Source of the DNA: Marsupella aquatica
Taxonomy: Eukaryota > Plantae > Marchantiophyta
NCBI GenBank assembly: GCA_973895155.1
Contig: OZ316891.1
Location: forward strand, 18,811,048-18,875,047
Direction of reading: 5' to 3'
Length of the DNA: 64,000 nt
The notes beneath the pieces are model-generated. The model ran no database searches and was not told the origin of the DNA. It saw only the letters and a program-made list of their open reading frames with translations. Positions within the stretch are counted from its first letter, which is position 1. The number at the start of each line of letters is the position of its first letter. Of this stretch, positions 1 to 64,000 are shown one piece after another. The position numbers were made by a program, and so were the translations under genes.

Positions 1-1519
1 TATGTGAACTGCCACAGTTGTGGAAACCAATTTTTGGCTATCGCAAGGAAAGCCTGAAGGGCCAACAGTTAACTAATCACCTTAACAATTTCCCCGTAAT
101 TTTAGGCACAAATCCACAAATACCAAAATCCCAAACATTACCATTGAAGAGAGTGGGCTGTGGGCTGCTACATTCAGGGTGATGGGTGACCAAGAATGAA
201 GGAAAAGGGATAGTTATATTTCATCGGACAAATGAGACTGTAACCATTGCCTTGTTGGATGGGTCAATGCTGCCGCCCTCCATTTTTGAAAATCCTGAAC
301 TGAGTCATATGACCATTACAGGATATACCATAAATGGGCATCTATAGGGGCGTCTTGCACAGGGTCTTGCACAGGGTCTTGCATGTCAAATGTCCTGAAA
401 ATTTGGCTCTAACCACTCCTACATTGTAAGTATAAAGCGCATCACAAAGCTTCACAGAATAGACTAAGAAAAGAGCTATTTTATTTGTTTTAATAGAAAT
501 TTAAAGGTTGGGACTTTCAATGGCCCTAAACTTTCCTGCCCTTGTCCTTGACTGTGCTCAAAATAATGCTGCTGTTAGGCCTACCTCAGGTGGGAGTTAA
601 GGTATAAATGTTACGTTCACTCATAGAGTGCTATCAGCTAACTGAAGGGCCAATTTTCTGAGGACCTTTTACATTCAAACAGCTTAGCTATAGCCCAGCC
701 TTGAGATGTTTGTAACTTATTAGTAAAGTGCAATTAGAAGCAACTTCCTTGGCTTATTATCTAGAGTGACTACTCTAGACTCTAACTCCAAGTGAGGGCA
801 TAACTGAAAGTGAAGGTGTACACAAAAAGTAAGGGTTGCAGACCAAAACCAGGAATAGGGGCAATGAGGAGCAAAAAATGGCATGGAATTCTTTTTTCTT
901 CAAAGGTTTTTTCACTCCTCATCTCCCAGTCAAAACGTTTCTCACTAGGCTCACTTTCTACAGTAAAGCCTCTACACCATGACTTTAAAGACATAACCCA
1001 AAGTGAGGGTGCACATAGGCAACAGGGATGGGGGCAAGATGAACAAGAAATAATAATAAAGAACTTTTCTTTGCAAGTTTTTGTTGTTGGGGTAATCAGG
1101 ATAGTGCATCAATTTTGAGAGCCCCTAATTTCGACATCCGCCACAGTATAGTACTGAAGATTTGTCGGTAGCAATGCTGTCTCGACGTGAATGTCAGTGT
1201 GGGTCCTAAAGACTGGTGATTGTATTTCCCCCCTCTTCCCTATTGCCATGTCGCTCGGGGAGAGCCGAGCAAACTGCCACATACTTGTCGCGGCTAGAAC
1301 CAGACTACTGTACGTTGCTAGTGAAGCTTTAGTGTTCAGTGACGAGAAAACAGCACAGCCATAGCGTCACCGAAAGAAAGGGAGCAAGAAAAGGCGAACG
1401 CGAGAAATCCGACTCTCGAGAACGGAGAGGAGAAAAAATCGTGCGGAGAGGAGCCCAGACAAGGAAGCAAGAGGCGAGGAGAGGAGAAGGCAGGGTTGTA
1501 TCGAAGGCACCGCCCATCG

Positions 1520-4500
1520 ATGGACAACGGTGAGTCAGCTGCTCCGAGGGAGCCTGACCCGGCATGGTACATTCTGGACAGCGCACAGCAAACTCAGGGC
1601 CCATACATTGCTCCTGAGATTCGAGGTGCGTTCTCTTTCTCTCTCTGCCTGGAAACTCTATTTACTTCTGATTGCATGGCATGGTTAGGTTCTCTGGACG
1701 AAAACCTTGTTCATTCCTTCATCTGCTCTTTCGACCGTCTGCTCCTTCTACTTTACTGTGTGATTACCGCTACTCATGGATATGGAGACTGCCAAGCTTG
1801 TGGGGTGACCAAATTTAAGAATCCCGAGCAACGGAATGCATATCCAGCATATCCCTTACTCCTGACTGCCAAGTATAGCTGTACAGACTCCGAAGTCTCA
1901 TTCCAAAGGCTTTCACCTGCGTTGCGAACTGTCGCTATGTCATTAGGGCATCGCCGTTTACAGTCTGGTGCAGTGACAGCAGAGGAACCGAGTCATTTCC
2001 TTCTCTTTCAACGTTATACCTTCACGAAAAGTGGGAAAATAGAACTGGAAAAAGGCAAAGCAGACGGCACTCTGTTAGGAGAATGCATAAGGGCCTGCAG
2101 GACGAACAGGTGTTACCAGCTATCTTGCGAAACTGGAAAAAACTACGGTAGCGCTATAATTTGCAGGCTGTTTGCCCTACATATAGAGATTCAAGGCTCT
2201 GCTCTTGATCTTATACCCTTCCCCAGACACTGAGACCTTTTTATACGATGTTGCTCTACTCTAAAATTCCATCTGGTTTTCTCAATTCCCCTGTTCTTTG
2301 CAGTTGGTCTTTCCCCTTGCCTACGATACCGCAGACTGAATTGGAGTTTTCTTTCCTCTCTATCCTATTCTTTTCTTGAGCAAGGCTAATCTTTCCGGTG
2401 TCCGTGTTTCTCTGTGGGAATCTATCCACGCCAATGAAATTCTCTTTTAAGTAGAATGGTGGGCCTAGTTTTGTCATATGAACATATATCTCTGAACCCT
2501 AACTCCTCTTGGTCAGGCCCAAATAACATAGATTAGTCCTCTCTTCTTCATAAACGTATGCTAAGAAAGGCAGAGCAATCATGTCAATCTGAAATGCAGT
2601 ACACTGTAAGCTCAAAGTTTAGGGCATTTTTTAATTCAGATTTCTTTGTTTGTGGTGATGTATGTGTTTCTACTCAGAGCACTATGCATCAGGTTATTTG
2701 ACCCTGGAGACACTAGTGTGGAAAGAAGGGCTTGCTGAATGGTGCCCCCTTTCCTCGCTCAGTGATCTGTACACATTACCAGTGCAGCAAGACTCTCGGC
2801 TTCCCTCTGGAGTCCCCGAAGGAAACAACGTGGAAGAGACCGCTCAGGTCAGCTCAAATAGAAGTAGCAGCAGAGTAGCCGCTGCTGAAGGAGTAGGAGC
2901 TCCAGTCAAGGCCCCTGCAGATGAAGATGATGACTATAAAAGGTGGAAAGAAGAGATTCGAATAGCAGAAGAAGAAGCAGAAGCACTGAAAAGGGGAACA
3001 GTTCGGAAGGCTGATGCTGAAGAACCAGAGGGAGAGGGGTCTGATTATGGTGCTGTTTCATTGGATGAACGACCCCAGAGTCCTCCTGAAGGGGAGGGAG
3101 AATTTACAGACGATGATGGTACAGTGTACAAATGGGACAAGAAGATGAGGGCTTGGGTGCCTCAAGTACGTGTCGAAACCCACGTAGTGGTTGCAGTCTG
3201 TAGATCTGTGCAGCAAATGTTTCTCCACTCAAAATTATGTGATGTTGTGCATTGGGTCATTAGGCGAAGTTGGTGATAAAAATAAATTAAGGAAAGAGAA
3301 TAAATTTGTCCGAAGTTCAAGATTACCAATGATTTGCAGGCACGGTTGTCAGCTTCCCATCCTGAAGTGGGGTAGTTCTCCCATAATAAAAATAGGAAGA
3401 TTATGAATGGCGATGGATAGCTGTTAAAGGGCGTCGGTTAATGCATTTCCCCTTCTTAAAATATAAAGGAACGCACCACCTGATTTTTGATGTGAACAAG
3501 GGTTTGTTTTGGGTGGTCGCGAGTCTGTGCTAAAGTCGGCACAAGGGCTAAAGAATATGTCTCCGTAGTTGTGAACTTGTTCGGACGCTTAGATCTTTCC
3601 CCTTTGTAACATATAATGGAACGCACCACAACAAGGGTTTGTTCTGGGTGGTCGCGAGTCTGTGCTAAGGTCGGCACAAAGGGCAAAGAATATTTCTCCA
3701 TAGTTATTCTTTTTTCGGGCGCTAAGATCCACATCTTCCCTTTGCTGTAGAACCAAGCTTTACCTGGAGGATTGACGTATGGAGCTGATGACATGACATT
3801 TGTACAAGAGGAGGAAGTCCTTCCATCCCTGGGGGCAGCTATGGCTGCACAGATGGCTGCCAGTAACGATGAAGAACTACCAGAGCTCAAATCTGAGACG
3901 GCGGATTTGAATCCTAGTATCCAACCATCGGATAAAGCCGATGACAATGTGAAGAAGGTATGCAATCAATGTACGGGTTTTTTTTTGTCCGTAGTCTGAA
4001 CTTTATATTGGCCCTACTCATCACAGTAAAGTGAGGTATTGAAAATTTATGTTATATGATTCTTGACATTCAAGCTGGTCTCGATACTTGGCTGAAAGGG
4101 TCTTTCTGACAAGTGTCTTTACCCTCTTCCTTGCGGATGCTTTTTGGAGGGATGACGTATCACTGTCTCTTGAAGATGTTTCTTGTTTCAGTCTCTCATA
4201 TTTAATGTGTTATGTATCAGCAGGAGCCGCAAAAGGAGCCTGAGTCTTGGTTTGAACTCAAGGTCAACACCCATATTTATGTGACCGGCATACCCGAAGA
4301 CGCAACATTCGAGGAGGTGATTTCTTGTGCCAATGAAAGCGTGTCTTACATGCTAGTTTTCATTCATAGTTATTGAGAGTGAAACTTGGAGTTGCTTTCG
4401 GAGTATTTGTTTGGGTATTTTGTTGAGGATTAGACCTGGGCTGCTTAGGTTTAGGTTTAGTGATCAGAGTATGGTGCTGTGCACTTAGGACAGTTGTTAA

Positions 4501-7500
4501 AGTGAGACACATCTCCAGAAAGGATCAGACCAGATCTCGGTATTGCTTATCGCACGTGGCTGAGAAGTTCAACCCTGTGTGTTCTGGAGACTGATATGGA
4601 ATCTTTATTTGAAATTGCTCGTCATTGTAGTTGTAAATTTGCTAGAGGTAGGGCCTTGTGCGAAGCAGGGCATTGCATCGCAAATTCATAATTTGGAATC
4701 AGGCTAGTCTCTGCAATTGAGTTCATGGAGGAGGAGTTTTTCAAGGATAACCCATTCAGGAGTTAATTAGGGTCAGAATGTTCGGAGAAAGTGCCTTCTC
4801 AAGAGCTGAGGTGGAACACTACAAAGAACAGGCATGTCTAGTGGTATAACAGGAGTGAGGACGTGAAAAGGATGAAGGTAACGCAATTGCTGGAAATAGC
4901 GGTAGGAGTTAATTGTTTGGGGCTAAGATGAAAAGACACTATTGTTGCAGGTCGTGGAAGTATTTTCCAAATGTGGAGTTATTAAGGAGGTAAGGCCACC
5001 ACAATCGCTATGTCAACTTTTGCCTTTGTTGGCCAATAGTCGAGGGAATCCGAGCTCGGTGGGAATTTAAGTTGGAGTCATCAATTGTAAGCAAGTGTGT
5101 ATATTACACGTGTGTGTTGGTAGATAGAAGACACTTATTGATAGTGGATGTCGAGGATTGCGCTTATCGTCATTAACTTGGCAAATATTTATCTTCTGCT
5201 CACAAAGTTGGTTTTTAAATTAAAAGCAACAGAACCGGAGTTAGCTACTTCAGCGGTACCACCAAAAGAGGCTTGATCCATACGACATGTCTTCATTTAG
5301 TACATCTCAAATCGTTATTCTGATATCTCTTGGCCTCATAAATATCTTCTCTGAATTTTTGGACGTCAACTCTGACAACCAAACTTCTTGTGTTGGAAAT
5401 GACTTGCAGGATCCTGATACAAGAAAGCCTCGAGTGAAGTTGTATGTTGACAAAGCAACAGGCATGCAAAAAGGAGATGCATTAATCACTTTTTTGAAGG
5501 TTTCTGCTTCTTTTTTGATTTCAGGTTCATTTCTCTAATTTCTTTGCCAGGCGTAAAGGTAGAGTCCAAGTTACATTTACTCGTGTTTCTACTCTTGTAG
5601 GTTTCACTTAGGAGGTGAGTTCACTGAAGGTTTTCAAGACGTTTAGTTTCTTTCTTGCTGTTTTGTGAATTGTCATTAGTCCGTACAATATCATCTAATG
5701 TTTATAATCTGTTCATTCAATCACCCAATATAGTATGTGCCAGTCAAGTCTGCAATAGTTGAATTTGCATCGAGTGCGGTACGCCACAACCGAAGCCACA
5801 CTGAGTTCCATGCATTTGTATGGATGGTTTTTTTGCCATCAGGAACCTTCTGTGGATTTGGCTATTAAAATTCTGGATGGGACTCCTCTGAGACCAGGAG
5901 GAGTAAGAAATATGAGGGTTACAGTTGCCAAGTTTGAGCAGAAAGGTGAGACCTGGTAACTACCAATTTGGCAGTTTTGCACGTCACTAGTTACGGTTAT
6001 TGTGTAAATGGGGCGGGTAGGTTCATGTGCATTCAGCCTTTGAATGTACACACGCACATGCCGTATGCAAGAGAGATGATGAGTCCTGTATACTATTAAC
6101 GGAAATGAAGGAGAGCGCGCGAAGGGGTCTCTCTCTCATCGCCAGAGGGAAGTCGGCACATGTTCACAGTTTTCTGAGCATAACGTAGTGAATTTTAATC
6201 TTGATTTTCAGGCGATGTCTTTGTGAAGAAGACCGTAAATCCAAAGAAGAAGAAGAAGATCAAGCATCTTGAGCAAAGGGCCCTTGGCTGGGGTATGTAT
6301 TTTGTGATTGGAAAGTTGTCTGTGCTTGTGGATGACGTGATTATGACACTTTGGATCAAGCACAATTGTCTTACAGACTTGCGAGAGGACGTTAGTCGCT
6401 ATCGTAAGTTGCTGTAACGAGTTATGGCGCTTGACAAAGCAGTCAGTAGGCAGTTTCTAGCCTATTTTTCTCAGCCAAGTCAAATTTATTGTTACTGCAG
6501 GTGGTTTTGATGATGCAAAAAAGAAAGAACCCATAACTGTTATCTTGAAACACATGTTCACACGGGAGGAATTGCAGGTAGGTATCGGAAACTCGTTATT
6601 TTATATTATTGACTGTGTTTCCTTATCTTGCTATAAGTTATCTTTGCTTGACCTCATGGTCTAGCTGCGTGTGATAGAAGGTATATGTTATTTAGCTTTT
6701 GTTTTTGATGACGTACTCTGTCGGCAGTATATATTTGCATGCTTTCAGTTGTTTATGATATTTGTGCCTTGGTTACCTCAATGGTTGTATGTTCCAAGCC
6801 AGGTTCTTATTGTGTCAGTACTTCATCTGAATTACTTCCCCTATCGAGCCTTTCTTCTGTCTCCTTGAGTTATCTTTAATATTTTAATTGTTGGGTACTT
6901 TGCAGTCCGATGCTAGCCTTCTGCCAGAACTGGAAGTAGATATAGCAGAGGAGTGCACCAAAGTTGGCCCAATTGAGAGGCTTAGGGTAATATATGCAAA
7001 CTTTACTCCATTGTTCCTTCACTGAGCTATACTGGTGTCTGAAGCATAATGTCGCTCAATACATAGGCATCACAAGGCAACGGGCATGATTGATGAAGGG
7101 AAGTCGACAGAATTCTAATGTGGTTCCTGACTTTTTTCAGTGAATTGAGATCTGACTGGTTGACTAGAAAAGAACAAAGGACATCACAACTAATTTTCAT
7201 AGCTTTTGGTAGAGCCAGACGGACTATTTTTCTCAAGGATTTTCAGGCAGTGGAAGAAGTGCTCGAGTTGATAGCAGCGATGACGCATGTGCATTCTATA
7301 TTGTTATGTCTAGGTTATTATTCGAGAACGAAACAAGATCATATCTAATTGTCTGAGCTGTTCATAAGAAAGATTTGCAAAGAATATACCAATTGGTTTA
7401 TTGGCCTCTGCAGGTCTATGAAAATCACCCTGAGGGTGTGGTTATGGTGAAATTCAAGGACAGGCCTGATGGTCAAAAGTGCATACAGATCATGAATGGG

Positions 7501-7796
7501 CGATGGTAATGTGACTTCCCTTCGAAGATTCTACTTGTGCCCCTCACTTGCATGCTTGTTTTGGACCGGAACACTCTGCTTTCGTGATCCTGTCCACATT
7601 GAATTTTTATGCTAATATCAGATCCACTCAAACCAGAGTTTGTAATCAGTAGTTGGCATGTTTACCTGCCAGGTTTGGTGGAAGACAAATTGAAGCTTTT
7701 GAGGATAATGGGCTCGTCAACTATGCTGCTGTAAGAGATTTAGCAGAAGAAGAAGCCCGGTTAGAAAACTTTGGTGCTGAACTGGAAGCTCCTTAG
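1520..7796 (+). CDS. HTATSF1: HIV Tat-specific factor 1 / UAP2 / ELF9-like splicing factor (GYF_2 + RRM + UHM), 12 exons
   Basis: GT-AG exons join in frame: 1520-1625, 2678-3165, 3751-3957, 4221-4316, 4951-4989, 5410-5499, 5843-5945, 6212-6292, 6501-6577, 6906-6986, 7414-7505, 7673-7796. Motifs: WY..QGPY and [11 protein letters not shown] (GYF_2), [72 protein letters not shown]. Confidence 0.92.
3494..3705. repeat. Imperfect direct duplication (~75-90 bp) inside intron 2 of the HTATSF1-like gene
   Basis: acaagggtttgtt(t/c)tgggtggtcgcgagtctgtgctaa(a/g)gtcggcacaa occurs at ~3496 and ~3631. Confidence 0.8.
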
Positions 7797-9305
7797 GACG
7801 GGTAGCTTCTGAGATCACTTAGTTGTACAGCAATTTTTGGTTCATAAGATCTGGCCTCTCTATTGAAGAAGATGGTCTTTGCACATTCTGAGTGGTTGAT
7901 CCGATGATCGTTACTACTGTTTGTGCATCTTTCATCATGTTGTTAACCTTGAATTCAATTTGAGTTGGCCAGCAGACTAGTGAGCAAATTAGCTAATCAA
8001 GATCTACTCATATGGCCCGACTGGTGTGAGATGTAAGTGAAGGGTTCCAGAGTACTTCGAAGGGTATTGGGTGTGAAGATTTTGATAATAAGACCAATTG
8101 AGCGCGCAAGGCTTCTAAGTGATTTTGAGAATTGTAGCATCGAATCAAAGGTTTGATAAATCCTCGACTCATTTGGATCAAGTTCATTGCTTAATACGGT
8201 CAAACCCACCCTTCTGGGAGTTGAGCGTATGGGCATCAGTGGAGAACTGTGGAGTTAGTTCCACCAGCAGTTTAGGGTAAGAGTTTCACACTGCTGCCGT
8301 TGATGTTTGTGAACTGACAGTACCTTGGCAGTGTTCATCTGGAATGTACTGTGACCCAGAACTACTCTACTGTTTTAGGTCCTTTTATATCCCACAGACG
8401 TCTTGAATGGCGTAGGGAACATGTAATATAATGATGGAATGGGCTGGGTCTGAAAGGGCTCGGCAGCTCATTGCAGCCAATATACACTACCTCACCATCC
8501 TTATCTCTCGGGAGTGAGCTCTGACGAAAGATAATAGCAAAGAACACGGTCCAACCCTCTAGTAGCTGAGGTGTGTAGAGGTACCTGCGCGTATAGGATA
8601 TCTGTCAATATGCACCCCTGGACATCTTTCAAAACGCTAGTCGTGAGATATCCCCCAAAGCTTAGTGGGCAGGTAATGATCAGACTTTAAGAGCGTGAAG
8701 ACACTGAACTGCCTTAGTCACGAAACAACTTGTTAAAGCTTGATCTCTGGGAAAAATATTTCAGAGTGCAAACGTGATAACAGCCGCCATCATGACGAGA
8801 CAACTTGTTAATCAAGTGAAAACTTTGAGCTATGGGGAAAATAAGTCAGAGAGACTACCTTGATAACAGCCAGTAATTCAACAAACTGGAAATCTCAAGA
8901 ATGGCCCTTCCTGGTAGAATTCAACTGGGCTGATTTTAGAACGGCAGAGCAACACTCTTTTAAGGAACAGAAACAGAAGGGTTTCGTGCTAATACTCAAA
9001 CGAACTGAAACATAGTGAGGCGAGGATTTCAACCTAGGTTCTTTGAGCATAAATGAAAAGCTGGAATCTAAAAGAAAAGCTGTTCCCTTGTTCGAAACAC
9101 TAAAACTTCCCCATGCACAACCTCGCTCCATCAAATGCTAAAATGCTTGGCTGAATAATGTACCCTATTTGAAAGGTAAAATAAGTATAGACTACATTCG
9201 TATGCACCGTGCACATGTTATACAAAACTCTGACCACTGCTGACTTGTTTTCTGCTTCCCATTCCACAGTTGTCTTCGTCCCTGTATAGCCTGGTACTGG
9301 CAGCT

Positions 9306-12167
9306 TTAACAGAAGCAGAACTTCCATATCTCTCTTACATTTGACGAACCATCGGCAAAATCTGTAACAAGGCGGCCTTGAAGAACACCTGCCGAGGAAC
9401 AATTTATGAGAAGCCAGAGTTCTTGTTGAGTCTCCTGAGCCTCTAACTTAGTAGGTTTGGCTGGCTGTGATCTATGTGAATTCCCTCGGAGCGGTAGACA
9501 CTCTACAGAAGAGATGTCATCATGCACCAGAAGATTTGAGCAGAATGAATCGCATGCTAGTCAATTGTACGAAAGATTCCTCTACCAACACTGCGCATTA
9601 CCCATGTTGACCCCTTTTTGATATCCTGACGAAATCAAGTTGTTTCCGACAACCTGTACTTTCTTGCTCTAGCCATTCTGGTTCACGCTGAAAGCTTTAA
9701 TTTTCAGAAGGGGCACAAATCAACAAAGTCAAAAAGAAAACTTACTATCCTCTTCGACCACCTTCTTGAATTGGCGTGTTCCACCGCCAACTCCAAAGTA
9801 ATGCTTCTTGCCAGCCACAAACAGAACCCCATCTGGTGTCCTCAGACACTGCACGTAGGACAAATGAACTTAGAAGTCGGCAACAAAGATAGGTCTAGGG
9901 GTGATAGTCGTGAAAGAATCGTGGATTTTCAATCACTTGGTGCAATCAGGGGTTAAAAACTAGGAAAAAGCGAAAAGATGTACATATTGAAGCAATGGTT
10001 GGCATCTGCTGCACTTCACCGGGTTCACACAATGGCCGAAAATGAACAACTCTAGAAAAAGGACACCATTCCTACGTACAACCCACCTTCTTGATGAGCC
10101 TATAAAGCTTTGGCAGTGACTCTAAAGAATAAACCGTCTCGGACATAAGAATAATATCATATCCATTTCGACTGGCGGAATGTCCATGAGCTGCCATTGA
10201 TAACAATGCCTCCATGTTCCCCCAGTCCCCAGCATAATAGTGAACATCAAGAGTCGATTGAGGTTCTCTTGATAAAACACCATTATGTATATTGGTTCTT
10301 TGTTTGGCCTGCAAGATGTTAGCAACAACATTTGGTACTGTAAGGCTTGTCAAGACCTCAGCATTGAAGTCCTGAAAATGCACAGATGTTGCGCCCTGTA
10401 TCACAACCAAGCATTGAAGAAGGAAGTTAACCACAAAAACAAGTAGACAGTTCGAACAAATCAACGTTCCAATCAAAGGGAAGCACAACCTTATGGCACA
10501 GAGGCAGCACAATGTACCTAGCTCAAAGACACACTCAATTACAAATACAGCACTCAGAAACTGCTCGGTTCACCTGATCGTCTCACCTTTAATAATGCAA
10601 AGATGCCCGGGAGTCCATGACCACATCCTAACTGTTAAGACACAAGTTTTTACTACATTAGTACCCAAATTCATTCATGCTTGTAAGCTGCGAGGAAGAG
10701 AAAAATGAGCATCACCAAGTCTTTTAGCCCTCAGGATACCGGTGAGGCTTGAAGGTAAGGACAGGAGTCTCCATATACCTCTAATACTCGCTTGTCTTGA
10801 AAAGATAGCTGGCCATCCTTTATTTCTCGCATCAAGAAATTGACTAAATCAATAGTACACTCCCAGAGCTTCAGTCCTCCTACAAAGCAATCGTTTACAC
10901 ATTAGGTTGTTATGAGAGTTTCTCTCTAACCGAAAATCTGTCCTTGACTCCCAGTTGTCACTGTGAAATAAGGAAACCGTGAGGGTTGGCTTCAGCGCAG
11001 AATATGAGGCTCTAGAGTCCCCCAAGTACCTTCATACTTCCCGGGAAGGAGATCAGTCTTGCCTACACCAATTACTTTGGCGATGCTCACTCTACCCTGA
11101 AGCAAGCACGAACTAAAGTCAAGATATGCGATCCTGGGAGCCTGCCTGGGCAGAGTTCTGTGAATTATTGACACATCTGCAGGGAGGAAGTCCTGCACAG
11201 GCATACACCTACCTTATACTGACTCTTGAGTGCAGGAAGAAGGTGGCAAAAGTCAAGGTCGTACATGGCATTGCAGTTTAACCTAAGGTGAATCGATGCT
11301 GTGTGTTTACTGTTCTTACTCTAAGCAAAGTAAATCCATTTTGGAAAACGACAGGATCCGTTGGGAATGCCGTGACTGTCTCAGCCTGATGCAACCACCA
11401 CGACAAACCCATCAGGCGTCTCGTAATCAGTGTGCACATAAGCGCGACGAGATATAATCCCTTTCCAAAACATGAAAACAGCACAATGACATTGGAGACC
11501 AGACAGTGGATTGATCTTATTGGAGAAAACCAAACCTCGTTGGGGAAGACTTCTATAGGCGGCGGCAGGAGTGTTTCATTTTCATCACCGTCGCCAGCCA
11601 AAGGCTCGTTCTTCTCAAGTTTCTGGATCAAACACTGCGATGTCAACTCAGGCACCGAGGAATGTACCACATCTGGACGCCTCTCGGGGCTTCGTTCCAC
11701 AACTGCAGAATTGAGCTGGGAAGGCTCCAACTGTCAATTCTATTCATTAGTATCTAAGACGAGAGTCTCATTAACTCTTATCCAATTTCAAGAGGAGAAT
11801 AAGTTTCGATCCCTCTGTTTTTTCTGATGTGCATGGAATTGGACAGCTGTGAGAAACAGAGAAGGGAGAAACAAAAGCTATCTCTCCGTGCCGCCCTGCC
11901 CAGATTGAGTGACATCCTCAACCCAAGCCTCCCTGGATTGGGTTGAGTCCTTCTGAGTTGTGAAGTTCAAAGCATTTGTCAAGTATATCAGGCAAAATGT
12001 GAGGGTAATCAGTAAGATGGAAACAAATATCAGGGAGAAAACAAAACCGAAATCCAAGCACACAGAAAAACAGACGGGTGAAACCGCACCTGCTGTGATT
12101 CCTGCGCAGTGGCAGTGGGAGCGGCGAAGTTGAATCGGAAGACAGAAGTGCCTTCGTCCTTCATCAT
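9306..12167 (-). CDS. METTL18: Histidine protein methyltransferase 1 homolog (Hpm1/METTL18 family), 9 exons
   Basis: Approximate exons: 12167-12090, 11730-11536, 11385-11320, 11096-11030, 10880-10779, 10631-10587, 10395-10087, 9848-9746, 9388-9306. Motifs: N-terminal FRFNF, DLLPGKYEGGLKLWEC, KRVLELGCGHGLPG (SAM motif I), HFQDFNAEVL, YDIILMSETVY, KKHYFGVGGG, NVREIW. Confidence 0.9.
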
Positions 12168-13575
12168 TCCTGCTTTCTGCGTCAATTGCGCACCTCTCCG
12201 TCCCGACCTCTTATGAGCTGTTGGGATTTCTGATCAACATAATTTGGCAAGGTTCTGCCTGTGTATTTGCACCAGTTTCCCACATTGACAATGTATCGGA
12301 GAGATGGGCACGCGTTTGGGCCTGGGACCATCCTTATCTACCATATTAGGTGAGTTCTAGTCTCTCCTGTGGTGAGTTTGTGTGTGTGTGTAGCAACTAA
12401 ATCCAAATCCAAACGCTACAAATGCACACAAGTGAATCAATTTCTCGCCTTCCCATCAAGCTCACCTGGTTCCTCCTTCTGCCATTCATGTGTTCTTACT
12501 GGGCTTGAAACTAGGCATGAAACAGGCAAAATACATGGAGAAGGGCAGACCAGTCATAAGCTTGGATCGGAGGCCTATTTAAATCCTTATTCTTTCTAAG
12601 CTTGTATGGGTTCTATATTAAAAGTAGCCCAATACTTGGGCACATGACATGTTGTCTAGAGTAAATGATGTTGAGTGGAAGTGTTGCCCAAGACAAATGA
12701 GCTGATGAGGGAGCTCAAGCACAAGGGAGATGGTCAGGGATTCGGCGAGTGAGCCTGGCAACTGAATTTCAAGAAGTGCGCGAGCTGGAGGGAGAGTGAT
12801 GGGTTGAGCATGGAACACCTTTAGGTGCATTGCATTGTTAGGAGAAAATGTCACCATAATTGAGTGGCCAGGGAAAATTCACCCCAGACATTGACATCTT
12901 GTGATCAAACCATGAGAAAGAAAGAGTGAGATTACTTGTTAGAGTGATTAGGTAGATTAGATAGATAAGCTTGGATTAGATGTCTTATTCCAAACCTTTT
13001 CTTTCTAAGCTTGTATTGGATAGATATTAACATGCATAATGTTTCTCCTTATGCCTCTTCTCACGCCTTGATGGCCCAACTATAACCCGCGTGATAAATC
13101 TAAGTCAAGTTAATGCGGTCCAACACCAAAACATAAACCAATACAATATATTTATGATTTACAAACTAAGTGATTTGAACGACATGTGTCTTGCTTTATG
13201 TTCTGGTTGTACGGTTGACAGATTTAACGCGCAGTCCAACACTACTCAAACCAAGTGGATTGCCACAGACTGCTAGCTTGTGGCAGTCCTGCACTCCACA
13301 AGCTAGCAGGACATAACCTACTCAAACCAAGTGGATTGTCACTCTTTCTATTTGTTATTTTTTCTGCCATTGTTTTAATCTATGTCAAACCCAATGTACT
13401 GTCTGACAAACCCATCTTCAGCTCTCATTCAGTATCAACTCACTTACCTTAATGCATGAAAGACCAGGTTGGCACACAACAGTCCATTGCTGCAACCCTA
13501 GCTTCACCATCTCACTCTCTCTAGTGCCCTTTAAATGTGGCCAATCACGTTCGAGATGCCTTAACAACGTTGGAA

Positions 13576-13765
13576 TGTCACTACAGCTGAGCGTCTTAAA
13601 CTGTTTGGTTTTGGGTCCAGTCACTGTCACATAGGTTGTATTGGAATTAAAGTGGCAGACTTGCAAATAGATCTGAGTGTCACTACAGTTGAGCGTCTTA
13701 AACCTTTTGGTTTTGGGTCCAGTCACAATCACACAGGTTGTACTGGAACTAAAGTGGCAAACTTT
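13576..13765. repeat. ~102-bp tandem duplication in the intergenic region
   Basis: tgtcactacag(c/t)tgagcgtcttaaac...ttttgggtccagtcac...aaagtggca occurs twice (~13576 and ~13678). Confidence 0.8.
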
Positions 13766-14672
13766 TTTTTTTGCCTCAAAAGAACCAATTGAATTACATT
13801 CAAAAAGCCAACATACAACAGGGGTGGCCCACAAAGGGGGTTGGCACCCAGGTAGACCCAAAGGTCATTCAGCCACAAAAGCCGGGGGGGGGCCGGCACC
13901 AGGGAAGAAGCATACCCAGAATGGGAGCTAAACTAGAAATTCAACAACTGCAGAAGGAGCGATAAAACTCCCAAAGACAGGCCACTGAACACGAAACTGG
14001 CAGGGTACCCATCAATGGATCCATGATAGAGTCGCTAAAAATTATCGGCCTAACCTGCAGCATAGCTCCTCAACCTGAACACAGAGGGGATTCATGGTGG
14101 TGGTGGGGGGTGGAACTGGTGGCACTTGGAGTAAGAGACTTCAAGTGGCAAACTTGCAAATAGGTGCTTTACTACTTTCAACCAAAGTCAAAAACTCATA
14201 CTTTCCTGCAGGGAATTCCTTGCAGCCCTTCAGAGTTGAAATTCCCTAATAGGGTCACTAAGAGGAATTTCACTACAGTACCAATTTATTCATTAGTGAA
14301 TTTATTGAGCGGAGTTCCCGAGTGGACGGCGATCAGAGCTTCTCAACCCATTTGACCGTCCACCGATATTGTACTGTAGTATTTATTCTGGTAAAACGGT
14401 GGGTTCATTACACGCTAGACAAGGTTTTATGGAATGGAAGCAGAGGACACCACACGGTCTGCACGATTAGGCACGACTGTAATTAAAACGCGAGCGAATG
14501 CTGGATGGACTGTGAAGAGTCTCCAAACAATGAAAGGAAGTGAGCTCTGTAGATGAAATACCAATAATTTTGTTTTTCGTGCTAGTTTCATCCGAACTGA
14601 TTTGCATGCACATGAGGGTTAGGTTCTTGGCATTCTTTCTCCTTTCTTCGAGTAGATCGGGTGGGATAAATC

Positions 14673-17600
14673 ATGGCGAGGAATTGCAGGTTGCTGCTGC
14701 AGATTGCCCTATTGCTTGCAGTGCTCTTTGTGGGGCAGTATGGATCGGAAGCCAAAGCGCCCACAAAGAATGCTGTCACTGCAAGGAAGGAGGACGTCAA
14801 ATACATCAAATGTGGAGTTTGTGAGGAGATTGTCAAGCAGCTGCACCGACAAGTGAAGAAGAAGAAGGAGAAACTAGCTCCCAAGAAGGTACTGGTCACA
14901 CTGTCTGCAGAACAGAGGCCAAGATCTGACTTACTTGAGTAGTTTCAGCGATTGGACATCTGGCCCATCAGAATGTCTTCGCTCTTTTCTGTCAACATCT
15001 CGTCCCATTTTGTTTTCACTCTGGGAGTGCAAATATTACAATAAAAGGATTCCGTGAGGAGAGGATAACGTAAGAAACGAAGGAATATTTAAGAACGTTT
15101 TCCTTTCTACCCTAATTTGATTGATCTCTGAGGACCGTTTCGACTCTTCGAAAGCCCTTCTCAGCTGCCAAATGTGGCACTGTACTGAGAAATGCATGGG
15201 TTCCTACAATTTACTCGGCAGCATTATTGCTAGCCATTCGCCTGGTTGAAGGCGAGGTACAGTAGCGCTTCCAGGTCTTGCCGTCCAAGGAGTCAAGTCA
15301 CCAAGCGCTATGGATTACGAAACGATGAATGAGAGACTGGAGCTGAGACGAGCGGTATCCGCCCAAGCACCCACAACTGGAGGGAAGAAACTGTAGTCAG
15401 ACTTCTGTCATCTGAGTTGGAATGCTTTTTCATGTGAACACTGAATTTGCGAAGCTCCTTGCGGCCAGTCGTGTTCAAATGAATATTTGACAACTGTTTG
15501 CTTCCGACCTCAAAGAAAGAAGGAGATCCCGGAATGACCGTTACAAGTATGTCAAGATCTGAAAATGATGTTGACAATTGATCTCTGTTACCATTCTTAC
15601 GTTAAGCTCTTCTACGGGATTGAATAAAAGGATCATTTCCGTAGTTTCTGAAGTCGTAGCGCAAAGGCGTTGGCATACGCTTGCTTTGAAAATAAAGCGT
15701 CAGGGGGTTGTCAGAACCGTTCTAAAAACTCTTCTACGATGCGAATGTCGAGTCGTGGCTCAGTTCTTGTTACTGGTAGTTCCCAGAGCCCATGTCCAGT
15801 CACTCAGCTTCGGGAGTTTTGTCTTCTACCGTCAGGTTTCATTGAGCAGGCCGACCAAAATTTACACAATTTTTCGAAATCCGTCTGTATTGCATCAACT
15901 CTTAATGTCGTGCTTTTTTCAAGTGGAAATAGTATCAAATGTTTGTGCATCTAGTTCACTAAGAATTGGATCTCATTCCTCGTAGAACAAATCTATCCTA
16001 ATTGTGCCGGAGAGGACTCTAGTAGGAGACTTAGAAATTTCTGAGCTTCAGAACTTTGTCATTCCCAGAAAATTTACAATTTATTTTCTGAATAGCAATA
16101 GGCAGATACATCAGGGGCCCTCCAGGTTTTTCTGAATGTGTTTTCTATAATATAATTACTAGTCGGGCCGGTTGTCCTTCAATGATGGTGAATGTTACGA
16201 TCTTGAGTAGAGTTCTGAAGCACAGCTGGAGCAGGAGACTGATAGTGCCTTCGCTGATGTTTCATTTGTGCAGCTCACCGAGTTAGACATCATTGACCTC
16301 GCAGAAAATATCTGCAATATAAAGAAAGAAGAGGCGGATTGGCTGATGTACCTTGACATTGTCGAAGATGGACCAAGGCTTAAGGTAACGTGTATGTTTT
16401 GTTGGATCCTTGGACGGCTATCAATTCTTAGCATGTTCTTTGTCAGGCATTATACTTTCCCTGAGGGGTGAAACTCATTGTGCAGAGTCCGCGTTGTGGT
16501 TTAGTTGTCACATACAGAAAATTGGGGGATGTTGTGCGGAAAAGACGTTGGGATTGGAGTGCCGCGTTATAAAGTTCAATCATAATTAATTTGGTTGAAT
16601 ATTTTCGCAGTTGGTCGAGCACGATGAGGAAGGAGAATGCAATTCAGAGTGCAAGACAATTGAGCGTGCTTGTCAAGAGGTCAGCACCTTCGCAGTTAAC
16701 ATCAAATTATTCCATATTACACTTGCATGTATTATAGAATAGAATTGACACGACGAAGTCCGACCAAGTGCTGGCCGTTGACCTTGCTCGAATTCCAAGT
16801 AGGATCTGCCAGTTTTGGTGCCCGAGCAGTCATTGACTCTGCTGAAAGTATCTTACCAGAAGGCCGACTTAAGATGCTGCGCAAGTTCGAGCTGTACCTA
16901 TTCAAGTGATGCACACATGTGGGCGTCGCCTCTGACCTGGCGTAAAATATCTTGCAGGTGATGGGTGACCACGATACAGACGTAGCTGAGTTCTTATACA
17001 GAGGGGATGCACAGCGATCGGCTCTATCAAGGTTTCTTTGCAAAGATTTAAGTAAGGCTTGTGTTGGCAAGCCTCCAGCAGTTCCACAGGTGCGTCTGGT
17101 TCCCACCCTGGGGAAGACTGTTGTCAAAGAAGATTTTGTTGAAACAGTTCAACCTACAAAGGAAACTTTAGTTATTTTTCTCGAAGCCTGATCAGTCCCC
17201 AGTAATGGAAGTACAGTCAATGAAAGGATGGAAGAGAGAATCAAGGTAAAGTCCTGCCTAAGTGCACCAGTGGTAGGAAGAAATGATTGCCAAGTTTTAC
17301 CGTGTTGCCATGTCTTCTTTGATCCTTTTTATGTCGAGTTTGGTTATCAAAGGAAACCTGAAATAGCTCAGGTAAGATGGGCGATGGTCGTGGCTTTTTC
17401 CTAGGTTCTCGTCGTTATTGCAGTACTTTAATCATGGTAGACGTGAACGAAGTGAATTAAGGCGAAGTCGTAGATTTGCCAGTAAAAGTCCGTTTCAAAG
17501 ACTAGATTTTATTGGATTCGAGTTACAGTAGATTTCTATGGAATTAGCTGTTCTGTTGCACTTCGTTTTTGGTTCAATCCGCTTATCAAATGGTTTTGGT

Positions 17601-18521
17601 TTTCATGTGTGCAGGACCGGGTACCTGGAGAACCTTTTCTCCCAAAGCCGTCTAAAGATGCTGAAATGGCAAAACTTATGCGGTCAATGGGGGTAAGCAT
17701 ATACTGTAAACGCCATACCTAGACACGATGGGTGGACATGTACGGTAGTTTTCTTGACCACTACCAAAAGTAAACGGACGTCTCATAGTTAGTCATTTGT
17801 TGTGAAAACTTAAAGAGGATCTATGATTCTGAGTTGGACTGCCCATTCTCTCTTGATGGATTGTTTGTGCAGGACATGCCAGGAGCACCTGGAATGCAGA
17901 TGTTTTCTAGAGATCAACTTCAAAATGGGGGTTTGGGTATGGGAGATGCGGACGATGAGGATGATGACGACGATGATGATGAGGTATGAATTTGCTCCGA
18001 ATTTCAACTGGTGGATCTAGCGAGCCATACACTTCAGTTGGCTGGGTGGCTAGGACGCATAGGTGCTCAGCATCTGTGACTAGTTGTATATAAACTTTCT
18101 CTGGGGTTGCTTCTTAGAACTGCCTTTTCGGTCGCTCTGCTTCGTATCACCTGTGGTTGTGCAAATTTGAGCTAACAGTTGTAGCTGGTGCTAAGTGGGA
18201 AATTACTTTCTCTCACACTGTATATTTTGGGCTGAATGCCGAATCGTGTGGTGCCATGTAACGTATGCATTTTCCTCTTTGACCCAGGAGCAAGCCTCAG
18301 AGGCTCCTACTGGCACAGGATTGGTCGATCAAGCTCAGTTGGTGCTCGGGAAGCTGAAGTCTGCGGTGCAAAGTGCTGTGAACTCTGCAGGTCACCATGT
18401 CAGTAAGTTGTCTAGTCAGGCTAAGAAATGGTGGTATGGAACCAAGAGCTCCTCCAAAATAAAATCGTCCAAATCGGCTTCCAAAGCACGATCACAGAGG
18501 GCAACCAAATCGGAGCTGTGA
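14673..18521 (+). CDS. ER-lumen saposin B-like protein resembling Arabidopsis SES1 (At4g29520 family), 7 exons
   Basis: Approximate exons: 14673-14888, 16274-16385, 16611-16679, 16958-17089, 17615-17692, 17873-17983, 18288-18521. Signal peptide, ARKEDVKYIKCGVCE, NICNIKKEEADW, EGECNSECKTIERACQ, DTDVAEFLY, DRVPGEPF, MPGAPGM, an acidic run, and a C-terminal KSEL retention-like signal. Confidence 0.85.
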
Positions 18522-19009
18522 CTGGCCAAGCTAGTACGAATTTTAATTAGTTCAGTCATTGTTTGAGTAGCTGACCATGAGGCACCAATTTTCCATCGAT
18601 TGAGCATTTGTAGGTTGGTCGTCCGATCTTGTGCGTCAATTATTTTGTTAAAGAATGAATCCCAAAATGTTTCTTTGTCCAAGATCTTTTTGTCGTGGAA
18701 GGATTTGCGGTCTAGCTTTCGTAATGTGCTTCATCTACCTCTTGTCAGATACACACAAAGCAAGTGCTGAAAATAAACTGGTTTTCTAGGAATCAATCGA
18801 AGAAACAAAAATTTGAAGGAACCGAGCTTGGTGAGTTGTTCTAGACACTTCATTCCTGTCGGTCCATCTGTCCATCCGCAGGGAGGAACAACAGGCAACC
18901 GGGGAAATATGCAACACGCCCCCAGCTGCTGTAGTATGACCAGTCTCTTTAGTGGAAATGTGATGAACTTCCCACCCCCCTCCCGCAATAAAATTAAACA
19001 GAAATCCCC

Positions 19010-19830
19010 CTCCGTACATTGTATAAAGCATTACTATGAGCCAATGATGCTTTTTTGGTGATTGAACCAGAATTACATTTATAAAGCATTACATGGGCCA
19101 CTTTTGCTTTCTCGGTAAATCAGAGCTCCAACTCCCCACAATTTCCACGAACCATTACTTTTTCAATAAGACTGCCGAGAGATGGCACAACTCCCCACAA
19201 TTCCTACTTACCATTGGATTTCAATGGACTGTCGAGAGATGGCTCACAGGTATTGCTTTATGCAGGGCACAGCACTCATGAAACTGCGAGAATTGCACAG
19301 TACTCGTGAAACTGGGAGAATTGCACTCGATGCCTCCAGTAGAGTCTCAATATATGACAGGAATGCTCGATTCCCTCTGTACTTACTACGAGCCTCAGAT
19401 GCTTTTTCGGTGCCTGAATTACATTTATAAAGGATTACTTCACCGATGCTTTTTCAGTGACTGAATTACATTTATAAAGCATTACTATGAGCCACTCATG
19501 CTTTTTCGGTGACCATAAATCAATTTACAACTCGCTGCAAATCCTACTTACTGTTAGATTTGAATACTGTTGGGAGGGGCAGAGTCCCCCGCAACTCACC
19601 GTTAAATCTCAAATGATTGTCTAGAGGTGGCACAACTCCCCACAATTCCTAATTACTACTAGATTTCAATAGACTGTCTAGAGGTGGTTCGCAGGCAGTG
19701 CTTTATGGACGGCAAGGGTTCTCATGAACCTGGGAGAATTGCACAGTAGTCTCATGAAACTCGGAGAATTGCACTAGATGCCTCCCCTAGCGTCTCAAAA
19801 TTCACCAGGAGTGCTCGACGCCTCCCGTAG
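19010..19830. repeat. Degenerate ~450-bp tandem duplication with internal sub-repeats
   Basis: gaattacatttataaag(c/g)attac at ~19070, 19416 and 19463; ggcacaactccccacaattcct at ~19183 and 19629; ggagaattgcac motifs in both halves. Confidence 0.65.
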
Positions 19831-21861
19831 CATCCCCAAATTGAGCAGGAGTGCAGTATTCTAAAACACCGGACCTGGTTTTCTTGAATCTCGTGTGTGC
19901 AGCGTCAGGTCCCCGACAGAAAACGTTGGGAGCTTTGCAAATGGCTGATAGTGGGATCTGATCTTGCTCTGCTAAGTTCCCAGGCTCATGTCCGTGCCAC
20001 TGGGCTATTTGACCTCAGATGTGCATGTGATGTAGAAGACTTTTATTGCGATACATAGCCTACTAATTCAATGAATTCCAATACTTTGCCCACCAATTGA
20101 ACTCATGACTCTTCTTTAGCGCAATCAACCAAATCTCTTTTTATAGATTTCAAAAACAATCAATTAATTGAGAGTTATGAGGCAATAAAATAAGGTAATG
20201 TCGTTAGTCCCAAAACACATGGATTTTTTATTTTATTTTTTGGTGTGTTCGGTCTGCAATTTGCAGCGCCTAGAGAGCTTTAGTTTATTCTACCAAGCCA
20301 CAGCTACGCATACACAATTACAGCATCCAATTGGATCAATCGAAGTTAACAAATGAGAGCCAGGGCAGTCAGCTGGAAGAAGCCATTGGCCATTCAATTC
20401 TATAGATTCCTAGTTTGATGCCAATCTTATTTGGCAATATTGAATTTCAGATTAACATTTCAGATTTTGTCTTATTAAGATTTTTGTGTCATGTATTTTC
20501 ATTTCAATTTGCCTTATCAAGGGGCAGTCTTTGTATTCTATAAATTTTTAATTAATTTTTAGACCCCTTTAGTTTTAGGTACCCTAGAGTGTTTTGAACT
20601 TATTTTGGCAGCCCCCTTTCACATTATGTGTTTTCTTAGAGATGAAACCAAAGGCTCTACCACCACGAGTGAAAGAAATGATGCTGAAGAACATGAATAC
20701 ATAGCCTCTTAAGTTCTCCTCATGTTTTTCTTTCCTAGGTTTATGGTTTTTATTGAAAGGAGTGTCATTCATAAGGCACCCTGAGTTAAGTGCACACATC
20801 GTAGCATTGTTTGACTGTACTTTTTCTTGGTCACTGTGCTTTTCTTGGCAGACACTTTACTTATATAACAGCACTTCTATGCTCTCATATTTTATTTCCT
20901 TTCAGATCACTACAAGACAAAAAATAAAGCATGTTCCAGGATGAGTATGCTATACTATATGGCAACTGTTAACAAATGTATCCCTACATGGAAGCCAAGG
21001 TTTAGGAGTGTGGAGGCTACTGTAAGAATTCAAATCATACCAGCCGGTCATACCACTGCACTGACATTGAGATAATGACAATAGTTTCAATTGATTATAC
21101 CCGCAAGATTGATTCACTCACCTAAAGCACTTCCCACACTACAGGGTCTTGAGTGTAGGGGTGGTCAAAAAATTGAGACTGAAGGCTGCAGCTCCATAGT
21201 CTCTCACTGGGTTTGCAATTATATTACATCTCCATCCCAAACTTTGGGACACCCATGGGATCCAGCCTGCAAAGCTACTCTTTGTACCAAGGTTAATATT
21301 TTTGCTCTAAATCCATGTCATCCTCAAGAAGTACGTTTCTTTAGATCCCATGCAACTTAAAAATGCTATCTGTTCAAATGTTTTTGGGATGGAGATTGCA
21401 TCTAAGCTAATGTTTTTGTCTTGAAAGATTACACAAATTATATTAAGTGTAACAACATTGGGAGGGTAGCTCCTTGGGCAGCGCCCAGAGACTACCAGAA
21501 ATAGGTGGACATGATGGAAAAGGAAAGAGACCCTAGCCCCCAACAAATTGCATGGGAGCAAATCAAACAAGCCCTGTAACAGCATGTAATGACCAGGCAA
21601 CTCACCAGGGCAAACAGAGCACAAACACAACCAGAAATATATAATAGTGCAAAAGAACAAAAACGCCAAATGGGGAGACAGGGTCCCAAAGGCAAAGCAA
21701 CCCAATAAAAGGAGCAATGTAAAAGGAAAGTACTACAGTTTTTTCCCCGCCCCGAACACAATGCCATGGTCTTGTATTTGAATAGTGGCCATGAGGCATT
21801 GTATTTGAGTTTTGACTATATATGTATTTTCATTTTTTGTACTGCCTTGAAGGGCATTGTG

Positions 21862-22612
21862 TGTTGATCAAAGACGACATCCACAACAGCATACTCATAA
21901 CTATTCAACGATCAAGTAGTCAATATAGAGAGATACGTGGTTTACCTCCACATGAGGCTACGTCCACGGGAACACACAAGAACTTTACTGCACTCTAGGT
22001 CGACCAACCATACAAGCATCCACAACACAAGCTCTCCTTATCTCTCAATTGGCTCCGTAACAATGAACTGGAGTGTTAATGTTGGGTATTTACTCTTACG
22101 TCTAGGTTAGGTATGACGTGGTTGGTACAACAACGTGGGTTGGTACAACTACGTGGTTAGGTATAACTACGTGATTAGGTACAACTATGTGGTTAGGTAC
22201 AACTACGTGATTAGGTACAACTATGTGGTTAGGTACAACTAAGTTGCACACTATATCATAAGAGGCATGTGTGCTTGGAGAGGTAGAACCAAGGCTCATT
22301 GTTATGGAGCCACTTGAGAGATAGGGAGAGCTTACACTGTGGAGACTCGGTATAGCCGACGGGCTTAGAGTTCAGTAAAGCTCTCTTGTGTGTTCCCGTG
22401 GACGTAGCCTCAAGGAGGTGAACCACGTATCTCTTGTGTCGACTATTGTGCGTTGGATGGTTCATGGGCTTGCCGTTGCGATCGTCGTCTATGCTCAACA
22501 GTTAAGGAGTTATAGAGTGTGCACAACATGACTAACCTAACCTAGTCTGCGACTAAGGTTAGCCCTAACTGCGGTACAATTGTAACTATAGACCTTAGAG
22601 TTAATCCTAATA
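21862..22612 (-). mobile_element. Older solo LTR (host of the nested LTR)
   Basis: Flanked by a TTGTG duplication (21857-21861 and 22613-22617). Ends are TGTTGA...CCTAATA (decayed TG...CA). 21862-22070 is the reverse complement of the 3' half of the inner LTR. Confidence 0.7.
22080..22500 (+). mobile_element. Solo LTR (421 bp) containing an 18-bp minisatellite
   Basis: Ends TGTTGGGTAT...ATGCTCAACA with a perfect GTTAA duplication (22075-22079 and 22501-22505). About 7 copies of acgtggttaggtacaact lie at ~22104-22240. Confidence 0.85.
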
Positions 22613-24399
22613 TTGTGTTTGAATATTGGCTTTGTGTTTGAGTAATGACATTGTCATATGATTCATGACTTTTTACCGTTTGTGCTTGATGTAGAACAGT
22701 TTGGGATCAAAACTCAAACACATTCTACAACGTTGTGTTCAAGGTCAATGTGTCTGTTTTTTGTCAAGGGACCCAAAGGATTCCATTTTCAAACACAACA
22801 CCTGACCGGGAGCCGTGTTTGGGGGAAGACGGTAGGAGGCAATATTAGCCCACAAAAAACTCCAAGCATGGAGCAAAACAAGCCATTGAACCCTTGCAGG
22901 AACCCTAGTAGCAGGGAATGTTGCATTGAGTAAGATTTGACAAGTCATTGCTCACACTCCACTTTGAGAGCATCCTGCTTTATAGATGTAAAAGCCCAAA
23001 TGGACTGATATGTTGTCTGTGAAGCCTCCCTGGACAAGTCAAACATAGATGGACTAGGCTCAACATGGAAATATCCTAGGATCATGTTGTTTACACTTTT
23101 TGTCCAAAATATACCATGTGAGTGGACCAGATCATCACTTATGTCCAAAAGGTATTCTATGAGTGGCCAAATTCGTAATGATTGCAACTTCCAATTCATT
23201 CTCCCCCAAAAATGGGATGGTTACATTATCCCATTTTCAGGTTTCAATAAGAAAACAGATAAAATTTAAGGCATTTAAGGCTTTAAGGACCTTGTCTGAT
23301 CTTTATGGTAAATGAAACTTTGATAAGATTGAGCATTTCAGATTTTACTCATAGCTAGAGCCTTAAGTAGTTTGCTCAATGGTGGAAAAAAATGAACTCA
23401 ATTTCACAAAGGCATCGTAGTTTCTCTAAACATTACTTTGAGATTCTAGAGTATTATTTGATATTTTGCAAAGTGACTGCTTGACTCGCGGAAATAATAT
23501 AGCAAAATCCCATTTGTCAAAGAGAATACTTGCTCTTATTAGAAGGTCATAATTTTACAGTTGCGGAGCCAAACAGATTTTAATTAGTGGGAGTGTTGTT
23601 GCAAAATCCTGCCTTGTGAAGAGCAACAAGGAATGCTCAAGTACTTTGCTGCTACCAAAAATTTGATTTTGAAGAGCGATACTCTTATTACAAGAAGCGC
23701 TTTGAATAACTTGCCATTGCGGAACTGGAGATTTCAAATGTATATATAAAATCTGAATTTTAGTCAGTCTATCGAGGTTCACAATTGATTTTAAGGTGCA
23801 AACAATCTATTTGTTATAACAAAAATGCAGGTGAACAGCCATTGAGAACTTTCCGCCGCGCCCCTATAATTGCACATGAACAACCCATAGCCAGATACAC
23901 AGAAAGTGACACTCATTGATTGAGAGAACAAGCCTGAATGCCCATTCTTTGAGTGACAGTAGAGATGATGACAAAAGTAAGCATGAATGATCATCAGTTT
24001 GACATCCCATCCTCCTCTCTATCCACATACTTTTGGAGGGACCCTAGCAGCCGTTTTTTTGTGGGCAAACATTAGCCATTCATTTACCAAAAAACAGGTA
24101 GGATATTGATTTTCAGGCTGAAATTTAGTAAATTATGTTTCATTCACCATCACCTAATGCATTATGGGGGGATGTTACCCAGGAAATATTCTACAATAGT
24201 CAGAAAGTACTTATAACTGAAAGAAAAATACTCCATGACCAGACCTAATTTGATTGTCTGTGGGGTAAACTATTAGCCACTTTAGCCAACGTTTAAAAAC
24301 AAGAAAAAATATTTAAATACAAGAAAAAAATGATTGGATACTAGACTAAGTTAAGGTCTACAAGCTTCACTCTACAAACCTAGACCCAAGGTCACAATC

Positions 24400-24630
24400 T
24401 ACTCTAACCTGTGGCCACATGCCACCTGACACACCACAATATACCATACATCATGGTATAAAAAATCACTCTAACCTGTGGCCACATGCCACCTGCCCCA
24501 ACACAATATACCATACGCTGTCGCACTTTGATATGCAATTCCGGAGACCTTAGTACACCAGTTAGTACACCAGTTAGTACACCATATGCTGTCATATTTT
24601 GATATACAATTCCCGAGATGTTAGTACACC
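24400..24630. repeat. Short tandem duplications
   Basis: actctaacctgtggccacatgccacctg twice (~24401 and 24468); ttagtacacca three times at ~24550-24585. Confidence 0.75.
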
Positions 24631-25547
24631 GAATGCGGTCACAGAGTGATCAATCTCCCTATCATGTGCATGAGGATGGCGACAGACAAATTAGTAGTCG
24701 ATAGGGACAACGTGGCAGTACATCTTAGCTTCACCCCCTCGCCATAGCTACACTTCGGGAGTAAGATTTCGGCAGGGGAAAAAGGGGGGCAAAAAAGGCT
24801 GGCTACATCGCAAATCCTCATTTGATGACCTCACACGCCAGCGGAAGCCGAATGTCACCATTGAGCGAAAGCAGTCTGTCCTCTTACCTGCAATTACTGT
24901 AGCTAAGAGCTCTAGCTTATTAGTCTATTGGTTTCTACAAACTCTGACATTGAATACAATAAGGTGAGAAGTCAACTAGATGTCGATCTCATGGAGGGGG
25001 CGTTCATTTGGCTCGATCTCCACTCTCTCTCAGAACCTAGAAATCAATCAATCAATCAATCCTCTCAGGACCGATCGAAGTTGCGACCTCAGGATGGATC
25101 GAGCTCATTGCTCGAGCTCTCTCCTTTCCTTGCCCGGATCCGATTTTCACACGAATTGACCACATTTAGTCCACATTTCACAACGATATCGAAGATCATC
25201 GACAACAATTGTGAGTGTCGGAGGGATGACGGATTTCCTTTCCTGTTCCCCACGAAACTGATTAGACTGTCTGATCGAGCAGCTCTAGAACTGACAGTAT
25301 AGGTCTGACCACATTTTGTCCAAACCTCACAAGAATTGTCGGCGATGATCGACAACAGTTGTGGGTGTTGAATGAATGACGGATTCCCTCAGGTCATCCG
25401 CACGACATTGATTTCTGACTGAGGAGCTCTACTCAAGTTGCCCGTCATTTTTCAGTTGATTGATGTATATAAATTTGTGCACAATGAATCTGCCGCTTCT
25501 AAAGTCCTGGAGGTGTGTGGAATTCCAGCGTGTGACGGAGTCGTTGG

Positions 25548-28500
25548 TCAGCAGGGATAGTGGAAGCCCATGTAGGCTCCGGACTCATACTTATTCCATG
25601 CAGAGAATCCGCCGAAGCCGGCCATGAGGACCGCGCTCACGCCCATCACTGTTGCTACAGAGAAAACGATGAGCGAGGCCCGGTTGTACTTGTTGATTGC
25701 CCGTTGGACTAGCGTGACTCCCACGGAGGAGAAGAGAAAGCACAGCAACGCCACAGTGAGAGCGTACGCAACTGGGACACGCCCCATCAGCCAGAACTGC
25801 ACCACAGACATTGACGATGAGAAGAACACCATCGACGCACAAGTCCCTGCTGTCACCTGCAGTATGTTCACCGGTCCCACACAACAGCTCAGTTCTAGCT
25901 CAGTTTTATAATCTTGTGAGGATCAGAAGTACACCTCAATAGAATGAGACAGTTCAAGACGTGACCAATCCTTCTTTTCTAGAAGATAGACCATAGCCAG
26001 TGCACCCAGGGTCGACGTGCAAGTACGTGCAGCGTACGCAAGCGAGAGTGCTCCTCACTTTCTGGCTGCAGTTATTCAGACCGTGATATGCGTTTCCAAA
26101 ATGAGACGAGTGCCAGTCCATGCACCGGACTACGGTATCTCGGGAACTAACAAGAAATTCCAGTCATCCATCAGATTCACACCATGCTGAAAACAAAATG
26201 TCAGGCCTAAGTCTGCATTTGAGCTTTCCTCGCAGATCATGGGATATCCTTATATTCCAGCGCAGTATTAAAACACGTTTTGCAACTTCTTGAGGACTTT
26301 TCTTGTCTTTTTCCATCGGATATAGGATAAAAGTTCGCTTGTTTGTCCTCTCCTTTCACCTGCAGCTCGCTGTGGTTGCTCCAGGGCTCAAGAGGTTCAT
26401 TACTTTACACAGTCATGATGCAGAATCTGAGTGTTTCATGATATTGGTTATTATCTGAAAGTGTAAAGTAGGCTCACATCATTCTGCCCTGGCCAACTTT
26501 CCTTGACTGAATCGTGCCCAAAAATGCATGACCAGCCACGCTTCTGAAGAGACACTCCGGCAATGATGAAGACTACTGTAGCTTTTCGGACAATAGACGT
26601 CTCCTACGGATGAGGGTCCGGATTTAAACGTGACTTACTCCGTCAGTAAGTGTGTCCGAATGATTTGGTTCACAAAATTTTGAGACTCAAAAAAGTAGAG
26701 TTGAAGAGGTGCGTGCTACTTACTTGTGGCATCATTCCTACGGCGAGGAACATTGGATTGATAATCATCCCGCCGCCAATTCCCAACAACCCTCCTAATA
26801 GACCTGCTATCAATGCCATCGAGGCGAAGGAAGTGCAAGAATTGGGTTTCAAGACGAATTCATCCTCCTGTAATCATGGAATTCGGCCCAGGAAACTCCC
26901 GTCAAGCCAAACTCCAAACATACAGAATCTGAAATTTCTGCTCCGAAAACCCAACGGACAGAGTATCACTGATTTCCATACTATAAGCCTTGCACTATAC
27001 AAAAGCAATGCAGCAACTCGGATGCTCCTCTTCCAAATGGTATCGAAGTAAATATTTCTTCGCAAATGAATTCACCCATTCGATTACGGTCAAAGGAACT
27101 ATAATCATGATGATCGATCAGATGCCTGCTTTTCCTCGCCACTGACGGTCAATATTCCTGGTGACACAGTGGCATATCTCACCTTAACCGAACAATTCTT
27201 GAACCCATACTGACTCGGGAGACTTTGGCAATCATTACCTGTATAGATTCGGGATCCTCTTTGCTGGAATGAACTGCGTGAAAGCGAATGATAGTCCAGA
27301 CCGTCAACCCCAGAGCGAGAGGTATTTGAGTGAGAGTGAGAAGCCAGTATCCCCGTCCGCATACTGGAATGCCCAATATACTCTGTCAGAAGTGCCCCAA
27401 ACTCGGACGTTAGTAAGTTCTTCCAAATGAGGACGAGGACATCGAAAAATTAACTGTCAACCTTCACTTGTCCAAATTGATTTGCCTTGAAAGATTTCAT
27501 TGAATTCCATGCAAAGAAACAGAGGATACAACGGGGCGTCCCAGATGGGAGAGGCCCAGGGGACCAGAGGTCGAAAGCAGCCTGGCGAAGGCCGGAACCA
27601 GGGTATGAAATTGGTTTGGACTCGAAATGTAAATAGGGCGAGGCTGGGGTGTACGAAACAGATTGTTACAATTGTACGACATTTAACAATCTGAGCTAGA
27701 ATTCAAGTGAGAGCTGTGCTTAAAGACAATTTCATCTCAATCCAGCTGCAAAGATGAAGTTGACGGATTGAGCACGAGACAGTACAGCTGGATCGAGGAG
27801 ATCGGGTGTCTATCCAGGATTTACCTGATTATTTTTTCCTCCTCGAAGCACTTGGATCGCGAAAAAGGCCGCCCACGTGACAGCGAGGCCCAAGATTTTG
27901 TCAAAGGGCAAAAGCGGGTGAGTCCCGAATCCCTCCTCAACGGGAAGCAGTGGTTCCGACAATGCACGATTCTCGAACCCGGAGCAGCTGATGATACTCG
28001 TCTTCGGTTTCTCTTCATCTCCCTTATGATCTGCTGTGACCACGCCTGGATTCCGGGTCGGATTTTGAGACGCAATGTCGAATCCATGCGAGCAATCTTC
28101 ACTGGGGAGAGCTCGGACACCATCACCGTTTGTCCTACGCAGACGATTATGCTTGGTCTCCTTCGTCCACCGGCACAGGGCGCCCTTGTAAGAATGGATT
28201 GACATGTAGCTGAGTGTGAGAGTGAGTAAAACTGTGATCATCCAGTCCGGGAGAACAACATTGAGGATCACTCCCGTGCTTATTCCCAGCAACATGTTGG
28301 GTTGCAAGAGCATGACCACATCGAAGTCTACGAGAGGTTTGTGTGGGAGTGTGGGATGGTGTTGGTGAAGGTTTATGTACAAATTCGCCAGGGAACCGCC
28401 GAGGATCATGAAATTGGACAACACGGCAGACGTTTTCGCGTCGAACTCGAGCAGAAGGTTGAACAACGGCACAAACAGCCCTCCACCACCAATGCCCCCC

Positions 28501-28892
28501 GCACTCGAGAGCGCTGACCCGATTCCTCCAAAAATGAAAGCGGCGACTGCACGCCATCCGAACTTGAGCTCGGGCCACTCTTGATTTTCTTCAGCTAATT
28601 GGAAAACTCCATGATAGAATTTGTGACAGAGTTGAAGCCAACCTTGTCCTTGGTCGTGTACCAACGATTCCATTTCAGAGCTTGAGGTAGTCGAATCGTC
28701 ATTGAACACTTTGAAGACGTTTTCCGAATCCAGACTAGTACTGTAGGCTTTTAATTCAACATTCGATGCTAGACCATAAGGGCTCCCAAATGTGGGCGCG
28801 TGCTCTGCATCTGAAACCTGGAGGAGTAAGTTCGTTATAGTGAGGCAGAAACACAACACCAAACAGAACCGCATCCACGACGACCCATTCAT
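25548..28892 (-). CDS. Sulfite exporter TauE/SafE family membrane protein, 4 exons
   Basis: Exons 28892-27825, 27382-27239, 26867-26724, 25856-25548. Motifs: SSAGGIGGGGLFVP, FDAKTSAVLSNFMILGGS, LVDFDVVMLLQPNMLLG, AGLLGGLLGIGGGMIINP, PQVTAGT, YMGFHYPC. Confidence 0.92.
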
Positions 28893-29958
28893 CCTGGCTA
28901 CCAAAATTCAGTCCTCGTCCTCTTTTCCGCATCAATCGAGTAGTAGGCGACTGATGTTTCCTTCAGTCGCGTGTTGAGCTCAAATTCCAGGAAACAATCG
29001 TCCTTCTTGACGTTCCTCCAGCGGTGCAGTGGTGGTCTCCTGGAACCGACTTGCTTTCCACGTAATTGAACTCTCCCCTGGATGAGAGCTACCGGTATGA
29101 TTGAATGATTACATTACTATTTCCGTCGACTGCTTCTGTGGTGGAGATGTGGCTCAGCAACCTTTGGGCTGACAATCCCAATCCGAAAACAAGTTCTCAC
29201 ATCCAGCTCGAACCAAATTGGTCGTTATTAACTTTGCCTGAGTGACTCTCTCCAATTGGGGTGAAGAGTGTCATTACCACTGTGGACCGCAAGTTCGATC
29301 ACACACCACAGTAGCTAGCTCCCTCAATTTCCACCTGTTCTTCACTAGAATTACAGATCCTCTGACCATTGAGGATTAGTTAATATCTGCTGTACTGCCG
29401 CAGGGATGCTTCTTCCTCAGCATCGTGCTGCCTTAGGACCTGTCGTTGCCTATCTTCGGTCTGCAATCAATACCTGACGAGCGACGGCCAGCCGCGGACC
29501 GAATTTCTTTTAAGTATTCTTTTCTCGTCACAGGATGTGTATCTGAGGTAGACTTATTATTGTACTTATTATATTTTATATCTACTATAAAATATAATCT
29601 GCTGACTTCCTCTATTATTAGCTACAGAAGTTTTTGGACGTGCTTTTGCTTTACTCAACAACTAGGAACAAGCTTCCCGATAATTGCACATCTAAATGCT
29701 CCAGCCGAATACCTAGAAGGAACAACTCTCACCCAGTAAAAGAATAATCAGGTTTATAGTATGAAAAATCTATTCAACCGGTGGGAGCTTGCATTATCAC
29801 ATAACACAGTAGACGATGTGCAATCATCCATATGGTGTACTATGCTATGGTCTGTAGTGTCTGAGGGAGCATGGTCTCCAACATTAGATGGCGCATCCAC
29901 TTGAACTTGTTTAGTCTATCGTTTAATGTGCTAGTGATGGTCTCATTGTGGTGTTCTA

Positions 29959-31312
29959 GGCATTCAAAGAGACGAGTCCCTGGAACAGCATTAACTGTAC
30001 CTCGGGGACTCCCCCAAAGCCTCCCGGAAGGAAATCCCTGAGTTTTCCCCTTTTTGCACCCGTCAGTTTTCAGGCCATGATCACACTCGCTGCCCCTGGC
30101 TCCCTCTCAATTAGAGACTTTCTCTCCCTCTCACTTAGAAACTTAATTTCATTCAACTTTCTTATCCTCACTTGTGTAGTGCCTTTTTCCCTTACATCTC
30201 TTTGTGGGAGTATTAGTTTAAATTTCTTGGACTCCATGGAGGGTTCTCGGGTATTGTCCCGGTATTGAAAATAAAACAAAATTGACAGTAGCTGACATTA
30301 TTTAAATTTCTTGGACTCCATGGAGGGTTCCGGGTATTGTCCCGGTTTTGAAAGAAAAAAAACTTGAATTCCATGGAGGCAATAGTTTGACAGTAGCTGA
30401 CATATTTTGACTCCCTTTGCAAAGTCTGGCCCCAGTCTAGTTTTAGTAGTTGATTTATGAGGGGTGGATTACTAAGTGAAAAATCACCTGAGCTCAAACT
30501 CTTGCCACTAAATTCTTCCCCAGTTCATCGTTGTATTCCATGCCTTCCAGACAGCCCATTTAAGTTAATGTATTGAGAAGATTCCAAATTTTACAAGAGG
30601 GAATTGCTGAACATAGATGTTTTGATTTCAAAACACTAAAGTTACAAAGCTAGGCACATTTATGAGCTAGGCATGAATGCATTGGTTACCCATCTGGAAG
30701 GCCTGAAATACAACGATGAACTGAGGAAGAATTTAGTGGCAAGAGTTTGAGCTCAGGTGATTTTCCACTGAATAATCAACCACTCATAAATTAATGACTA
30801 AAACTAGACTGTGGTAGGACTTTGCAAAGAGGGTCAAAATGTGTCAGCTATTGTCAAACTATTGCCTCCATGGAGTTCAAGTTTTTTGGTTTTTTTCAAA
30901 TCCGGGACAATACCCGGGAAACCTCCATGGAGTCCAAGAAATTTAAATAAAATTCCAGCTACTGTCAATTTTTATTTCTTTTCAAAACTGAGACAATACC
31001 CGAGAACCCTCCATGGAGTCCAAGAAATTTAAACTACTGTCAAAAGATTGCCTCCATGGAGTCCAAGAAATTTAAACTAACACTCACACAAAGAGATGCA
31101 AGGGAAAAAGGCACTACACAAGTGGGGATAAGAAAGTTGAATGAAGTTGTCTCAAATTGAGAGGGAGCCAGGGGCAGCGAATGTGGTCATGGACTGAAAA
31201 CTAAAGAGATGGGTGCAAAAAGAGGGAAACTCAGGGTGCTCCTTCCGGTAGGCTGTGGGAGAGTCCCGAGGTCAGTTAATGCTGTTCCAGGGACTCATCT
31301 CTTTGAATGTCC
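29959..31312. mobile_element. Non-autonomous foldback/MITE-like DNA transposon with ~600-bp inverted arms, TA target
   Basis: Left arm 29959-~30570 is the reverse complement of ~30680-31312 (GGCATTCAAAGAGACGAGTCCCTGGAACAGCATTAAC vs GTTAATGCTGTTCCAGGGACTCATCTCTTTGAATGTCC). TA on both sides. Internal repeats ccatggagtccaagaaatttaaa. Confidence 0.88.
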
Positions 31313-32024
31313 TAGGCTATGTATATGATAATGCAGGTTTAGTTGGGGGTTACTAGCCTATAACCCATAACACTAGCCTGTAACCCCATGAACCTGCAAC
31401 TCCATGAAATTGTTTAGTCTGTCCTTTGCTAGCGATGGCTCATTGTGGGGTACTATGCTATGTATAGGATAATGCAGGTCTAGTTGGGGGTTACTAGCCT
31501 GTAACCCTCTTATCAGAAAATGAAGAAAACCTGAAAAAAACCTAACCTACAGTTGAGAAGGTTCAATAAATGATTGGTGTGTTTTTTGAGCTTCGTGGCT
31601 ATTCCTTTTTGAGAGAGTGATTAAATAGGGGCGTTCACAAATGGTATACAACAATATCATAAGGTGAATCCCCCAAGGATGTACAACCCCTCAAAACTTG
31701 GTCTAAAGCCCTCCTTTGTCGGACATTAATATAACCCACCATGCACAGTTTCATGCCCTGCAAACATGGAGTTGTTATATACAAAGCTAGCCCATGCTTT
31801 GCAGAGATATTGTTGTGCTTGTGCCATTTTGGCACAGAAATTAGGTCATTGTGTGAAGTGTGTCCTTGCAAAATGTCATTTTTGTACAAAATCCAGGTTG
31901 TTGATTTTGTGGTTGAAAGGTGAAGCAACCTTGATTGTCAAATGCTGCAGATGACTTCATAGTTGAAAGTAGAGGATAGAAGGCACTAATGAGGGAAAAT
32001 TGAGGCAAGCTCTAGTTACTTTTA

Positions 32025-32146
32025 TCCAAGCAAGAACCGCTTAGGGTATAGTGTGCAACTTAGTTAACCTAACCAAATGTCCAACTATAATTAGCCTAAC
32101 TATGGTTACATGTCATAACTCTCGACCTAAGAGTAAATACCTAACA
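32025..32146 (-). mobile_element. Fragment of the same LTR family as 22080-22500
   Basis: Ends gagtaaatacctaaca (reverse complement tgttaggtatttactc, cf. tgttgggtatttactc at 22080) and shares tatagtgtgcaacttagtt. Confidence 0.6.
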
Positions 32147-33281
32147 GGGATTGGGTGTGAAAAAATTAAATCAGGTATAAGTTTCTCACAAATTAAACTA
32201 AGCCTAGAATCTATTGGAGCAAAAAGGAAAACTATGTGCAAACAAAGGAGTCCATTGGGCAATGCCCAGAAAAGATCAACGGGGGACAAAGATAAGTACA
32301 GCTGGAAGGGGGGCTGAATAGAAGAGTGGGAGATTGAATCACAGCTACATCAATTTCCCCCTGCCTTCCAGAAAGAAAACAAATTGGCTGCTACCCCCCA
32401 CAATGAATGAAATCAACCCACCTCCAAAAACAGGCACTGGACTGAATGTGGGAGGGGTGGGGTGCACAGGCATTCACATTCCCCCCTGAATTCACCCCCA
32501 CCCTCAAAGTAAATAAAACCCCCAAAAAAACCTACTTTTCCTCCAACACATTAGAAAAGCGAGGAGAAACAAAGTTAAAAAATAAAATCAAAAGCACTAA
32601 CCATGAGTTGGGCCTAGTAAAGGTGCCACTAGTTGTGGACCGTCTGTGCACAGGGGTCAGCATTCTCCCCAAGCTCACACACTCACTGATCTAGTTGCCA
32701 AGTAGACTCATTGGCTCCAGTAATGTCCGAATGCCCGACACCCTCACTTATGCTTGACAAGAATGTCTTCCCCTCAACATCAGTAAATATGCACAATACT
32801 TTGCTACCCATGTTATTGGGCTGATCATACCAAAGTACTTCTATGTACCTTCTAGCACGGGAATTTGTGTACCGTTTACCTTCTAGCACGGGAATAAGCT
32901 AGTACCTCTACCCTCCCTTTACACTACTCCAACAATACTAAAAAGACACAAGCATGTGAAGGCTAGATAACAATGCCATTATGCCAAAAAACAATAGCAC
33001 AGATAACAAATAATGCAAAACACAATCGCATGTGAAACGCTAGATTCTGTTTAAAGTTTATAAACAGACCATTAGTAAACTGTTTGCTGGAATCTATATT
33101 ATGAGATGCGTCCACAGTGAGTAGAATATAAAACAATTAAACGCCAGTAACTTCTCAACAACAGGTTTTTTGTCGGAACAGCTGAAAATCTTGGAAAGGC
33201 TGGGTTTTCCAATTTCAGTTTGTTTTCAATACTTTATAGTACAATATTGTCGCCGGACCCACCAAATCTACAGCTCAACTA

Positions 33282-34582
33282 CACTCTTTACAGTATTTAG
33301 TCTCACACACTCTAATTATTGTGAGTTTATATTTGAGATAAGTGACGAAAATTAGTGTGTGTGACACTAATATAGTATGACACTAATTGTGATCACAAGT
33401 CAAATAGTGTCACATACACTTAAAGTTAAAAACAAAGAACTGACAATAGTTAAAAGTTGCATATAAAAAATTAAAAAATGCGCACAATATTTGGTTATAG
33501 TTTACAAACTTAACTACTCAAACATTGAGAAAACTTCAGAAACAGAAACTTATAACTCCTTCCATACACTACTCAAATACGGGCTCAAATATTAAGCAAA
33601 CTTCATAAATTTATAACTCCTCCTCACATTTGCAGTTTTGGGGTACTCTTGAAGCACATTGAGCAAACAATATCTATATATTTGATTCACTTCAATCACT
33701 CTATGTCACATGTTGTCTCACATAAGCTACAAACTAACATTTTTTTCAATCTCCTACAATCTGTCCCCTGTGTCTCATCCTTGCAAGATGACGTACAGCC
33801 CCAAGAGGAGAGGGTTGAGCTGACTCTTCACCTGATTCACCAATATCAGGAGCCACTTCAACAGTAGCATCAATGTCAAGGCCAACTCGACTACGTTGAA
33901 AATTCACTTGGTACTTTGCTATGATATTCTGAAGCTCAAGTGTAAGTTGATTTTCAGACTATAAACCATTGACAATTAGAGACAAACCGGTGTTTATCAT
34001 TGAATTTTGTGCATAAGACATGTGATGTCTGTGAATAGAATTGTTCATCTTAGCTACAGAGTCCCTTGCCAATGTCAAAAATCAATGTTTGCCCTCATGT
34101 TTGCCTGGATTTATCAATTTCCCAGATGTGTCCTGTGTCCCAGTCCCCACATTTTTTGGGTCTTCATTTATCAATTTTTGAAATCCCGAGGATAAGCCAA
34201 ACGAGATGCAGATTAATTATTATTGACATTTTGACATAGTCTTGATTCTCTTTCCCTTGTGCTAGCAAATCCAATCCATTCCCACCATGTTATAAATTTA
34301 TCAACCTCCTTTCACAAAGACCGACAAGGTAAAACACAAAAGAACTTTCTAAGAACATACACACAAAGAGATGTTGTTGGTAGTTTGGATTAAGTTTGGA
34401 GTGAGAGCAGTTTAGGGTAATAACATTGTCACCTCTAATTATCAATATTTTTCAATGTATTAATTTATTTTCCAAAATTAAGGGTGACGGTAAATAGTGT
34501 CACTTGGCTGAAAATCAAGAGCTACCCCAAATTAGTGTGTGTGACACTAATTGTTTCGTGACACTACATACTGTAAAGAATG
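33282..34582. mobile_element. Non-autonomous TIR DNA transposon (~1.3 kb) with TA duplication
   Basis: 25-bp TIRs CACTCTTTACAGTATTTAGTCTCAC vs CATTCTTTACAGTATGTAGTGTCAC (right end, reverse complement), TA at 33280-33281 and 34583-34584, and subterminal aattagtgtgtgtgacactaa motifs at both ends. Confidence 0.72.
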
Positions 34583-35814
34583 TAATTTCAGGTGCCCACT
34601 TGTTTCAATAGTCTTAAATAGTTTAAATAGTAAGTTTAAGGAGGATGTCCTACAGTAAAACAGTAGACTTTGGCTCTGCTGCTGATCACTTGAAGCGCAA
34701 CTTGACGATGATTGGTGACCTATTGAGCTCGGTGAGAAAACCTTTCAAGAAATTCTATCGAAGTGGATGCAGAAGTAGCATAGATCCGTCTCTCATAGAC
34801 ACAGCGTCGGCTGAGCAGTCAGTGATACTTAAATGGAGCGCATAAAATGCCGCCTCGGATGTAACTTTTCAATCAATTGCAATTGAATGCAATTGCATCA
34901 TCGATTCATTTTGGTTCGTTGTTCTTGTTCAATTTTGCTGCATTTTGTACTTGAGCCGTTCAACGCTTGATGCATGTTCAGTAGGAAATGTTGCTCAATG
35001 CAGTTAGAGGGTAAATAGTGGGCGTCCTTCACAAGCCAGTCAATCGCCAGTCCAGCAGATGAAGTCGAGGCTCATGAATTATAAGGCATGGCATGATCCA
35101 ACCGACAATGAGGACCATGGGGGAGGAGGTCGTTTTTCTCAGGCAAGACGTCTCTCTGGCTCTCTAGCAAGGGCCCTTCGCTTTATTCGGAGTTTAGTAT
35201 TTTGAGCCCTGTGCCGCCTGCCTGGTTCCCAGGAAGTTGCGAAGTCGACCCAGGCGCCAGACAACCAGTGGCAACTGTTACCCTTGCCTTTAATAGGTCT
35301 TTCTTTCAAACGACCTGTGTTCTCCGTGGCTCTCGTCAGAAAGAATCAGAAGTCGCCTCACAAATTGAATTCTTGTGATGATCATCTCTAGACATACAAC
35401 ACAGTGTAGAAGTCTAGCTTACTGTGGTGTACAAGGTGCACTGGCGCAATGAGCAGGCCACTGAGAGTCGAGGGGGCAAATCAAACTATATGGCCTCCTC
35501 GCCTGAGTGGTGACGTAATCATATGGAAGGAAGAGTACCAGAAACGAACGCGAACAAGCAAGGTAGCAAATTCATGACAATGAGCTCGGCATTGTCTCCT
35601 ATTGCAAAGCAACAGAAAGTTCGAAACTAAGTGAAAAGGCTTGTCAAGTGAAAAAGCTGTGACATAGATTGATATGTAGGGAACGGGTCTTTCTATGTAT
35701 ATAGTAAGGAACCAAAAGTAGTCATGAGGATTGTGTGATGAGCTGAAGGGGAACGTGAACACGCCAGAGGGTGGGTGAGGTTAGGAGACCTTCAATGGCA
35801 GCCATGTATGGCCC

Positions 35815-37259
35815 GAGGGATATGCTCAATAGACCCCCTCCAGCAGAAACTTTACTTGATCAGCCCCCTCATTATGGCCCGTACCCTTTTCCCCATGTAA
35901 GGCCCTTTTCCCCGTGTAAGGCCATACTGCACAGTTTTCAGCCTTATTCTATGACTTTTCAGAGTCCCCATTCAACAATGCAATAATCGGGCAAAAATCA
36001 CAGCGACTGTGCTAAGGTCGATTAGCAACGGGACCTCGTAATTAGAAGTCAAAATCGGGCATTTGCACATCCACGCCGCCACGATCAACATTAGGGTTAT
36101 GTTATGCTAATGCGAATACATTGACATGAATGTATTCTATTTGTAAACTGATCTCCGCATTTTTTAATATCCTCCCATCCCGACTTTTGTCCATGCTCGA
36201 TAACAACTACACTCAACATTCCACGAGGCGCACGACGTGGACACCCTTCCCGTGTGGTACTAAGCCATTTTTGTGGTAGCTTCAGTGGTCTTCAGATGCA
36301 ATCTAGCTTGAGGTAGCTTCAGATACAATGTAGCTTCATTGGAAGGCAAGGAGGCCCATGATACATCTAGACTGCAAGGTCACAACTCGACTTGCAACTT
36401 GTACTGGAAACATTTATTAATAAAAAGCAAGTTGCATTCATTATGTTCTGATGTATAAAAGTTATTCATTCTGCTGTCCGAGACTACCTTCAGTTTGCAC
36501 CTTCAGTTTTGGAAGACATCGTCCACATTGTCTTCACACCACACTTAGCAATTTTTCCAACGACAGGATATTCTGCTTCAAGAAGCCATTTGAGCAGGGG
36601 TAAATGGCCGATGTTGTGGGTTTTGGAAGACATCGTCCACATTGTCTTCGCACCACACTTAGCAATTTTTCCAACGACAGGATATTCTGCTTCGAGAAGC
36701 AATTTGAGCGGGGGTAAATGGCCAACACTAGTGGTTTCACACAAGATGCACATGAGAACTGCAAAACAGTTTCAAAATATGTATAACATCTCTTAAACCC
36801 TAAACTATCGTGCGCCTCATGGAAAGTTGAGTGTAGTTGTCATCGAGCATGGACACAAGCCGGGATGAGAGTATATTAAAAAATGCGGGAATCAGTTTAC
36901 AAATAGAATACACTCATGTCAATGTATTCGCATTAGCATAACATAACCCTAATGTTGATCGTGGCGGCATGGATGTTCAAATGCCCAATTTTGACTTCTA
37001 ATTACGAGGTCCCGTTGCTAATCGACCTTAGCACGGTCGCTGTGATTTTTGCCTGATTACTGCGTTGTTGGATGGGGATTGTGAAAAGTCATAGAATAAG
37101 GCTGAAAACTGTGCAGTATGGCCTTACACGGGGAAAAGGGCCTTACACGGGGGAAAAGGGTACGGGCCATAATGAGGGGGCTGATTGGGGCAAAAAAGTT
37201 TGGAGGGGGCTGATCAAGTAAAGTTTCTCCTGGAGGGGGTCTATTGAGCATATCCCTCC
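35815..37259. mobile_element. Mutator-like (MULE) non-autonomous element with ~420-bp TIRs and 9-bp TSD
   Basis: GTATGGCCC at 35806-35814 and 37260-37268. Arm 35815-~36235 is the reverse complement of ~36808-37258. G-starting long TIRs with a 9-bp TSD are typical of MULEs. Confidence 0.88.
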
Positions 37260-39759
37260 GTATGGCCCTAAGGACTAGGGTGGTACTTTTCTCGTCCGCG
37301 ATTGGCAACAAGGTAATTGATATGTCCAGTACTCCAGTGTCCACATTTCGCTAACTACTTTTGGTTTAATAAGTGGAATATTTCATGGCAACCTACATTA
37401 GAATGTCCTCAAGACCTGGACTCAGGCTGCTCGAGCATGGGATAGACGTCCCGTATCCCCTTTATTCCGTTTTTTGTTGTTAGCTGCTGGAGGTAACCGG
37501 GGGAGGTAGCTGAATCCGGAGAATTTTCCTTCTTCGAGACAACATATAATGTTATATCCTAAATTTCGTAAATAATTTCATATCCACGCACATGAGAACC
37601 CAAGGGTAAGGTTTATCCGTTTTGCAATCATTTTTAGAGCCATTTAAAAAATATTGATGGGCAATCTAGGAAAATTAAGTGTTATAGGCAAGTAAACACC
37701 TTGGAATATTTGTCAAATCTAGTTTATATAAAGGGTCTTGCCATGTTTCATCTTTCTATTGGTCCACATGTGACCATGATTTGTGTACTTGCCGCAAGTG
37801 ACCTAGTAAAAGCCTAGTAATGTGTGAAATCACACCTGCTCATATAAAATCCTCATTCCCTCACTACTCTTCACTCCTCCTGCTGAAGAGTCTCACACCA
37901 TAAAAGTGGAACACTTGCCAAATAAAAGGTTATACACTCACCACCTTTTGCGGAGCTCGAGCTCATTCCTAAAACTCTGAACTTTATAATGAGAGCTACT
38001 TGTAACCCATTGCTCTTTATAGGTGCATTGTGTGGCTTAAAGAGAATTAAAAGAGAATTACTCAAAATAGCATCTAAGATGAACTCCACCAATCCTCAAT
38101 AGGTCAGAAACCCACCATGGAACGTGACTATGACAAATCCTGGTCATCATTCTGATGCCCACAGCCCCCTCTATTTATGCTCAAATGAATCATGGAACGC
38201 TACAGTAGATTTCTTTTGAGCTTTCTCCTTGGACATTCCCCATTTATTGGGGTTTGTTTCCTTTTTTATTCACTTTTCCACGGTATTGGGTATTTTATCT
38301 TATATTTTTTTTTATCCCTATATTTTTTTTTGGTTTTTTGTTTGTTTGGTAGTCTATCCCTATATTGGGTATCGTGTCTTTGGGATCACGTCTCCGGTTT
38401 ATCTATTCTTGGGAATGTGATACATGTTTTGAGATGCACGAGACTACCAGATGAGAAAAGAGATACAGTGAACACTGGTCCCATGTGGACCAGTGGATAC
38501 ATTTGTGTTGACTGGACAACTAATCCATGTCCATGTAATCGAATCGTAATATCAACGATCATTTAGACTGAAAAATTGGCACGTGACTTTGTCCCGTTCC
38601 TTGAAAAAGCTGCTTTTACCGCTCAGCCCACAAGCACGTGTTTGAGCAGGCTCCAGGCATATCCAGGCATTATAGGCACCCTATCTCCTCAAAACCGGGC
38701 TCCAAAACTGAAACTAAAGCCGTCCTGTTAGGGGCATTATGGCCCACAATGGCCTGTTACCAAGGGGTTCCTATGTAATTAGTGTATATTAGATTTGCTA
38801 CCGATTTCTTGTTGCTGTTCTTGTAAGAAAGCACTCTGTGTCCTATACTGCAGCATTTAGGGAAGGGCAGATCTTTACAGTGGCTTTACCCAAATTCTGC
38901 TCTCCTACACCCCTCTCTTAAAAGAAGCAAATGCATTGATTTAGAGCACCAACACAGCCTAGAGCAGAGCTATTCATTCATTCATTATAATACACAATCC
39001 CCCCTTTTTTACTTATCGTCTGCTTACAAAATGCTCTTTTGAAGGGAACTCATTATGACCCTTGGATTTAAAACCTAAATATTCCTGTCCATGAGATCTG
39101 GTGAAAAAAGAATAATAGATGTCCTAACTTGGGGCACACATGCCCTTCCACGCACACCTGCACTATGACACTAATATCCATAAAATGATTTTAATATCAA
39201 GATGAATGGAAATTGAATGTGAGTCAACAATTTGACATGTGGCTATAATGGGTAGGACAAGAAAATCTAAGTAGACCCCACATTACTTTTGGACACATGC
39301 TTGCCCCATTCACCTAAAGTAAACTTATAGAAAAGTAACAATACAAATTAGAGTTTTGAGTTGACAATACATTATTTATAAGAAGTGGAAGGAAGGCTAT
39401 TGAGGGGAGAACTAAAGTTCTTACTTTTTCTATTCTCTCTATGAAGTATTTCTTTCAACTTACATTAACACTAAATCCTAAATTGTTTTTTGCAATAACC
39501 ATATTGACCAAGTACACAATGACCCCAAACATAAATGGCCACAACAATGAAAGGGTCACAATGATAATTGATTGCAACAATGAAATAGTTGCAATAATAA
39601 GATGGCTGTAATGACAATTATTCAGCACACTGACAATTGGTTTATTTATATACATATACAAATTGAACATTATAAAAAGCCATCCTGCCTAAAAGCTTCC
39701 ATGCAATCAACTTGACATCTTTTATCGCCTCAATGTCATTTTTTCTCCTTGACATCATT

Positions 39760-40080
39760 TTTCTCCTCAAAATCTTTTCTCTTCTCGGCATCTTTTATCA
39801 CCTCAACATCTTGTATCACTTCAACATCTTTTTATCACCTCAACATCTTTTATCACCTCAACAGCCTCAACCCACAACTGATTGACCCTATATGAGGGGG
39901 AAGTATCCAAGACCTTTTTGCACATGCATTCGGCTCACTTTTCTCCTCAAGCATGCCAGTTTACTTCATGATTTCAGGAGAAAACCACTTTAAATGCTAA
40001 TTATACATGCATTCCACTCACTTTTCTCCTCAAGTGTGCTGGTTTGCTTCATGATTTCAAGAGAAAACCACTTTAAATGG
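39760..40080. repeat. 19-bp minisatellite and ~87-bp duplication
   Basis: acatcttttatcacctca about 4 times (39789-39862); catgcatt...ctcacttttctcctcaag...gagaaaaccactttaaatg twice. Confidence 0.7.
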
Positions 40081-40789
40081 TAACTATGCGCAACCTGAGT
40101 ATCTTTCAAAGGGCAGCTGTGGTTTAACGTGAGGTTTAATGAAGCAAGGATTTTTAAGGGCAACGGGATCTTTTGTTAGCAAAGAAAAACACTGTTTGCA
40201 AGTCACCACTGTAGTTCTGTATGCCTTTCATTTTTGACTGGCTTCTGGATTTCTAGGGCATTTCTAGGGCATCTCCAGGACCCCTAATAGCTACTGTAGC
40301 TAGTTAGCAAATTAAAAAGGCTAGGAGTCCAAATTCTAGTTTCAAGAAAAATTGACACATTCAAACCAAGTTGTGGATATATTTTGCTAGGCAGACTTTA
40401 TAATTTTTTTCTAATGTACGATGAGGCAGGAGTCCTCACTTCTTTTTCTTCCCACCCATCATTTGCAAATAAGTACAGGGTTTTTGAATTGTTTAGTAAT
40501 AGACTCTTAGTTTTGGTGGAAGCCACCAAAATCCCTTCAGTGCGGCCCAAGAAAGATACCATTTGGGAAGGGGATTGTGATCACCTTGCAATTGCTCCTG
40601 CCAGACAGTGCAGACTTGCTCATTGCTGGGTCCTTTAGTGTAGCTGTCTACACATGCTCTAGGCCTTGGAAAACTTAGGTGGAGTAATCACAATAAATGC
40701 TATGGATTAGCATGATTAGAAGTTAATGGAATTTGGTTCTAGAATGTGTTTGCAAGATTGTTTAGTTTGCTTATTGGATTCGAGCTGTT

Positions 40790-42530
40790 AAGCTACATCA
40801 ATTAGTATAGTTCGTTTTAATGCTAGACATGAAACTAGGGGAAAATGGCGTTCATTCCTATATATGTGCAATTGAAAACATTGTGCAACCACAGCGTCCA
40901 ATGCTTTTGACAGAAGCGGAAAGTCCGATTCGGAAGCAATCGATGCCATTTTCATCAGAACGTGGAGCCTTGTACATAGTTCCTCTGAAAAGAAACATGC
41001 TTCGCGATGAAATTTCGAACCGGACAGTCTTAGAAGCACACTTCAAAGTACCTCTGGCCTGGTGGCATCCAGATTGCAAGTGACGGTGGTTCTCCTGATT
41101 AATGATCCCAAAAGAGTGATCGAAATCTTACTCTCCTTGATTGTCATGCGTTCACTGCATGTCATTTACGATTAGTGCTTGTAAGAATTTGTTCCGAGTT
41201 CCTTGCTCCTTCATATACATGTACCAGCTACAGAGGATATTTGGACTCTCAGCGTCCGGGAGCTAAACTCCCAATAAACGATGACTTAAAAAAACTACTA
41301 AATAGGATTCTTGCTAAACATACGCGAGTCCTTATGATCCTCCTTGTCTGCCCAGTGAAAGGCATTTTGAAGCTTAAATGGTGTCAATTGAGTCGCTTAA
41401 TTTCGAGAATTTATACGAAATAGAACATCTTGCTCTTTCCGATCAGACTGTCGCAATTCTGTAAGGGTCAAAAACAGTTGGAGTTCCATGTACTGTAAGT
41501 CTAAAAGTAATTGCCCAAGACTATGCTCTATAGGAACGCCATTGACATCAGACAGCTTCGTTTGAGGAAAACTTGTCAGTGCATCGTGGAGCCTCGATGT
41601 CCCCAGACATATTGAAATTGAATCCACCCACTAATGCGCATATGTCAGTAATCTTGGTGTCCAGAGCTGCAAGACGAACCTAGACAGTTGCCCAGTTATG
41701 AGAGTTAACGTTCTTCTCACTTCTCCAGTAAAATGTGTGCACGAACTAATTTGTTCTTTTTTGTCCTTTCAATTCACGAGAGAACTTTCCTTGAAAATTT
41801 ACTAAGAGAACTTTATTTCTCAAGATTCTCTTTTCGAATGTTAGATTCTTTGTTGATCTGCAACCGCGTTGGCCAGGAGCTTGACAGTGTTGAATATTGG
41901 AAGGACTATTTCTCCCTTTTTCGTGATGTGGTTTTATCTTTTTGCTGTTATAATGCTTTGATCAAAATATCACTCGGATGTGTATCATAGAAGCAGTAGG
42001 CACCCTCGTTATGATCCATCCACAAGTGTGATGAGTCGGGTCAGGACCTAATATTCCTACTGGATCATGATCAATCTGCCAGCCTGGAAAGTGTTTTCTC
42101 CCAAAGTGTGAACCACTGAAACTTCTCGGATTCTGAGCAACTTCAATCCTCCGTGGAGACAGAACTCCCGGTAGAGCTCGTTGCCCGTGACTTGCGGAGA
42201 CTGAACTTTTGAAGCTTTACTTCAATACAACCAGGCCAGAGATCTCCTGAGCATTCTGCAGAGCTCCCCAGACTGTCTGTTGGAGATTAAAGTATTGCCA
42301 AGCTCACTGTAAACCTCTCATGGCGATGTAACCTTGAGAGAGCAAATGAGCTGAACACGATGCCATGCGCGCAATTCACTGCCCGAAATGGTATGGCCCG
42401 TCCCTCCCCTTTGATCATCATCCGCTTCCATCATGTTGAAATCCCCCAAAACAATCCATCGGAATAATGAATCAATTCAGTTGAACAGCGTTCTCCATAA
42501 TAGCGTTTTCCATAATTCCGTCCACTCACG
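40790..42530 (-). mobile_element. Degenerate L1-like LINE ORF2 fragment (APE endonuclease to start of RT)
   Basis: Minus-strand RWIVLGDFNM (~42430-42460), IDHDP (SDH-P equivalent, ~42060) and KAPRSDENG (KAPG-DG equivalent, ~40950); many stops. Confidence 0.7.
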
Positions 42531-43970
42531 TGCCAAGTTTGGTGCATAAATTCCGAGGAAACCCAATTTTCCCAAACCCCTATGTTGGAGGCAACACTGA
42601 GCTGCCCGACTGCAGGGAAGGGCCCCTTCGGTCATCAAAGAAAGGGAGCAATCTCTCTAGGGCTTTTAACTTCTGGATGTTTTTGGCATGGCCTCTGGCT
42701 TGTTTTGTGTATGGGAGAAAACCAAAGCTGCCTTCATCTCACCCCATCGTCTCCCCCTTGAATTCCGATGTCTACCCTGGAAATGGGAAGACAAGAGCAC
42801 TGCCACCAAGCTTCTTGGGATCCTCTTTGCTCGTCGCATCTCGGAACAACAGATGGTCCGCACCCTCTCTGAAAAGCTTGAATCTAGGCTTGACAAGGTA
42901 CGCATGAACTCCGGATCCTTCATTGCCAGAGTTACACTGACGAATTCGAATTGGTTCTTTCGAGGAATTTCAATTGGTTTTTTCGAGGAATTTTTTTTAA
43001 AAAATGAGCAGCTTACAACCCTCTGCTGCGTACCTTAAGGGCTCTACAGAGGTGTAAAGAGAGTAAAGATCTGCTCCAAATGGAAAACCTAGATTTGAGC
43101 GAAGGAAACACTGACAGCTCTTGTAGCTATCTAAAATCCGAGAACCTGTCCAAAGATATCGAAAAACATAAACCGATATGAAATCCTAGGGACCCTCGAA
43201 CTAATTCTGGATTATTGAAACTTTATTCTCTTACCGATCTATTGCCAGCCCCATCCAAGATCGTCACTTGATTGGAAAGACAGATCATTCTGTAATGAGC
43301 TTTAATCCTCCTGTTCTCAAATAATATGGCATAGCCAAAGAAACAGCCTTCAGATGGACTCCTTAAAATCCCAAGCAATCCCTTGCGAATTTCTAGCAAA
43401 CTTCCATCTTATTTGAGTCTCGCTTCACAATAAATTCGATCTTCATTATTCTGTAGAGATTGACGGACCTTCATGACAGGCAACTGGAAAAGTACCGACA
43501 CCGATACTTCTAGATGCCTAATCCGACTGCCATAGCCGAACAGCCTCCTTCCCATTCGAGGAGTTGGAGAAGCACCTGTGAAAAGACGTGTAGTTTGGGT
43601 GTCTCGTCGTCAGAAAATCCGCTCATCCGACACAATAACAAAGCTACAGTTCATTGCTACAGGCTCTGGCTGTGGGCAAGCGCGACCATTGTTGGAGAAT
43701 CTTCATCCTGCGAGGAAGTATTCTGCAATCGCCAAATGCACCCAGGAAAGCCAGTTCTCTTGCTCGATCCCGTCCAACGGAGAATTCGAATGGCTGGGGG
43801 CATTGGGTGACAAACCGGCAGTAGCGCAAAGGGCCGCATGATCACATGCCAGTTGCCCCAAAGCTGGCGATAAGAAGCAGCAAGCAGAGACAACACGCCC
43901 AAGCGTGGCCCATTACTCCAAAAAGTGGGCGTCGCCATGATTGTGTCCCCAACTGAAGTCCACAAGTTTC
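42530..43970 (+). mobile_element. Degenerate L1-like LINE ORF2 3' part (late and post-RT region)
   Basis: ORF 42688-43038 (ASGLFCVWEKTKA...TKLLGI...KLESRLDK...SFIARVTLTN) matches the SGL.IN..KS / KYLG / RL..W / S..GR..L.N signature. Extent beyond 43050 is uncertain. Confidence 0.6.
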
Positions 43971-44070
43971 CCACGTCGAGATTTCTACTGTAGGTTTCCC
44001 ACCTCGAGATTTCTACTGTAGGTTTCCCACCTCGAGATTTCTAATGTAGGTTTCCCACCTCGGGATATTA
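43968..44070. repeat. 28-bp tandem repeat, about 3.5 copies
   Basis: Unit tttcccacctcgagatttctactgtagg. Confidence 0.85.
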
Positions 44071-44114
44071 CTCTGTATGGAGCGACACAAACTTCGTGCT
44101 CCCTCCATTCCTCG

Positions 44115-45115
44115 GAAGCCATTGTGAACATTGAGATGACAGTTTGTGGGAAATTCATAAATTGGAAGCCCTTGGGTCCCACTTTTAGATGTTGCCCTCA
44201 TGTCATTTTCCACTTGGGCGATTAAAGAGCATTTCTAGGAAGCCATTCGTTAACATTGAGGTGATTGTGAAATTCATTTACTAGAAGCTTTTGGGTCCCA
44301 CTTTTAGATGTTGCTCACCTGTCATGTTGCATTATTTAGATGATAAGAGAGAATTTATAGGAAGCCATCGTCATTAGGTGTCTGCAGTGTGAGATTTATA
44401 TTAGAAGCCCTTCTCCCACTTTTAGATGTTCCACATGTGTCAGTTTCCATTAGGTGCTAAAAGACAATTTCTAGGAAGCCATTCCTGCCGGGTTTGAAGT
44501 TACGGGCAAGTTGCCGAGTTGCCTGGCACATAAACTCATCATTCGCTGGACGAAAATGGCTCTATTTGCCGGATATTCCTGATTATTCCCCGGCCAAGAC
44601 CCGGCCTCATCCTGGACCCCTGCAGCCCTACCCCTCCCTGGACCCGGCCCTGCCCTGCACCCGGCCTGGCCCCTCACCCCGCCCGGCCTCCTCCCCTTCC
44701 TCCCTGCCGGCCCGGGCGCGGGTGGGCCGGGCCAGGGCCGGGACTGTGCATAAGGGGGGAGACCGGGGGATGGGGGAGGGGGGTGAAGTGAGGAACTCAG
44801 GCCTGGACCGGGACGGTCCGGGTGTGACTTGCCAGTTGATGGCCTCTAAAGGCTCTCTTTGCCGGGCTAGTCCAAACCGGGCATTCATGGCATTGAGTGT
44901 GAATTTGATTTATTAGAAGCCCCTGGGTCCCACTTTTAGATGTGGTCCTCTTGTCATTTTCCATTTAGATGATATAAGACCCCGAAGAGAACATTTCTAC
45001 TAAGCCATTCTTAGCATTGAGGAGTGTGGTGGTGTCAAATTCATTCTATAGTTTAGAAGCCTTGGGTCCCACTTTTAGATGAGGCCCTCCCATCATTTTC
45101 CATTTAGGTGATAAG
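44115..45115. repeat. ~120-bp tandem repeat (about 5 copies), interrupted by a GC-rich insertion
   Basis: gaagccatt...cattgag...gaagcccttgggtcccacttttagatg...gtcattttcca recurs at ~44115, 44239, 44361, 44475 (split) and 45002. Confidence 0.8.
44485..44883. mobile_element. GC-rich MITE-like insertion
   Basis: Splits one 120-bp repeat unit between gccattc and atggcattgag. Imperfect TIRs (tgccgggtttg / caaaccgggca) and a TTC (possibly CATTC) duplication. Confidence 0.6.
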
Positions 45116-45550
45116 AGACCACTGAGAATAGCTAAACATTCATTGAGTATTTACTAGATGCCACCATTTTCCAGCAACATGTAAACTCATTTTAACTATT
45201 CACAATTGAGAATAGCTAAACATGTAACCACTATGTAATCTCAAATGAAAGTTAAGTTTCAGGGCCTACAATCTACAGTAGAATGAAACTATAGACTGTG
45301 ACTCTGAGGCATAACAGAAGTTGTGGGTGGAAAACAGGGATTGGGGGAGGGTGAAATTATGAAAATGATCCAACAAGCTTGCAGTCACCTCTATGTGCCT
45401 TGAAAGAACAAAACTTCTGGCTAAGAGAGTCACAAAGCTTCAAATTTGATTGACCTCAACTTAGTAGACAGAAAAAATTTATGAACTACCAAATCCATAG
45501 TCCTTTATTAACCTGTTGCCATAAAGATTGGTCACATGCCATGACCATAA

Positions 45551-45948
45551 TGTTGGAAATGAGCCTCCCTTGTAGCAAGTGTGGCTCAAGGGAGGGTGTT
45601 GGAAATGAGCCTCACTCAACTGACGAGGGATGCAGGCATCAAGGGCCTGTAGCTCAGTGGTAGAGCACTATGATGTACACTGGAGGTACTAGGTTCAATT
45701 CCTAACCGGTCCATGCTGTTGACAATTCCAGCATGGTATCAGAGCCAAAGAACAGGAGTTTCCCTTGTAGCAAGTGTGGCTCAAGGGAGGGTGTTGGAAA
45801 TGAGCCTCACTCGAACTGATGAGGGATGCAGGCATCAAGGGCCTGTAGCTCAGTGGTAGATCACTATGATGTACACTGGAGGTCCTAGGTTCAATTCCTA
45901 GCCAATCGTTCAATTCCTAGCCGGTCCATGCTGTTGACAATTCCAGCA
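45551..45948 (+). mobile_element. TRIM (miniature LTR retrotransposon) with a tRNA-like cassette in each LTR
   Basis: CATAA duplication (45546-45550 and 45949-45953). LTRs TGTTGGAA...TTCCAGCA at 45597-45733 and 45792-45948. tRNA-iMet PBS TGGTATCAGAGCC at 45734 and PPT AAGGGAGGG before each LTR. A deleted extra unit occupies 45551-45596. Confidence 0.9.
45643..45713 (+). pseudogene. tRNA-derived sequence inside the TRIM LTR (second copy ~45839-45928); anticodon unassignable
   Basis: 71 nt. Acceptor stem GGGCCTG/CCGGTCC, D arm GCTC-AGTGGTA-GAGC, T arm CTAGG-TTCAATT-CCTA(A/G). A box TAGCTCAGTGG and B box GGTTCAATTCC are intact; the anticodon stem is mispaired with a 6-nt loop. Confidence 0.8.
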
Positions 45949-48584
45949 CATAAGTCATTACAGGCTAGTGAAAACAAACTAAAAAAAAAACTTTTATATA
46001 ACAATTTGAAAAAAAGCTATGGCCATTTGCTTAATCTGGCCAAAAGCCATCATCTCTGACTTTGAAACTCATAGTATATTGTATAGTTGTAAAGGCGAAC
46101 AAGTTTAAACCCGTGAGTAGAGTTCCCGCCCTGTGGCCCATAACTTATGCAGGAGCCACAAGTCCAACAGGCAGGCATAGCGGCACTCATGCCCAGAGCG
46201 CGTTGACCCCGTTTCCCGAACTCTGAAGCGCTGACATTTTCCTCCGACTTTATCTCGTAAATCGCTGCAGAGTTCAGAGTTGTCAATAGTGAATGGCAGA
46301 TGGCCAGCTAATCCCATTAATCAAGGTTTGTCTTTCTGATGTTTTGTCCTGAGAATAAATTCCTTCTCGTGCTCACAGGAGTCACAGGCCCGAGAACAGT
46401 AACTCAGTAACAGCAGCGAGCGAAAACACAGCCACAGTTAGTAGTGCTTGCTCTCGTCCTTGGGTGAGGAAAGATTTCAGTCCCCTCTTTCATGGTCATC
46501 ATATGAAGATCTTCGGACTGTAGTAGAGTGTAACTCATTGTAATCTTTGGAGGCAAAAACCCCTATGACTGTGGTGCTGTACTGGAAAGCACGAAGCACA
46601 GACACGAGCAACCATTTTTACTAGTTTTACAGTGCAAAGCACATGATCAGTCACGCTCATTTCCTTTGATCCGTGTACTGTGCATTGCAAGTCATGCTCT
46701 TCGTCCGTCACTCTCGAGCTGCAAGCGCTGACTGAATGAATGCTGTAAGTTTCTCAGGTTTCTCTGATTGGAAGAAATGGAGGCAAATGAGCGAGATGTG
46801 ATGTATGCTTGTTGGATGTGTCCGATTCCTGAACTTTGCCTTGACATTTCAGTTTTACTCGGTTATGACGAGTGTCGGCAACTCCGCATACTTACAGAGT
46901 CCGAGAGGGCGACCGCAGAGAGAATGATCTGCCCCGATTGTCAGAAACGAAGCTGCCAAGTTCCAACCCAGAGACACGCTCAGACCTTCCAAAACTCCAG
47001 TAGCTTTCAAGTGCTCTCCTGTAGATAATAATGAATCAACAAAGTTTATAAACAAACCCTGGTGGCTGCCTACTTATTGGGCAAGGGGGTGGGGCAGCAT
47101 AGCAGAAATGGCTTCCAGGGCCCAAAACTGGGTACCGAAGCCTTATTTTTATGCTGAACCAAGGTCTCATCAATTTCTCAGAGCTCGTTTGAGACAGTGA
47201 AGAAGAGCGAACCAAGACTCAACGCATGCAGAGCCTCGTAGAACTAAATTACAAGCATCTCAGGTAGGTCACAGTCCAAAGGTTCGCCAGATGTTGGTAG
47301 CTCCCTTCTTGCGTAGGAGCGTTCATACCAAACCCCTGACTTGCCTTTACTGACGTCTACGTTGCCTCGATTTCCTGTGCCAGTTCAATTAAATGTCTTC
47401 CTGCAAGGAAATGGCTGCTGTTGAACTTGACCTGGTTCTTCTCACAGACTGAAATCCAGAGTGATTGCTTGTAGATCAAGCTGGCTGCTGAGTTCTCACA
47501 GATTCCCAAATGCTTGACGGGTTTGCTCTAGAAGAAAGCGACGAATCATCTTCTCCATGATCGATGAACTGTGCTTCAAAAGGGTCAATCTTGAATCGGA
47601 GAGCTGTGGACGGAATACTCTGCATCGGGAGGCGGCAGTAGCTTCAACATGAATAAATAGAGTAGCGGAACAAAATTTGATGAACTGTCCATCGTACTTC
47701 GTCTAGAAATCTCAATGTGGCTGTAGAAATCCTTGGAATGTTGCTGTGGAAATTGACAATTTAGAAAGAACAGCAGCTGGGATTGAATTTCTAATCCTAC
47801 GCAGTTTTAATATTACTTGACGGACCAATTTTTTACTCAAGCTGGAAGTCTTCTCGTGTTGCGACAGTGCTCTAGACTGACGACAAACTTCATCTGTCTA
47901 GTCTGCTTCGCATTCCGTTGCGTGTTTCTGACTGATGCCCCAATTTTTTGTACAAGTAAAGCATGAAAACAGGGCATTTCGCTCGGACACGACTGTATCT
48001 CCAAATTCGAATCAACGAACTCTCCCAGACATCAAGGCAAGATCTATCAAGGCCGACAAAAAAAAAGACATCCTAAGGCCAACGGCCATCCCTTAATTGA
48101 AGGTAGGTCCGATGGAAAGGCTCAAGCGGGTGCAAGATAAGTCCAAACAACGGGAAATCAGGGAAATTCAGAGAACCTCAGAACCGAGAGTGGGAACTTT
48201 GGGAAGAGATGCAGGTGACCTACGCCATCATTATGTTGCAAATTGTCCCTGTTCAAGATAATAATTATGGACTTACCCAGTCCAGCCGTGCCCACCCCGT
48301 TCAATTGTTCAATCTTCTTTGCTTGTTGTCAACACCGACAACAACGTGTTTCATAATTATCCCGCGTGTTGCCACTCTGGTACCTCCATGGCTCCATCCT
48401 TGCCTTCCCTAGAGCGATGGCTTTCCGAACTTTCCTCCGCATCTTTTGGACAAGACGCATCGACTTAGGTTTTCAGTTGAAACTCCTTGGGAACAAAAAG
48501 ATAAGTAACGTTTGAATGAACTCAAGGAAAAAGAGAAGCATTGTGCAAGTTCGAATCATTATGCACCAACAATTTGTCTCCAGT

Positions 48585-49147
48585 CACTAATAGAAAAAGA
48601 AAAGTCCACCTCACCTCCAGGACAGGTGAGAGGGGTGGGGAGGCATGCACCTTGGCTCCATGAATAGACCTGAAACCCAAAAGATACACCAAAAAAACAC
48701 CATCCTCAGGAACAGGAAAAAGTAGTGAGTTAAAAGCTAAAGCAAAAAACTGACCAAAAGAAATCAAATCCCACCTCTTTTGCACATCATACAACTCCTA
48801 CCCGTGCTCATATGTATGTTTCCTATGCCCGTTGCTGTAGTGAGGTATAGCTAGGATACCTATTATGTTTTTATAATGAGGGATCCCGCCTTTTTTCATC
48901 ATCCATCCCAATACAAAAAAGCTTCTGGAAAGATCCAGAGTTGTTGGATTCAATCGGCTGTTTTCTCTGACCATTGCTTGAGAAAATGTGCACCGTTGGT
49001 ACATATGTGCTTCTTGCTACCCCATAAATGTCCCGGCCCTACTCCCTATGAGCTGGCCCTATTTGTGTCGTGCAATGCACAGGCACATGGCTTGTTTGAC
49101 ATAATAATATGGTATAACCTGCACAGGTGCCACTATTCCTAGTAGTG
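48585..49147. mobile_element. Possible small non-autonomous CACTA element
   Basis: Ends CACTAATAGAAA ... TTCCTAGTAGTG. The 3-bp flanks AGT and TGT match only 2 of 3. Confidence 0.35.
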
Positions 49148-49526
49148 TGTCATACATAGGCCCCCTTTGGATATACTAGGGGAGAGTTGGCCCTCTCCCC
49201 TCTTTTCCTTCCCTTCATTGAGTTCCTTTGCCATTGGGATCATGTTCCTTTGCCATTGAACCCCAATTTAAGGAAAACCAAACTTTGGAAATTCCAAAAA
49301 TCACTAAATATTATTATTTTAATAAAAAGGGGGCGACATGACGCGTGGCTGTGCGTGAAACCCTGAAAATGACTGCAACGTCACATTTTAACCAATCCAA
49401 CTTGACGGGACCAAGAGACATGCTCACGCGAATAATAATAATAGAGAAATAAATCTTTGAGATCCTTTATATATGATAACCTGTATATAAGGAGTTTACA
49501 AATAGTTTCTAGAACGACAATACAAA

Positions 49527-50255
49527 TTAATCTGATCTCATGCCGACTATTATTTTGGAAGCGTCCAAAATTGGGCGTCTATTAAATTGCTCTACTAGAT
49601 ATCTATCTCCATGCCTCTGAATCACAGGGTCTTCCCATAGAGTATGATTATAATCATAATCTCTAAAAATAGATTTAACTGGCCAATCTGGATAATCTCT
49701 TCCATTGGCAATGACAAGCGGCTCACAAGAGTTTGCTAGCTTGCTAAGATACGGAATCAGCAAGTTAATCAGGAAACTGTCGTCGACCGACCCAAAATAT
49801 TTGGGCGGAAATAATGATCCAACAACAGGATCTAAACAAGCATGAAATGCATCGGATTCGATAAGCATTATATTTTGCTGCAGATACGCCTTTGTATAAA
49901 TTCCAACCTTCTCAAAACACTTCAAAAATATCCGCTTATTTGATGTCACCCAATCGCATAAGTAACAATGAGACTGATCCCAAATATACTTAAATGAGGC
50001 CATTTCCATCGCAGTCAAAATAGATGCTAAAATCTGATCTAAAAGGTTCTTCCCAAGAGAGGACCAGATCCCTACATCGAAATTCTCAAAATAGAATCTC
50101 AAGAATTTGTGAAGATGAGGCCTTGGAAAAATGTATATATTCCCAATCCGAATTCCAGTTGAGACCGCCATCAGTCGGGAATGCGGTGCAGTGTAACAGA
50201 GTAGATGCTCCATGTCTAAAACTATGAGCCCATTTTCTCTGCTGCAATGAATCTC
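49527..50255 (-). CDS. FCP1/NIF-like HAD domain exon 3 (open reading frame; candidate alternative last exon)
   Basis: Acceptor ctctacag|GAG (phase 0). Motifs LIVLDMEHLL, FPRPHLHKFL, FDVGIWSS, FKYIWDQSHC, FLK, NIMLIE. The DxDxT motif is degenerate. Confidence 0.7.
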   Translation of the reverse strand, partial: EIHCSRENGLIVLDMEHLLCYTAPHSRLMAVSTGIRIGNIYIFPRPHLHKFLRFYFENFDVGIWSSLGKNLLDQILASILTAMEMASFKYIWDQSHCYLCDWVTSNKRIFLKCFEKVGIYTKAYLQQNIMLIESDAFHACLDPVVGSLFPPKYFGSVDDSFLINLLIPYLSKLANSCEPLVIANGRDYPDWPVKSIFRDYDYNHTLWEDPVIQRHGDRYLVEQFNRRPILDASKIIVGMRSD

Positions 50256-50341
50256 CTGTAGAGAAACACAAGAAGATGCATGAGCCCGTATGAATGGAGT
50301 CATGCGAATGGTCGCGTCACATATTACAGAGACAACATCCT

Positions 50342-51049
50342 CTACACTCTGGCCATTGATAAGTGACGTCTATTGAAGTGCTTGATAAGAACTTGATCCG
50401 CATGTCTCTGCACATACAGATGCTCCCATATATCCTCGTTCAGATCCCAATCTTGATGTAGATTTCTAATCGACCAGATGGGATAATCGAACTTGTTAGC
50501 GAACGCAAGACAAAGCCCTGAATTTGATAGCTTTCATAAATATGGAATGAGGTCATCCCTCAAAAAGACATCATCCAACGATCCTTGAAACGACTTAGCG
50601 AACAATAATCCGCATACAGCTGTCTGGCATGTATGGGAAGGACAGGCATCAATCTGGATTATATTCTTTGGTCGATAATCTTGAAACATATCACGTAGTC
50701 TCTCGATAGATTTGAAGACAACAATCTTATAATTTTTCTTCACATAACCAAGATTCCAACAATGATCCCTCGTGAACACATATATCAGCTGCGACAGGTC
50801 GGTGCTCGACAACACCTCTGAAAGTATCTGATAAACCAGTTTATTGTCAAGAATAGACTAGACCATCACATCAAAATGATCATAACATAATTTTATAAGA
50901 TCATGAAGATGCAGCCTCAGAACGACACATAGAGATCCGATACGAATTCCAGGTGTCGACTTGAGCTGAGGAGTATATTTTGAAACAGAGCACAGGAAGT
51001 TTTCTAGTCCTAAAACTAGAAGTTGACGCGACCTGCTCCACTTAGACAC
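50342..51049 (-). pseudogene. FCP1/NIF-like HAD domain exon 2 with two in-frame stops
   Basis: Acceptor tttacag|GTG (phase 0). Reads through stops at ~50858 (VMV*S for VMVWS) and ~50534 (LIPYL*KL). Collinear with exon 3 (GIRIG, LIPYL.KL.NS, DYP.W, QRH.D, FNRR). Confidence 0.72.
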
Positions 51050-51174
51050 CTGTAAATGAACAATTTGATTCTCATATTATGCAATTGCAAACAACCACGC
51101 GACCGGGCGCGTCACTCCCAAAAGTTCAATTTCAATCAATTTATAAATAATAATTGATAATAAACAATAAATGT

Positions 51175-54100
51175 TTACTTATTGGACTTATCCCGGGCTT
51201 CTATAGCACGGTCTTTTTCGGCAGATAAGTATTTCATAAATTCGTCAAACTTTTCTAAATGGTCTTTATTCCCCTGATTACGAATGATCACATTTCTCCT
51301 CCAAAGATTTGTCTTATCAATATAATCTTTCTCAAGATTTTCTTGAGAGAACGTTGGAATCCCATATCCACTAAGGAGCTCGCGGAATGTCAACTTGTCA
51401 ATTGACATGTCGCATAGATATGGATATAGTTTCTTTCTAAAAAATAGGTCATCATCGAGCCCAGAATATGCATCGGGATACAGCGATGAATAGAAATCAT
51501 TAAGGCTTGTCTTATATGCAGCGTCATCGATAAGAATGACATTCTCGATGTTGTAATCTTTAATATCGGCGGCAATGTCCAAGAGACATTTGACAAATAA
51601 GGGGATGTCATTATTATTCTTCCCAATAAGTCGAGTTGATTCTTGTCCCCATATAAATTTAATACGTTTCAAAACTTCGGGTCTTAGTATCAGCCTTACA
51701 CAAGATAGAATATTCCATTTGAACATGCACGACCAGATCACAATGTCGTATAGATCTTCCACCTTCTCAAGAAATTCCATTAAATCAGGCCTTGGATAGA
51801 TAACCTTGTGCATCTGTCTCACACCCCTTGACCGAATGGGCATCCCAGGGCTGATCTTCTTTGACCAGATAAGTACCCGATTCAGATCAAAAATTACAAG
51901 TCTCTTATGAACCGGTGACTTCTTTGCCGATGGATTAGGCGCCATCTGTACGTGTGATTTTTGTGCCGCAGGGTTTGGAGAACGGACTAGAACGGTCTGT
52001 TTGTTTCCCGCCTCCGGACGATCACCAGACTTTCGGACTGGTGCCTTCGATACTTGATCAGGGGGTTTCGGGATAGGCTTCTGTAAAACATTAAGAAATG
52101 AAAATAAGTTTATAATGCGAACGGTCGCGTGACTACAAAGAGAGACACTGAAATGAAGTGTATTACCTGTACAAGACGGTCGTTCAGTGCTGGAATTCTG
52201 CCAGAAATGTCAATCATAGTAGCACGGATCCCGGTAACTAGGTTACTTATGGATGTCGGCTTGCGGAAGTCCATGTCAAATAACGACAAGACTATCTCCC
52301 TACAGAATTTCTCAATTTGATCCGCGGCAAAATTAATTTCATTTCCTTGACACAAGCACTTGGCGTATCTCAAGATAAACACACCACAACTGTGGCTGTC
52401 ACTCTGGTGAGGAATATCAATCCGATATATCCGTTCCCAACCTGAGAGATCCAAGTTGACACCAGTTCTCCAGCCAATTTCGTCGGCGTAGTACTTCCCA
52501 ACAATATCTAGCACCCCAGGATTTTGTCGATTATGAACTAGAGAATCTAGGTACTCCAGCCGTTTCTCCTTCGGATACAAGACTACCAATGACCAATGTT
52601 CTTTCACAGCATTGTGTACTGGAAAGACTTGTTTGTCGTAATCACTGATTTTTAGCGGAAACTCCTTTGTCCAAGCTGCTCTCTCCTCGTCGAAAATGGT
52701 AGGATCCATGGAGAGAAGCTCAAAATGGTGTGTTTGGAAGAATTTGACAAGGTCTGACTTTCCAACTCTATCGAGAATCAGTTCGAAAAAACTCAAATAA
52801 CCGTTAATTATATCATCGGTGAGCAACTCGCGCGGTCTCAGACACATCATATGTTTCCTCTTGAATGAGTGTTGTAAGAACTTGGTCAATTAGCTCTTCC
52901 ATATCCTTAGAAGGATCAAGGCATTGATCTATTTGACTAGCCAAATTTTCAAAAAACTGCAAAAAACAGAGATTTCAGTACGCCTTCAAATAACGTACTG
53001 AGGTTGTAGCCTAAGGGTTCTACCTCAGAAAACAGAAACAATAACAAATCAATAATAAAATAATGACGTCTATAATAGAAACTTTAAGCTTATAGCTTGC
53101 GAATGACCTTTGGATTGGGTGGATCCAGCCTTTTCGCAGCTGATCTCTTGGGTGCCTCAATCGCAACAACATCCTTCAGCCCTCCTCGAGACCGTAGTGA
53201 TCGCTCCACCAGACCAGTTTGCGAAGGTTGGAGCGATGAGGCGGGAAAACCTTCAAATGGTTATGGCATTTGATTCAAATATTCCACAATCTGGGAATCC
53301 GATTCCAAAATATCCGGTGCCACAATTTCTGCGCGAGTGACCTCTGCAATATATCGAGGTCGAGACCACGAACCCGGTCGCGTCAAGTCAGCTGTTAGTC
53401 TCTTAACGACTTGAGCCGAGTCTGGTGCCAAAAATGTTCCCAGGTCTTGCACTCGATTCTCGGAAAAGTGGACATTATTGATGATTGTCTCCATTCTGGA
53501 TGCAGTGGCAGTCTTCTCCTCGGTAATCAAAAGACTCTTCCAATATTGCAAAGCAAGGACTGCCTGGACTCGGAGCTGCTCCGATGAATATTTATTCCAA
53601 TCATCCAACGAGACCGTACTTAAGGGTGGATCATTAAATTCAAACTCTGGGCGAAGAAAATAGTCTAATATTTTCTTCTTAACTGCAACTGAGGGTGAAG
53701 AAGGCTTCTTCAAATTCAGCCTTATTTTTGGTAGACGTTGTGCCTCAGGAATAAGCGAAAGATCCTTGGCCCTCTCGGCCTCCTTCCTCGCTGCCTCCAG
53801 TCTTCCGGCTTCTTCTCTCTCCAGTCTTGCGGAATCAACCTTTTCCGCCTCCAACTTCTCCGCCTCCACCCTCTCCGGTCTTGCGGTCTTGTCCGCCATC
53901 CTCTCGGCCAGCAGCCTCTCAGCCGCCACACTCTCCGCCTTGGCCCTATTTCCCTCTGTCACTAAAAGGACTCTCGCAGCCTCCACTTTCTTAGCCTGGG
54001 CTTTCTCAGCCTCCGCGTTCTCGGCCTGGGCTTTCTCCGCCTGGGCTTTCTCAGCAAGGACTCTCGCAGCCTCCGCTTTCTCAGCCTCCGCGTTCTCGGC

Positions 54101-57100
54101 CTGGGCTTTCTTAGCCTCCGCTTTCTCAGCCTCCGCTTTCTTAGCCTGGGCTTTCTCAGCCTCCGCTTTCTCAGCCTCCGCTTTCTCAGCCTCCGCTTTC
54201 TCAGCCTGGGCTTTCTTAGCCTCCGCTTTCTCAGCCTGGGCTTTCTCAGCCTGGGCTTTCTCGGCATCCGCTTTCTCAGCCTGGGCTTTCTCAGCCTGGG
54301 CATTCTCAGCCTCGGCTTTCTCCTTCTTCTTCGCGGCAGTTGCTTTTCTAGCTGCTGCCTTTTTCTTCTTAACCTCCTTCTTTTGAAGCTCCTCTTGCCG
54401 GGCCGCCTCTTGTCGGGACGCCTCCTCCTGCCGGGCCGCCTCCTTCTTTTGAAGCTCCTCTTGCCGGGCCGCTTCCTTCTTTTGAAGCTCCTCTTGCCGG
54501 GCCGCCTCCTGCTGGGCCTCCTCCAGCCTGGCCTCCTCCTGCCGGACCGCCTCCAGCCTGGCCTCCTCCTGCCGGGCCGCCTCCTGCCAGGCCTCCTCCT
54601 GCCGGGCCGCCTCCTCTCTGGCCTCCTCCTGCCGGGCCGCCTCCTCTCCGTCCACCTCATGTCGAGGCTCCTGTGTGGCCTCTTCATCAGAGTCCTCAGC
54701 GTCCTCAGAACCCTCCATCTCCTCGCCCTCTTCATTAGCGTCCTCAGCGTCCTTCATCTCCTCTCCGTCACTCTCTTCATCTCCTCTATTGTCGGAATCT
54801 CCGATGTCGTTCTGCGTATCGGTCATCCACTTTGGATCTTGGTCATTGACATCCCCATCCGTGTCACCTTCCGCGTCACCTTCCCCCTCGCCATCCGCAT
54901 CACCATTGCTCCCTGCATCCTCAACATTGAAGCCGCAGTCGACTTGATCTGAATAAAATCAGATCATTTGATAAGAATGACTCACGCGCATATTCGCGTG
55001 AAAAGAAATGTTATGAATGTCCACGCGCATATTCGCATGACGCAATAAAAAGTAAGAGGTTTCAAAAGTAACTTACCTTGGATTGGCCCACTAGGGTACT
55101 CCATTGGTCGAATGTACAATCGATCGGAATCTTTAGAGAGTGCATACTCTTGCAATAATTGATTACAAATATTATCAGGGATATGTTGTTCGTGGAGGAC
55201 ATCCAAAACATCAGCCCTGAGAGCAGTTACGGATGGACGGTACTTCATTAATTTATCTATACATTTTTCTATACTAGCCCGTACTGGGTCAATCAATGAC
55301 AGCGTTGTATCAATTGTCGCCGTGGTGTGTTGCAAGAAACAAGACAACTCCCTATGCGTTGCCACAGGGCAGTAATATTTTACATTGGATCCAGCATCCT
55401 GTAAAAAAAGCCGAAATTAGTTCACAATATTAATTGAGAATATAATAATCTAAATAATCTTAAAATCGAAACCCCAAAATATAAATCTCAAAACTTACCA
55501 TTAAGCACTGGATCAAGTTTGTTCCCTCACCGAAGCATATAGCCCATTCCCCACATTGGACGAATTGACTAACAATACTTTCAAAGAATGGAAGTGTCTT
55601 TTCTGGGGAAGGTGTCATGAACTCGCTGCTCTCTTCAAAATTGGCTATCTTCTCAATATGATATTTGGAGACCAATTGGAACTCGAGGGCTTGTGGATCG
55701 CCCATTGTGCTGAAGGCCAAGCTGTGAAAAGCGTAGGTTACAATAAGCTTCTTCTCCTTCGGCCGCTTCTGAATATAATGGCTATCGATAGCAACGTAGT
55801 GTGTACTTCCCTAATTCCCGTTTGATTAAGTAAGACTCAATGGGAGAGGCTACAATAATAACCATATGGTGTGGTTTTGCCCCTATCTCGCTAGTAGCAC
55901 GAAATAACCCCTCATAGAATGAGCAATTTGGCGGACGCAAATCTCCCATTGATGAGGGATCAAAATAAATCAAGCTCGCAAGGTTCTTGTCTTCACGTAT
56001 GATACAGTCTGCAAACCCAACATTTTGTATATCCTGCAGGGATCGCAATTTCAGCCTCTCACCGACCGGCCGCACTAGTTGGTTTCCTTGACTATCAACT
56101 GATTTCTGTATTCCTTCCACCAACCTGTAGAATATAGGGTCGATCTCCTTCAACAAATTATCATTACTAATATTTACATTTAAGCACTTCTTCAGATAAC
56201 CACTCAACGCATCTCTCAACTGCTTCAGCACCATCTTGTCGAGCTTAAAGCGATCAATCATTCCTTTAACCCGCAATTTCTGCGCTGAATCTGTCAGACT
56301 TTTAAGCTCCGTCCGGGTGGATGTATCCCCGTTGAGTTTACTCAATAATAAAATATCAAACTCAACTTCCGTCTTCTTCTTTATACATAATTGCTCCAAA
56401 CTCATGCTGGTCGTTGACAACACTGGAGCCTCAGAGGACTTCCTCGCCTTCCTAGATTTCACTTTGATACTTCGGTTTTTGAGTATAGACAGTCTTCCGC
56501 TCAACATATATTCCGCTGCCTTTCGAAGAACCGAGTCTGAGCACCCTTGACAAGAACGGAACGTCTTCTTCAGAAGATGATAAGCACATGGATTATCCGC
56601 AATTTTGACGGCGTCCCTCTGTAAAATTCCGTTGTAAATTACAAGCTCTCCTGTCCTTGATAGTTCGTAGACCTCCATCCACTTCTTGAATATTTCGTCC
56701 TCCATTGTAAAGAGAAACGGAGCCAATTCTCCAAATTTCATCATTTTGTTCTTCCCCATTTGAGCCCATGGGCAAACAAAACTCGTAGCTCTCATAAATA
56801 CCTGAAAAACAATGGAAACATGACAATTCTAAGCTTGACGCGACCATTCGCGTGACAAAAGTTTAAACGATAATGTGATCGAAGAGGGATATTTATATAC
56901 CTTCCAATTTGGATGATGATAATGTGATCCAGGCCGCCCAAATGAGTTCCAAATATTACGACACTGTCGTACAATGGTGAGAAACTGTCCTTCTTCCATT
57001 GATGTTTGATGACAGTGGTTCAGAGCTTTCGATAATCCCATCAAATAAACATTATTGTCGTTGTTGAGCGTTGCCCAAAACATTACAGCTTCTACAGTAC

Positions 57101-58143
57101 CGCAAGTGTCTCGTACAACTTGGCTGACTTTGTCGTCCTCTCTCAGCAATTTGTACGCCATTATTGTGTGCTGGCCTCCGAGTATCCAGAAATGACTGGT
57201 CATAATGTCCTCCTCCTTTGGCGATGAATCGTAGGGCGTCTCATTGTAGTCGGGATCTCTGTCGGCCTCCGACTAAACCCACTTCACAGGGACTAAAAAG
57301 CAGCATTGCTTCTTGAACTTTATAGCCAAATGAGAGAGGAGTGAATTCTTTAGCCTATCTATGTAATCCTGATTCCACTCTCGGCACTTGATGTGGTCCG
57401 GTGCAAGATGACAACGTGATGTCTCAACAAAAAATGACTTGCTGTTAAATATATTCACAGCACTATATTCTTTGAGGAAAGAATCGAACAGAGCCCCTCC
57501 ATTCGCTGAGGTAATTACTTTCGGAAGATTCTCCGCCGAGTATACTTCAACCTTGCTCACTGGCGGGGCCTTTCCCAAGCGAAATCCCTGGTTGAAAGGA
57601 ACTCTCTGGAACTCAAGTATGTCAATAATGTATTGACAAATCAAATCTCCCGTTGATCCCTCTGGATCGGAAGGATATCCCACACTAGTAACCTTTTCCA
57701 AGGCGTGCCTTGCACCTAGAAGATCATCGATTCTGGGCTGATTGAAGGTTACATATTGCGTTCGATCCAAATAAATGCTTATTTTGTCTTCCTGCTGGTC
57801 GTCGCTAACTAGCAGAACCAATCCCTCTGTACACTCTTTAACTTTCATGTTCTTCTCAAAGAAACACCCACCCGAGAATTTTTGATCTCTCCAAAACTGT
57901 AGCTTTATCATTTCTTGCCACCACAAGACAGACAGCCCCATTGCGAACGACTATTCCAAAATCGGATATCTCAGTCGATTCAAAGAGATGGATACTCTTC
58001 GTCTCTATTGTTCTCTCTCTGATTGACTTTCCTTGATATGCAAGTATGGATGTCTCCGCGGGAGTCATTTTTGTCTTGGTTTTCTTACGAGAAGCAGCTT
58101 TAGACGAGTCTCTTTTCCGCTTTGAGGTTCCGGTAGGATCCAT
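51175..58143 (-). pseudogene. Large spliced TE-like gene (~2,100 aa): ParB/Srx-like, degenerate N4/N6 DNA methyltransferase-like, acidic and coiled-coil repeats, Ulp1/C48 protease, FCP1/NIF HAD
   Basis: Phase-compatible GT-AG exons: 58143-56901, 56801-55499, 55398-55077, 54948-53108, 52956-52167, 52080-51175. Motifs: REWNQDYIDRLKNSL...FWILGGQHT; LIYFDPS...PEKTLPFFESIVSQFVQCGEWAICFGEGT; CLRPRELLTDDIIN...HWSL...YLDSL...QSDSHSCGVF; VIFDLN...RPDL...IWS...LIDD. In-frame stops at 57273 and 53261; frameshifts near 57860, 55800 and 52890. Confidence 0.72.
53990..54650 (-). repeat. Coding minisatellites (15-bp AEKAQ/AEKAE and 21-bp EEAARQE units) predicting a long charged helix
   Basis: Repeats gctttctcagcctcc / gctttctcagcctgg and gccgggccgcctcct within ORF 53261-54826. 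Confidence 0.85.
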
Positions 58144-58217
58144 TCTGAAATAGACAAATATTGAAAGTTAAACGTTTATTATAAAATACTAACACGCGCA
58201 TGGTCGCGTCGTGCCGA

Positions 58218-58740
58218 ATTACATTTTAGGAACATTTATCCTGACCCAATCTTCTCGCTCATCTTCATCTAACCAAAACCAAAGGTTCCTAAACATGTCA
58301 AGTTCAGATCCTTCAAATCCACCCAGAATGTCCAGCGGCGGGAGAGTTCTGATGGATTCTGTAAATCTTAATGCTACACTCAGTGAAGTCAAATGCCTTC
58401 AAAGCGATTCATATCCTGGTCTATCAGTGAAGTCGTAAGCTACCAAGGTGACCGTCGCCCAAGTACTACTATAAGTAACTATGTGGCACCACTTCTTACT
58501 GACTGTTCGAATGGCGATCAAGTCCATGACCCGATTTTTAATCGCAGTATCCGACAAATTCCCAAGATAGTGGAAAAACTCTTTGACTAATGGCCAAATA
58601 TATTTCTCGACAATATCGTCCGGAAAACCGGGTATCAGGTCTTCAGCTTGACTCCATATCATGTTTCGGTTGATAACCTTTGCACGTGCAATGCGCTCCA
58701 TCATCATTTGATGATGAGATTTTCGATTCATGTCAAAGGA
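58218..58740 (-). pseudogene. F-box-like ORF 2 (one in-frame stop)
   Basis: LIPGFPDDIVEKYIWP...LIAIRTVSKKWCHIV; acceptor ctgcag at 58741. Reads through TGA at 58399 to WLDEDERED...PKM*. Confidence 0.6.
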
Positions 58741-58783
58741 CTGCAGCATAATATGGAAAAGATTAAGAACAAGAACCTATCCA

Positions 58784-59242
58784 TTAAGAACTGGGACCAC
58801 CGAGATTATGAGAAAATCTACCAAACCTTTTGATTAGGACATCTCGTTCTTCCTCATCTAAATTGTTATATTTGTTCGTAGAGAGAGACTCATTTCCGAT
58901 CGGTTTAGTAGGATTTCCTGGGAAAGCCAAATCTAATAAACTCAACTTGATTACACCCAGATGATAGGTATTCCCAACAAGGTGGCGCCATCTGCGACAC
59001 ACCGAAGATAGTCCTACAAACTCATCCAATTCCTTTATTGAGAAATTTCCTGCATTAGCCGAGGAATTAAAAGTCTCCTTGATCCGAGGCCATATCAATT
59101 CCGCGACAATGAAATTTGGAAGTCCAGGTAGTAGTGTTTCAACAAATATAGAATATCCCGCCAGTAGACCATCTTGGCTTCTGTCCAAAACATCAAATAT
59201 TGGGCATAGATATCTGAAGCTCTCCAGACCAGGTTTGCCCAT
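58784..59242 (-). CDS. F-box-like ORF 1
   Basis: LLPGLPNFIVAELIWP...LSSVCRRWRHLV; paralogous to ORF 2 (LDEEERD vs LDEDERE). The 5' end is uncertain. Confidence 0.55.
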   Translation of the reverse strand: MGKPGLESFRYLCPIFDVLDRSQDGLLAGYSIFVETLLPGLPNFIVAELIWPRIKETFNSSANAGNFSIKELDEFVGLSSVCRRWRHLVGNTYHLGVIKLSLLDLAFPGNPTKPIGNESLSTNKYNNLDEEERDVLIKRFGRFSHNLGGPSS

Positions 59243-59365
59243 GACTCTTTTCAGCCAAATGATATATCCCAGAGATTATTTTCTACAAATCAGAATGTAT
59301 AAACAATTCTTTGAGAGACTGATTTTTTCGAGTCACAACATGATAAATCATAAATGTTGCTTCGT

Positions 59366-61380
59366 CCTCTAACAGAACCAGTCAATGAGAGAGCTACCTC
59401 AGACGCGAATGGTCGCGTCAACTGCCCCTAAATGAAACCTTACCTCCTCTAACAGAACTAGTCAATGAGAGATCTACCTCAGATGCGACTAGTCGCGTCA
59501 ACTGGTCCTAAAAGGAACTTTACCTCCTCTAACAGAACCAGTTAATGAGAGAGCTACCTAAGACGCGACTGGTCGCGTCACCTGAACCTAAACAACTATA
59601 TCCACTGAACCTTCCTTGTGGAGATTTGGATATGGTACGCGCTCAGTAAATCTATCCAGTTTCCTTCTCACACGCGACTGGTCGCATCAACTGGTCCTAA
59701 AAGGAACCTTACCTCCTATAACAGAACCAGTCAATGAGAGAGCTATCTCAGACGCGATTGGTCGCGTCACCTGAACCTAAACAACTATATCCAGTGAACC
59801 TTCATTGTGGAGATTTGGATATGGTACGCGCTCAGTAAATCTATCCAGTTTCCTTCTCACACGCGATTGGTTGCGTCAACTAGTCCTAAAAGGAACCTTA
59901 CCTCCTCTAACAGAACCAGTCAATGAGAGAGCTACCTCAGACGCGACTGGTCGCGTCAACTGGTCCTAAAAGGAACCTTACCTCCTCTAACAGAACCAGT
60001 CAATGAGAGAGCTACCTCAGACGCGATTGGTCGCGTCAACTGAACCTAAACAACTATATTCACTGAACCTTCCTTGTGGACATTTGGATATGGTACGCGC
60101 TTAGTAAATCTATCATGTTTCCTTCTGACACGCGACTGGTCGCGTCAACTGGTCCTAAAAGGAACCTTACCTCCTCTAACAGAACCAGTCAATGAGGGAG
60201 CTACCGCAGACGCGACTGGTCGCGTCAACTGGTCCTAAAAGGAACCTTACCTCCTCTAACAGAACCAGTCAATGAGAGAGCTACCTCAGACGCGACTGGT
60301 CGCGTCAACTGAACCTAAACAACTATATTCACTGAACCTTCCTTGTGGACATTTGGATATGGTACGCGCTTAGTAAATCTATCATGTTTCCTTCTGACAC
60401 GCGACTGGTCGCGTCAACTGGTCCTAAAAGGAACCTTACCTCCTTTAACAGAACCAGTCAATGAGGGAGCTACCGCAGACGCGACTGGTCGCGTCAACTG
60501 AACCTAAAAGGAACCTTACCTCCTCTAACAGAACTAGTCAATGAGAGAGCTATCTCAGACGTGACTGGTTGCGTCAACTGAACCTAAACAACTATATCCA
60601 CTGAACCTTCCTTGTGGAGATTTGGATATGGTACGCGCTCAGTAAATCTATCCTGTTTCCTTCTGACACGTGACTGGTCGCGTCAACTGGTCCTAAAAGG
60701 AACCTTACCTCCTCTAACAAAACCAGTCAATGAGAGAGCTACCTGACGCGACTGGTCGCGTCAACTGAACCTAAACAACTATATCCACTAAACCTTCCTT
60801 GTGGAGATTTGGATATGGTACGCGCTCAGTAAATCTATCCAGTTTCCTTCTGACACGAGACTGGTCGTGTCAACTGGTCCTAAAAGGAACCTTACCTCCT
60901 CTAACAGAACCAGTCAATGAGAGAGCTACCTCAGACGTGACTGGTCTCGTCAACTGAACCTAAAAGGAACCTTACCTCCTCTAACAGAACCAGTCAATGA
61001 GAGAGCTATCTCAGACATGACTGGTCGCGTCAACTGAACCTAAACAACTATATCCACTGAACCTTCCTTGTGGAGATTTGGATATGATACGCGCTTAGTA
61101 AATCTATCATGTTTCCTTCTGACACGCGACTGGTCGCGTCAACTGGTCCTAAAAGGAACCTTACCTCCTCTAACAGAACCAGTCAATGAGATAGCTACTT
61201 GACGCGACTGGTCGCGTCAACTGAACCTAAACAACTATATCCACTGAACCTTCCTTGTGGAGATTTGGATATGGTACGCGCTCAGTAAATCTATCCAGTT
61301 TCCTTCTCACACGCGACTGGTCGCGTCAACTGGTCCTAAAAGGAACCTCACAATATTTTCACGCGACTGGTCGCGTCAAC
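59366..61380. repeat. Higher-order tandem array of 80-bp (A, about 14) and ~110-bp (B, about 8) units, each carrying the palindrome GACGCGAC-TG-GTCGCGTC
   Basis: Order approximately AAAB AB AAB AAB AAB AB AAB AB plus a terminal palindrome at ~61360; about 23 palindromes. Confidence 0.92.
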
Positions 61381-62339
61381 AGCTCAAACAACTTTTGGAC
61401 AATAGGATAATACAGTGATACAACTGTGATTACTGACTCGTACGGACAAGGAAATCCGAGTAAGCATGATTTCATTCATTTGTATTCATTCATTTGTATT
61501 CATTCATGAACTTTACAATAATTCAGATGTTTGAGCTCTGTCATTGTGAAACTATTATATATCAAAAGTTTAGAGAATGATCCAGCTAAGATGATTCAAT
61601 TTAGCAGTCTACTGGTTGTATTCGTCAATTAAAGGATTCAGTGTAATGAGATTCATATAACATGAGAGTTTATATGATTAAATTCACAGCGTGCAAGTTT
61701 GTAATGACTTACTTAAGACGATTCAGGTTGTATTTTAATTAGTGAGTTTGTATGATTCACACATATTTGAGTTTACAAACAAACCGCATTATGAAAACTC
61801 AGCTTAACAATCAAGAGAAATTTTAGCAAACCACAATCAACACCAGCAGAAAATGTAGAAATTGCACCTGAATTCTGAAAAATTGATGTACTCGTCTGAG
61901 AGATTGACGTCCAAGCACTTGAAGACCTTGTTGCGGCATTCCAGAAAGTAAATATAAGATTGAAGATATTAATATGCTAAGCAACAACAACACAGCTTCT
62001 ATACTTCTATACATAGAGCTTCGCTGCCACCAATTGAATAACATGTGCTTAATGCTAAGGAGCTCATTATGTCGAGTTAAAAAGACTCTTTCAGAAGTAC
62101 AATCAAAGCTGTGGATAGGCAAACTGAGCATGAATAAAAGCGCACTAAACCTGAAGATTCAAAGAGGTGAAACAAACCTGAATGCTGATGGAAGGAGCTG
62201 AAACAAGCTGCCAAAAAGTAGTTCGAGCTGCTGAAACACATTGATCGAGTTGATATGAGCTTAAAATTGGCTGACACGAGCTGATACAAGCACTCCCAAA
62301 AAGCTAGCTGCAATGAACTAGCAAACTAGAAGTGAATAC

Positions 62340-62545
62340 GAGCTGTAAATGCGAGCTGCAATGCGCCAACGAGCTCCTAGTCGAAACGATGGACAACTAC
62401 TAAGAGCTGCAACGCGCCGTCAAGCACCTGACCACAACGAACGAGCTGCAATGCGCCAACGAGCTCCTGGTTGAAACGATGGACAACTACTAAGAGCTGC
62501 AACGCGCCGACAAGCACCTGACCACAATGAACGAGCTGCAACGAC
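62340..62545. repeat. ~91-bp tandem repeat near the putative 5' end of the element
   Basis: gagctgcaatgcgccaacgagctcc...aaacgatggacaactactaagagctgcaacgcgcc.caagcacctgaccacaa occurs twice, plus scattered gagctg motifs. Confidence 0.75.
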
Positions 62546-62884
62546 AAAAATGAAATCCAGGGCAGGAGCGAGAGCGAGAGCGACGAGAGCAGGCGCGCGA
62601 AAGTCTAGGGAGCGAGAAACAACAACAATGAACAGTGAACTCGAGACCGCGGGCGCCGACACTAAGGAAGGACTAATTAGGGTATTGTTTTAGCATAACC
62701 CTAATAACAGCCTAGCGACAAGAAGGTTCCAGATGATCTCCGTACAGTCCACCATCGACTGAACAAACTATGCAATCGTGAGAAAAAGATTACCGGATTC
62801 CTTTTGATTTGCCGTACTAAAGGAGATTTCTATTTGATCGCCAATTTGAAATTTAAACCGGTAATTATGCAACTGCGAAAGATT

Positions 62885-63125
62885 GTTAGTGGGGACCCCC
62901 GGATCCGGATCCGGATCCGTATCTTCACTATATCTGCCAATTCAAATCCAAAATGTGAACGAACGACAACTTTCTCACGATCGTTCCATCACGTAGTGGA
63001 GGCGAATTTCAAAATCATTCCATTTTGGTAGTGGAGACCGTCGGATCCGGATCCGTACTCCACTCTCTATCTTGCCAATTCAAACCCAAACTCTAAACAA
63101 CGTAAAACGATTCTCACGGTCGGGG
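62885..63125. repeat. ~140-bp imperfect duplication with GGATCC repeats and ttctcacg motifs
   Basis: tagtgg.gacc...ggatccggatccgta...tgccaattcaaa...ttctcacg at ~62887 and ~63029. Confidence 0.65.
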
Positions 63126-64000
63126 AGAACCGATATTCAAAATCAATCCTGTACAATGATTCTCACGACTGGAGACTCAACCAATTTTCAAAATCAAAAT
63201 CGAGTCCAGATGAACACATCCTCCATGGAGTCAATAGACTGATCTCATTGCTCACGGATCATTCTTCATTTTCAGTTTCTCCTGACCAGGATACTAGCTG
63301 GGCTCTCAGCGGAGGCTGATCCAAGGCACATTTGAGGTGGAGCAGATTGGATCATTCGACTATTCCTGCCGGAGGCGGAGCTCATTCAAGCAACGCTGGC
63401 GCAGTTCTTGTTGTATCACCTTCAATCTTGGGGAGAGCACATCCGATCAAGCGGGAGAGTTGCGACGAAGCGAGACGACAAACATTTAGAACCTCCATAG
63501 TCTGCCTCATTCATCGAAGCATTCTAGCGGACCAACAAAGAGCGGCTATTCTGAAATCACAGTCTGGTCGAGGATTTTGATCTTGATACGATCAACAAGT
63601 TATCATTCTCTGGTGGTGGGATTCGATCACGATACTCAAGGAAATTGGAGTTCGAAGGAGGAGGCTTAGTTGGCTGGGACGAGGAGGCTACGCTGGAAGG
63701 AAGAGGCTTGGCTAGGAGGAGGGTTTCCGCCAACATCGAAGGGTTGCCGCCAACATTGCTGAGACCACACGCAACTGAATAACTTGTAAGTATCAATCAG
63801 CATTAATTCCGCAATGAAGGAGGAGAGTAGTTGCCTTAAATCACGCATTCAATGCATGAATTGAGTCAATGAAGTTATGGTCCAATTTCTCACTCCAATT
63901 TTGATCAATCCATTTTTCAAGTCCAATACAGAAGCAATGTATCAGAAGTACTAGTAGAGGATCCGAATGAATTCTCTAGTCTAAAATTGTATGGCGTACG

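Follow-up and report, generated by a model that had tools for sequence, protein, structure and literature searches.

A 64,000-nucleotide stretch of Marsupella aquatica DNA (the window) carries, from ~49,252 on past its end at 64,000, at least 14.7 kb of a young high-copy element, likely a giant land-plant DNA transposon, that combines a predicted ParB-fold polyprotein with an 18-bp palindrome repeated in predicted introns, in gaps between genes and in an upstream array. The best of the readings considered is that the window holds the accessory arm, or accessory half, of such a transposon, which we infer rather than observe because the transposase and the right end lie outside the window. We put at about even the fuller proposal that, in this arm, a dimer of the predicted ParB-fold polyprotein binds palindromes belonging to the element itself and thereby averts host silencing. 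The initial annotation had recognized the region as mobile-element-like, a view now backed by high copy number, a sharp left boundary and a different flank in another organism (organism C); its ~14-kb extent (49300..63200) was too short, as the element runs on to 64,000.

The palindrome (GACGCGA-N4-TCGCGTC) is two-fold symmetric and CpG-rich, with conserved arms whose inverted spacing is fixed in all copies and a variable spacer of 4–6 bp. Between 49.3 and 61.5 kb it occurs 19 times exactly, 27 times with at most one mismatch and 33 times with at most two; the rest of the window holds no exact site, none with one mismatch and two with up to two mismatches, in keeping with the earlier observation that a shorter form (ACGCG-N6-CGCGT) marks the array, introns, gaps and 3′ flank and was not noticed in host genes. 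From 49,300 to 59,300 there are eight sites (at most one mismatch), against a mean of 0.05–0.07 and a maximum of 1 in 180 Markov simulations. All seven sites among the genes fall within the 9.3% of sequence that is non-coding (p about 6e-8), in six separate predicted introns or intron-like gaps. Upstream of the genes lies a tandem array (59365..61385) of 80- and 109-bp units that holds 23 palindromes; most neighbouring ones lie 80 or 109 bp apart, and the higher-order unit measures 269 bp. Two overlapping subterminal sites, with one and two mismatches, were located by palindrome scan at 49331..49356. Its two-fold symmetry, CpG-richness, presence in six introns or gaps and 23-fold amplification upstream suggest that the palindrome is a binding site that acts in cis and is kept by selection. 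A pattern scan returned two single matches in viral contigs and none in prokaryotic genomes.

The long open reading frames between 49.5 and 59.3 kb lie on the minus strand, as first described, apart from a few long plus-strand frames overlying a low-complexity exon. Five phase-compatible GT-AG introns, predicted from sequence, join six exons into a frame of 2,133 amino acids (~2,100 in the initial annotation), only with three indels private to this copy discounted; two frameshifts and intron 1 are bridged by homologues. All of the following features are on the minus strand. Exon 1 (56901..58143), which in this copy is broken by a frameshift and a stop, would encode a basic, NLS-like start, a beta-rich domain and the ParB/Srx-fold domain. 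Intron 1 (56802..56900, palindrome at 56838) occupies a position common to distant homologues and is read straight across by homologues P0023 and P0025. A helical region and then a region resembling beta-class amino-methyltransferases (MTases) occupy exon 2 (55499..56801; homologues 56% and 47%, weak profile match), in which P0038 bridges this copy's single frameshift; after intron 2 (55498-55399, GT-AG, phase-compatible), exon 3 (55077..55398) completes the MTase-like region. Intron 3 (54949..55076) holds palindromes at 54984 and 55023. Exon 4 (53108..54948, one stop in this copy) comprises an acidic tract, 5-residue Ala/Glu/Lys/Arg repeats with a predicted coiled coil, and a C-terminal part. 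Intron 4 (52957..53107), which has a weak donor, no homologue support and no palindrome, may alternatively be a gap between two genes, and it is through this one weak splice donor that the ParB half would be connected to the Ulp1 half. Exon 5 (52167..52956, one frameshift in this copy) carries the Ulp1/C48 SUMO-protease domain, and intron 5 (52081..52166) has a palindrome at 52115 that is perfect in most other copies. Exon 6 (51175..52080) consists of a linker and NIF/HAD domain 1 (Pfam NIF E 1.1e-9; UBLCP1 E 0.01).

Further NIF/HAD domains lie downstream: domain 2 (50348..51049; Pfam NIF E 2.8e-8), with two stops that both differ in other copies, and domain 3 (49527..50255; Pfam NIF E 5.5e-14). 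Domain 2 is separated from exon 6 by an AT-rich gap (51050..51174, palindrome at 51097) that has a splice acceptor and in which no in-phase donor was found, and from domain 3 by a predicted phase-0 intron (50256..50347, palindrome at 50302) across which the domain 3 frame is also open. On the other side of exon 1, F-box-like exon 2 (58223..58740; Pfam F-box E 0.005, below cut-off), which has a single stop in this copy, might be joined to the polyprotein by splicing, as the predicted intron between them (58145..58222, palindrome at 58194) is in phase; F-box-like ORF 1 follows (58784..59275, Pfam scan, below cut-off), with extra DNA at 58880/58881 in other copies. The palindromes originally assigned to inter-ORF gaps are indeed present there, and these gaps are probably introns, because splice signals are present and two of the three are in phase.

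The predicted model of the ParB domain matches PadC (Z 8.6, r.m.s.d. 2.9, 99 aligned) and KorB (Z 8.3, r.m.s.d. 2.7, 94 aligned), the top nine rows of the structure search being of ParB/Srx type and the next row scoring 3.7; the best Foldseek rows are likewise ParB (E 3.5e-3). These model comparisons support a ParB/Srx fold for the exon 1 domain, as the initial annotation had proposed. Among 27 phmmer matches to this exon, 26 are plausible homologues, keeping the ParB domain and the intron position and reaching down to about 25% identity; P0021, a 3,247-residue repeat protein, was left out. Box II reads GGQHT in the window, and the arginine of its GxxR motif is replaced by Thr or Ser there and in 17/17 homologues covering Box II. 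This arginine is required for nucleotide binding, according to the portion of PMC12704722 consulted. Our proposal does not extend to a canonical CTP-driven sliding clamp. No DNA-binding fold, including a helix-turn-helix (HTH), was recognized in the helical region following the ParB domain (model pLDDT 44).

In the proposed mechanism, the palindromes would be bound by the element's own predicted ParB polyprotein, acting as a dimer, because ParB-family proteins are dimeric palindrome binders. The Ulp1 domain, tethered to palindromes, would deSUMOylate silencing factors; the catalytically altered NIF, MTase-like and F-box domains would serve as binding decoys or adaptors; and the mobilizing enzyme would be encoded past 64,000, its transcription probably leading away from the array. 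The binding and the anti-silencing are both inferred.

Unlikely, though far from negligible, is the alternative that a factor whose gene lies outside the window, either the transposase or a protein of TnpA/VANC type, binds the palindromes, with the ParB polyprotein as cargo of some other role. Transposases and TnpA act as sequence-specific activators of clustered motifs, according to the available part of bioRxiv 10.64898/2026.08.24.746577, although in that same part TnpA binding is terminal only, whereas the motif here occupies an internal array and introns. The element does run beyond 64,000, two palindrome sites are subterminal and the polyprotein lacks a recognized DNA-binding fold; against an outside binder, no motif with at most one mismatch occurs from 61.4 to 64 kb. 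Improbable, in our judgement, is a second possibility, namely that the palindrome represents paired sites for a host transcription factor driving element expression. Each arm contains CGCG, as does the CAMTA box, and the conserved arms around a varying spacer and the position of the array upstream of the genes would suit such a role, but host genes and other repeats, 52 kb in all, contain no site (at most one mismatch), and the fixed inverted spacing fits one dimeric binder.

The Ulp1 assignment was upheld (C48 E 4.7e-17): the His-Asp-Cys triad and the oxyanion Gln are intact in alignment to SENP2 (E 3.3e-12). The HAD domains stand as three NIF matches but are not supported as active phosphatases, with DxDxT missing in 3/3 (motif I being DLNRV in NIF1, GLENF in NIF2 and DMEHL in NIF3); NIF2 is 36% identical to NIF3. 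For the F-boxes, two weak matches were recovered (17.6 and 15.2 bits; E 0.004 and 0.02), both below the Pfam cut-off of 20.5 bits, and the two F-boxes share 33% identity across 87 residues.

The MTase domain of the initial annotation is tentatively recovered in an in-register alignment to the motif order of beta-class amino-MTases (IV...X, I; score 22.7), a score reached by 1/100 column shuffles and 0/100 block shuffles, and the match is weak (HH probability 3%). The interrupted P1 mod region was excluded from the MTase seeds. Global HH alignment of the region to MTases was unsuccessful and no match was found in Pfam, PHROG or NCBIfam; the assignment is weakly supported. For exon 2 the ESM Atlas gave scores of 0.80–0.81. 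The catalytic (D/N/S)PP(Y/F) motif is absent in 3/3 sequences, where motif IV reads FDPS, LDCS and LDST, which speaks against an active DNA methyltransferase. We regard as a slim prospect, then, that the ParB–MTase module is an active enzyme which marks the palindrome with 4mC or 6mA, thereby blocking host 5mC: the apparent motif order and the shuffles favour it, and the sections consulted of two sources indicate that a 4mC enzyme operates in a liverwort (bioRxiv 10.1101/2021.02.12.428880) and that a DNA-modifying enzyme can be activated by ParB (PMC13229309), but the missing PPY/F, the HH probability and the empty profile searches all count against it.

Contig depth in run X1 is ~22–33x that of the flank (434–476 and 369–544 in element contigs, against 16.6 with 0 differences in the flank contig 45922-49216), which marks a high-copy family, contig depth not being equal to true copy number; the same step occurs in runs X2 and X3, and depth is uniform across the 14.7 kb. 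The left end, the only end mapped, is a sharp boundary inside another repeat, placed approximately at 49252..49260 by contig ends and divergence of copies: the single-copy contig stops at 49216, divergence among the flanking repeat's copies sets in after 49245, and two contigs from organism C depart from the window sequence at 49259, sharing 5/7 bases just before. In organism C, the only source of a second flank (2 contigs), the element is present, 46048-48607 is without cover and another flank is joined at 49259. Many similar copies thus share one end and differ in their flanks, as judged at the left end. CpG observed/expected is 0.85–0.93 in the element, compared with 0.53–0.56 in flank and host DNA. 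Beyond the array, a non-coding continuation (61386..64000, plus strand; X1 contig depth 369–544) reaches the open window end; with its duplications of 90 and 142 bp, its GA repeats and its splice-like signals, it could be the leader of a divergently oriented gene. Six-frame translation of 61.4–64 kb and 38–49.4 kb gave zero Pfam matches bar one weak unrelated row.

Within the window, beyond which the element continues, no transposase, right end or target-site duplication (TSD) was seen; the initial annotation likewise saw no transposase, and no convincing termini. Helitrons end 3′ in a hairpin followed by CTRR; CTRR is absent from 49252-49260, and a hairpin with CTAG at 49175-49200 belongs to the flanking repeat, outside the element. 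The end region (GCCATTGAACCCC) lacks the 5′-CAC terminus of CACTA/EnSpm elements, the closest CACTA being at 49302, ~45 bp inside. A CA at 49254-49255 is shared by the window and the organism C junction, the end being placed only to 49252-49259; termini of the form 5′-CA..TG-3′ characterize the KDZ/CMCT clade (PMC12730594, in part), and Pfam scans of the window part of the element detected neither a KDZ transposase nor CxC domains.

We consider it very improbable that the element belongs to an endogenous virus or a giant LTR retrotransposon with intron-containing cargo antisense to the genome. Fusions of ParB to N6/N4-MTases are a common phage architecture, in the portion of PMC12704722 consulted, and pol or capsid genes could sit beyond the window; yet neither an LTR nor a polypurine tract nor poly(A) is present at the left end, the window part of the element has no LTR, polypurine tract, gag-pol or capsid, and the intron position is conserved. 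Scans of viral and prokaryotic genomes for relatives were negative (0/8, 0/27, 0/2), as were phage tblastn, PHROG and NCBIfam searches, and these results, with introns of the spliceosomal kind, tell against the virus-derived origin entertained initially. A metagenome scan yielded two loci from 39 pattern matches, L002 being a 1.2-kb degenerate fragment; L001 was discarded as a chance match antisense to a bacterial gene. Searches for longer, annotated homologues found none, which is weak evidence.

Among the best-supported differences, which do not comprise all differences, 37/46 of this copy's C-to-T-type changes fall in CG or CHG, against a background of 37%. This copy thus decays by C-to-T at CG/CHG, a sequence mark of land-plant silencing, and was evidently methylated although it carries palindromes; most copies appear intact. 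A host multigene cluster spread by segmental duplication is extremely improbable, for although no mobility gene is visible in the window, the sharp end inside another repeat, the differing organism C flank, the CG/CHG decay and the uniform depth across 14.7 kb all oppose it.

For the preferred reading, an accessory arm with a self-encoded palindrome binder, the closest working analogue is probably Arabidopsis VANDAL/KAONASHI with VANC, here built on a prokaryote-type ParB module. In the parts consulted of PMC5735166 and PMC13317346, these elements carry accessory genes beside the transposase and Ulp1 cargo, the latter also in non-TIR MULEs related to VANDAL (PMC13317346), and the short motifs bound by VANC21, which lie in introns as well as in intergenic and terminal DNA, are amplified as tandem repeats (PMC5735166). 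Ulp1 cargo is shared by the element described here, as is a motif that recurs in predicted introns, in gaps and in tandem arrays. By contrast, VANC motifs are 8–9 bp and asymmetric (PMC5735166, where palindromes go unmentioned), the palindrome here is 18 bp and CpG-rich, the candidate binder has a predicted ParB fold, and neither a MuDR transposase nor a TSD was seen within the window. In Pfam scans of the ORFs no VANC-homologous family came up. The TSD of VANDAL and non-TIR MULE elements is ~9 bp.

With bacterial ParB–parS, KorB, Noc and the phage fusions, the element has in common the ParB/Srx fold and a repeated palindrome similar in length, and, as in phage ParB–N6/N4-MTase fusions, an MTase-like region lies downstream of the fold. 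It differs in the GxxR to GQHT/S change, the unrecognized HTH, eukaryotic introns and fused Ulp1 and NIF domains, and no sequence relatives were found in the prokaryotic genomes scanned. CACTA/EnSpm TnpA is likewise an element-encoded factor on clustered cognate motifs, but its motifs are terminal and the left end here is not CAC. KDZ/Zisupton and TET-carrying fungal transposons are also large, with chromatin- or ubiquitin-related cargo, including an F-box in one Zisupton isoform (PMC12062965, in excerpt) and epigenetic enzymes (PMC12730594, in excerpt); the window, however, has no KDZ, CxC or TET domain, and ParB is unmentioned in PMC12730594. ParB-linked MTases have moved from prokaryotes to eukaryotes before, as N6A-MTases from phage ParB–terminase loci in haptophytes, chlorophytes and chytrids, but those have an FHA fold or a ParB-type HTH, and the consulted part of PMC4738411, from which this is taken, describes no plant transposon with a ParB nucleotide-binding fold. 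The domain combination, which the initial annotation ascribed to no described family, was not found in the literature searched (Repbase/Dfam and most subscription papers fell outside the search), nor was any paper joining ParB, methyltransferase, Ulp1 and transposon in plants.

A bolder interpretation, which we hold to be doubtful, is that the element founds a novel class among giant DNA transposons of plants, in which a ParB module recruited from bacteria or phages serves parS-like self-recognition: it would load at the array and the intronic palindromes and spread from there over the element, delivering the SUMO protease and decoys and leaving the element unsilenced. If true, load-and-spread ParB action would have a eukaryotic example, and anti-silencing of the VANC type would have been invented independently. 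With a target motif that the eye can pick out and copies that mostly seem intact, binding, nucleotide use and demethylation are directly testable, and the system is a candidate for a programmable anti-silencing tool for plant transgenes. To our knowledge, sequence-specific transposon anti-silencing is known from few systems (VANC, TnpA). The element bears on how anti-silencing factors extend their effect over kilobases, bacterial members of the candidate's fold being able to bind palindromes and spread, and it places on record a prokaryote-type ParB module within a eukaryotic mobile element family.

The element is real, young and present in high copy number. In sequencing run X1, the contig of its flank (45,922-49,216) has a depth of 16.6 with zero differences, whereas single contigs of the element have depths of 434-476, and of 369-544 up to 63,997, about 22-33 times the flank, contig depth giving no exact copy number; this step recurs in runs X2 and X3 (X3 read to 57%), and a plain duplication rather than a mobile element is the less likely reading. 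Because depth stays high up to 63,997, the element extends beyond the window end and spans at least 14.7 kb. Its left end lies at 49,252-49,259: past 49,245, 34 X1 contigs of the flanking repeat no longer follow the window, and organism C, which also contains the element, has two contigs that switch to other DNA at 49,259 with five of the seven preceding bases in common, the exact position being blurred by a 15-bp direct repeat (49,222-49,236 and 49,244-49,258). In organism C the element has low-depth cover, and 46,048-48,607 has none. Neither a CACTA nor a Helitron end was found at the left end.

The element is inserted into a diverged repeat family (about 48970-49245) whose minus strand shows a GC-rich hairpin and then CTAG (49175-49200). 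Farther left, a short high-copy repeat (about 45500-46040) with two tandem copies, tRNA-like boxes and an A-rich loose end is probably a tRNA-derived SINE; ARAGORN found no tRNA in it. A degenerate minus-strand frame (about 42500-43100) resembles, by eye and at one motif, a LINE endonuclease, and its long read-through has no Pfam match. Host sequences include an intron-rich plus-strand gene (about 1500-7800; GYF_2 domain, E 1.8e-8; RRM-like exons), which we take to resemble Tat-SF1/HTATSF1, and a minus-strand TauE/SafE sulfite-exporter exon (27810-28907; E 4.2e-11).

The window copy carries marks of silencing. Among 56 differences from the majority (40 rows of one comparison and 16 of the 40 of a second, the latter selected as A>G or T>C outside the array; these are the best-supported, with several hundred rows besides), 46 are C losses, 37 of them at CG or CHG sites (background 37%), a pattern that a land-plant transposon under methylation would be expected to show. 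CpG remains frequent in the element (observed/expected 0.85-0.93 versus 0.53-0.56 in flank and host DNA), so the family is young or was protected; we take the host to be a non-seed plant.

Five predicted GT-AG introns join six exons (58,143 to 51,175, minus strand) in phase into 2,133 residues once three indels of the window copy are discounted, in line with the single frame of about 2,100 residues proposed in the initial annotation. High-depth contigs of other copies differ at these indels and at the stops at 57,275, 53,263, 50,859 and 50,536, and two N-terminal frameshifts are bridged by the natural homologues P0006 and P0038. Homologues P0023 and P0025 read straight across intron 1, and the open frame of many others stops at the identical W-K junction. 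Unlike intron 1, intron 4, the link between the ParB and Ulp1 halves, has no homologue support, and its donor is weak, so the halves may be two separate genes. The exon of F-box 2, like the NIF2-NIF3 pair, also has splice signals in phase; the NIF1-NIF2 interval yielded no in-phase donor. The window copy has lost DNA at 58880-58881, in F-box ORF 1: other copies, seen in all four runs, contain extra sequence there. At 62352-63800 on the plus strand, duplications of 90 and 142 bp stand alongside GA repeats, a telo-box-like word and acceptor/donor signals (near 63275-63290 and 63787), a set of features suggestive of a divergent element gene's 5' leader.

Exon 1 of this polyprotein includes a domain predicted to adopt a ParB fold. 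Its model (pLDDT 67, core 75-91) matches PadC (Z 8.6, r.m.s.d. 2.9, 99 aligned) and KorB (Z 8.3); the nine leading rows of the structure search are ParB/Srx-type, the tenth scores 3.7, and Foldseek agrees on ParB (E 3.5e-3). Box II reads GGQHT, and its arginine, without which tested ParB folds no longer bind nucleotide (extracts of PMC12704722), is present in none of 17 homologues; the eight closer sequences all share G-G-Q-H-T and a later L-S-x-x-L-N. For a conserved beta-rich region preceding the domain (57870-57570, minus strand), the structure search gave no clear match (best Z 3.7). Among 1.84 billion representatives the exon had 27 matches, one spurious, the ten clusters examined coming, the spurious one aside, from Logan, ENA or JGI, and scans of prokaryotic, viral and phage sequences found no relatives; a viral or LTR origin of the element is less likely. 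A degenerate Box II motif on an AT-rich metagenome contig (L002:493-552) is probably a decayed relative.

Aligned to SENP2 (E 3.3e-12), the Ulp1 domain keeps its His, Asp, Gln and Cys residues. The three NIF domains, paralogues of one another (22-36%), all lack DxDxT, and the two F-box-like regions share 33% identity, both below the Pfam cut-off. The MTase-like region aligns in register, though weakly, to a profile of 40 beta-class MTases (score 22.7, probability 3%; equalled by 1/100 column and 0/100 block shuffles), the Ulp1 control scoring 20.0; it has lost motif IV, and an active amino-MTase is the less likely reading.

Exact matches to the palindrome ACGCG-N6-CGCGT number 19 between 49.3 and 61.5 kb, and allowing one mismatch raises the total to 27; the rest of the window holds none at either threshold, consistent with the earlier remark that it went unnoticed in host genes. 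Twenty-three copies form a tandem array (59,365-61,385; consensus GACGCGA-N4-TCGCGTC; spacing mostly 80 or 109 bp, higher-order unit 269 bp). Outside it, 49,300-59,300 holds eight sites against a mean of 0.05-0.07 and a maximum of 1 in 180 simulated Markov sequences, the dispersed sites keeping the arms around a variable spacer. Predicted introns and intron-like gaps, 9.3% of the genic stretch, hold all seven sites among the genes (p about 6e-8); six of eight such intervals bear one, with the acceptor 34-49 nt after the nearest palindrome. Exon 4 contains an additional site with two mismatches. A high-depth X2 contig has an extra 17-nt copy at 59281, missing from the window copy, so palindromes are gained or lost among element copies.

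A CpG-rich 18-bp palindrome should decay fast if methylated, yet it stands in the array, close to the left end and in six introns or gaps unrelated to one another, a distribution that favours selection for a cis-acting site. A dimeric binder is suggested by its two-fold symmetry and, the ParB fold being the sole DNA-associated fold in the window, the polyprotein is favoured. We consider the chances about even that a dimeric polyprotein would sit on the element's own palindromes and oppose host silencing, Ulp1 supplying the enzymatic activity and the altered domains serving as decoys or adaptors. That a ParB-type module would load and spread to do so is rather improbable. In the main rival, in our view doubtful, a transposase or TnpA-like factor encoded beyond the window would be the binder (extracts of bioRxiv 10.64898/2026.08.24.746577); sites for a host factor are also less likely.

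The closest parallel in anatomy (motif placement and Ulp1) is VANDAL/VANC: VANC21 targets occupy introns, intergenic and terminal DNA and are amplified as tandem repeats (PMC5735166, in part), and Ulp1 is also cargo of non-TIR MULEs of the VANDAL group (PMC13317346, in part). Motif type and protein differ, however. Among other families, Kyakuja and the CMCT clade have a 5'-CA end (PMC12730594, in part), possibly shared by the element, and Replitrons have short terminal direct repeats (PMC10288648, in part). ParB-N6/N4-MTase fusions are typical of phages (extracts of PMC12704722) and algae acquired ParB-linked MTases (extracts of PMC4738411), which together offer a possible origin, although the scans of prokaryotic sequences gave no relative. 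The initial annotation matched the domain combination to no described family, and the papers searched yielded no plant transposon with a ParB fold. The element, for which an entry in a repeat library such as Repbase or Dfam is possible, is a putative case of self-regulation encoded by a transposon, with a ParB module as its unexpected part.

Follow-up and report, generated by a model that had tools for sequence, protein, structure and literature searches.

In the window (the whole 64,000-nt stretch of DNA that was analysed), an exon encoding a Ulp1/C48 protease is followed on the same strand by three intronless HAD/NIF units. Their arrangement suggests that intact copies encode one large accessory protein whose Ulp1 exon is spliced in frame to any of the three units as alternative last exons, a reading to which we give slightly better than even odds (roughly 0.55). 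The gene is an accessory gene, now dead, that belongs to a mobile element, and the stretch that carries it is a decayed copy of an element with many copies, whose host is likely a plant. An earlier note on this DNA had missed the element.

The HAD/NIF units share one donor and have in-phase acceptors

The Ulp1 exon has a phase-0 donor at its end (CAG/GTAATA; last exonic base 52167). The acceptors before 52080, 51049 and 50255 share that phase and lead into the HAD frames in register. Coordinates and frames thus confirmed the donor, acceptors and paralogous units that the earlier note had described. What is seen on the DNA corresponds to alternative last exons: one donor in common, in-phase acceptors and a stop for each exon. 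Splice signals were scored on the minus strand between 49200 and 63950 with a crude matrix of plant splice-site frequencies, in which the three unit acceptors ranked 3, 5 and 7 among 1125 AGs and the donor at 52167 tied for 3rd–5th among 845 GTs. Read-through of this donor gives a short hydrophobic tail and then a stop.

Table 1. Features of the element in the window
Feature	Position	Strand	Remarks
Probable element end	49258..49300		Plus strand starts at about 49259-49262 with CCCCAATTT
HAD/NIF unit 3	49527..50255	minus	242 codons; candidate last exon 3; end stop 49529-49527
Palindrome, unit 2/3 gap	50302..50317		Contains the ATG at 50303, a change specific to this copy
HAD/NIF unit 2	50342..51049	minus	235 codons; candidate last exon 2; end stop 50344-50342
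Palindrome, unit 1/2 gap	51097..51112		
HAD/NIF unit 1	51175..52080	minus	301 codons; candidate last exon 1; end stop 51177-51175
Intron, Ulp1 exon to unit 1	52081..52166	minus	86 nt; holds palindrome 52115-52130
Ulp1/C48 protease exon	52167..52956	minus	Pfam PF02902 E 3.7e-17; SENP2 E 3.5e-12
Acidic and Ala/Glu/Lys repeat exon, main gene	53108..54948	minus	Copy-specific stop near 53263
Two palindromes in intron	54984..55038		
Middle exons, main gene	55077..56801 (55077-55398, 55499-56801)	minus	Methyltransferase-like by eye only; broken here
Palindrome in intron	56838..56853		Spacer in opposite orientation
First coding exon, main gene	56901..58144	minus	Acceptor 58144, ATG 58143; ParB-like segment; broken here
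Palindrome, gap ahead of main gene	58194..58209		
F-box-like ORF 2	58219..58740	minus	Behind acceptor, ATG +9; one internal stop; Pfam F-box E 0.0037, below cut-off
F-box-like ORF 1	58784..59282	minus	Behind acceptor, ATG +40; Pfam F-box E 0.02, below cut-off
Tandem array	59365..61385		80/189/269-nt units; holds 23 palindromes

Each unit ends in its own stop, as had been reported; two premature stops in the window copy of unit 2 (codons 64 and 172) had been overlooked. The gaps from stop to next acceptor measure 125 nt (units 1/2) and 86 nt (units 2/3), which replaces the earlier range of 40–130 bp. Units 2 and 3 were correctly described as having no in-frame ATG upstream of motif I; unit 3 does contain one ATG, at +22, but out of frame. 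Unit 1 has a Pro/Lys-rich linker of about 60 residues and its own in-frame ATG at 51945, the first in the exon and 20 codons ahead of motif I.

A scan for five A-rich poly(A) signals found TATAAA downstream of unit 1 (51145) and of unit 3 (49471). All five are missing from the gap between units 2 and 3, and three separate poly(A) sites are therefore doubtful. One common site after unit 3 would leave 3′ UTRs of about 1,700 nt (unit 1) and 900 nt (unit 2), which counts against alternative last exons. Such long 3′ UTRs invite decay.

Other copies lack the damage seen in the window

Six sequencing runs were compared with the stretch. They behave as DNA, covering introns and gaps with no joint at the proposed sites, and are silent on expression; runs X5 and X6 cover the stretch partially and served for single places only. 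The two stops of unit 2 are absent from most other copies, and the frames of units 2 and 3 are open elsewhere without an ATG before motif I. Likewise, neither the frameshift near 52890 in the Ulp1 exon nor the stop near 53263 occurs in other copies. The ATG at 50303, which had been offered as a start for unit 3 that would refute alternative last exons, is absent from most other copies, being replaced in 791/836 of the depth in run X1 and 545/577 in run X2. The Met of the unit 3 'DME' is also replaced (1264/1329 in X1 and 462/462 in X2), the family having DVE. High-depth contigs across the two distal acceptors differ from the window at 1 and 2 positions, creating no start, and an X2 contig indicates that the unit 3 acceptor and ATG-less start are common to the main family.

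The units are old and retain their acceptor position in relatives

Pairwise identity among the three units is 28%, 22% and 36%. All carry a family-specific C-terminal extension unlike other NIF proteins. In a phylogenetic tree, each unit and its relatives form a branch of their own (SH-aLRT 95, 98 and 97), and therefore the units are old and open. The three branches lie inside one branch (SH-aLRT 98), apart from host genes. Relatives at about 37–59% identity have long open frames and the same conserved extension. P0001 and P0155 have an equal longest contig (2683), which hints at tandem relatives of units 2 and 3.

A Gln lies 14 residues ahead of motif I in 5/7 relatives that are long enough, compared with 8/78 proteins outside the family; it was read from protein only, in ORFs that are gene-caller products of short contigs, and P0108, with motif I placed wrongly, was left out of the count. 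This Gln is likely the CAG of an acceptor, and three of the five relatives that have it lack a Met at −13 to −5. Calls for 14/26 relatives start beyond motif I. Among the 11 whose call takes in motif I, five carry a Met between −13 and −5, which counts against alternative last exons. Met is found at −12, just behind the presumed acceptor, in P0001, P0002 and P0009, where unit 3 of the window has ATT; P0007, P0010, P0026, P0003 and P0004 have no usable Met. Together, the absence of the stops, the 50303 ATG and the DME Met from most copies and the Gln at −14 in Met-less relatives favour alternative last exons. That proposal of the earlier note gains support, at the level of DNA and protein sequence, from the scarcity of the 50303 ATG, the open ATG-less frames of units 2 and 3 and the acceptor position kept in distant relatives.

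Peptidase_C48 was found in 0/51 longer NIF matches, a point against alternative last exons. Proteins of up to 2000 residues included no longer homologues of unit 1 or the Ulp1 exon; since this ceiling lies below the predicted 2,050–2,150 residues, the full protein could not have been found. A metagenome scan gave 78 loci, none a close relative, and among five inspected only the distant locus L065 was related, via its ParB-like gene. In L065, the NIF ORF forms a gene by itself, starting from its own ATG and lacking Ulp1.

Unit 1 keeps the motifs of its clade and units 2 and 3 are predicted to be inactive

The Pfam NIF search (PF03031; cut-off 21.8 bits) proposed in the earlier note placed all three units above the cut-off, at 39.1, 34.0 (computed with the premature stops read as X) and 53.1 bits for units 1, 2 and 3. 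Motif I reads DLNRV in unit 1, GLENF in unit 2 and DMEHL in unit 3 (DVEHL in the family). Active FCP/SCP CTD phosphatases have DxDx(T/V) at this motif (PMC7281111), which is absent from all three units. However, DxN is present in 11/11 comparison proteins of the NIF clade of unit 1. DLN is what this clade normally has, and DLDET, from which all three units had been said to deviate, is therefore the wrong yardstick; the deviation holds for units 2 and 3.

Indeed, unit 1 matches the DxN clade at each of the four motifs (DxN/S/K/DD), and its side of the family keeps the first Asp (7/7), the Lys (17/17) and the first Asp of motif IV (17/17). On the unit 2/3 side, the first Asp is retained in 3/7 and the second motif IV Asp in 1/13, the Asp-Asp being broken in 12/13. 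Unit 2 has lost the nucleophile Asp, and motifs I and IV of unit 3 are degenerate. These two units are predicted from their sequences to be inactive; the label of pseudo-phosphatase, given before to all three C-termini, fits them and not unit 1.

Unit 3, the only unit modelled, gave a mean pLDDT of 90.7, and Foldseek matched the model to SCP2, SCP1, CTDNEP1, UBLCP1 and Tim50 (best E 1.9e-10; 14–20% identity). Atlas matched unit 1 to generic NIF clusters only. The suggestion that the units read phosphorylated Pol II CTD found no support: the proteasome phosphatase UBLCP1 is the only solved structure matched by sequence, and Phe106 of the SCP1 CTD-binding pocket (Phe106, Val118, Leu155, Tyr158 and Arg178) has no counterpart at the same offset. 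This comparison covers Phe106 only of the five residues, at +10 from the first Asp with no indel assumed, where the units have K, K and P.

The main gene lies in a palindrome-rich mobile element

The Ulp1 exon aligns with SENP2 at the His-Asp-Cys triad and oxyanion Gln, for which a catalytic role is predicted. The first coding exon matches Pfam ParBc_2 below the cut-off (E 0.14) and resembles a gene of L065 (E 1e-5, with an intron at the same position); the L065 exon had no match among solved structures, and a two-sequence structure model of the ParB-like region reached pLDDT 34. Pfam, PHROG and Atlas gave no useful match for the middle exons (nothing above 0.81 in Atlas for the middle exon), and comparison of the middle exon with L065 was not significant (E 0.28). 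ParB-like and methyltransferase-like are thus unconfirmed labels, given below the cut-off or by eye. An ATG lies 1–40 nt past the acceptor in all three upstream ORFs (+40 and +9 in the F-box-like ORFs, +1 in the main gene), whereas units 2 and 3 have none.

A 16-bp palindrome, ACGCGA-N4-TCGCGT, occurs 30 times in the element (23 in the tandem array and 7 in introns and gaps) and 0 times in window positions 1–49000. The probable element end is marked by loose ends before 49259 in X2 (3 contigs) and X5 (2 contigs), and an X1 contig fits only from 49258. We take this end to resemble the CMC terminal consensus. It has no partner repeat within the window, which holds one end only. No transposase was recognised within the window, and it may lie outside or have escaped recognition; a broken plus-strand frame (63201–63998) that runs off the window has no Pfam or PHROG match. 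A Helitron-type end at 49176–49200 was rejected, since another, high-copy repeat accounts for that stretch.

Alternative explanations

A common non-coding leader could be spliced to every acceptor, each HAD unit then being its own small protein begun at an ATG or near-cognate codon beside the acceptor. The main gene and both F-box-like ORFs are built in this way, and the Met at −12 in three relatives, the ATG of unit 1 and the solitary NIF gene of L065 agree with it, the last two also counting against alternative last exons. Yet the main family has no ATG ahead of motif I in units 2 and 3, five relatives have no usable Met, and a phase-0 acceptor at a fixed distance across diverged relatives would be left unexplained, so we consider this unlikely. 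There is a smaller chance that units 2 and 3 are alternative last exons that use one of the earlier phase-0 donors of the main gene, in which case the proteins would be ParB-like and leave out Ulp1. The donors at 56900, 55498 and 53107 are phase 0, two of them equal 52167 in score, and any could replace it, a point against our reading; L065, moreover, pairs a ParB-like gene and a NIF gene without Ulp1. Such splicing must skip several strong internal exons, however, and the nearest strong donor is 52167.

It is similarly improbable that only Ulp1-unit 1 is made, with units 2 and 3 being old tandem duplicates in untranslated 3′ sequence. The broken motif IV on their side of the family and the broken unit 2 of the window would suit this, but both frames are open in other copies, the relatives retain long frames and the C-terminal extension, and the unit 3 model is of high confidence. 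Least probable is a constitutive Ulp1-HAD1-HAD2-HAD3 chain spliced through donors just ahead of each stop. A GT does overlap the unit 1 stop (51178), and some angiosperm-type NIF proteins have two domains in tandem; but the 51178 donor is weak (0.4) and in phase 2, the scores of acceptors of this phase near unit 2 are 0.3 and −4.6, and that of the phase-0 GT at the end of unit 2 is −4.6.

Proposed function and relation to known systems

With alternative last exons, the donor at 52167 would be joined to the acceptor at 52080, 51049 or 50255, behind a shared body of ∼1,800 residues (by coordinate arithmetic) with a ParB-like front, a repeat-rich middle and the Ulp1 protease. Tail 1, which retains the clade residues, may bind metal and phosphate, and tails 2 and 3, which have lost them, would serve as binding modules. 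If VANDAL and Plavaka elements are a guide, the protein would dock on the palindromes of its own element and strip SUMO there, countering host silencing, and the choice of tail would set the phosphoprotein partner engaged. A fuller picture, possible but clearly at less than even odds, is a plant DNA transposon with one promoter, virus-like splicing and two banks of acceptors, in which a leader is joined to either F-box protein or the main gene, and the Ulp1 exon to any of the three HAD tails. The products would be a palindrome-docking SUMO protease in one phosphatase-type and two pseudo-phosphatase forms, tuning the silencing of its own element.

The layout of F-box-like ORFs, ParB-like exon and 30 palindromes resembles algal Plavaka and Arabidopsis VANDAL elements. 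Giant Plavaka elements (EnSpm/CACTA group) of the red alga Bostrychia carry accessory genes PAG1-3, and the passages describing them report an accessory gene that opens with a ParB-like part and lies next to tandem inverted-repeat arrays, as well as DNA-methylase-type cargo and proposed self-binding (bioRxiv 10.1101/2025.02.11.637652). The tandem array with 23 palindromes is such a PAG3-type trait. In contrast, the Plavaka cargo comprises a 2OG oxygenase together with a methylase-SET gene, those passages mention no Ulp1, NIF, F-box or alternative-acceptor bank (bioRxiv 10.1101/2025.02.11.637652), and the present element differs in having no identified transposase in the window. VANDAL and Kaonashi elements (eudicot non-TIR MULEs) are described in the relevant passages as having a Ulp1 domain inside an accessory gene and a short motif, specific to the element, that recurs in tandem arrays, introns and the gaps between genes (PMC5735166, PMC13317346). 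The VANC21 motif is YAGTATTAY in one orientation, unlike the CG-rich palindrome here, and the same passages mention no NIF tails (PMC5735166, PMC13317346); the likeness proposed here is one of layout.

En/Spm TnpA/TnpD likewise make several proteins by splicing from one transposon transcription unit, and related families alternate between spliced and split-gene layouts, as the present element and L065 seem to do; there, however, splicing parts a transposase from an accessory factor, whereas here it would swap paralogous C-terminal domains (PMC13547354). Among NIF/FCP1-like HAD phosphatases, which share their fold with the unit 3 model, the DxN clade comprises proteins of plants and large DNA viruses.

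Of the accessory proteins with which transposons bind and shield their own element, only those of VANDAL are known in detail, according to the Bostrychia preprint (bioRxiv 10.1101/2025.02.11.637652), and a Ulp1 domain is described as common in such proteins, with its role unknown (PMC13317346). A literature search, with most subscription journals outside its scope, found no Ulp1-NIF fusion or three-tail cassette. In the present element, splicing appears to select which member of an old and conserved trio of phosphatase domains, one typical of its clade and two dead, is coupled to the Ulp1 domain. Such an arrangement, if real, would link the removal of SUMO with the reading of phosphate in a selfish element.

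A Ulp1 exon and three NIF/FCP1-like units

The three-unit feature described in the earlier note is real. The main gene includes a minus-strand Ulp1/C48 frame (Pfam E 3.7e-17) that matches SENP2 (E 3.5e-12), with the His, Asp, Gln and Cys all in place. As the note had stated, this exon closes at a phase-0 donor (CAG|GTAATA; final exon base 52167), and the three downstream HAD frames each start exactly at a phase-0 AG. All three passed the Pfam NIF cut-off, the domain search it had proposed, and share 22–36% identity; the upstream gaps, put there at 40–130 bp, measure 125 and 86 nt. Among 1125 AGs (49200–63950), ranked by a crude matrix built from plant splice frequencies, the acceptors of the units took ranks 3, 5 and 7 and are therefore not attributable to chance. 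Unit 2 of the window copy carries two premature stops.

Positions of the units, the surrounding element and other features of the window
Feature	Position	Strand	Description
Unit 1	from 52080	minus	NIF/FCP1-like frame, 301 codons
Unit 2	from 51049	minus	NIF/FCP1-like frame, 235 codons
Unit 3	from 50255	minus	NIF/FCP1-like frame, 242 codons
Main gene	ATG 58143	minus	ParB-like exon, middle exons, repeat-rich exon, Ulp1 exon
Two ORFs	upstream of units	minus	weakly F-box-like, Pfam score below cut-off
Tandem array	59365–61385, upstream of units	minus	2 kb; good donor GAG|GTAAGG repeated (at least 11 copies among top-listed sites) plus acceptor-like sites; could be a source of variable leader exons
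Candidate non-coding leader exons	62177–62535	minus	strong acceptor 62535; donors 62517, 62427, 62177; 90-nt duplication
Broken reading frame	63201–63998	plus	runs past window edge, divergent from accessory genes; no Pfam or PHROG match; possibly the start of a transposase
Short high-copy repeat	49189–49245		separate, just beyond element end; adjoins hairpin ~49179–49200
Spliced host gene	25551–28907	minus	sulfite-exporter TauE domain (Pfam E 4.2e-11)
Foldback or MITE-like elements	29961–31309, 35815–37258		inverted arms, long and nested, reaching 195 and 352 nt (90–93% complementary)
tRNA-like pair	45618–45903		two 90-nt copies separated by 196 nt; a probable SINE-type repeat

The units had been read as pseudo-phosphatases whose motif I, the first catalytic HAD motif, differs from the canonical DLDET. 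For unit 1 this does not stand, as all comparison proteins have DxN (11/11) and the unit-1 side retains Asp, Ser, Lys and Asp-Asp. On the unit 2/3 side the first Asp is kept in 3/7, and motif IV retains its second Asp in 1/13. Since these residues are retained on one side and mostly lost on the other, there are one clade-typical domain and two degenerate ones. The predicted fold of unit 3 resembles SCP/CTDNEP1/UBLCP1/Tim50, and among known structures the sequence matched UBLCP1 only. SCP1 has a CTD pocket (PMC7281111), which is unmatched at the one position compared, leaving the suggested reading of phosphorylated Pol II CTD unsupported.

The units end a decayed mobile element

The units form one end of a mobile element, with a probable terminus near 49259–49262. 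Four public runs (X1–X4), representing two coded organisms, have contigs that cover the stretch at high depth, which in X2 is 460–600 over the element against 16.6 in an adjoining flank contig with zero differences, although depth is not a copy number. Neither the opposite end nor a transposase (Pfam, PHROG) was found in the 64-kb window. All 30 copies of the palindrome ACGCGA-N4-TCGCGT (at most 2 mismatches) lie within 50302–61376, and none in 1–49000. The tandem array holds 23 and introns or gaps 7, six of these 34–49 nt ahead of an acceptor. Because one intron/gap copy has a reversed spacer, the palindrome is more likely to serve DNA binding than to act as a signal in RNA.

The window copy is decayed. 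Most or all of the depth in X1–X3 lacks both unit-2 stops, a stop near 53263 and a frameshift near 52890; in X4 the frameshift site is split and position 50536 uncovered. Of 53 majority differences tallied among those listed, some of which could be assembly errors of the window, 38 are of cytosine-deamination type, with 22 at CG and 10 at CHG (18% of C/G bases lie in CG), a pattern consistent with decay of a methylated plant transposon.

Predicted splicing into the units

The in-frame ATG at 50303, proposed as a possible separate start, falls within one of the palindromes and has been substituted in 791/836 (X1) and 545/577 (X2) of the depth. Likewise, the Met of DME is replaced in other copies (family sequence DVE). 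Across the unit-2 acceptor an X1 contig (depth 631) shows two differences, and across the unit-3 acceptor an X2 contig (depth 462) shows one, all synonymous-position or already-listed changes. Given these replacements and near-identical contigs, units 2 and 3 are open in the main family and, as noted for the window copy, lack an ATG ahead of motif I.

Relatives were found by running a profile against 1.84 billion representatives and are gene-caller products of short contigs, compared at the protein level only. Among the best 150 matches listed, the family has a common C-terminal extension. A quick IQ-TREE run (79 of 158 rows) separated it from host genes as a single branch (SH-aLRT 98), in which each unit clustered with its own relatives (SH-aLRT 95, 98, 97). 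Ulp1 was found in 0/51 longer NIF matches. Many metagenome loci (L008, L009, L011, L029–L061) have two NIF genes close together.

Units 2 and 3 might instead start from their own Met beside the acceptor, as a Met at −13 to −5 from motif I occurs in 5/11 relatives whose call includes that motif (three at −12). Against this stand the ATG-less main family and the seven of 26 relatives that reach at least 14 residues upstream of the true motif I: five have Gln at −14 (8/78 outside the family), the position of the window's CAG acceptors, and three of these five lack a Met at −13 to −5; 14/26 calls begin past motif I. A constitutive chain of all three domains in one protein is unlikely, as neither unit 1 nor unit 2 ends in a good in-phase donor.

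We favour alternative last exons, with splicing throughout deduced from DNA. An ATG lies 1–40 nt past each acceptor of the main gene and the two F-box-like ORFs but not those of units 2 and 3, so in the simplest reading a leader would be spliced to the 5′ ORFs, and a coding exon to the 3′ units. The Ulp1 exon has the closest strong phase-0 donor and would be joined to units 1, 2 and 3 through introns of 86, 1117 and 1911 nt. Joining to unit 1 is very probable; the full model, in which the Ulp1 exon may join any of the three, we put at 0.55.

Relation to known elements

Metagenome locus L065 has an intact two-exon ParB-like gene (462–6115 with the following NIF gene; second exon methyltransferase-like by eye) related to the main gene (E 1e-5, identical intron position). 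Its separate NIF gene, 1.65 kb further on, has its own ATG, lacks Ulp1 and falls outside the family branch. The locus appears to be a simpler, distant relative of the element's cargo. Bostrychia Plavaka elements have a ParB-like gene (PAG3) adjoining arrays of inverted repeats (bioRxiv 10.1101/2025.02.11.637652), and VANDAL elements encode an anti-silencing protein that can include a Ulp1 domain and that recognises motifs within introns, gaps and tandem arrays (PMC5735166, PMC13317346); both likenesses are of layout and not superfamily assignments. Shifts between spliced and split-gene coding are described for En/Spm (PMC13547354). Transposons with accessory genes are already known; what is new is the probable coupling of Ulp1 to NIF domains and the set of three paralogous candidate last exons, neither of which had a precedent in the literature searched.

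Follow-up and report, generated by a model that had tools for sequence, protein, structure and literature searches.

An 18-bp palindrome repeated in a transposon-like segment of the liverwort Marsupella aquatica, a candidate DNA target of a ParB-like protein that the element encodes

In bacterial ParB-parS systems, a palindrome of 16-18 bp occurs in several copies near the ParB gene; ParB carries a GxxR CTP-binding motif and is partnered by the ATPase ParA. In the docking/selector arrangement of Dscam, each of several paralogous exons has an intronic element before its acceptor, and a single complementary copy lies upstream. Two papers propose, in the portions of them available, that algal transposons have ParB-like accessory proteins which bind and modify the elements that carry them (10.1101/2025.02.11.637652; PMC12477816). 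In red-algal Plavaka elements (EnSpm), tandem inverted-repeat arrays adjoin the ParB-like PAG3 genes, and self-binding is proposed in the accessible text (10.1101/2025.02.11.637652). The giant DNA transposon Sola1-1_Ec32 of Ectocarpus encodes, in the available part of its description, one protein with ParB-like and N4-C/N6-A methyltransferase domains (PMC12477816). For VANDAL elements of Arabidopsis, targets of VANC proteins, the accessible text places an element-specific motif in introns, intergenic gaps and tandem repeats (PMC5735166; PMC10398659), and there the VANC21 motif has 9 bases, is not palindromic and has a single orientation in its arrays (PMC5735166).

We analysed a window of 64,000 nucleotides from Marsupella aquatica, the whole stretch of DNA to which all positions refer (Table 1). 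Its right-hand part has a CpG observed/expected ratio of 0.85-0.93, against 0.54-0.56 to its left, with the best change-point at 49333 (interval 49196-51099). No terminal inverted repeats or target-site duplication were found within 43000-64000. A Pfam scan of 91 ORFs detected no transposase, such as would place the element in EnSpm/Plavaka, Mutator, KDZ or Sola, and the segment continues beyond the window. The broken stretch is likely a liverwort transposon. A CACTA sequence stands at 49302, near the change-point; taken alone it is weak evidence.

Table 1 Features of the transposon-like segment. All splice sites are predictions from the sequence.
Feature	Position	Strand	Remark
CpG-rich transposon-like segment	49300..64000		left edge near 49.3 kb; right end probably beyond window
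Half-sites, one perfect at 49426	49331..49433		3' of last ORF, near left edge
Three tandem NIF (CTD-phosphatase-like) domains	49527..52080	-	Pfam E 1.1e-9 and 5.5e-14
Motif copy	50301..50318		46 nt 5' of NIF3 acceptor (50256)
Perfect half-site (51026)	51024..51033		in NIF2 exon; top-scoring lone half-site of the window
Motif copy	51096..51113		47 nt 5' of NIF2 acceptor (51050)
Motif copy	52114..52131		predicted 86-nt intron 52166-52081 (Ulp1 to NIF1, in frame)
Ulp1-type (Peptidase_C48) exon	52167..52956	-	Pfam E 4.7e-17
Linker exons, acidic and Ala/Glu/Lys repeat regions	53085..55398	-	one stop
Motif copy, 2 mismatches	53367..53384		within coding exon
Two motif copies (54983, 55022)	54983..55039		predicted 128-nt phase-1 intron 55076-54949
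Exon with helical region and predicted beta-class amino-methyltransferase-fold domain (about 56080-55499)	55499..56801	-	
Motif copy, inverted relative to array	56837..56854		predicted 99-nt intron 56900-56802
Exon with ParB-like region (about 57450-56950)	56901..58144	-	Pfam ParBc_2 E 0.14 only
Motif copy	58193..58210		predicted 78-nt phase-2 intron 58222-58145
Two tandem F-box-like ORFs	58223..59275	-	Pfam F-box E 0.004 and 0.02, under curated cut-off
Tandem array, 78-80-nt and 109-nt units	59365..61380		23 palindromes
Last 80-nt array unit as 75-nt GT-AG intron	59369..59443	-	GTAAGG donor, motif, AG 34 nt on; predicted

The second F-box-like ORF has an internal stop, and the ParB-like exon has one frameshift and one stop. 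This exon is 51% identical over 316 aa to its relative P0023. The order of motifs in its ParB-like region fits a ParB consensus; at the place of GxxR, both the window and P0023 read GGQHT, with threonine for arginine. The assignment of the region to ParB is weak: NCBIfam, PHROGs and PDB sequences give no match, and its single-sequence model reaches a pLDDT of 35. Neither ParA nor the VANC domains DUF1985 and DUF287 gave a Pfam match within the window.

The following exon, with one frameshift, is 56% identical to the relative P0001, whose model (pLDDT 78.8; Foldseek E 4e-5) superposes through residues 242-452 on CcrM (Z 12.7, rmsd 4.2, 183 aligned) and on M.MboII (Z 12.6). Through this relative, an N4/N6 (beta-class amino-) methyltransferase fold is predicted. 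Active members of the class carry a catalytic (D/N/S)PP(Y/F/W) motif and an FxGxG motif. The former is degenerate, reading DPSS in the window and DCSV, DSTL, DGTI, DSSI, DTSL or DATL in relatives, and the latter reads FGEG; from these motifs, the fold is probably inactive.

Each of the three NIF domains has its own phase-0 acceptor, in frame with the Ulp1 donor. NIF2, which has internal stops, is 34% identical to NIF3 over 107 aa, and no start codon precedes the domain in either; judged by this layout, the two look like alternative last exons. The DxDxT/V motif of NIF domains is degenerate in all three. A search with phmmer returned 19 relatives, and one for the ParB-like piece returned 1; the named relatives come from the liverwort Calypogeia. 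Queries with the second exon and NIF1 gave no relatives among longer proteins, the ESM Atlas no usable match, tblastn against plasmids and phages nothing significant, and the viral contigs, metagenome contigs and prokaryote genomes searched no related locus.

An earlier note on this DNA had described a palindrome ACGCG-N6-CGCGT with conserved half-sites and a 6-nt spacer of varying sequence. All seven copy positions that it gave are confirmed, with one more, exonic copy at 53367. The motif itself proved longer, an 18-bp consensus S-ACGCG-MMYRKK-CGCGT-S present, at up to 2 mismatches, in 31 copies, of which 23 are in the array and 8 dispersed. At up to 3 mismatches the refined 18-mer has 32 matches where 0.32 are expected, all inside 50301-62599; the shorter form at up to 1 mismatch has 27, against 0.22 expected. 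The 49 kb of host genes hold no copy, and a general host splice element is rejected, as no copy lies outside 50301-62599. The motif occurs in both orientations. Seven of the 8 dispersed copies fall within the roughly 11% of sequence that is non-coding (P=1.2e-6); the proposed confinement to non-coding gaps holds for most of them, with the 53367 copy as the exception. Flanks of different copies agree at 12/22 bases at best, within null maxima of 10-16 and never above shuffles, which indicates that only the motif itself has been kept. All this evidence comes from a single broken locus. We found no literature on this liverwort element or on comparable intron palindromes, in a search whose coverage lay mostly outside subscription journals.

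Variation among the copies is symmetric. Spacers fit MMYRKK in 8/8 dispersed and 20/23 array copies, and among 200,000 sets of 7 randomly drawn hexamers none fitted any such symmetric pattern; a free spacer is therefore rejected. Counted by half-site, the flanking position is S in 15/16, each of the two inner positions M in 16/16 and the central one Y in 16/16. Such ambiguities (S, M/K, a Y-R step at the centre) are typical of groove readout of DNA. The symmetric variable pairs are Watson-Crick in 14/32 cases, with 15.5 expected by chance; of the three arm changes in intron copies, two give a C-A mismatch in the sense RNA and none is compensated. CpG transitions account for 14 of 17 arm changes. 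Variation that is symmetric and neutral to pairing fits readout of double-stranded DNA, not an RNA stem.

The array, whose palindromes lie at 59402-61377, is upstream of all genes and 1.2 kb away from the ParB-like exon. At 8 places the 109-nt unit brings an additional ACGCGC half-site. The array holds 12 predicted donors of the GTAAGG type, and a donor combined with an acceptor at 34-36 nt arises in 0.07% of unit shuffles. We considered and rejected that the array had seeded the introns with a complete cassette of motif plus acceptor: flank identity is within the null, one copy is inverted, and the ORFs of relatives break at the identical two introns, beginning or ending, for one, at intron 56900-56802.

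The reading that we favour, at a probability of roughly 0.57, is that the palindrome is a double-stranded DNA site recognised by a dimeric protein that the element encodes, most probably the ParB-like, methyltransferase-fold protein, and that its spacing from acceptors is a by-product. This protein would load onto both the array of 23 copies and the intron copies, marking its own transposon; once bound, it would bring F-box, Ulp1 and NIF domains to the chromatin of the element, which would stay expressed or mobile. The identity of the binder, its purpose and the by-product nature of the spacing are what we infer within this reading. The earlier suggestion of a dimeric parS- or VANC-like DNA site is supported by the symmetric, pairing-neutral degeneracy, the 23-copy array, the non-coding bias and the algal parallels. 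A VANC target in the strict sense does not hold up, as VANC domains were not found in the window and the motif is palindromic.

The spacing was the starting point of the earlier note, and its six distances are correct: 33, 34, 35 and 45, 46, 48 nt counted from the 18-mer, or 34, 35, 36 and 46, 47, 49 nt when measured on the minus strand between the ends of the 16-mer and of the AG. The value of 34 nt recurs in the 80-nt array unit. Acceptors at 55399, 52957 and 58741 were said to lack a full copy, and we found none in the gaps ending at 55399, 52957 and 58742. The copies at 50301, 51096 and 58193 had been placed before acceptors that follow a stop codon. For 58193 this part of the claim falls away: the copy reads as lying in an ordinary 78-nt intron that would join the second F-box-like ORF in frame to the ParB-like exon, with an ATG after the acceptor, and the stop TAA falls within a GTAATT donor. 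The acceptors of the other two occupy homologous positions in paralogous NIF exons, and since the exons are paralogous these cases are not independent.

Spacing is tighter than uniform placement predicts (P about 0.004-0.017): P is 0.007-0.013 for three introns, falls to 0.0005-0.0016 when the array unit is included and is 0.009-0.017 for two clusters with NIF2 and NIF3 merged. Under a null in which motifs hug the 3' end, devised post hoc after inspection of the data, P is 0.035-0.28 for three introns within 2 nt and 0.007-0.15 for four. Packing covers much of the acceptor spacing, and it is probably packing within tiny introns that makes the distance regular. The GC-rich 18-mer could not enter the branch-point and pyrimidine region of introns of 70-130 nt and would settle just upstream; because of this exclusion from the 3' region, a regular distance would follow as a by-product. 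One pair of distances would have been inherited through exon duplication. The intron ends before NIF2 and NIF3 have lost their similarity (17/46 identical, against a shuffled mean of 14.6); that the spacing is still 47 and 46 nt despite this divergence suggests some constraint on position.

The evidence from symmetry applies identically to a DNA site bound by another protein, either a transposase or a TnpA-like protein whose gene would lie past the right edge of the window, or a host CGCG-binding factor that the element would recruit. We consider such a binder unlikely, though worth serious attention. The CpG-rich segment extends past the window, half-sites cluster near the left edge, and transposases and TnpA bind to motif clusters in the elements that encode them (10.64898/2026.08.24.746577). 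However, TnpA binding is restricted to termini (10.64898/2026.08.24.746577), whereas the palindromes here run through the gene body. The absence of copies from the host genes also argues against it, as does the precedent, in the accessible part of its source, for a ParB-like gene beside an inverted-repeat array (10.1101/2025.02.11.637652).

Action as RNA, which the earlier note placed first, is decidedly improbable. Here the inverted 56837 copy, in the first intron, would dock with downstream copies of like sense and so loop exons out, or each copy would form a hairpin shortly before the branch point, and the NIF1, NIF2 or NIF3 acceptor would be picked in this way. The regular spacing, the intron architecture of the array unit and the layout of the NIF exons, with their common phase and frame and the missing start codons of NIF2 and NIF3, are consistent with it, and the inverted copy pairs well: with 7 of 9 partners its net duplex energy lies between -13 and -25 kcal/mol, and 136 of 162 positions are Watson-Crick. 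Such pairing is however expected of any asymmetric palindrome with one inverted copy, and non-pairing positions (19) outnumber wobbles (7). Every copy can form some hairpin (-4.3 to -12.5 kcal/mol). When whole introns are folded, the canonical five-pair stem has a probability of at least 0.76 in only 2 of 7; inner pairs alone form in 1 of 7, and the stem probability is at most 0.16 in 4 of 7. One copy and one half-site lie in coding exons, three acceptors have no copy, and the 23 array copies would be superfluous. A known RNA family is rejected, Rfam giving no match at E<=1. Of the splicing claim, the tight spacing, the pairing of the 56837 copy and the NIF2/NIF3 layout stand; the pattern of variation and the folding lend it no support.

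A compromise would keep the DNA site and let its position be selected. We give little credence to a ParB-like clamp, its methyltransferase fold dead, that would bind a parS-like palindrome 34-36 or 46-49 bases ahead of each acceptor, mark the element's intron 3' ends on DNA in this way and control splicing and last-exon choice through attached CTD-phosphatase-like and SUMO-protease domains. Very little goes to the version in which the bound protein, through NIF and Ulp1, would act on RNA polymerase II before acceptors and secure splicing or last-exon choice. It would unite the DNA-type degeneracy with the spacing of 34, 34, 35, 36 and 46, 47, 49, and the cassette does have three NIF domains; their degenerate motifs and the packing null weigh against it. 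Neutral debris, patches of array copied into AT-rich gaps and tolerated solely there, deserves hardly any: the locus is broken and the 56837 copy shares 12/22 flank bases with the 109-nt unit, but this match is within the null, a motif with four CpGs survives amid randomised flanks at homologous positions in 34%-identical paralogs, and symmetric degeneracy is unlike the outcome of mutation.

On the favoured reading of a self-bound DNA site, the locus supplies a sharply defined candidate site together with the gene for a candidate binder. It would represent such a case from a land plant, in which a methyltransferase fold that is probably inactive is combined with SUMO-protease, phosphatase-like and F-box-like parts. 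Self-binding, if true, would be a second route, besides VANC and TnpA, for plant transposons to address their own chromatin; the acceptor spacing, if selected, would link the choice of splice sites to a protein bound on DNA.

Like Dscam, the locus has paralogous exons, those of NIF, with an element before the acceptor and one complementary copy upstream; unlike there, each element is complementary to itself, its variation does not preserve pairs, and an array of 23 further copies exists. With ParB-parS it shares a multi-copy palindrome of 16-18 bp near a ParB-like gene, in a system that is eukaryotic and intron-bearing. The likeness to Plavaka PAG2 and PAG3, as far as the available text describes them, is a ParB-like gene by an inverted-repeat array and an N6-adenine methylase domain in the cassette (10.1101/2025.02.11.637652). 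In the same text, separate Plavaka genes carry ParB joined to a 2OG-oxygenase and the methylase joined to SET (10.1101/2025.02.11.637652), whereas in Marsupella a single gene combines the ParB-like region, a methyltransferase-fold region with a degenerate catalytic motif, and Ulp1, NIF and F-box-like parts, a transposase is not seen within the window, and sites also lie in introns. Sola1-1_Ec32, likened here by description only, is from a brown alga, and the accessible part of its source mentions no Ulp1, NIF, F-box or target motif (PMC12477816). The Marsupella motif differs from that of VANC in being an 18-bp palindrome found in both orientations; like the VANDAL motif, it is concentrated in non-coding gaps and tandem repeats.

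A pattern scan of the window that allowed one mismatch returned 27 matches to ACGCG-N6-CGCGT where 0.22 would be expected, and the seven copies named in the earlier note all lie where it placed them. The motif as described there is real but too short, and its spacer is patterned: MMYRKK fits all 8 dispersed copies, most of them in short predicted introns, and 20 of the 23 copies of the tandem array. When sets of seven hexamers were drawn at random, 200,000 times, no set fitted any symmetric two-letter spacer pattern. A G or C flanks the motif at 15 of 16 half-sites. The resulting 18-mer, S-ACGCG-MMYRKK-CGCGT-S, occurs 31 times with two or fewer mismatches and once more with three (0.32 expected at three), a count not independent of the copies from which the consensus was drawn; all lie within 50301-62599.

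The palindromes belong to a minus-strand gene cassette disrupted here by frameshifts and stops. Its second exon has 19 protein relatives, and Calypogeia fissa is the source of four of the ten looked up, which makes a liverwort the probable host. In the structure model of one relative, P0001 (pLDDT 78.8), residues 242-452 resemble beta-class amino-methyltransferases (Foldseek E 4e-5) and superpose on CcrM with Z 12.7 and rmsd 4.2 over 183 residues. Compared with the class consensus, the catalytic motif is degenerate in every relative covering it, so this domain is probably inactive. We favour, at a probability of roughly 0.57, a self-recognition DNA site: the ParB-like, methyltransferase-fold protein would load as a dimer on the array and the intron copies, and the element's own chromatin would thereby acquire the Ulp1, NIF and F-box-like domains. 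Both the binder and the purpose are what we infer. The same DNA site served by a different binder is a distinctly weaker candidate.

The symmetric, pairing-neutral variation of the motif favours the dimeric DNA site, one of two readings in the earlier note. An RNA stem should keep its pairs at variable positions, and they are not kept: the four positions pair in 2, 3, 4 and 5 of 8 copies, in total 14/32 versus 15.5 under independence. Of the three arm changes found in intron copies, two give C-A mismatches on the sense strand; overall, 14 of 17 arm changes are CpG transitions. A protein that reads the grooves of double-stranded DNA would be expected to leave ambiguities of this kind (S, M/K and a central Y-R step). 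When whole introns are folded, two of seven give the canonical stem a probability of at least 0.76, one retains only inner pairs and four stay at or below 0.16. Two results count against the DNA reading: a hairpin of one kind or another (-4.3 to -12.5 kcal/mol) is available to every copy, and for 7 of its 9 partners the inverted copy at 56837 reaches net duplex energies of -13 to -25 kcal/mol, although its pairings overall hold 19 mismatches versus 7 wobbles. Action by RNA pairing is unlikely. Splice control by a hairpin or docking pairing, the other reading proposed earlier, is unsupported by pairing and folding but is kept alive by the inverted copy and by regular spacing.

Counted along the minus strand, from the 16-mer to the strong AG that follows, the distances are 34, 35, 36 and 46, 47, 49 nt, one more than first reported, and the acceptors at 55399, 52957 and 58741 indeed lack a copy. 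With uniform site placement and intron lengths as observed, three distances fall within 2 nt at P 0.007-0.013; all six form two tight clusters at P 0.004-0.012, or 0.009-0.017 with NIF2/NIF3 merged, gap lengths after stops assuming G-TAA donors. The 80-nt array unit reads as a donor, the motif and then an AG at 34 nt, a combination seen in 0.07% of unit shuffles; this order makes a leader intron with the motif the array's probable origin. With the unit added, four distances lie within 2 nt at P 0.0005-0.0016, and the spacing regularity is therefore real. Under a null chosen after the fact, with sites lying as far 3' in the intron as the branch-point region permits, three distances give P 0.035-0.28 and four give 0.007-0.15. 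The 46/47 pair occupies homologous places of duplicated exons (NIF2/NIF3) whose intron ends have no remaining similarity; this spacing is inherited, yet kept. A DNA site positioned to influence splicing is improbable. Flanks of dispersed copies show no likeness to the array or one another beyond chance; that the copies are neutral debris is the least credible reading.

Relatives' ORFs break at the 56900-56802 and 55498-55399 introns. The copy at 58193, taken earlier to precede a post-stop acceptor, is present but reads as part of a fifth ordinary predicted intron, with the stop inside its GTAATT donor and the junction in frame; the ATG directly after its acceptor could be an alternative start codon. 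At NIF2 and NIF3, use of the G-TAA donors overlapping upstream stops would break the frame. A weak predicted GTGTAG donor would keep the frame between NIF2 and NIF3, and the predicted Ulp1 donor matches the frame of each of the three NIF acceptors; the NIF exons are possibly alternative last exons. Alternative 3' sites at NIF2/NIF3 could switch between stop and read-through. In P0014, a distant relative, the ORF reads on through 16 codons of the first intron's 3' end, and no trace of motif translation appears at 34-36 nt (one case, by eye).

Features of the cassette and its surroundings
Feature	Position	Strand	Remarks
F-box-like ORFs (two)		minus	Pfam, below cut-off
ParB-like region		minus	Pfam E 0.14
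Ulp1 domain		minus	Pfam E 4.7e-17
NIF domains (CTD-phosphatase-like)		minus	Pfam E 1.1e-9, 5.5e-14; third, broken NIF between the two
Dispersed copies	50301, 51096, 52114, 54983, 55022, 56837, 58193		
18-mer copy	53367		In coding exon; found with the 18-mer
Lone half-sites	51026, 49426		Half-site profile
Tandem array	59365-61380		
109-nt array unit	59637-61283		Additional ACGCGC half-site, intact in 8/8 places
18-mer copy, three mismatches	62582-62599		GC-rich, upstream of array; may be chance
In-frame predicted junctions (four)	56900-56802, 55498-55399, 55076-54949, 52166-52081	minus	
Two inverted repeats in intron before Ulp1 exon	52976-53030		In motif-less gap; sense strand; both folding as hairpins; one with perfect 8-base arms, ending ~19 nt before acceptor
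Second CAG acceptors	51033, 50239-50242		~14-17 nt downstream of strong NIF2/NIF3 acceptors; would be in frame with local phase-2 G-TAA donors; read by eye
CACTA pentamer	49302		~30 nt from best CpG change-point, then half-sites; without partner end in window
100-nt direct repeat and the stretch after it	62883-63122, 63250-63790		GGATCC runs, then acceptor-like tract
188-nt direct repeat	45566-45948		Both copies open tRNA-like (TAGCTCAGTGGTAGAGCA); possibly tRNA-derived
Degenerate repeats (several)	44106-45121		About 115-270 nt, around the core
Core	44600-44830		Very GC-rich, palindrome-rich

Near 49.3 kb, CpG observed/expected climbs from 0.54-0.56 to 0.85-0.93, and it remains high up to 64000. 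No transposase was found in the 91 ORFs scanned, a set with few of those under 100 aa within 49500-59400, and no terminal repeats within 43000-64000; from gene content and published parallels, we infer a transposon. Decayed plus-strand frames after the GGATCC repeat gave no Pfam matches; the region to 63790 may be where a divergent gene belonging to this element begins.

The original observation was thus mostly right, with a richer motif and the DNA site favoured, and the literature searched holds no description of this element. ParB-linked and inactive transposon methyltransferases are listed in PMC4738411, the present family not being among those in the portion of its text consulted. As far as the available texts describe them, red-algal Plavaka elements have ParB-like PAG3 genes adjoining tandem inverted-repeat arrays, and an N6-methylase gene (10.1101/2025.02.11.637652); an Ectocarpus Sola1 element encodes one ParB plus methyltransferase protein, described there as possibly founding a new class of accessory proteins that bind their own element (PMC12477816); VANC21 recognises a motif of 9 bases located in introns and tandem repeats (PMC5735166; also PMC10398659); the targets of TnpA are motif clusters at termini (10.64898/2026.08.24.746577); and one Zisupton isoform is noted to have an F-box (PMC12062965). 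Membership tests place the liverwort element outside both VANC and ParABS, the parallels drawn earlier. By these accounts, it would work like the Plavaka, Sola1, VANC and TnpA systems, a likeness that for the algal proteins is one of description.

Follow-up and report, generated by a model that had tools for sequence, protein, structure and literature searches.

What a liverwort repeat gains from a protein with a ParB-like domain followed by methyltransferase-like motifs is the question raised by a 64,000-nucleotide stretch of the Marsupella aquatica genome (the window). The initial annotation placed this module at 55380..57450 and regarded it as transposon-borne, probably inactive and descended from a prokaryotic ParB-methyltransferase (MTase) fusion, perhaps repurposed to bind a CG-rich palindrome. 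All of the stretches that it quoted are present on the minus strand at the positions given, but the gene extends far beyond that span on both sides, and an intron (56900-56802) divides the two halves. It overlooked that the module belongs to a polyprotein which also contains Ulp1 and NIF domains, and that the family is mostly intact. The reading favoured here, with a probability of about 0.5, is that of an accessory protein that binds the giant transposon encoding it and would turn Ulp1 against silencing.

A spliced polyprotein gene on a high-copy repeat

The gene is spliced, lies on the minus strand and encodes about 2,100-2,600 aa, of which the ParB and MTase-like motifs form a small part. 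The domain order is PH-like, ParB/Srx, helical, MTase-like, acidic/EAK repeats, Ulp1 protease and three NIF domains. There are eight spliceosomal-type introns, most of them placed from reading frames and GT-AG boundaries only. The features, in window coordinates, are as follows.

49259..64000, no strand: mobile element of high copy number, its left end close to 49259 and its right end past the window
59365..61385, no strand: tandem array, unit lengths 80/187/189/269 bp, in which a 20-bp CG-rich palindrome occurs 23 times
58787..59275, minus: F-box-like ORF 1 (Pfam F-box E 0.02, under cut-off)
58223..58776, minus: F-box-like exon 2 (Pfam F-box E 0.004, under cut-off), stop at 58401-58399
58145..58222, minus: intron 0 (GT-AG), palindrome copy at 58192, putative boundaries
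56901..58144, minus: exon 1, basic N-terminus, PH-like (about 58000-57610) and ParB/Srx
56901..57450, minus: predicted ParB/Srx-fold domain, Box II-like GGQHT within 57191-57156, lacking the arginine
56802..56900, minus: intron 1, palindrome copy at 56836, separating ParB and MTase-like halves
55499..56801, minus: exon 2, helical region followed by the larger part of the MTase-like domain, frame broken at 55798
55330..56055, minus: degenerate, putatively beta-class amino-MTase-like domain, with DPSS at the motif IV site (55961-55950) and the motif X/I site at 55606-55520
55399..55498, minus: intron 2, no palindrome, splitting the MTase-like domain
54949..55076, minus: intron 3, two palindrome copies (54982 and 55021)
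53108..54948, minus: exon 4, an acidic tract plus EAK/EEAARQ repeats of 15 bp, stop at 53263-53261
52167..52956, minus: exon 5, Ulp1/C48 protease (Pfam Peptidase_C48 E 4.7e-17), frame break at 52890
52081..52166, minus: intron 5, palindrome copy at 52113
51179..52080, minus: NIF/FCP1-like domain 1, DLNRV (Pfam NIF E 1.1e-9)
51033..51178, minus: intron 6, palindrome copy at 51095, acceptor uncertain
50348..51032, minus: NIF-like domain 2, GLENF (Pfam NIF E 3.1e-8), two stops
50256..50347, minus: intron 7, palindrome copy at 50300
49530..50255, minus: NIF-like domain 3, DMEHL (Pfam NIF E 5.5e-14)

Intron 1 is supported by the open reading frames of relatives, which stop at the same point, and by the annotated liverwort protein P0033, which is spliced there. 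Exon 2 is drawn from the relatives P0027 and P0028, and intron 2 is marked by a donor-like VS, reached at an identical position by the sequences of P0027, P0029 and P0030. The letters of the LMDAGSNV motif described previously are present, but intron 2 splits LM from DAGSNV. The stretch assigned to intron 6 may alternatively be a gap between two genes. F-box-like ORF 1 and F-box-like 2 are 33% identical (E 7e-13), and the splice model suggests that the latter can be joined in frame to the next exon. The EAK/EEAARQ stretch of exon 4 is likely to be a coiled linker. In the Ulp1 domain EHWSL, YLDSL and QSDSHSCG, which we take to be the His, Asp and Cys triad motifs of Ulp1/C48, are all in place. 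The catalytic motif of NIF/FCP1 phosphatases is DxDx(T/V), and it is absent from all three NIF domains (DLNRV, GLENF, DMEHL), which nevertheless pass the Pfam cut-off.

The window copy carries eight breaks, and seven of these do not occur in the high-depth contigs that represent sister copies. Exon 1 has a frame break near 57870 and an in-frame stop (57275-57273) within the ParB part; the stop site of exon 4 and both stop sites of NIF-like domain 2 differ in sister copies. The frameshift reported near 55800 is corroborated by P0027 (452 aa, 56% identity), which stays in one frame across 55798, and by high-depth contigs that differ from the window there. In run X1, 72 of 112 differences are transitions expected from methyl-C decay of the window copy. 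Judged from short contigs, one stretch at a time, the family is mostly intact and the window copy is broken.

Read depth bears out that the gene is repeat-borne. Through to position 64000 the main contigs of run X1 have a depth of about 370-700, which is 20-40 times the 16.6 of the unique flank. Runs X5 and X6 show loose ends at 49259 that lead into different flanks, and these mark the left boundary of the high-copy repeat, which is 14.7 kb long or more. The element is barely covered in run X6, which has the same species label as X2. The repeat is very probably a DNA transposon, likely a giant one, and likely belongs to the plant. No transposase was found in the 64-kb window by a Pfam domain search and among 24 short ORFs at ends and gaps, and the left end starts with neither CA nor TGT, the ends given for EnSpm-like and Plavaka elements. 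A candidate Helitron end (hairpin and CTAG near 49176-49199) was set aside, as it lies outside the 49259 boundary and inside a separate repeat. The CpG observed/expected ratio is 0.86 in the element and 0.56 in the flank; this repeat is young, and its CpG may be undepleted through age alone. A host gene (TauE) also has a ratio of 0.92. In a literature search covering mainly open-access main texts, no description of the family in land plants was found.

The predicted ParB/Srx fold and the methyltransferase-like domain

The ParB/Srx assignment was prompted by WNQDYIDRLKNSL and CFLVP, ahead of 57276, and by FWILGGQHTIMA at 57191-57156, all on the minus strand. The fold is upheld by a model of the relative P0002 (35% identical to exon 1 across 418 aa; pLDDT about 72-95 in the ParB part). 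Among 48,161 chains its top eight matches are all of ParB/Srx fold (Z 5.5-8.6), the best being PadC (Z 8.6, rmsd 3.1, 99 aligned), KorB (8.3) and SerK (7.7), and Foldseek matched it to phage ParB-like proteins (E 6e-4 and 8e-4) and to the PDB (E 6e-3). PH-fold matches were obtained at Z about 5, and the exon 1 domains are predicted to fold as ParB/Srx and PH-like. The GxHR box recognised initially is recovered as a Box II-like motif, but with Thr in place of Arg (GGQHT), and all 13 relatives that span the motif agree with the window in reading GQH-T/S. In the available text of one study, the Box II GxxR arginine is required, and Arg-to-Ala substitution in the ParB fold abolishes NTP binding (PMC12704722). 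The domain, to judge from its residues, would thus fall outside the NTP-binding ParB class. In the helical region that follows, no HTH was recognised and model-based searches gave no clear match.

No prokaryotic or phage sequence relatives were found, including by phage tblastn, in which P0029 gave nothing and P0027 gave four records at E 2-5 only. PDB sequence searches returned nothing relevant, viral contigs held no match to the protein, and a longer-protein search with the ParB part gave no matches among 1,240 candidates. One of 17 matches, P0017, proved to be a spurious hit involving a repeat protein and was discarded, and a metagenome scan of 39 stretches gave two loci, neither a usable relative (L001, an antisense chance match, and L002, a decayed fragment). 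Because no such sequence relative was found, the proposed descent from a phage module is argued from fold and domain order.

In the second domain LIYFDPSS (55973-55950), PEKTLPFF (55606-55583), AICFGEGT (55543-55520) and DAGSNV (55398-55381) all lie on the minus strand. With YhdJ as the reference for MTase motifs, profile matches at the expected motifs had P values between 0.03 and 1e-4; LIYFDP aligns unprompted on LIFADPPY (P 0.006, 0 of 15 shuffles), as does the motif X/I half (P 0.025; 1.4e-4 for distant relatives). In these aligned halves, which were chosen after the fact and alongside half-domain comparisons that failed (2 of 6 local, 5 of 6 global), motif IV precedes X/I, the beta order. 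Beta-class ancestry of the domain is weakly supported, and descent from such an enzyme is considered probable.

The likeness might instead be chance in a generic alpha/beta domain without MTase descent, which would account for the lack of any sequence match in Pfam, NCBIfam, PHROG and PDB, for a close-subfamily HMM that places beta MTases no higher than decoys (AUC 0.50) and for a best hhalign probability of 6% for the window's own subfamily. We consider this unlikely, given that each half aligns unprompted where its motif is expected and that the two stand in beta order, that the best TM-by-query match in the Atlas for residues 720-922 of P0029, a distant relative, belongs to a PF01555 cluster (0.41, below the threshold) and that fusions of ParB with N6_N4_Mtase are described as common in phages in the available text of PMC12704722, with a second source in PMC4738411. 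Against a beta HMM, the window gene reaches E 0.1. The model has pLDDT below 50 across residues 266-452 and is too poor for an informative fold search, so that the listing of no MTase there excludes nothing; an Atlas search by features gave no usable match.

The earlier view that the domain is probably inactive agrees with its degenerate catalytic motifs. Motif IV reads DPSS, DCSV or DSTL, with the Asp retained in three of three close sequences, and the idea that intact paralogs might keep DPP(Y/W) fails, DPPY or SPPY occurring in none of four relatives. Motif I varies freely (FGEGT, FSEGK, FGGSK, FGGTK), and in the window no acidic residue closes the strand after it. From these residues, the domain appears to lack the catalytic (D/N/S)PP(Y/F/W) and glycine-rich SAM loop of the beta class and is likely enzymatically dead, family-wide and not merely in the window copy, because no relative has DPPY.

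The palindrome and proposed self-recognition

The suggested tie to the CG-rich palindrome is reinforced by its distribution. The array lies directly upstream of the polyprotein gene and copies occur in six of the eight introns; seven of the eight matches in the gene span are intronic, introns making up 7.5% of that span (p about 1e-7). At the same score there are no matches in 49,258 flank bases, and none was found in viral contigs. As in the VANC type of layout, the element carries its motif in introns and in non-coding arrays. On balance, binding of the palindrome by the polyprotein is slightly favoured.

In the proposed mechanism the polyprotein would dock on the element's own 20-bp palindrome via the predicted ParB-fold and helical regions, with the likely dead MTase-like domain beside the palindrome-binding part. 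Once docked, it would bring the Ulp1 protease onto the element and so counter host silencing. The palindromes likely serve as landing sites and would aid the element's escape from silencing. Anti-silencing as the outcome is tentative, at a little under even odds.

With no transposase found inside the window, the palindrome could belong to a different gene of the element. The site might serve, for example, a transposase encoded beyond 64000, with the polyprotein acting as an accessory chromatin or SUMO modulator that does not recognise the palindrome. The element does continue past the window edge, no DNA-binding fold was resolved downstream of the ParB domain, and the arginine that clamp-type ParB carries is missing from that domain. 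However, the array directly upstream, the copies in the gene's introns and a layout as in PAG3 and VANC make such an arrangement improbable.

Comparison with known systems

Giant Plavaka (EnSpm/CACTA-type) transposons of red algae carry the accessory genes PAG3 and PAG2 (bioRxiv 10.1101/2025.02.11.637652). In the text available, PAG3 has a ParB-like domain on a giant repeat adjoining tandem arrays of inverted repeats, and 7BNR is a top match for both PAG3 and the Marsupella ParB part; PAG2 contributes an N6/N4-MTase domain on the same element. The red-algal domains belong to two genes, ParB being fused to a 2OG oxygenase in PAG3 and a clear PF01555 MTase to SET in PAG2, whereas in Marsupella, likened to PAG3 by description, ParB and a degenerate MTase-like domain share one protein with Ulp1 and NIF.

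Among Arabidopsis non-TIR MULEs, VANDAL/VANC and Kaonashi provide anti-silencing genes (PMC5735166, PMC13317346). According to the portions available, VANC likewise has an element-specific motif in tandem arrays and introns, and Kaonashi an accessory protein with an Ulp1 domain. The VANC motif, however, is 9 bases long and non-palindromic, and those portions mention no ParB or MTase domain for VANDAL/VANC/Kaonashi; anti-silencing has been shown for VANC/Kaonashi, whereas for the Marsupella element it is proposed by analogy. The phage fusions, as far as described in the sources above, share the ParB fold match and the order of ParB then beta-class MTase-like domain, but no sequence similarity to them was detected, and the Marsupella protein has lost the Box II Arg and DPPY and is spliced within a eukaryotic polyprotein.

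In the accounts available, sequence-specific self-protection has been shown only in Arabidopsis VANDAL and proposed in red-algal Plavaka. A young, largely intact family with a sharp 20-bp site and one candidate protein would allow the idea to be put to the test in a second lineage of plants; it would show reuse of bacterial ParB and methyltransferase folds as readers and could yield a new programmable epigenetic targeting module. A broader and rather doubtful extension is that early land plants harbour giant transposons with prokaryote-derived ParB/parS-like self-recognition, in which a polyprotein made of three kinds of dead enzyme, a ParB that has lost its nucleotide arginine, an MTase turned CG reader and three pseudo-phosphatases, would dock on the palindrome and bring in a live SUMO protease that protects the element from silencing; sequence-specific anti-silencing would then have been invented independently.

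Relevance as a working 4mC/6mA enzyme is very unlikely. An active MTase with a rebuilt active site, marking CGCG sites of the element with 4mC or 6mA, would fit the conserved motif IV Asp, the occurrence of 4mC enzymes in eukaryotes and PAG2 as a PF01555 MTase on a transposon, but not the loss of DPPY/SPPY, the variable motif I or the missing acidic strand end. The link once drawn to the Marchantia 4mC enzyme is unsupported, as MpDN4MT1a/b are active and retain TSPPY, with ParB unmentioned in the available text (bioRxiv 10.1101/2021.02.12.428880). Their likeness to the Marsupella domain, set beside them by description, is a proposed beta-class ancestry in an early land plant.

Least probable of all is a virus-like or episomal element whose ParB and palindrome would serve true partition or tethering of extrachromosomal copies: giant-virus ParB-like folds occur among the Foldseek matches, and large viruses also carry Ulp1, F-box and phosphatase-like cargo, but no relative was found in viral contigs or phage records, Pfam searches revealed no viral hallmark genes in the window, no ParA was found in the window, which holds the element incompletely, and the gene has its eight spliceosomal-type introns.

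Gene structure and the ParB/Srx domain

The stretches quoted in the initial annotation were all found, on the minus strand, and do belong to one coding unit, as pieces of a spliced eukaryotic gene and not as a single bacterial-type frame. With eight GT-AG introns (0-7), this window gene reads from 58776, in an F-box-like exon, to 49530 with just eight point breaks:

58401, 57275, 53263, 50860 and 50536, minus strand: stops
near 57870, 55798 and 52890, minus strand: frame breaks

Relatives whose frames stop at the same place support intron 1, as does P0033, a Calypogeia fissa (liverwort) protein annotated as spliced, with 33% identity over 511 aa; three relatives support intron 2, and the other introns we infer. 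The liverwort relative and the style of the introns suggest an early land plant as host. Counted from the Met at 58143, the predicted protein has ~2,130 aa when it ends with the first NIF domain and ~2,600 aa when it takes in all three, although the last two may form a separate gene because the intron 6 acceptor is weak. Two F-box-like paralogs lie at 58402-59275, immediately downstream of a tandem array, and the second can be joined to the ParB gene by in-frame splicing.

Behind the MTase-like domain follow an acidic tract, 15-bp repeats, an Ulp1 protease (E 4.7e-17; His, Asp and Cys motifs present) and three NIF domains (E 1e-9, 3e-8 and 6e-14). The catalytic motif of NIF/FCP1 is DxDx(T/V), and these tandem domains could serve as decoys for phosphorylated substrates.

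51900-51871, 51022-50993 and 50228-50199, minus strand: tandem NIF/FCP1-like motif sites, all without DxDx(T/V)

Pfam by itself gave ParBc_2 only on the ParB part (E 0.14), and a profile-free HMMER search gave 17 matches, 16 of them true relatives. In the AlphaFold model of the relative P0002 (19-row alignment) the ParB part is confident, and its best eight rows against 48,161 solved chains were all ParB/Srx-fold proteins, with PadC (Z 8.6, rmsd 3.1, 99 aligned) followed by KorB (Z 8.3) and SerK (Z 7.7). Foldseek matched phage ParB-like proteins (E 6e-4 and 8e-4) and bacterial ParB (E 6e-3), and the ParB/Srx fold proposed initially is thus upheld at the level of predicted structure. The modelled region preceding it matched many PH-fold chains at a middling Z of ~5. 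Box II reads GGQHT or DGQHS both in this copy and in all 13 relatives covering the motif (10, 2 and 1 from three sets, leaving out six matches that start past it). Since Arg-to-Ala mutation in Box II abolishes NTP binding, according to the available text of PMC12704722, a classic CTP clamp is unlikely.

The palindrome and a putative docking role

A 20-bp CG-rich palindrome is present in 23 copies in the array at 59365-61385, upstream of the gene. With a matrix built solely from these copies and a score of at least 6, eight matches were counted in the gene span, one coding and seven intronic, the latter in six of the eight introns; introns make up 7.5% of the span (intronic excess p ~1e-7). The 49,258-base flank left of the element held no match at this score, and a further weak match lies at 62581.

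On the favoured reading, with a probability of about 0.5, the window protein would be an accessory factor docking on its own element. A ParB-derived protein would suit a dimer-type palindrome, a dead MTase-like domain could read its CG pairs, and the Ulp1 protease would strip SUMO from silencing factors sitting on the element. That the palindrome belongs to another gene of the element is doubtful, and has to be weighed against both the array copies outside the gene and the intronic copies within it.

The MTase-like domain and known systems

The beta-class MTase ancestry initially assigned to the second domain is probable. The same layout is kept in the close subfamily P0027 and P0028 (56% and 47% identical) and in the distant pair P0029 and P0030. 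No MTase sequence match was found in Pfam, NCBIfam, PHROG or PDB, and an HMM of beta MTases, built on E. coli YhdJ together with a non-redundant 29 out of 68 full-length ORFs that came from 75 viral loci, gave E 0.1 against the window gene. In whole-domain profile-profile comparison only the motif X/I stretch aligned (P 0.029 with all five rows, 0.0031 with the distant pair), and 0 of 20 shuffles reached either value. With the domain cut into halves after the fact, local comparisons gave P <0.03 in four of six and failed in two, and global comparisons failed in five of six; among the local ones LIYFDP was aligned on LIFADPPY (P 0.006, 0 of 15 shuffles). With 56 decoy genes as the comparison, beta MTases ranked higher for the distant pair's HMM (AUC 0.69, p 0.002) but not for that of the close subfamily (AUC 0.50). 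For the low-confidence Atlas model of P0029 the best query TM was to a PF01555 cluster (0.41, under the bar), and the P0027 model has pLDDT <50 over the domain. Set beside both the aligned and the failed comparisons, a second domain without MTase descent is unlikely, and would be compatible with the rest of the docking reading.

Motif IV reads DPSS, DCSV or DSTL where it can be aligned, which in the distant pair it cannot, and motif I is variable, so that MTase activity is unlikely, as was first supposed; a rebuilt, active enzyme carrying such motifs is highly improbable. In the window gene motif IV is DPSS, whereas the Marchantia enzyme keeps TSPPY (10.1101/2021.02.12.428880, available part). 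The polyprotein combines three degenerate kinds of enzyme with one apparently intact protease.

As far as the accessible portions of the sources go, in red-algal Plavaka giant transposons an accessory gene resembling ParB lies next to tandem inverted repeats, with self-binding proposed, and PF01555 is in a gene of its own (10.1101/2025.02.11.637652), whereas ParB and MTase-like domains lie in one protein here. VANC binds motifs located in arrays and introns (PMC5735166), where the window palindrome, a predicted binding site, likewise occurs, and Kaonashi versions share Ulp1 with the window polyprotein (PMC13317346). Phage ParB-MTase fusions are already known (PMC4738411, PMC12704722). A virus-like partition system is a very improbable reading. 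The literature searched, supplements aside, gave no account of this repeat family of plants or its domain combination.

The repeat element and its surroundings

Public-run contigs stack up from ~49259 to the window edge, and in the run X1 the main contigs reach depths of ~370-700 over the element against 16.6 in the unique flank, depth not being copy number. At least seven of the eight breaks appear as differences in high-depth contigs among the 40 of 755 and 40 of 117 listed, from which the stop at 58401 is absent, and 72 of 112 differing places in X1 are transitions expected from methylated-cytosine loss in the window copy. It follows that the window copy is decaying and the family mostly open, the contigs being short and not proving one complete copy. 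CpG o/e is 0.86 in the element against 0.56 in the flank, one host gene standing at 0.92. No transposase was found in the window, and the element's left end mismatches the terminal motifs given in the available part of PMC12730594.

A separate repeat-family piece at 48872-49245, with loose ends at both positions, adjoins that left end and carries a 9-bp-stem hairpin beside CTAG at ~49176-49199 (z -3.3). Inside the element, 62352-62541 and 62880-63060 hold a tandem duplication of 90 bp along with short runs of GGATCC, where a protein-family search found none. Elsewhere in the window are:

1343-3276: host gene, GYF_2 domain exon
21953-22412: 18-bp tandem array flanked by 29-bp perfect inverted repeats
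27810-28907: host gene, TauE/SafE transporter
29961-31309 and 35815-37258: two long inverted-repeat elements (foldback or MITE-like), arms 83-98% complementary
45618-45903: two 90-bp copies, tRNA-like by eye, possibly SINE heads

Follow-up and report, generated by a model that had tools for sequence, protein, structure and literature searches.

VANDAL/VANC is an anti-silencing system of non-TIR MULEs of Arabidopsis, as described in PMC5735166 and PMC10398659. According to the former, VANC motifs lie in introns and in intergenic and terminal regions and are multiplied by tandem repeats, and VANC proteins contain repeat-rich variable regions; a review (PMC13317346) describes KIU-type VANC genes as carrying Ulp1. 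Spm/TnpA and AtMu1 self-activation, as presented in 10.64898/2026.08.24.746577, likewise place an element protein on repeated cis sites of cognate copies, the regulator being the transposase or a derivative of it. PMC4738411 reports an inactive methyltransferase in DIRS1 and the existence of methyltransferases fused to ParB-HTH.

We analysed a 64-kb stretch of DNA from Marsupella aquatica (the window), which contains 30 copies of a 16-bp, CG-rich palindrome when at most 2 arm mismatches are tolerated. As in the VANDAL/VANC layout, all 30 lie in a tandem array or in predicted introns: 23 in the array, 7 in six of the eight predicted introns of the downstream gene, and none elsewhere. A further likeness, to the KIU type, is an accessory gene that combines Ulp1 with internal coding repeats. 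By contrast, the accounts cited give VANC sites as 8- to 9-nt non-palindromic words, and the present element differs from VANDAL in its methyltransferase fold, NIF and F-box-like domains and in an amplified unit bounded by predicted splice sites. A Pfam search of the gene returned only Ulp1, NIF and a weak F-box, and detected neither a VANC-type nor a MULE transposase domain. We suggest that the element works like VANDAL/VANC in layout; its Pfam domain content sets it apart, and we do not class it there. The parallel with Spm/TnpA and AtMu1, in which an element protein acts on cognate copies, is putative here, and unlike in those systems no transposase or derivative was seen in the 64-kb window.

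Our preferred reading, to which we assign a probability of about 0.5, is that the array is a tandemly amplified intron-like unit whose palindrome is a likely site for the element's own protein, within a multicopy, VANDAL/VANC-like bryophyte element. It draws on direct observation of the unit anatomy, the array ends, the confinement of the palindrome to the array and predicted introns, the domains of the gene and the related arrays in other copies. The array shares the strand of the downstream gene and lies in what is likely its 5' non-coding region. Its principal features are as follows.

59365..61380, minus strand: composite tandem array of 14 A units (78-80 bp), 8 B units (109 bp) and a 50-bp 5' piece, with 23 palindromes
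61361..61376, no strand given: palindrome P0; the first donor follows 9 nt downstream without an intervening acceptor
61170..61351, minus strand: 5'-most donor-to-acceptor segment, 182 nt, with a GTGAGG donor; homology to inner units starts at its GT
60176..60250, minus strand: example of a 75-nt intron-like segment, followed by AGGAG; one of 6 such among 14
59987..60170, minus strand: example of a 184-nt segment with two palindromes; one of 8 in the 182-184-nt class
59369..59443, minus strand: last 75-nt segment; repeat homology ends 4 nt past its AG

The A units, B units and 50-bp piece result from cutting the array at its palindromes. An earlier, sequence-only reading had described the array as a 75-nt intron plus a 5-nt microexon repeated about 14 times. 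This periodicity does not hold: on the minus strand, the distance from donor to next acceptor is 75 nt in only 6 of 14 segments and 182-184 nt in the other 8, where a 109-bp B unit has been inserted and brings a second palindrome with it. P0 also falls outside that intron model, since no acceptor separates it from the first donor. The reading was accurate as to the minus-strand succession of acceptor, AGGAG and donor, the GTGAGG at 61351, the last AG at 59370-59369 and the presence of two mutated AGs; the B units, the multicopy, decayed character of the element and the DNA-site-like behaviour of the palindrome were absent from its account.

The block of acceptor, AGGAG and donor is restricted to A units within the array and to its minus strand. 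AGGAG follows 13 of the 14 acceptor-like sites and is itself followed by GTAAGG (12 cases) or GTAAAG (1). Overall, the gene strand, and only that strand, holds 14 GT donors and an intact AG at 12 of 14 acceptors. The mutated acceptors, at 60445 (AA) and 59718 (AT), both have a second AG 2 nt downstream that would give a 3-nt exon. AG-GTRAG donors number 12 on the minus (gene) strand of the array versus 0 on the plus strand. Dinucleotide shuffling of the 80-bp unit, taken as a circle, gave a strong donor in 3.7% of 20,000 trials, and YAG plus 3-9 nt plus a strong donor in 1.2% (sense strand) or 1.4% (either strand).

Homology to the inner units runs from the first GT to 4 nt after the last AG, the extent expected of a duplication that took in an intron and the opening bases of the exon behind it. 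We take this match of the array ends to predicted splice sites as modest support; tandem duplication of a unique piece has about one free boundary. No frame of the array holds an ORF of more than 62 codons, and its sense strand contains 8 ATGs. Because the array shares the gene strand, ends at GT and AG+4, carries a motif otherwise confined to introns and lacks a longer ORF, its origin as a tandemly amplified 5'-UTR intron, which the sequence-only reading had proposed, is plausible. The points that do not fit that origin are the lack of preferential conservation of GT/AG, the 53% GC content, the terminal TAG and the placement and predicted pairing of the branch-like A, all considered below.

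The palindrome is a clearer signal than the splice pattern. In 100 shuffles of the coding span, the mean number of palindromes was 0.14 and the maximum 1, versus 7 observed, all of them in predicted introns that make up about 10% of the span (934 of 9716 nt, a figure that also counts a ninth, palindrome-free candidate lying between the F-box segments and entered with inexact ends). Homologs support two of the eight introns; the other six were placed by eye, with the palindrome positions known, using GT-AG ends, low GC and reading frame. Each of six unrelated introns has kept the motif once or twice, in one case (56838-56853) in reversed orientation. The sequence-only reading put the palindrome 33 nt from the AG in the array, as in the coding introns; we measured 34 nt from the 16-nt core, a spacing that recurs approximately in three of the six palindrome-bearing coding introns (34, 35 and 36 nt) and not in the others (46, 47 and 49 nt).

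Among the 14 intron half-sites, 4 of 6 positions are invariant in 14/14. The intron sites show 7 departures from perfect arms, and none is compensatory: 6 disrupt the pairing and 1 turns it into G-U. It would appear that the sequence of the palindrome, rather than its pairing, is maintained, which fits a predicted double-stranded DNA site for a dimer; since the variants break RNA pairing without compensation, we favour a DNA site over an RNA hairpin. Against a binding site, 2 of 8 predicted introns have no motif, and the array palindromes are no better conserved than the remainder of the unit (11/224 versus 36/1036 cells changed). Scans of metagenomes gave 127 pattern matches, 0 of them confirmed, and 0 matches to the unit motif.

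The gene downstream of the array is a cassette of the following parts.

58784..59242, minus strand: F-box-like ORF 1 (Pfam E=0.02, under the curated cut-off, weak)
58223..58776, minus strand: F-box-like segment 2 (E=0.004, under the cut-off), with an in-frame stop at 58399-58401
58145..58222, minus strand: predicted intron (GT-AG, low GC, frame) with a palindrome at 58194-58209
56901..58144, minus strand: exon with a ParB/DUF3723-like region (weak lead); in the window copy, frameshift near 57870 (57865-57871) and stop at 57273-57275
56802..56900, minus strand: homolog-supported intron with a reversed palindrome at 56838-56853
55499..56801, minus strand: exon with a helical region and a predicted beta-class amino-methyltransferase fold with degenerate catalytic motif; frameshift at 55798 in the window copy
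55399..55498, minus strand: intron without palindrome, donor supported by homologs
54949..55076, minus strand: predicted intron (GT-AG, low GC, frame) with palindromes at 54984-54999 and 55023-55038
53108..54948, minus strand: acidic exon with 15-bp repeats (AEKAE type) and an in-frame stop at 53261
52957..53107, minus strand: predicted intron without palindrome (GT-AG, low GC, frame)
52167..52956, minus strand: Ulp1 / Peptidase_C48 exon (E=4.7e-17)
52081..52166, minus strand: predicted intron (GT-AG, low GC, frame) with a palindrome at 52115-52130
51175..52080, minus strand: NIF phosphatase-like domain 1 (E=1.1e-9)
51050..51178, minus strand: predicted intron or spacer (GT-AG, low GC) with a palindrome at 51097-51112
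50348..51049, minus strand: NIF domain 2 (E=2.8e-8), with two stops read as X
50256..50347, minus strand: predicted intron (GT-AG, low GC, frame) with a palindrome at 50302-50317
49527..50255, minus strand: NIF domain 3 (E=5.5e-14)

Across the intron 56900-56802, homologs P0004, P0005 and P0019 read through in the register of the predicted junction and P0027 leaves the frame at the donor; at the donor 55498, P0001, P0003, P0006, P0013 and P0021 diverge. A splice-site matrix built from the eight introns was overfit (leave-one-out donor scores of -6 to 10; it favoured the AG 2 nt downstream) and was dropped as evidence. The coding 15-bp repeats occupy 53923-54680 in about 23 and 16 copies, which encode AEKAE- and EEAARQ-type peptides. 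The window flanks hold ordinary plant genes (TauE, GYF_2).

The product of 55499-58144 (minus strand), with its ParB-like region and degenerate beta-class methyltransferase fold, belongs to a bryophyte family that is unannotated and has no Pfam model. According to a profile search among 1.8 billion representatives, the family comprises 22 clusters; 3 of the 10 looked up are proteins of the liverwort Calypogeia fissa. A literature search covering main texts and a minority of the subscription journals found no account of the family, the element or any tandem array of 5'-UTR introns in a mobile element of plants. An AlphaFold model of the homolog P0001 (pLDDT 77.5) matched CcrM (E=3.2e-6), M.BceJIV, M.HpyAVI and RsrI in the PDB, with E-values from 3e-6 to 4e-4. 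Against beta-class N6A/N4C methyltransferases, the TM-score by target was 0.36-0.56 at 7-13% identity, and there were phage matches as well. The model points to a beta-class N4C/N6A methyltransferase fold in the family. The canonical catalytic motif of this class is (D/N/S)PP(Y/F/W). At the motif IV position, the aligned homologs read DPSS, DCSV, DSTL, DGTI, DATL, DSSI and DFSA, degenerate in all that cover it; the repetitive P0022 (E=1e-4) was excluded from the alignments. PDB sequence searches with the family gave no match, and the ESM Atlas no usable match for P0001. A second model (P0004, pLDDT 70.6, with a poor N-terminus and one misaligned alignment row), which spans the expected helix-turn-helix, had no PDB match at E<=0.001, and a search for longer proteins with 57276-57950 yielded 0 of 459 candidates. 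The ParB-like assignment, which we treat as a lead only, is weak: Pfam gives E=0.14, and the Atlas scores are 0.93 for DUF3723 and 0.90 for a cluster with ParB_N at 35%.

Single features of the element recur in other systems. In fold type, and in its plant or mobile-element context, the predicted methyltransferase can be compared with Marchantia DN4MT1 and bdelloid N4CMT, which are described as eukaryotic beta-class N4C/N6A enzymes of prokaryotic origin, and a degenerate catalytic methyltransferase motif in a mobile-element setting is likewise reported for DIRS1 elements (PMC4738411). A large element with an F-box domain is described among Zisupton/KDZ DNA transposons (PMC12062965), and a DUF3723-like gene in a large element among fungal Starships; unlike both, the present locus showed no CxC/KDZ or tyrosine-recombinase domain in the ORFs scanned.

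The region is present in 4 sequencing runs from 2 organisms, in contigs that span the gene; none of these runs is catalogued as RNA, which carries no information on expression. Each run contributed 447-1595 contigs, in identity classes of 99+, 95-99, 90-95 and <90%. Variation was read across 54960-59445, which includes one array unit. Contigs of other copies show both A-A and A-B junctions with the same 5' junction, and they pile up 4.7- to 9.9-fold on the bin with the single unit, where contig depth is not equal to copy number. They differ from the window copy at the stop at 57275 and at both frameshifts (55798, 57865-57871). Judged from these comparisons, the array is a trait of the family and the window copy is decayed. 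Contigs from 2 of 4 runs carry a 17-nt palindrome insertion at 59281, and contigs from all 4 carry unrelated extra sequence at 58880; both are absent from the window copy, which has probably lost them. The true last acceptor ahead of the F-box ATG may therefore lie near 59246.

On the basis of copy diversity, the multicopy element is probably mobile. No transposase was found in the ORFs and frames scanned, including six-frame Pfam searches of 63225-64000 and 47000-48400, and a comparison of 47500-49700 with 61400-64000 for terminal repeats or target-site duplications returned nothing longer than 14 nt; the element may continue beyond the end of the window (64000). At 62887-63057, two 27-nt stretches that are related to each other and contain (GGATCC)n-type palindromes lie about 140 bp apart; they are possible subterminal repeats. 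At 49165-49200 (minus strand), a GC-rich hairpin is followed directly by CTAG, without the usual spacer, and may or may not be an end of this element; it resembles a Helitron 3' end. Two 90-bp copies, 96% alike, GCAGCTC-rich and without palindrome, occupy 62352-62541, in the likely 5' region. Elsewhere in the window, we noted two long inverted repeats, at 29961-31309 and 35815-37258, which are MITE- or foldback-like and whose arms reach 195 and 352 nt with 90-93% complementarity; a tRNA-like, SINE-type sequence with two 90-bp copies at 45618-45903; and a 460-bp element at 21953-22412 whose 29-nt inverted ends are perfect, which encloses an 18-bp tandem array and which is matched in part, in inverted orientation, at 32037-32146.

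The CpG observed/expected ratio is 0.85 in the coding span versus 0.56 in the flank, which could fit a protected element or simply a young one. Changes in the array are concentrated at CG/CHG sites (33/440 versus 34/1522, p=1e-6). Given this enrichment, and with palindromes no better kept, the window copy appears to have been methylated, not protected.

Under the preferred reading, an ancestral 5'-UTR intron with one palindrome would have been duplicated along with 5 nt from the start of the exon that follows it, and a later round would have added the second motif-bearing piece, B. A dimeric protein, most likely the ParB-like / methyltransferase-fold product of the element, would bind the palindromes and sustain the activity of the element, in the way that VANC acts on VANDAL. 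The array can be regarded as a predicted bank of sites because the motif layout, in introns and non-coding DNA and multiplied in tandem, is that of VANC targets, and because some VANC genes carry Ulp1. With a donor and an acceptor in each unit, splicing could rid the mRNA of the 23 sites and the 8 upstream ATGs, either in a single long intron or piece by piece, and an (AGGAG)n leader would be a by-product of unit duplication.

The best-placed alternative, although we regard it as unlikely, is neutral amplification, in which slippage or unequal crossing-over multiplied a 5'-UTR intron that bore the motif, the copy number has no function and the inner splice sites are passengers. The sequence-only reading had proposed comparing the conservation of GT/AG with that of neighbouring bases as a check on its intron model, and the outcome goes against that model and is what neutrality would give: 2/54 GT/AG cells are changed versus 36/1036 elsewhere in the unit (Fisher p=0.71), a comparison of low power among related units of a decayed copy. 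As the palindromes fare no better, neither feature stands out. The units are 85-100% alike and arranged in higher-order blocks of 189, 269 and 456 bp, as from recent duplication, and the window copy is a pseudogene. What neutrality leaves unaccounted for is the retention of the motif in six unrelated introns, an array common to copies in 2 organisms, and amplified pieces A and B that, out of all non-coding pieces, both bear the motif.

It is more doubtful that the array works as a series of introns and 5-nt microexons whose stepwise or recursive splicing yields an (AGGAG)n leader, which would adjust expression through delay, retention or skipping. On the donor side, GT alone shows 0/26 changed cells, all 13 inner donors retaining it; the 11-nt block of exon and donor has 1/143 changed cells versus 21/699 at other non-CG/CHG positions (p=0.15); and the inner donors are nearer the consensus than the terminal sequences from which they would derive. 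Both mutated acceptors have a spare AG, plant microexons of 1-15 nt exist, and, as reported in PMC8831610, plants do splice 5-nt exons flanked by short introns. Most of the microexons of up to 15 nt described there are solitary, conserved coding exons in a T-rich context, unlike the 13 identical non-coding pentamers here, which are predicted from DNA alone and lie between GC-rich, near-identical units. The acceptor side is atypical, however. The GC content of the 75-nt unit is 53%, above the 23-46% of the eight predicted coding introns, and its last bases are TAG versus CAG in 8/8 of them. The branch-like motif of the sequence-only reading, TTGAC, is present, but its A lies only 14 nt from the unit end and is predicted to be paired: the unit folds at -25.2 kcal/mol (z -2.4), with the branch-like and pyrimidine region in a stem with the unit's 5' part, whereas the folds of coding introns are mostly unremarkable (z +0.5 to -2.0). 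The indifferent conservation of GT/AG also tells against a microexon leader, which, moreover, does not include P0 and leaves the retention of the motif unexplained. We are equally sceptical of a composite version of the proposal, with ParB/parS-like self-recognition, the palindrome in nearly every intron, an array formed by intron duplication and a leader spliced through 13 five-base exons to (AGGAG)n.

There is little to recommend the array as an untranscribed upstream enhancer or promoter for host factors, with the splice-like words as relics or chance. Its TGACG-type sites resemble the ocs element, and the roughly 1% of shuffled units that show the splice pattern is not negligible across many satellites. 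Many array sites do begin with TGACG, a TGA/bZIP half-site (for the motif name, PMC11893830), but conservation does not cover TGACG: immediately ahead of the core, 9 of 14 intron half-sites have C and 4 have G. The match of the array ends to splice sites also argues against an enhancer, as does a CpG-rich, CT-rich stretch upstream, at about 62550-62700, that resembles a transcription start. Least probable of all is a palindrome acting as an RNA hairpin that aids intron splicing or is processed to small RNA: the stable fold of the 75-nt unit and the position of the motif 34-49 nt ahead of the AG would suit it, but 6 of 7 variants break the pairing with none compensating, the short introns (78-129 nt) limit that distance anyway, and a scan of 49000-64000 gave no Rfam match.

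If the array is an amplified intron-like unit that serves as a bank of sites for the element's own protein, the locus would represent an independent, bryophyte origin of the VANDAL/VANC strategy, achieved with different proteins. The rule that it suggests is that an element may gain binding sites at no cost to its mRNA by duplicating an intron. Were the microexons used, the array would also be a natural test bed for the splicing of many consecutive 5-nt exons.
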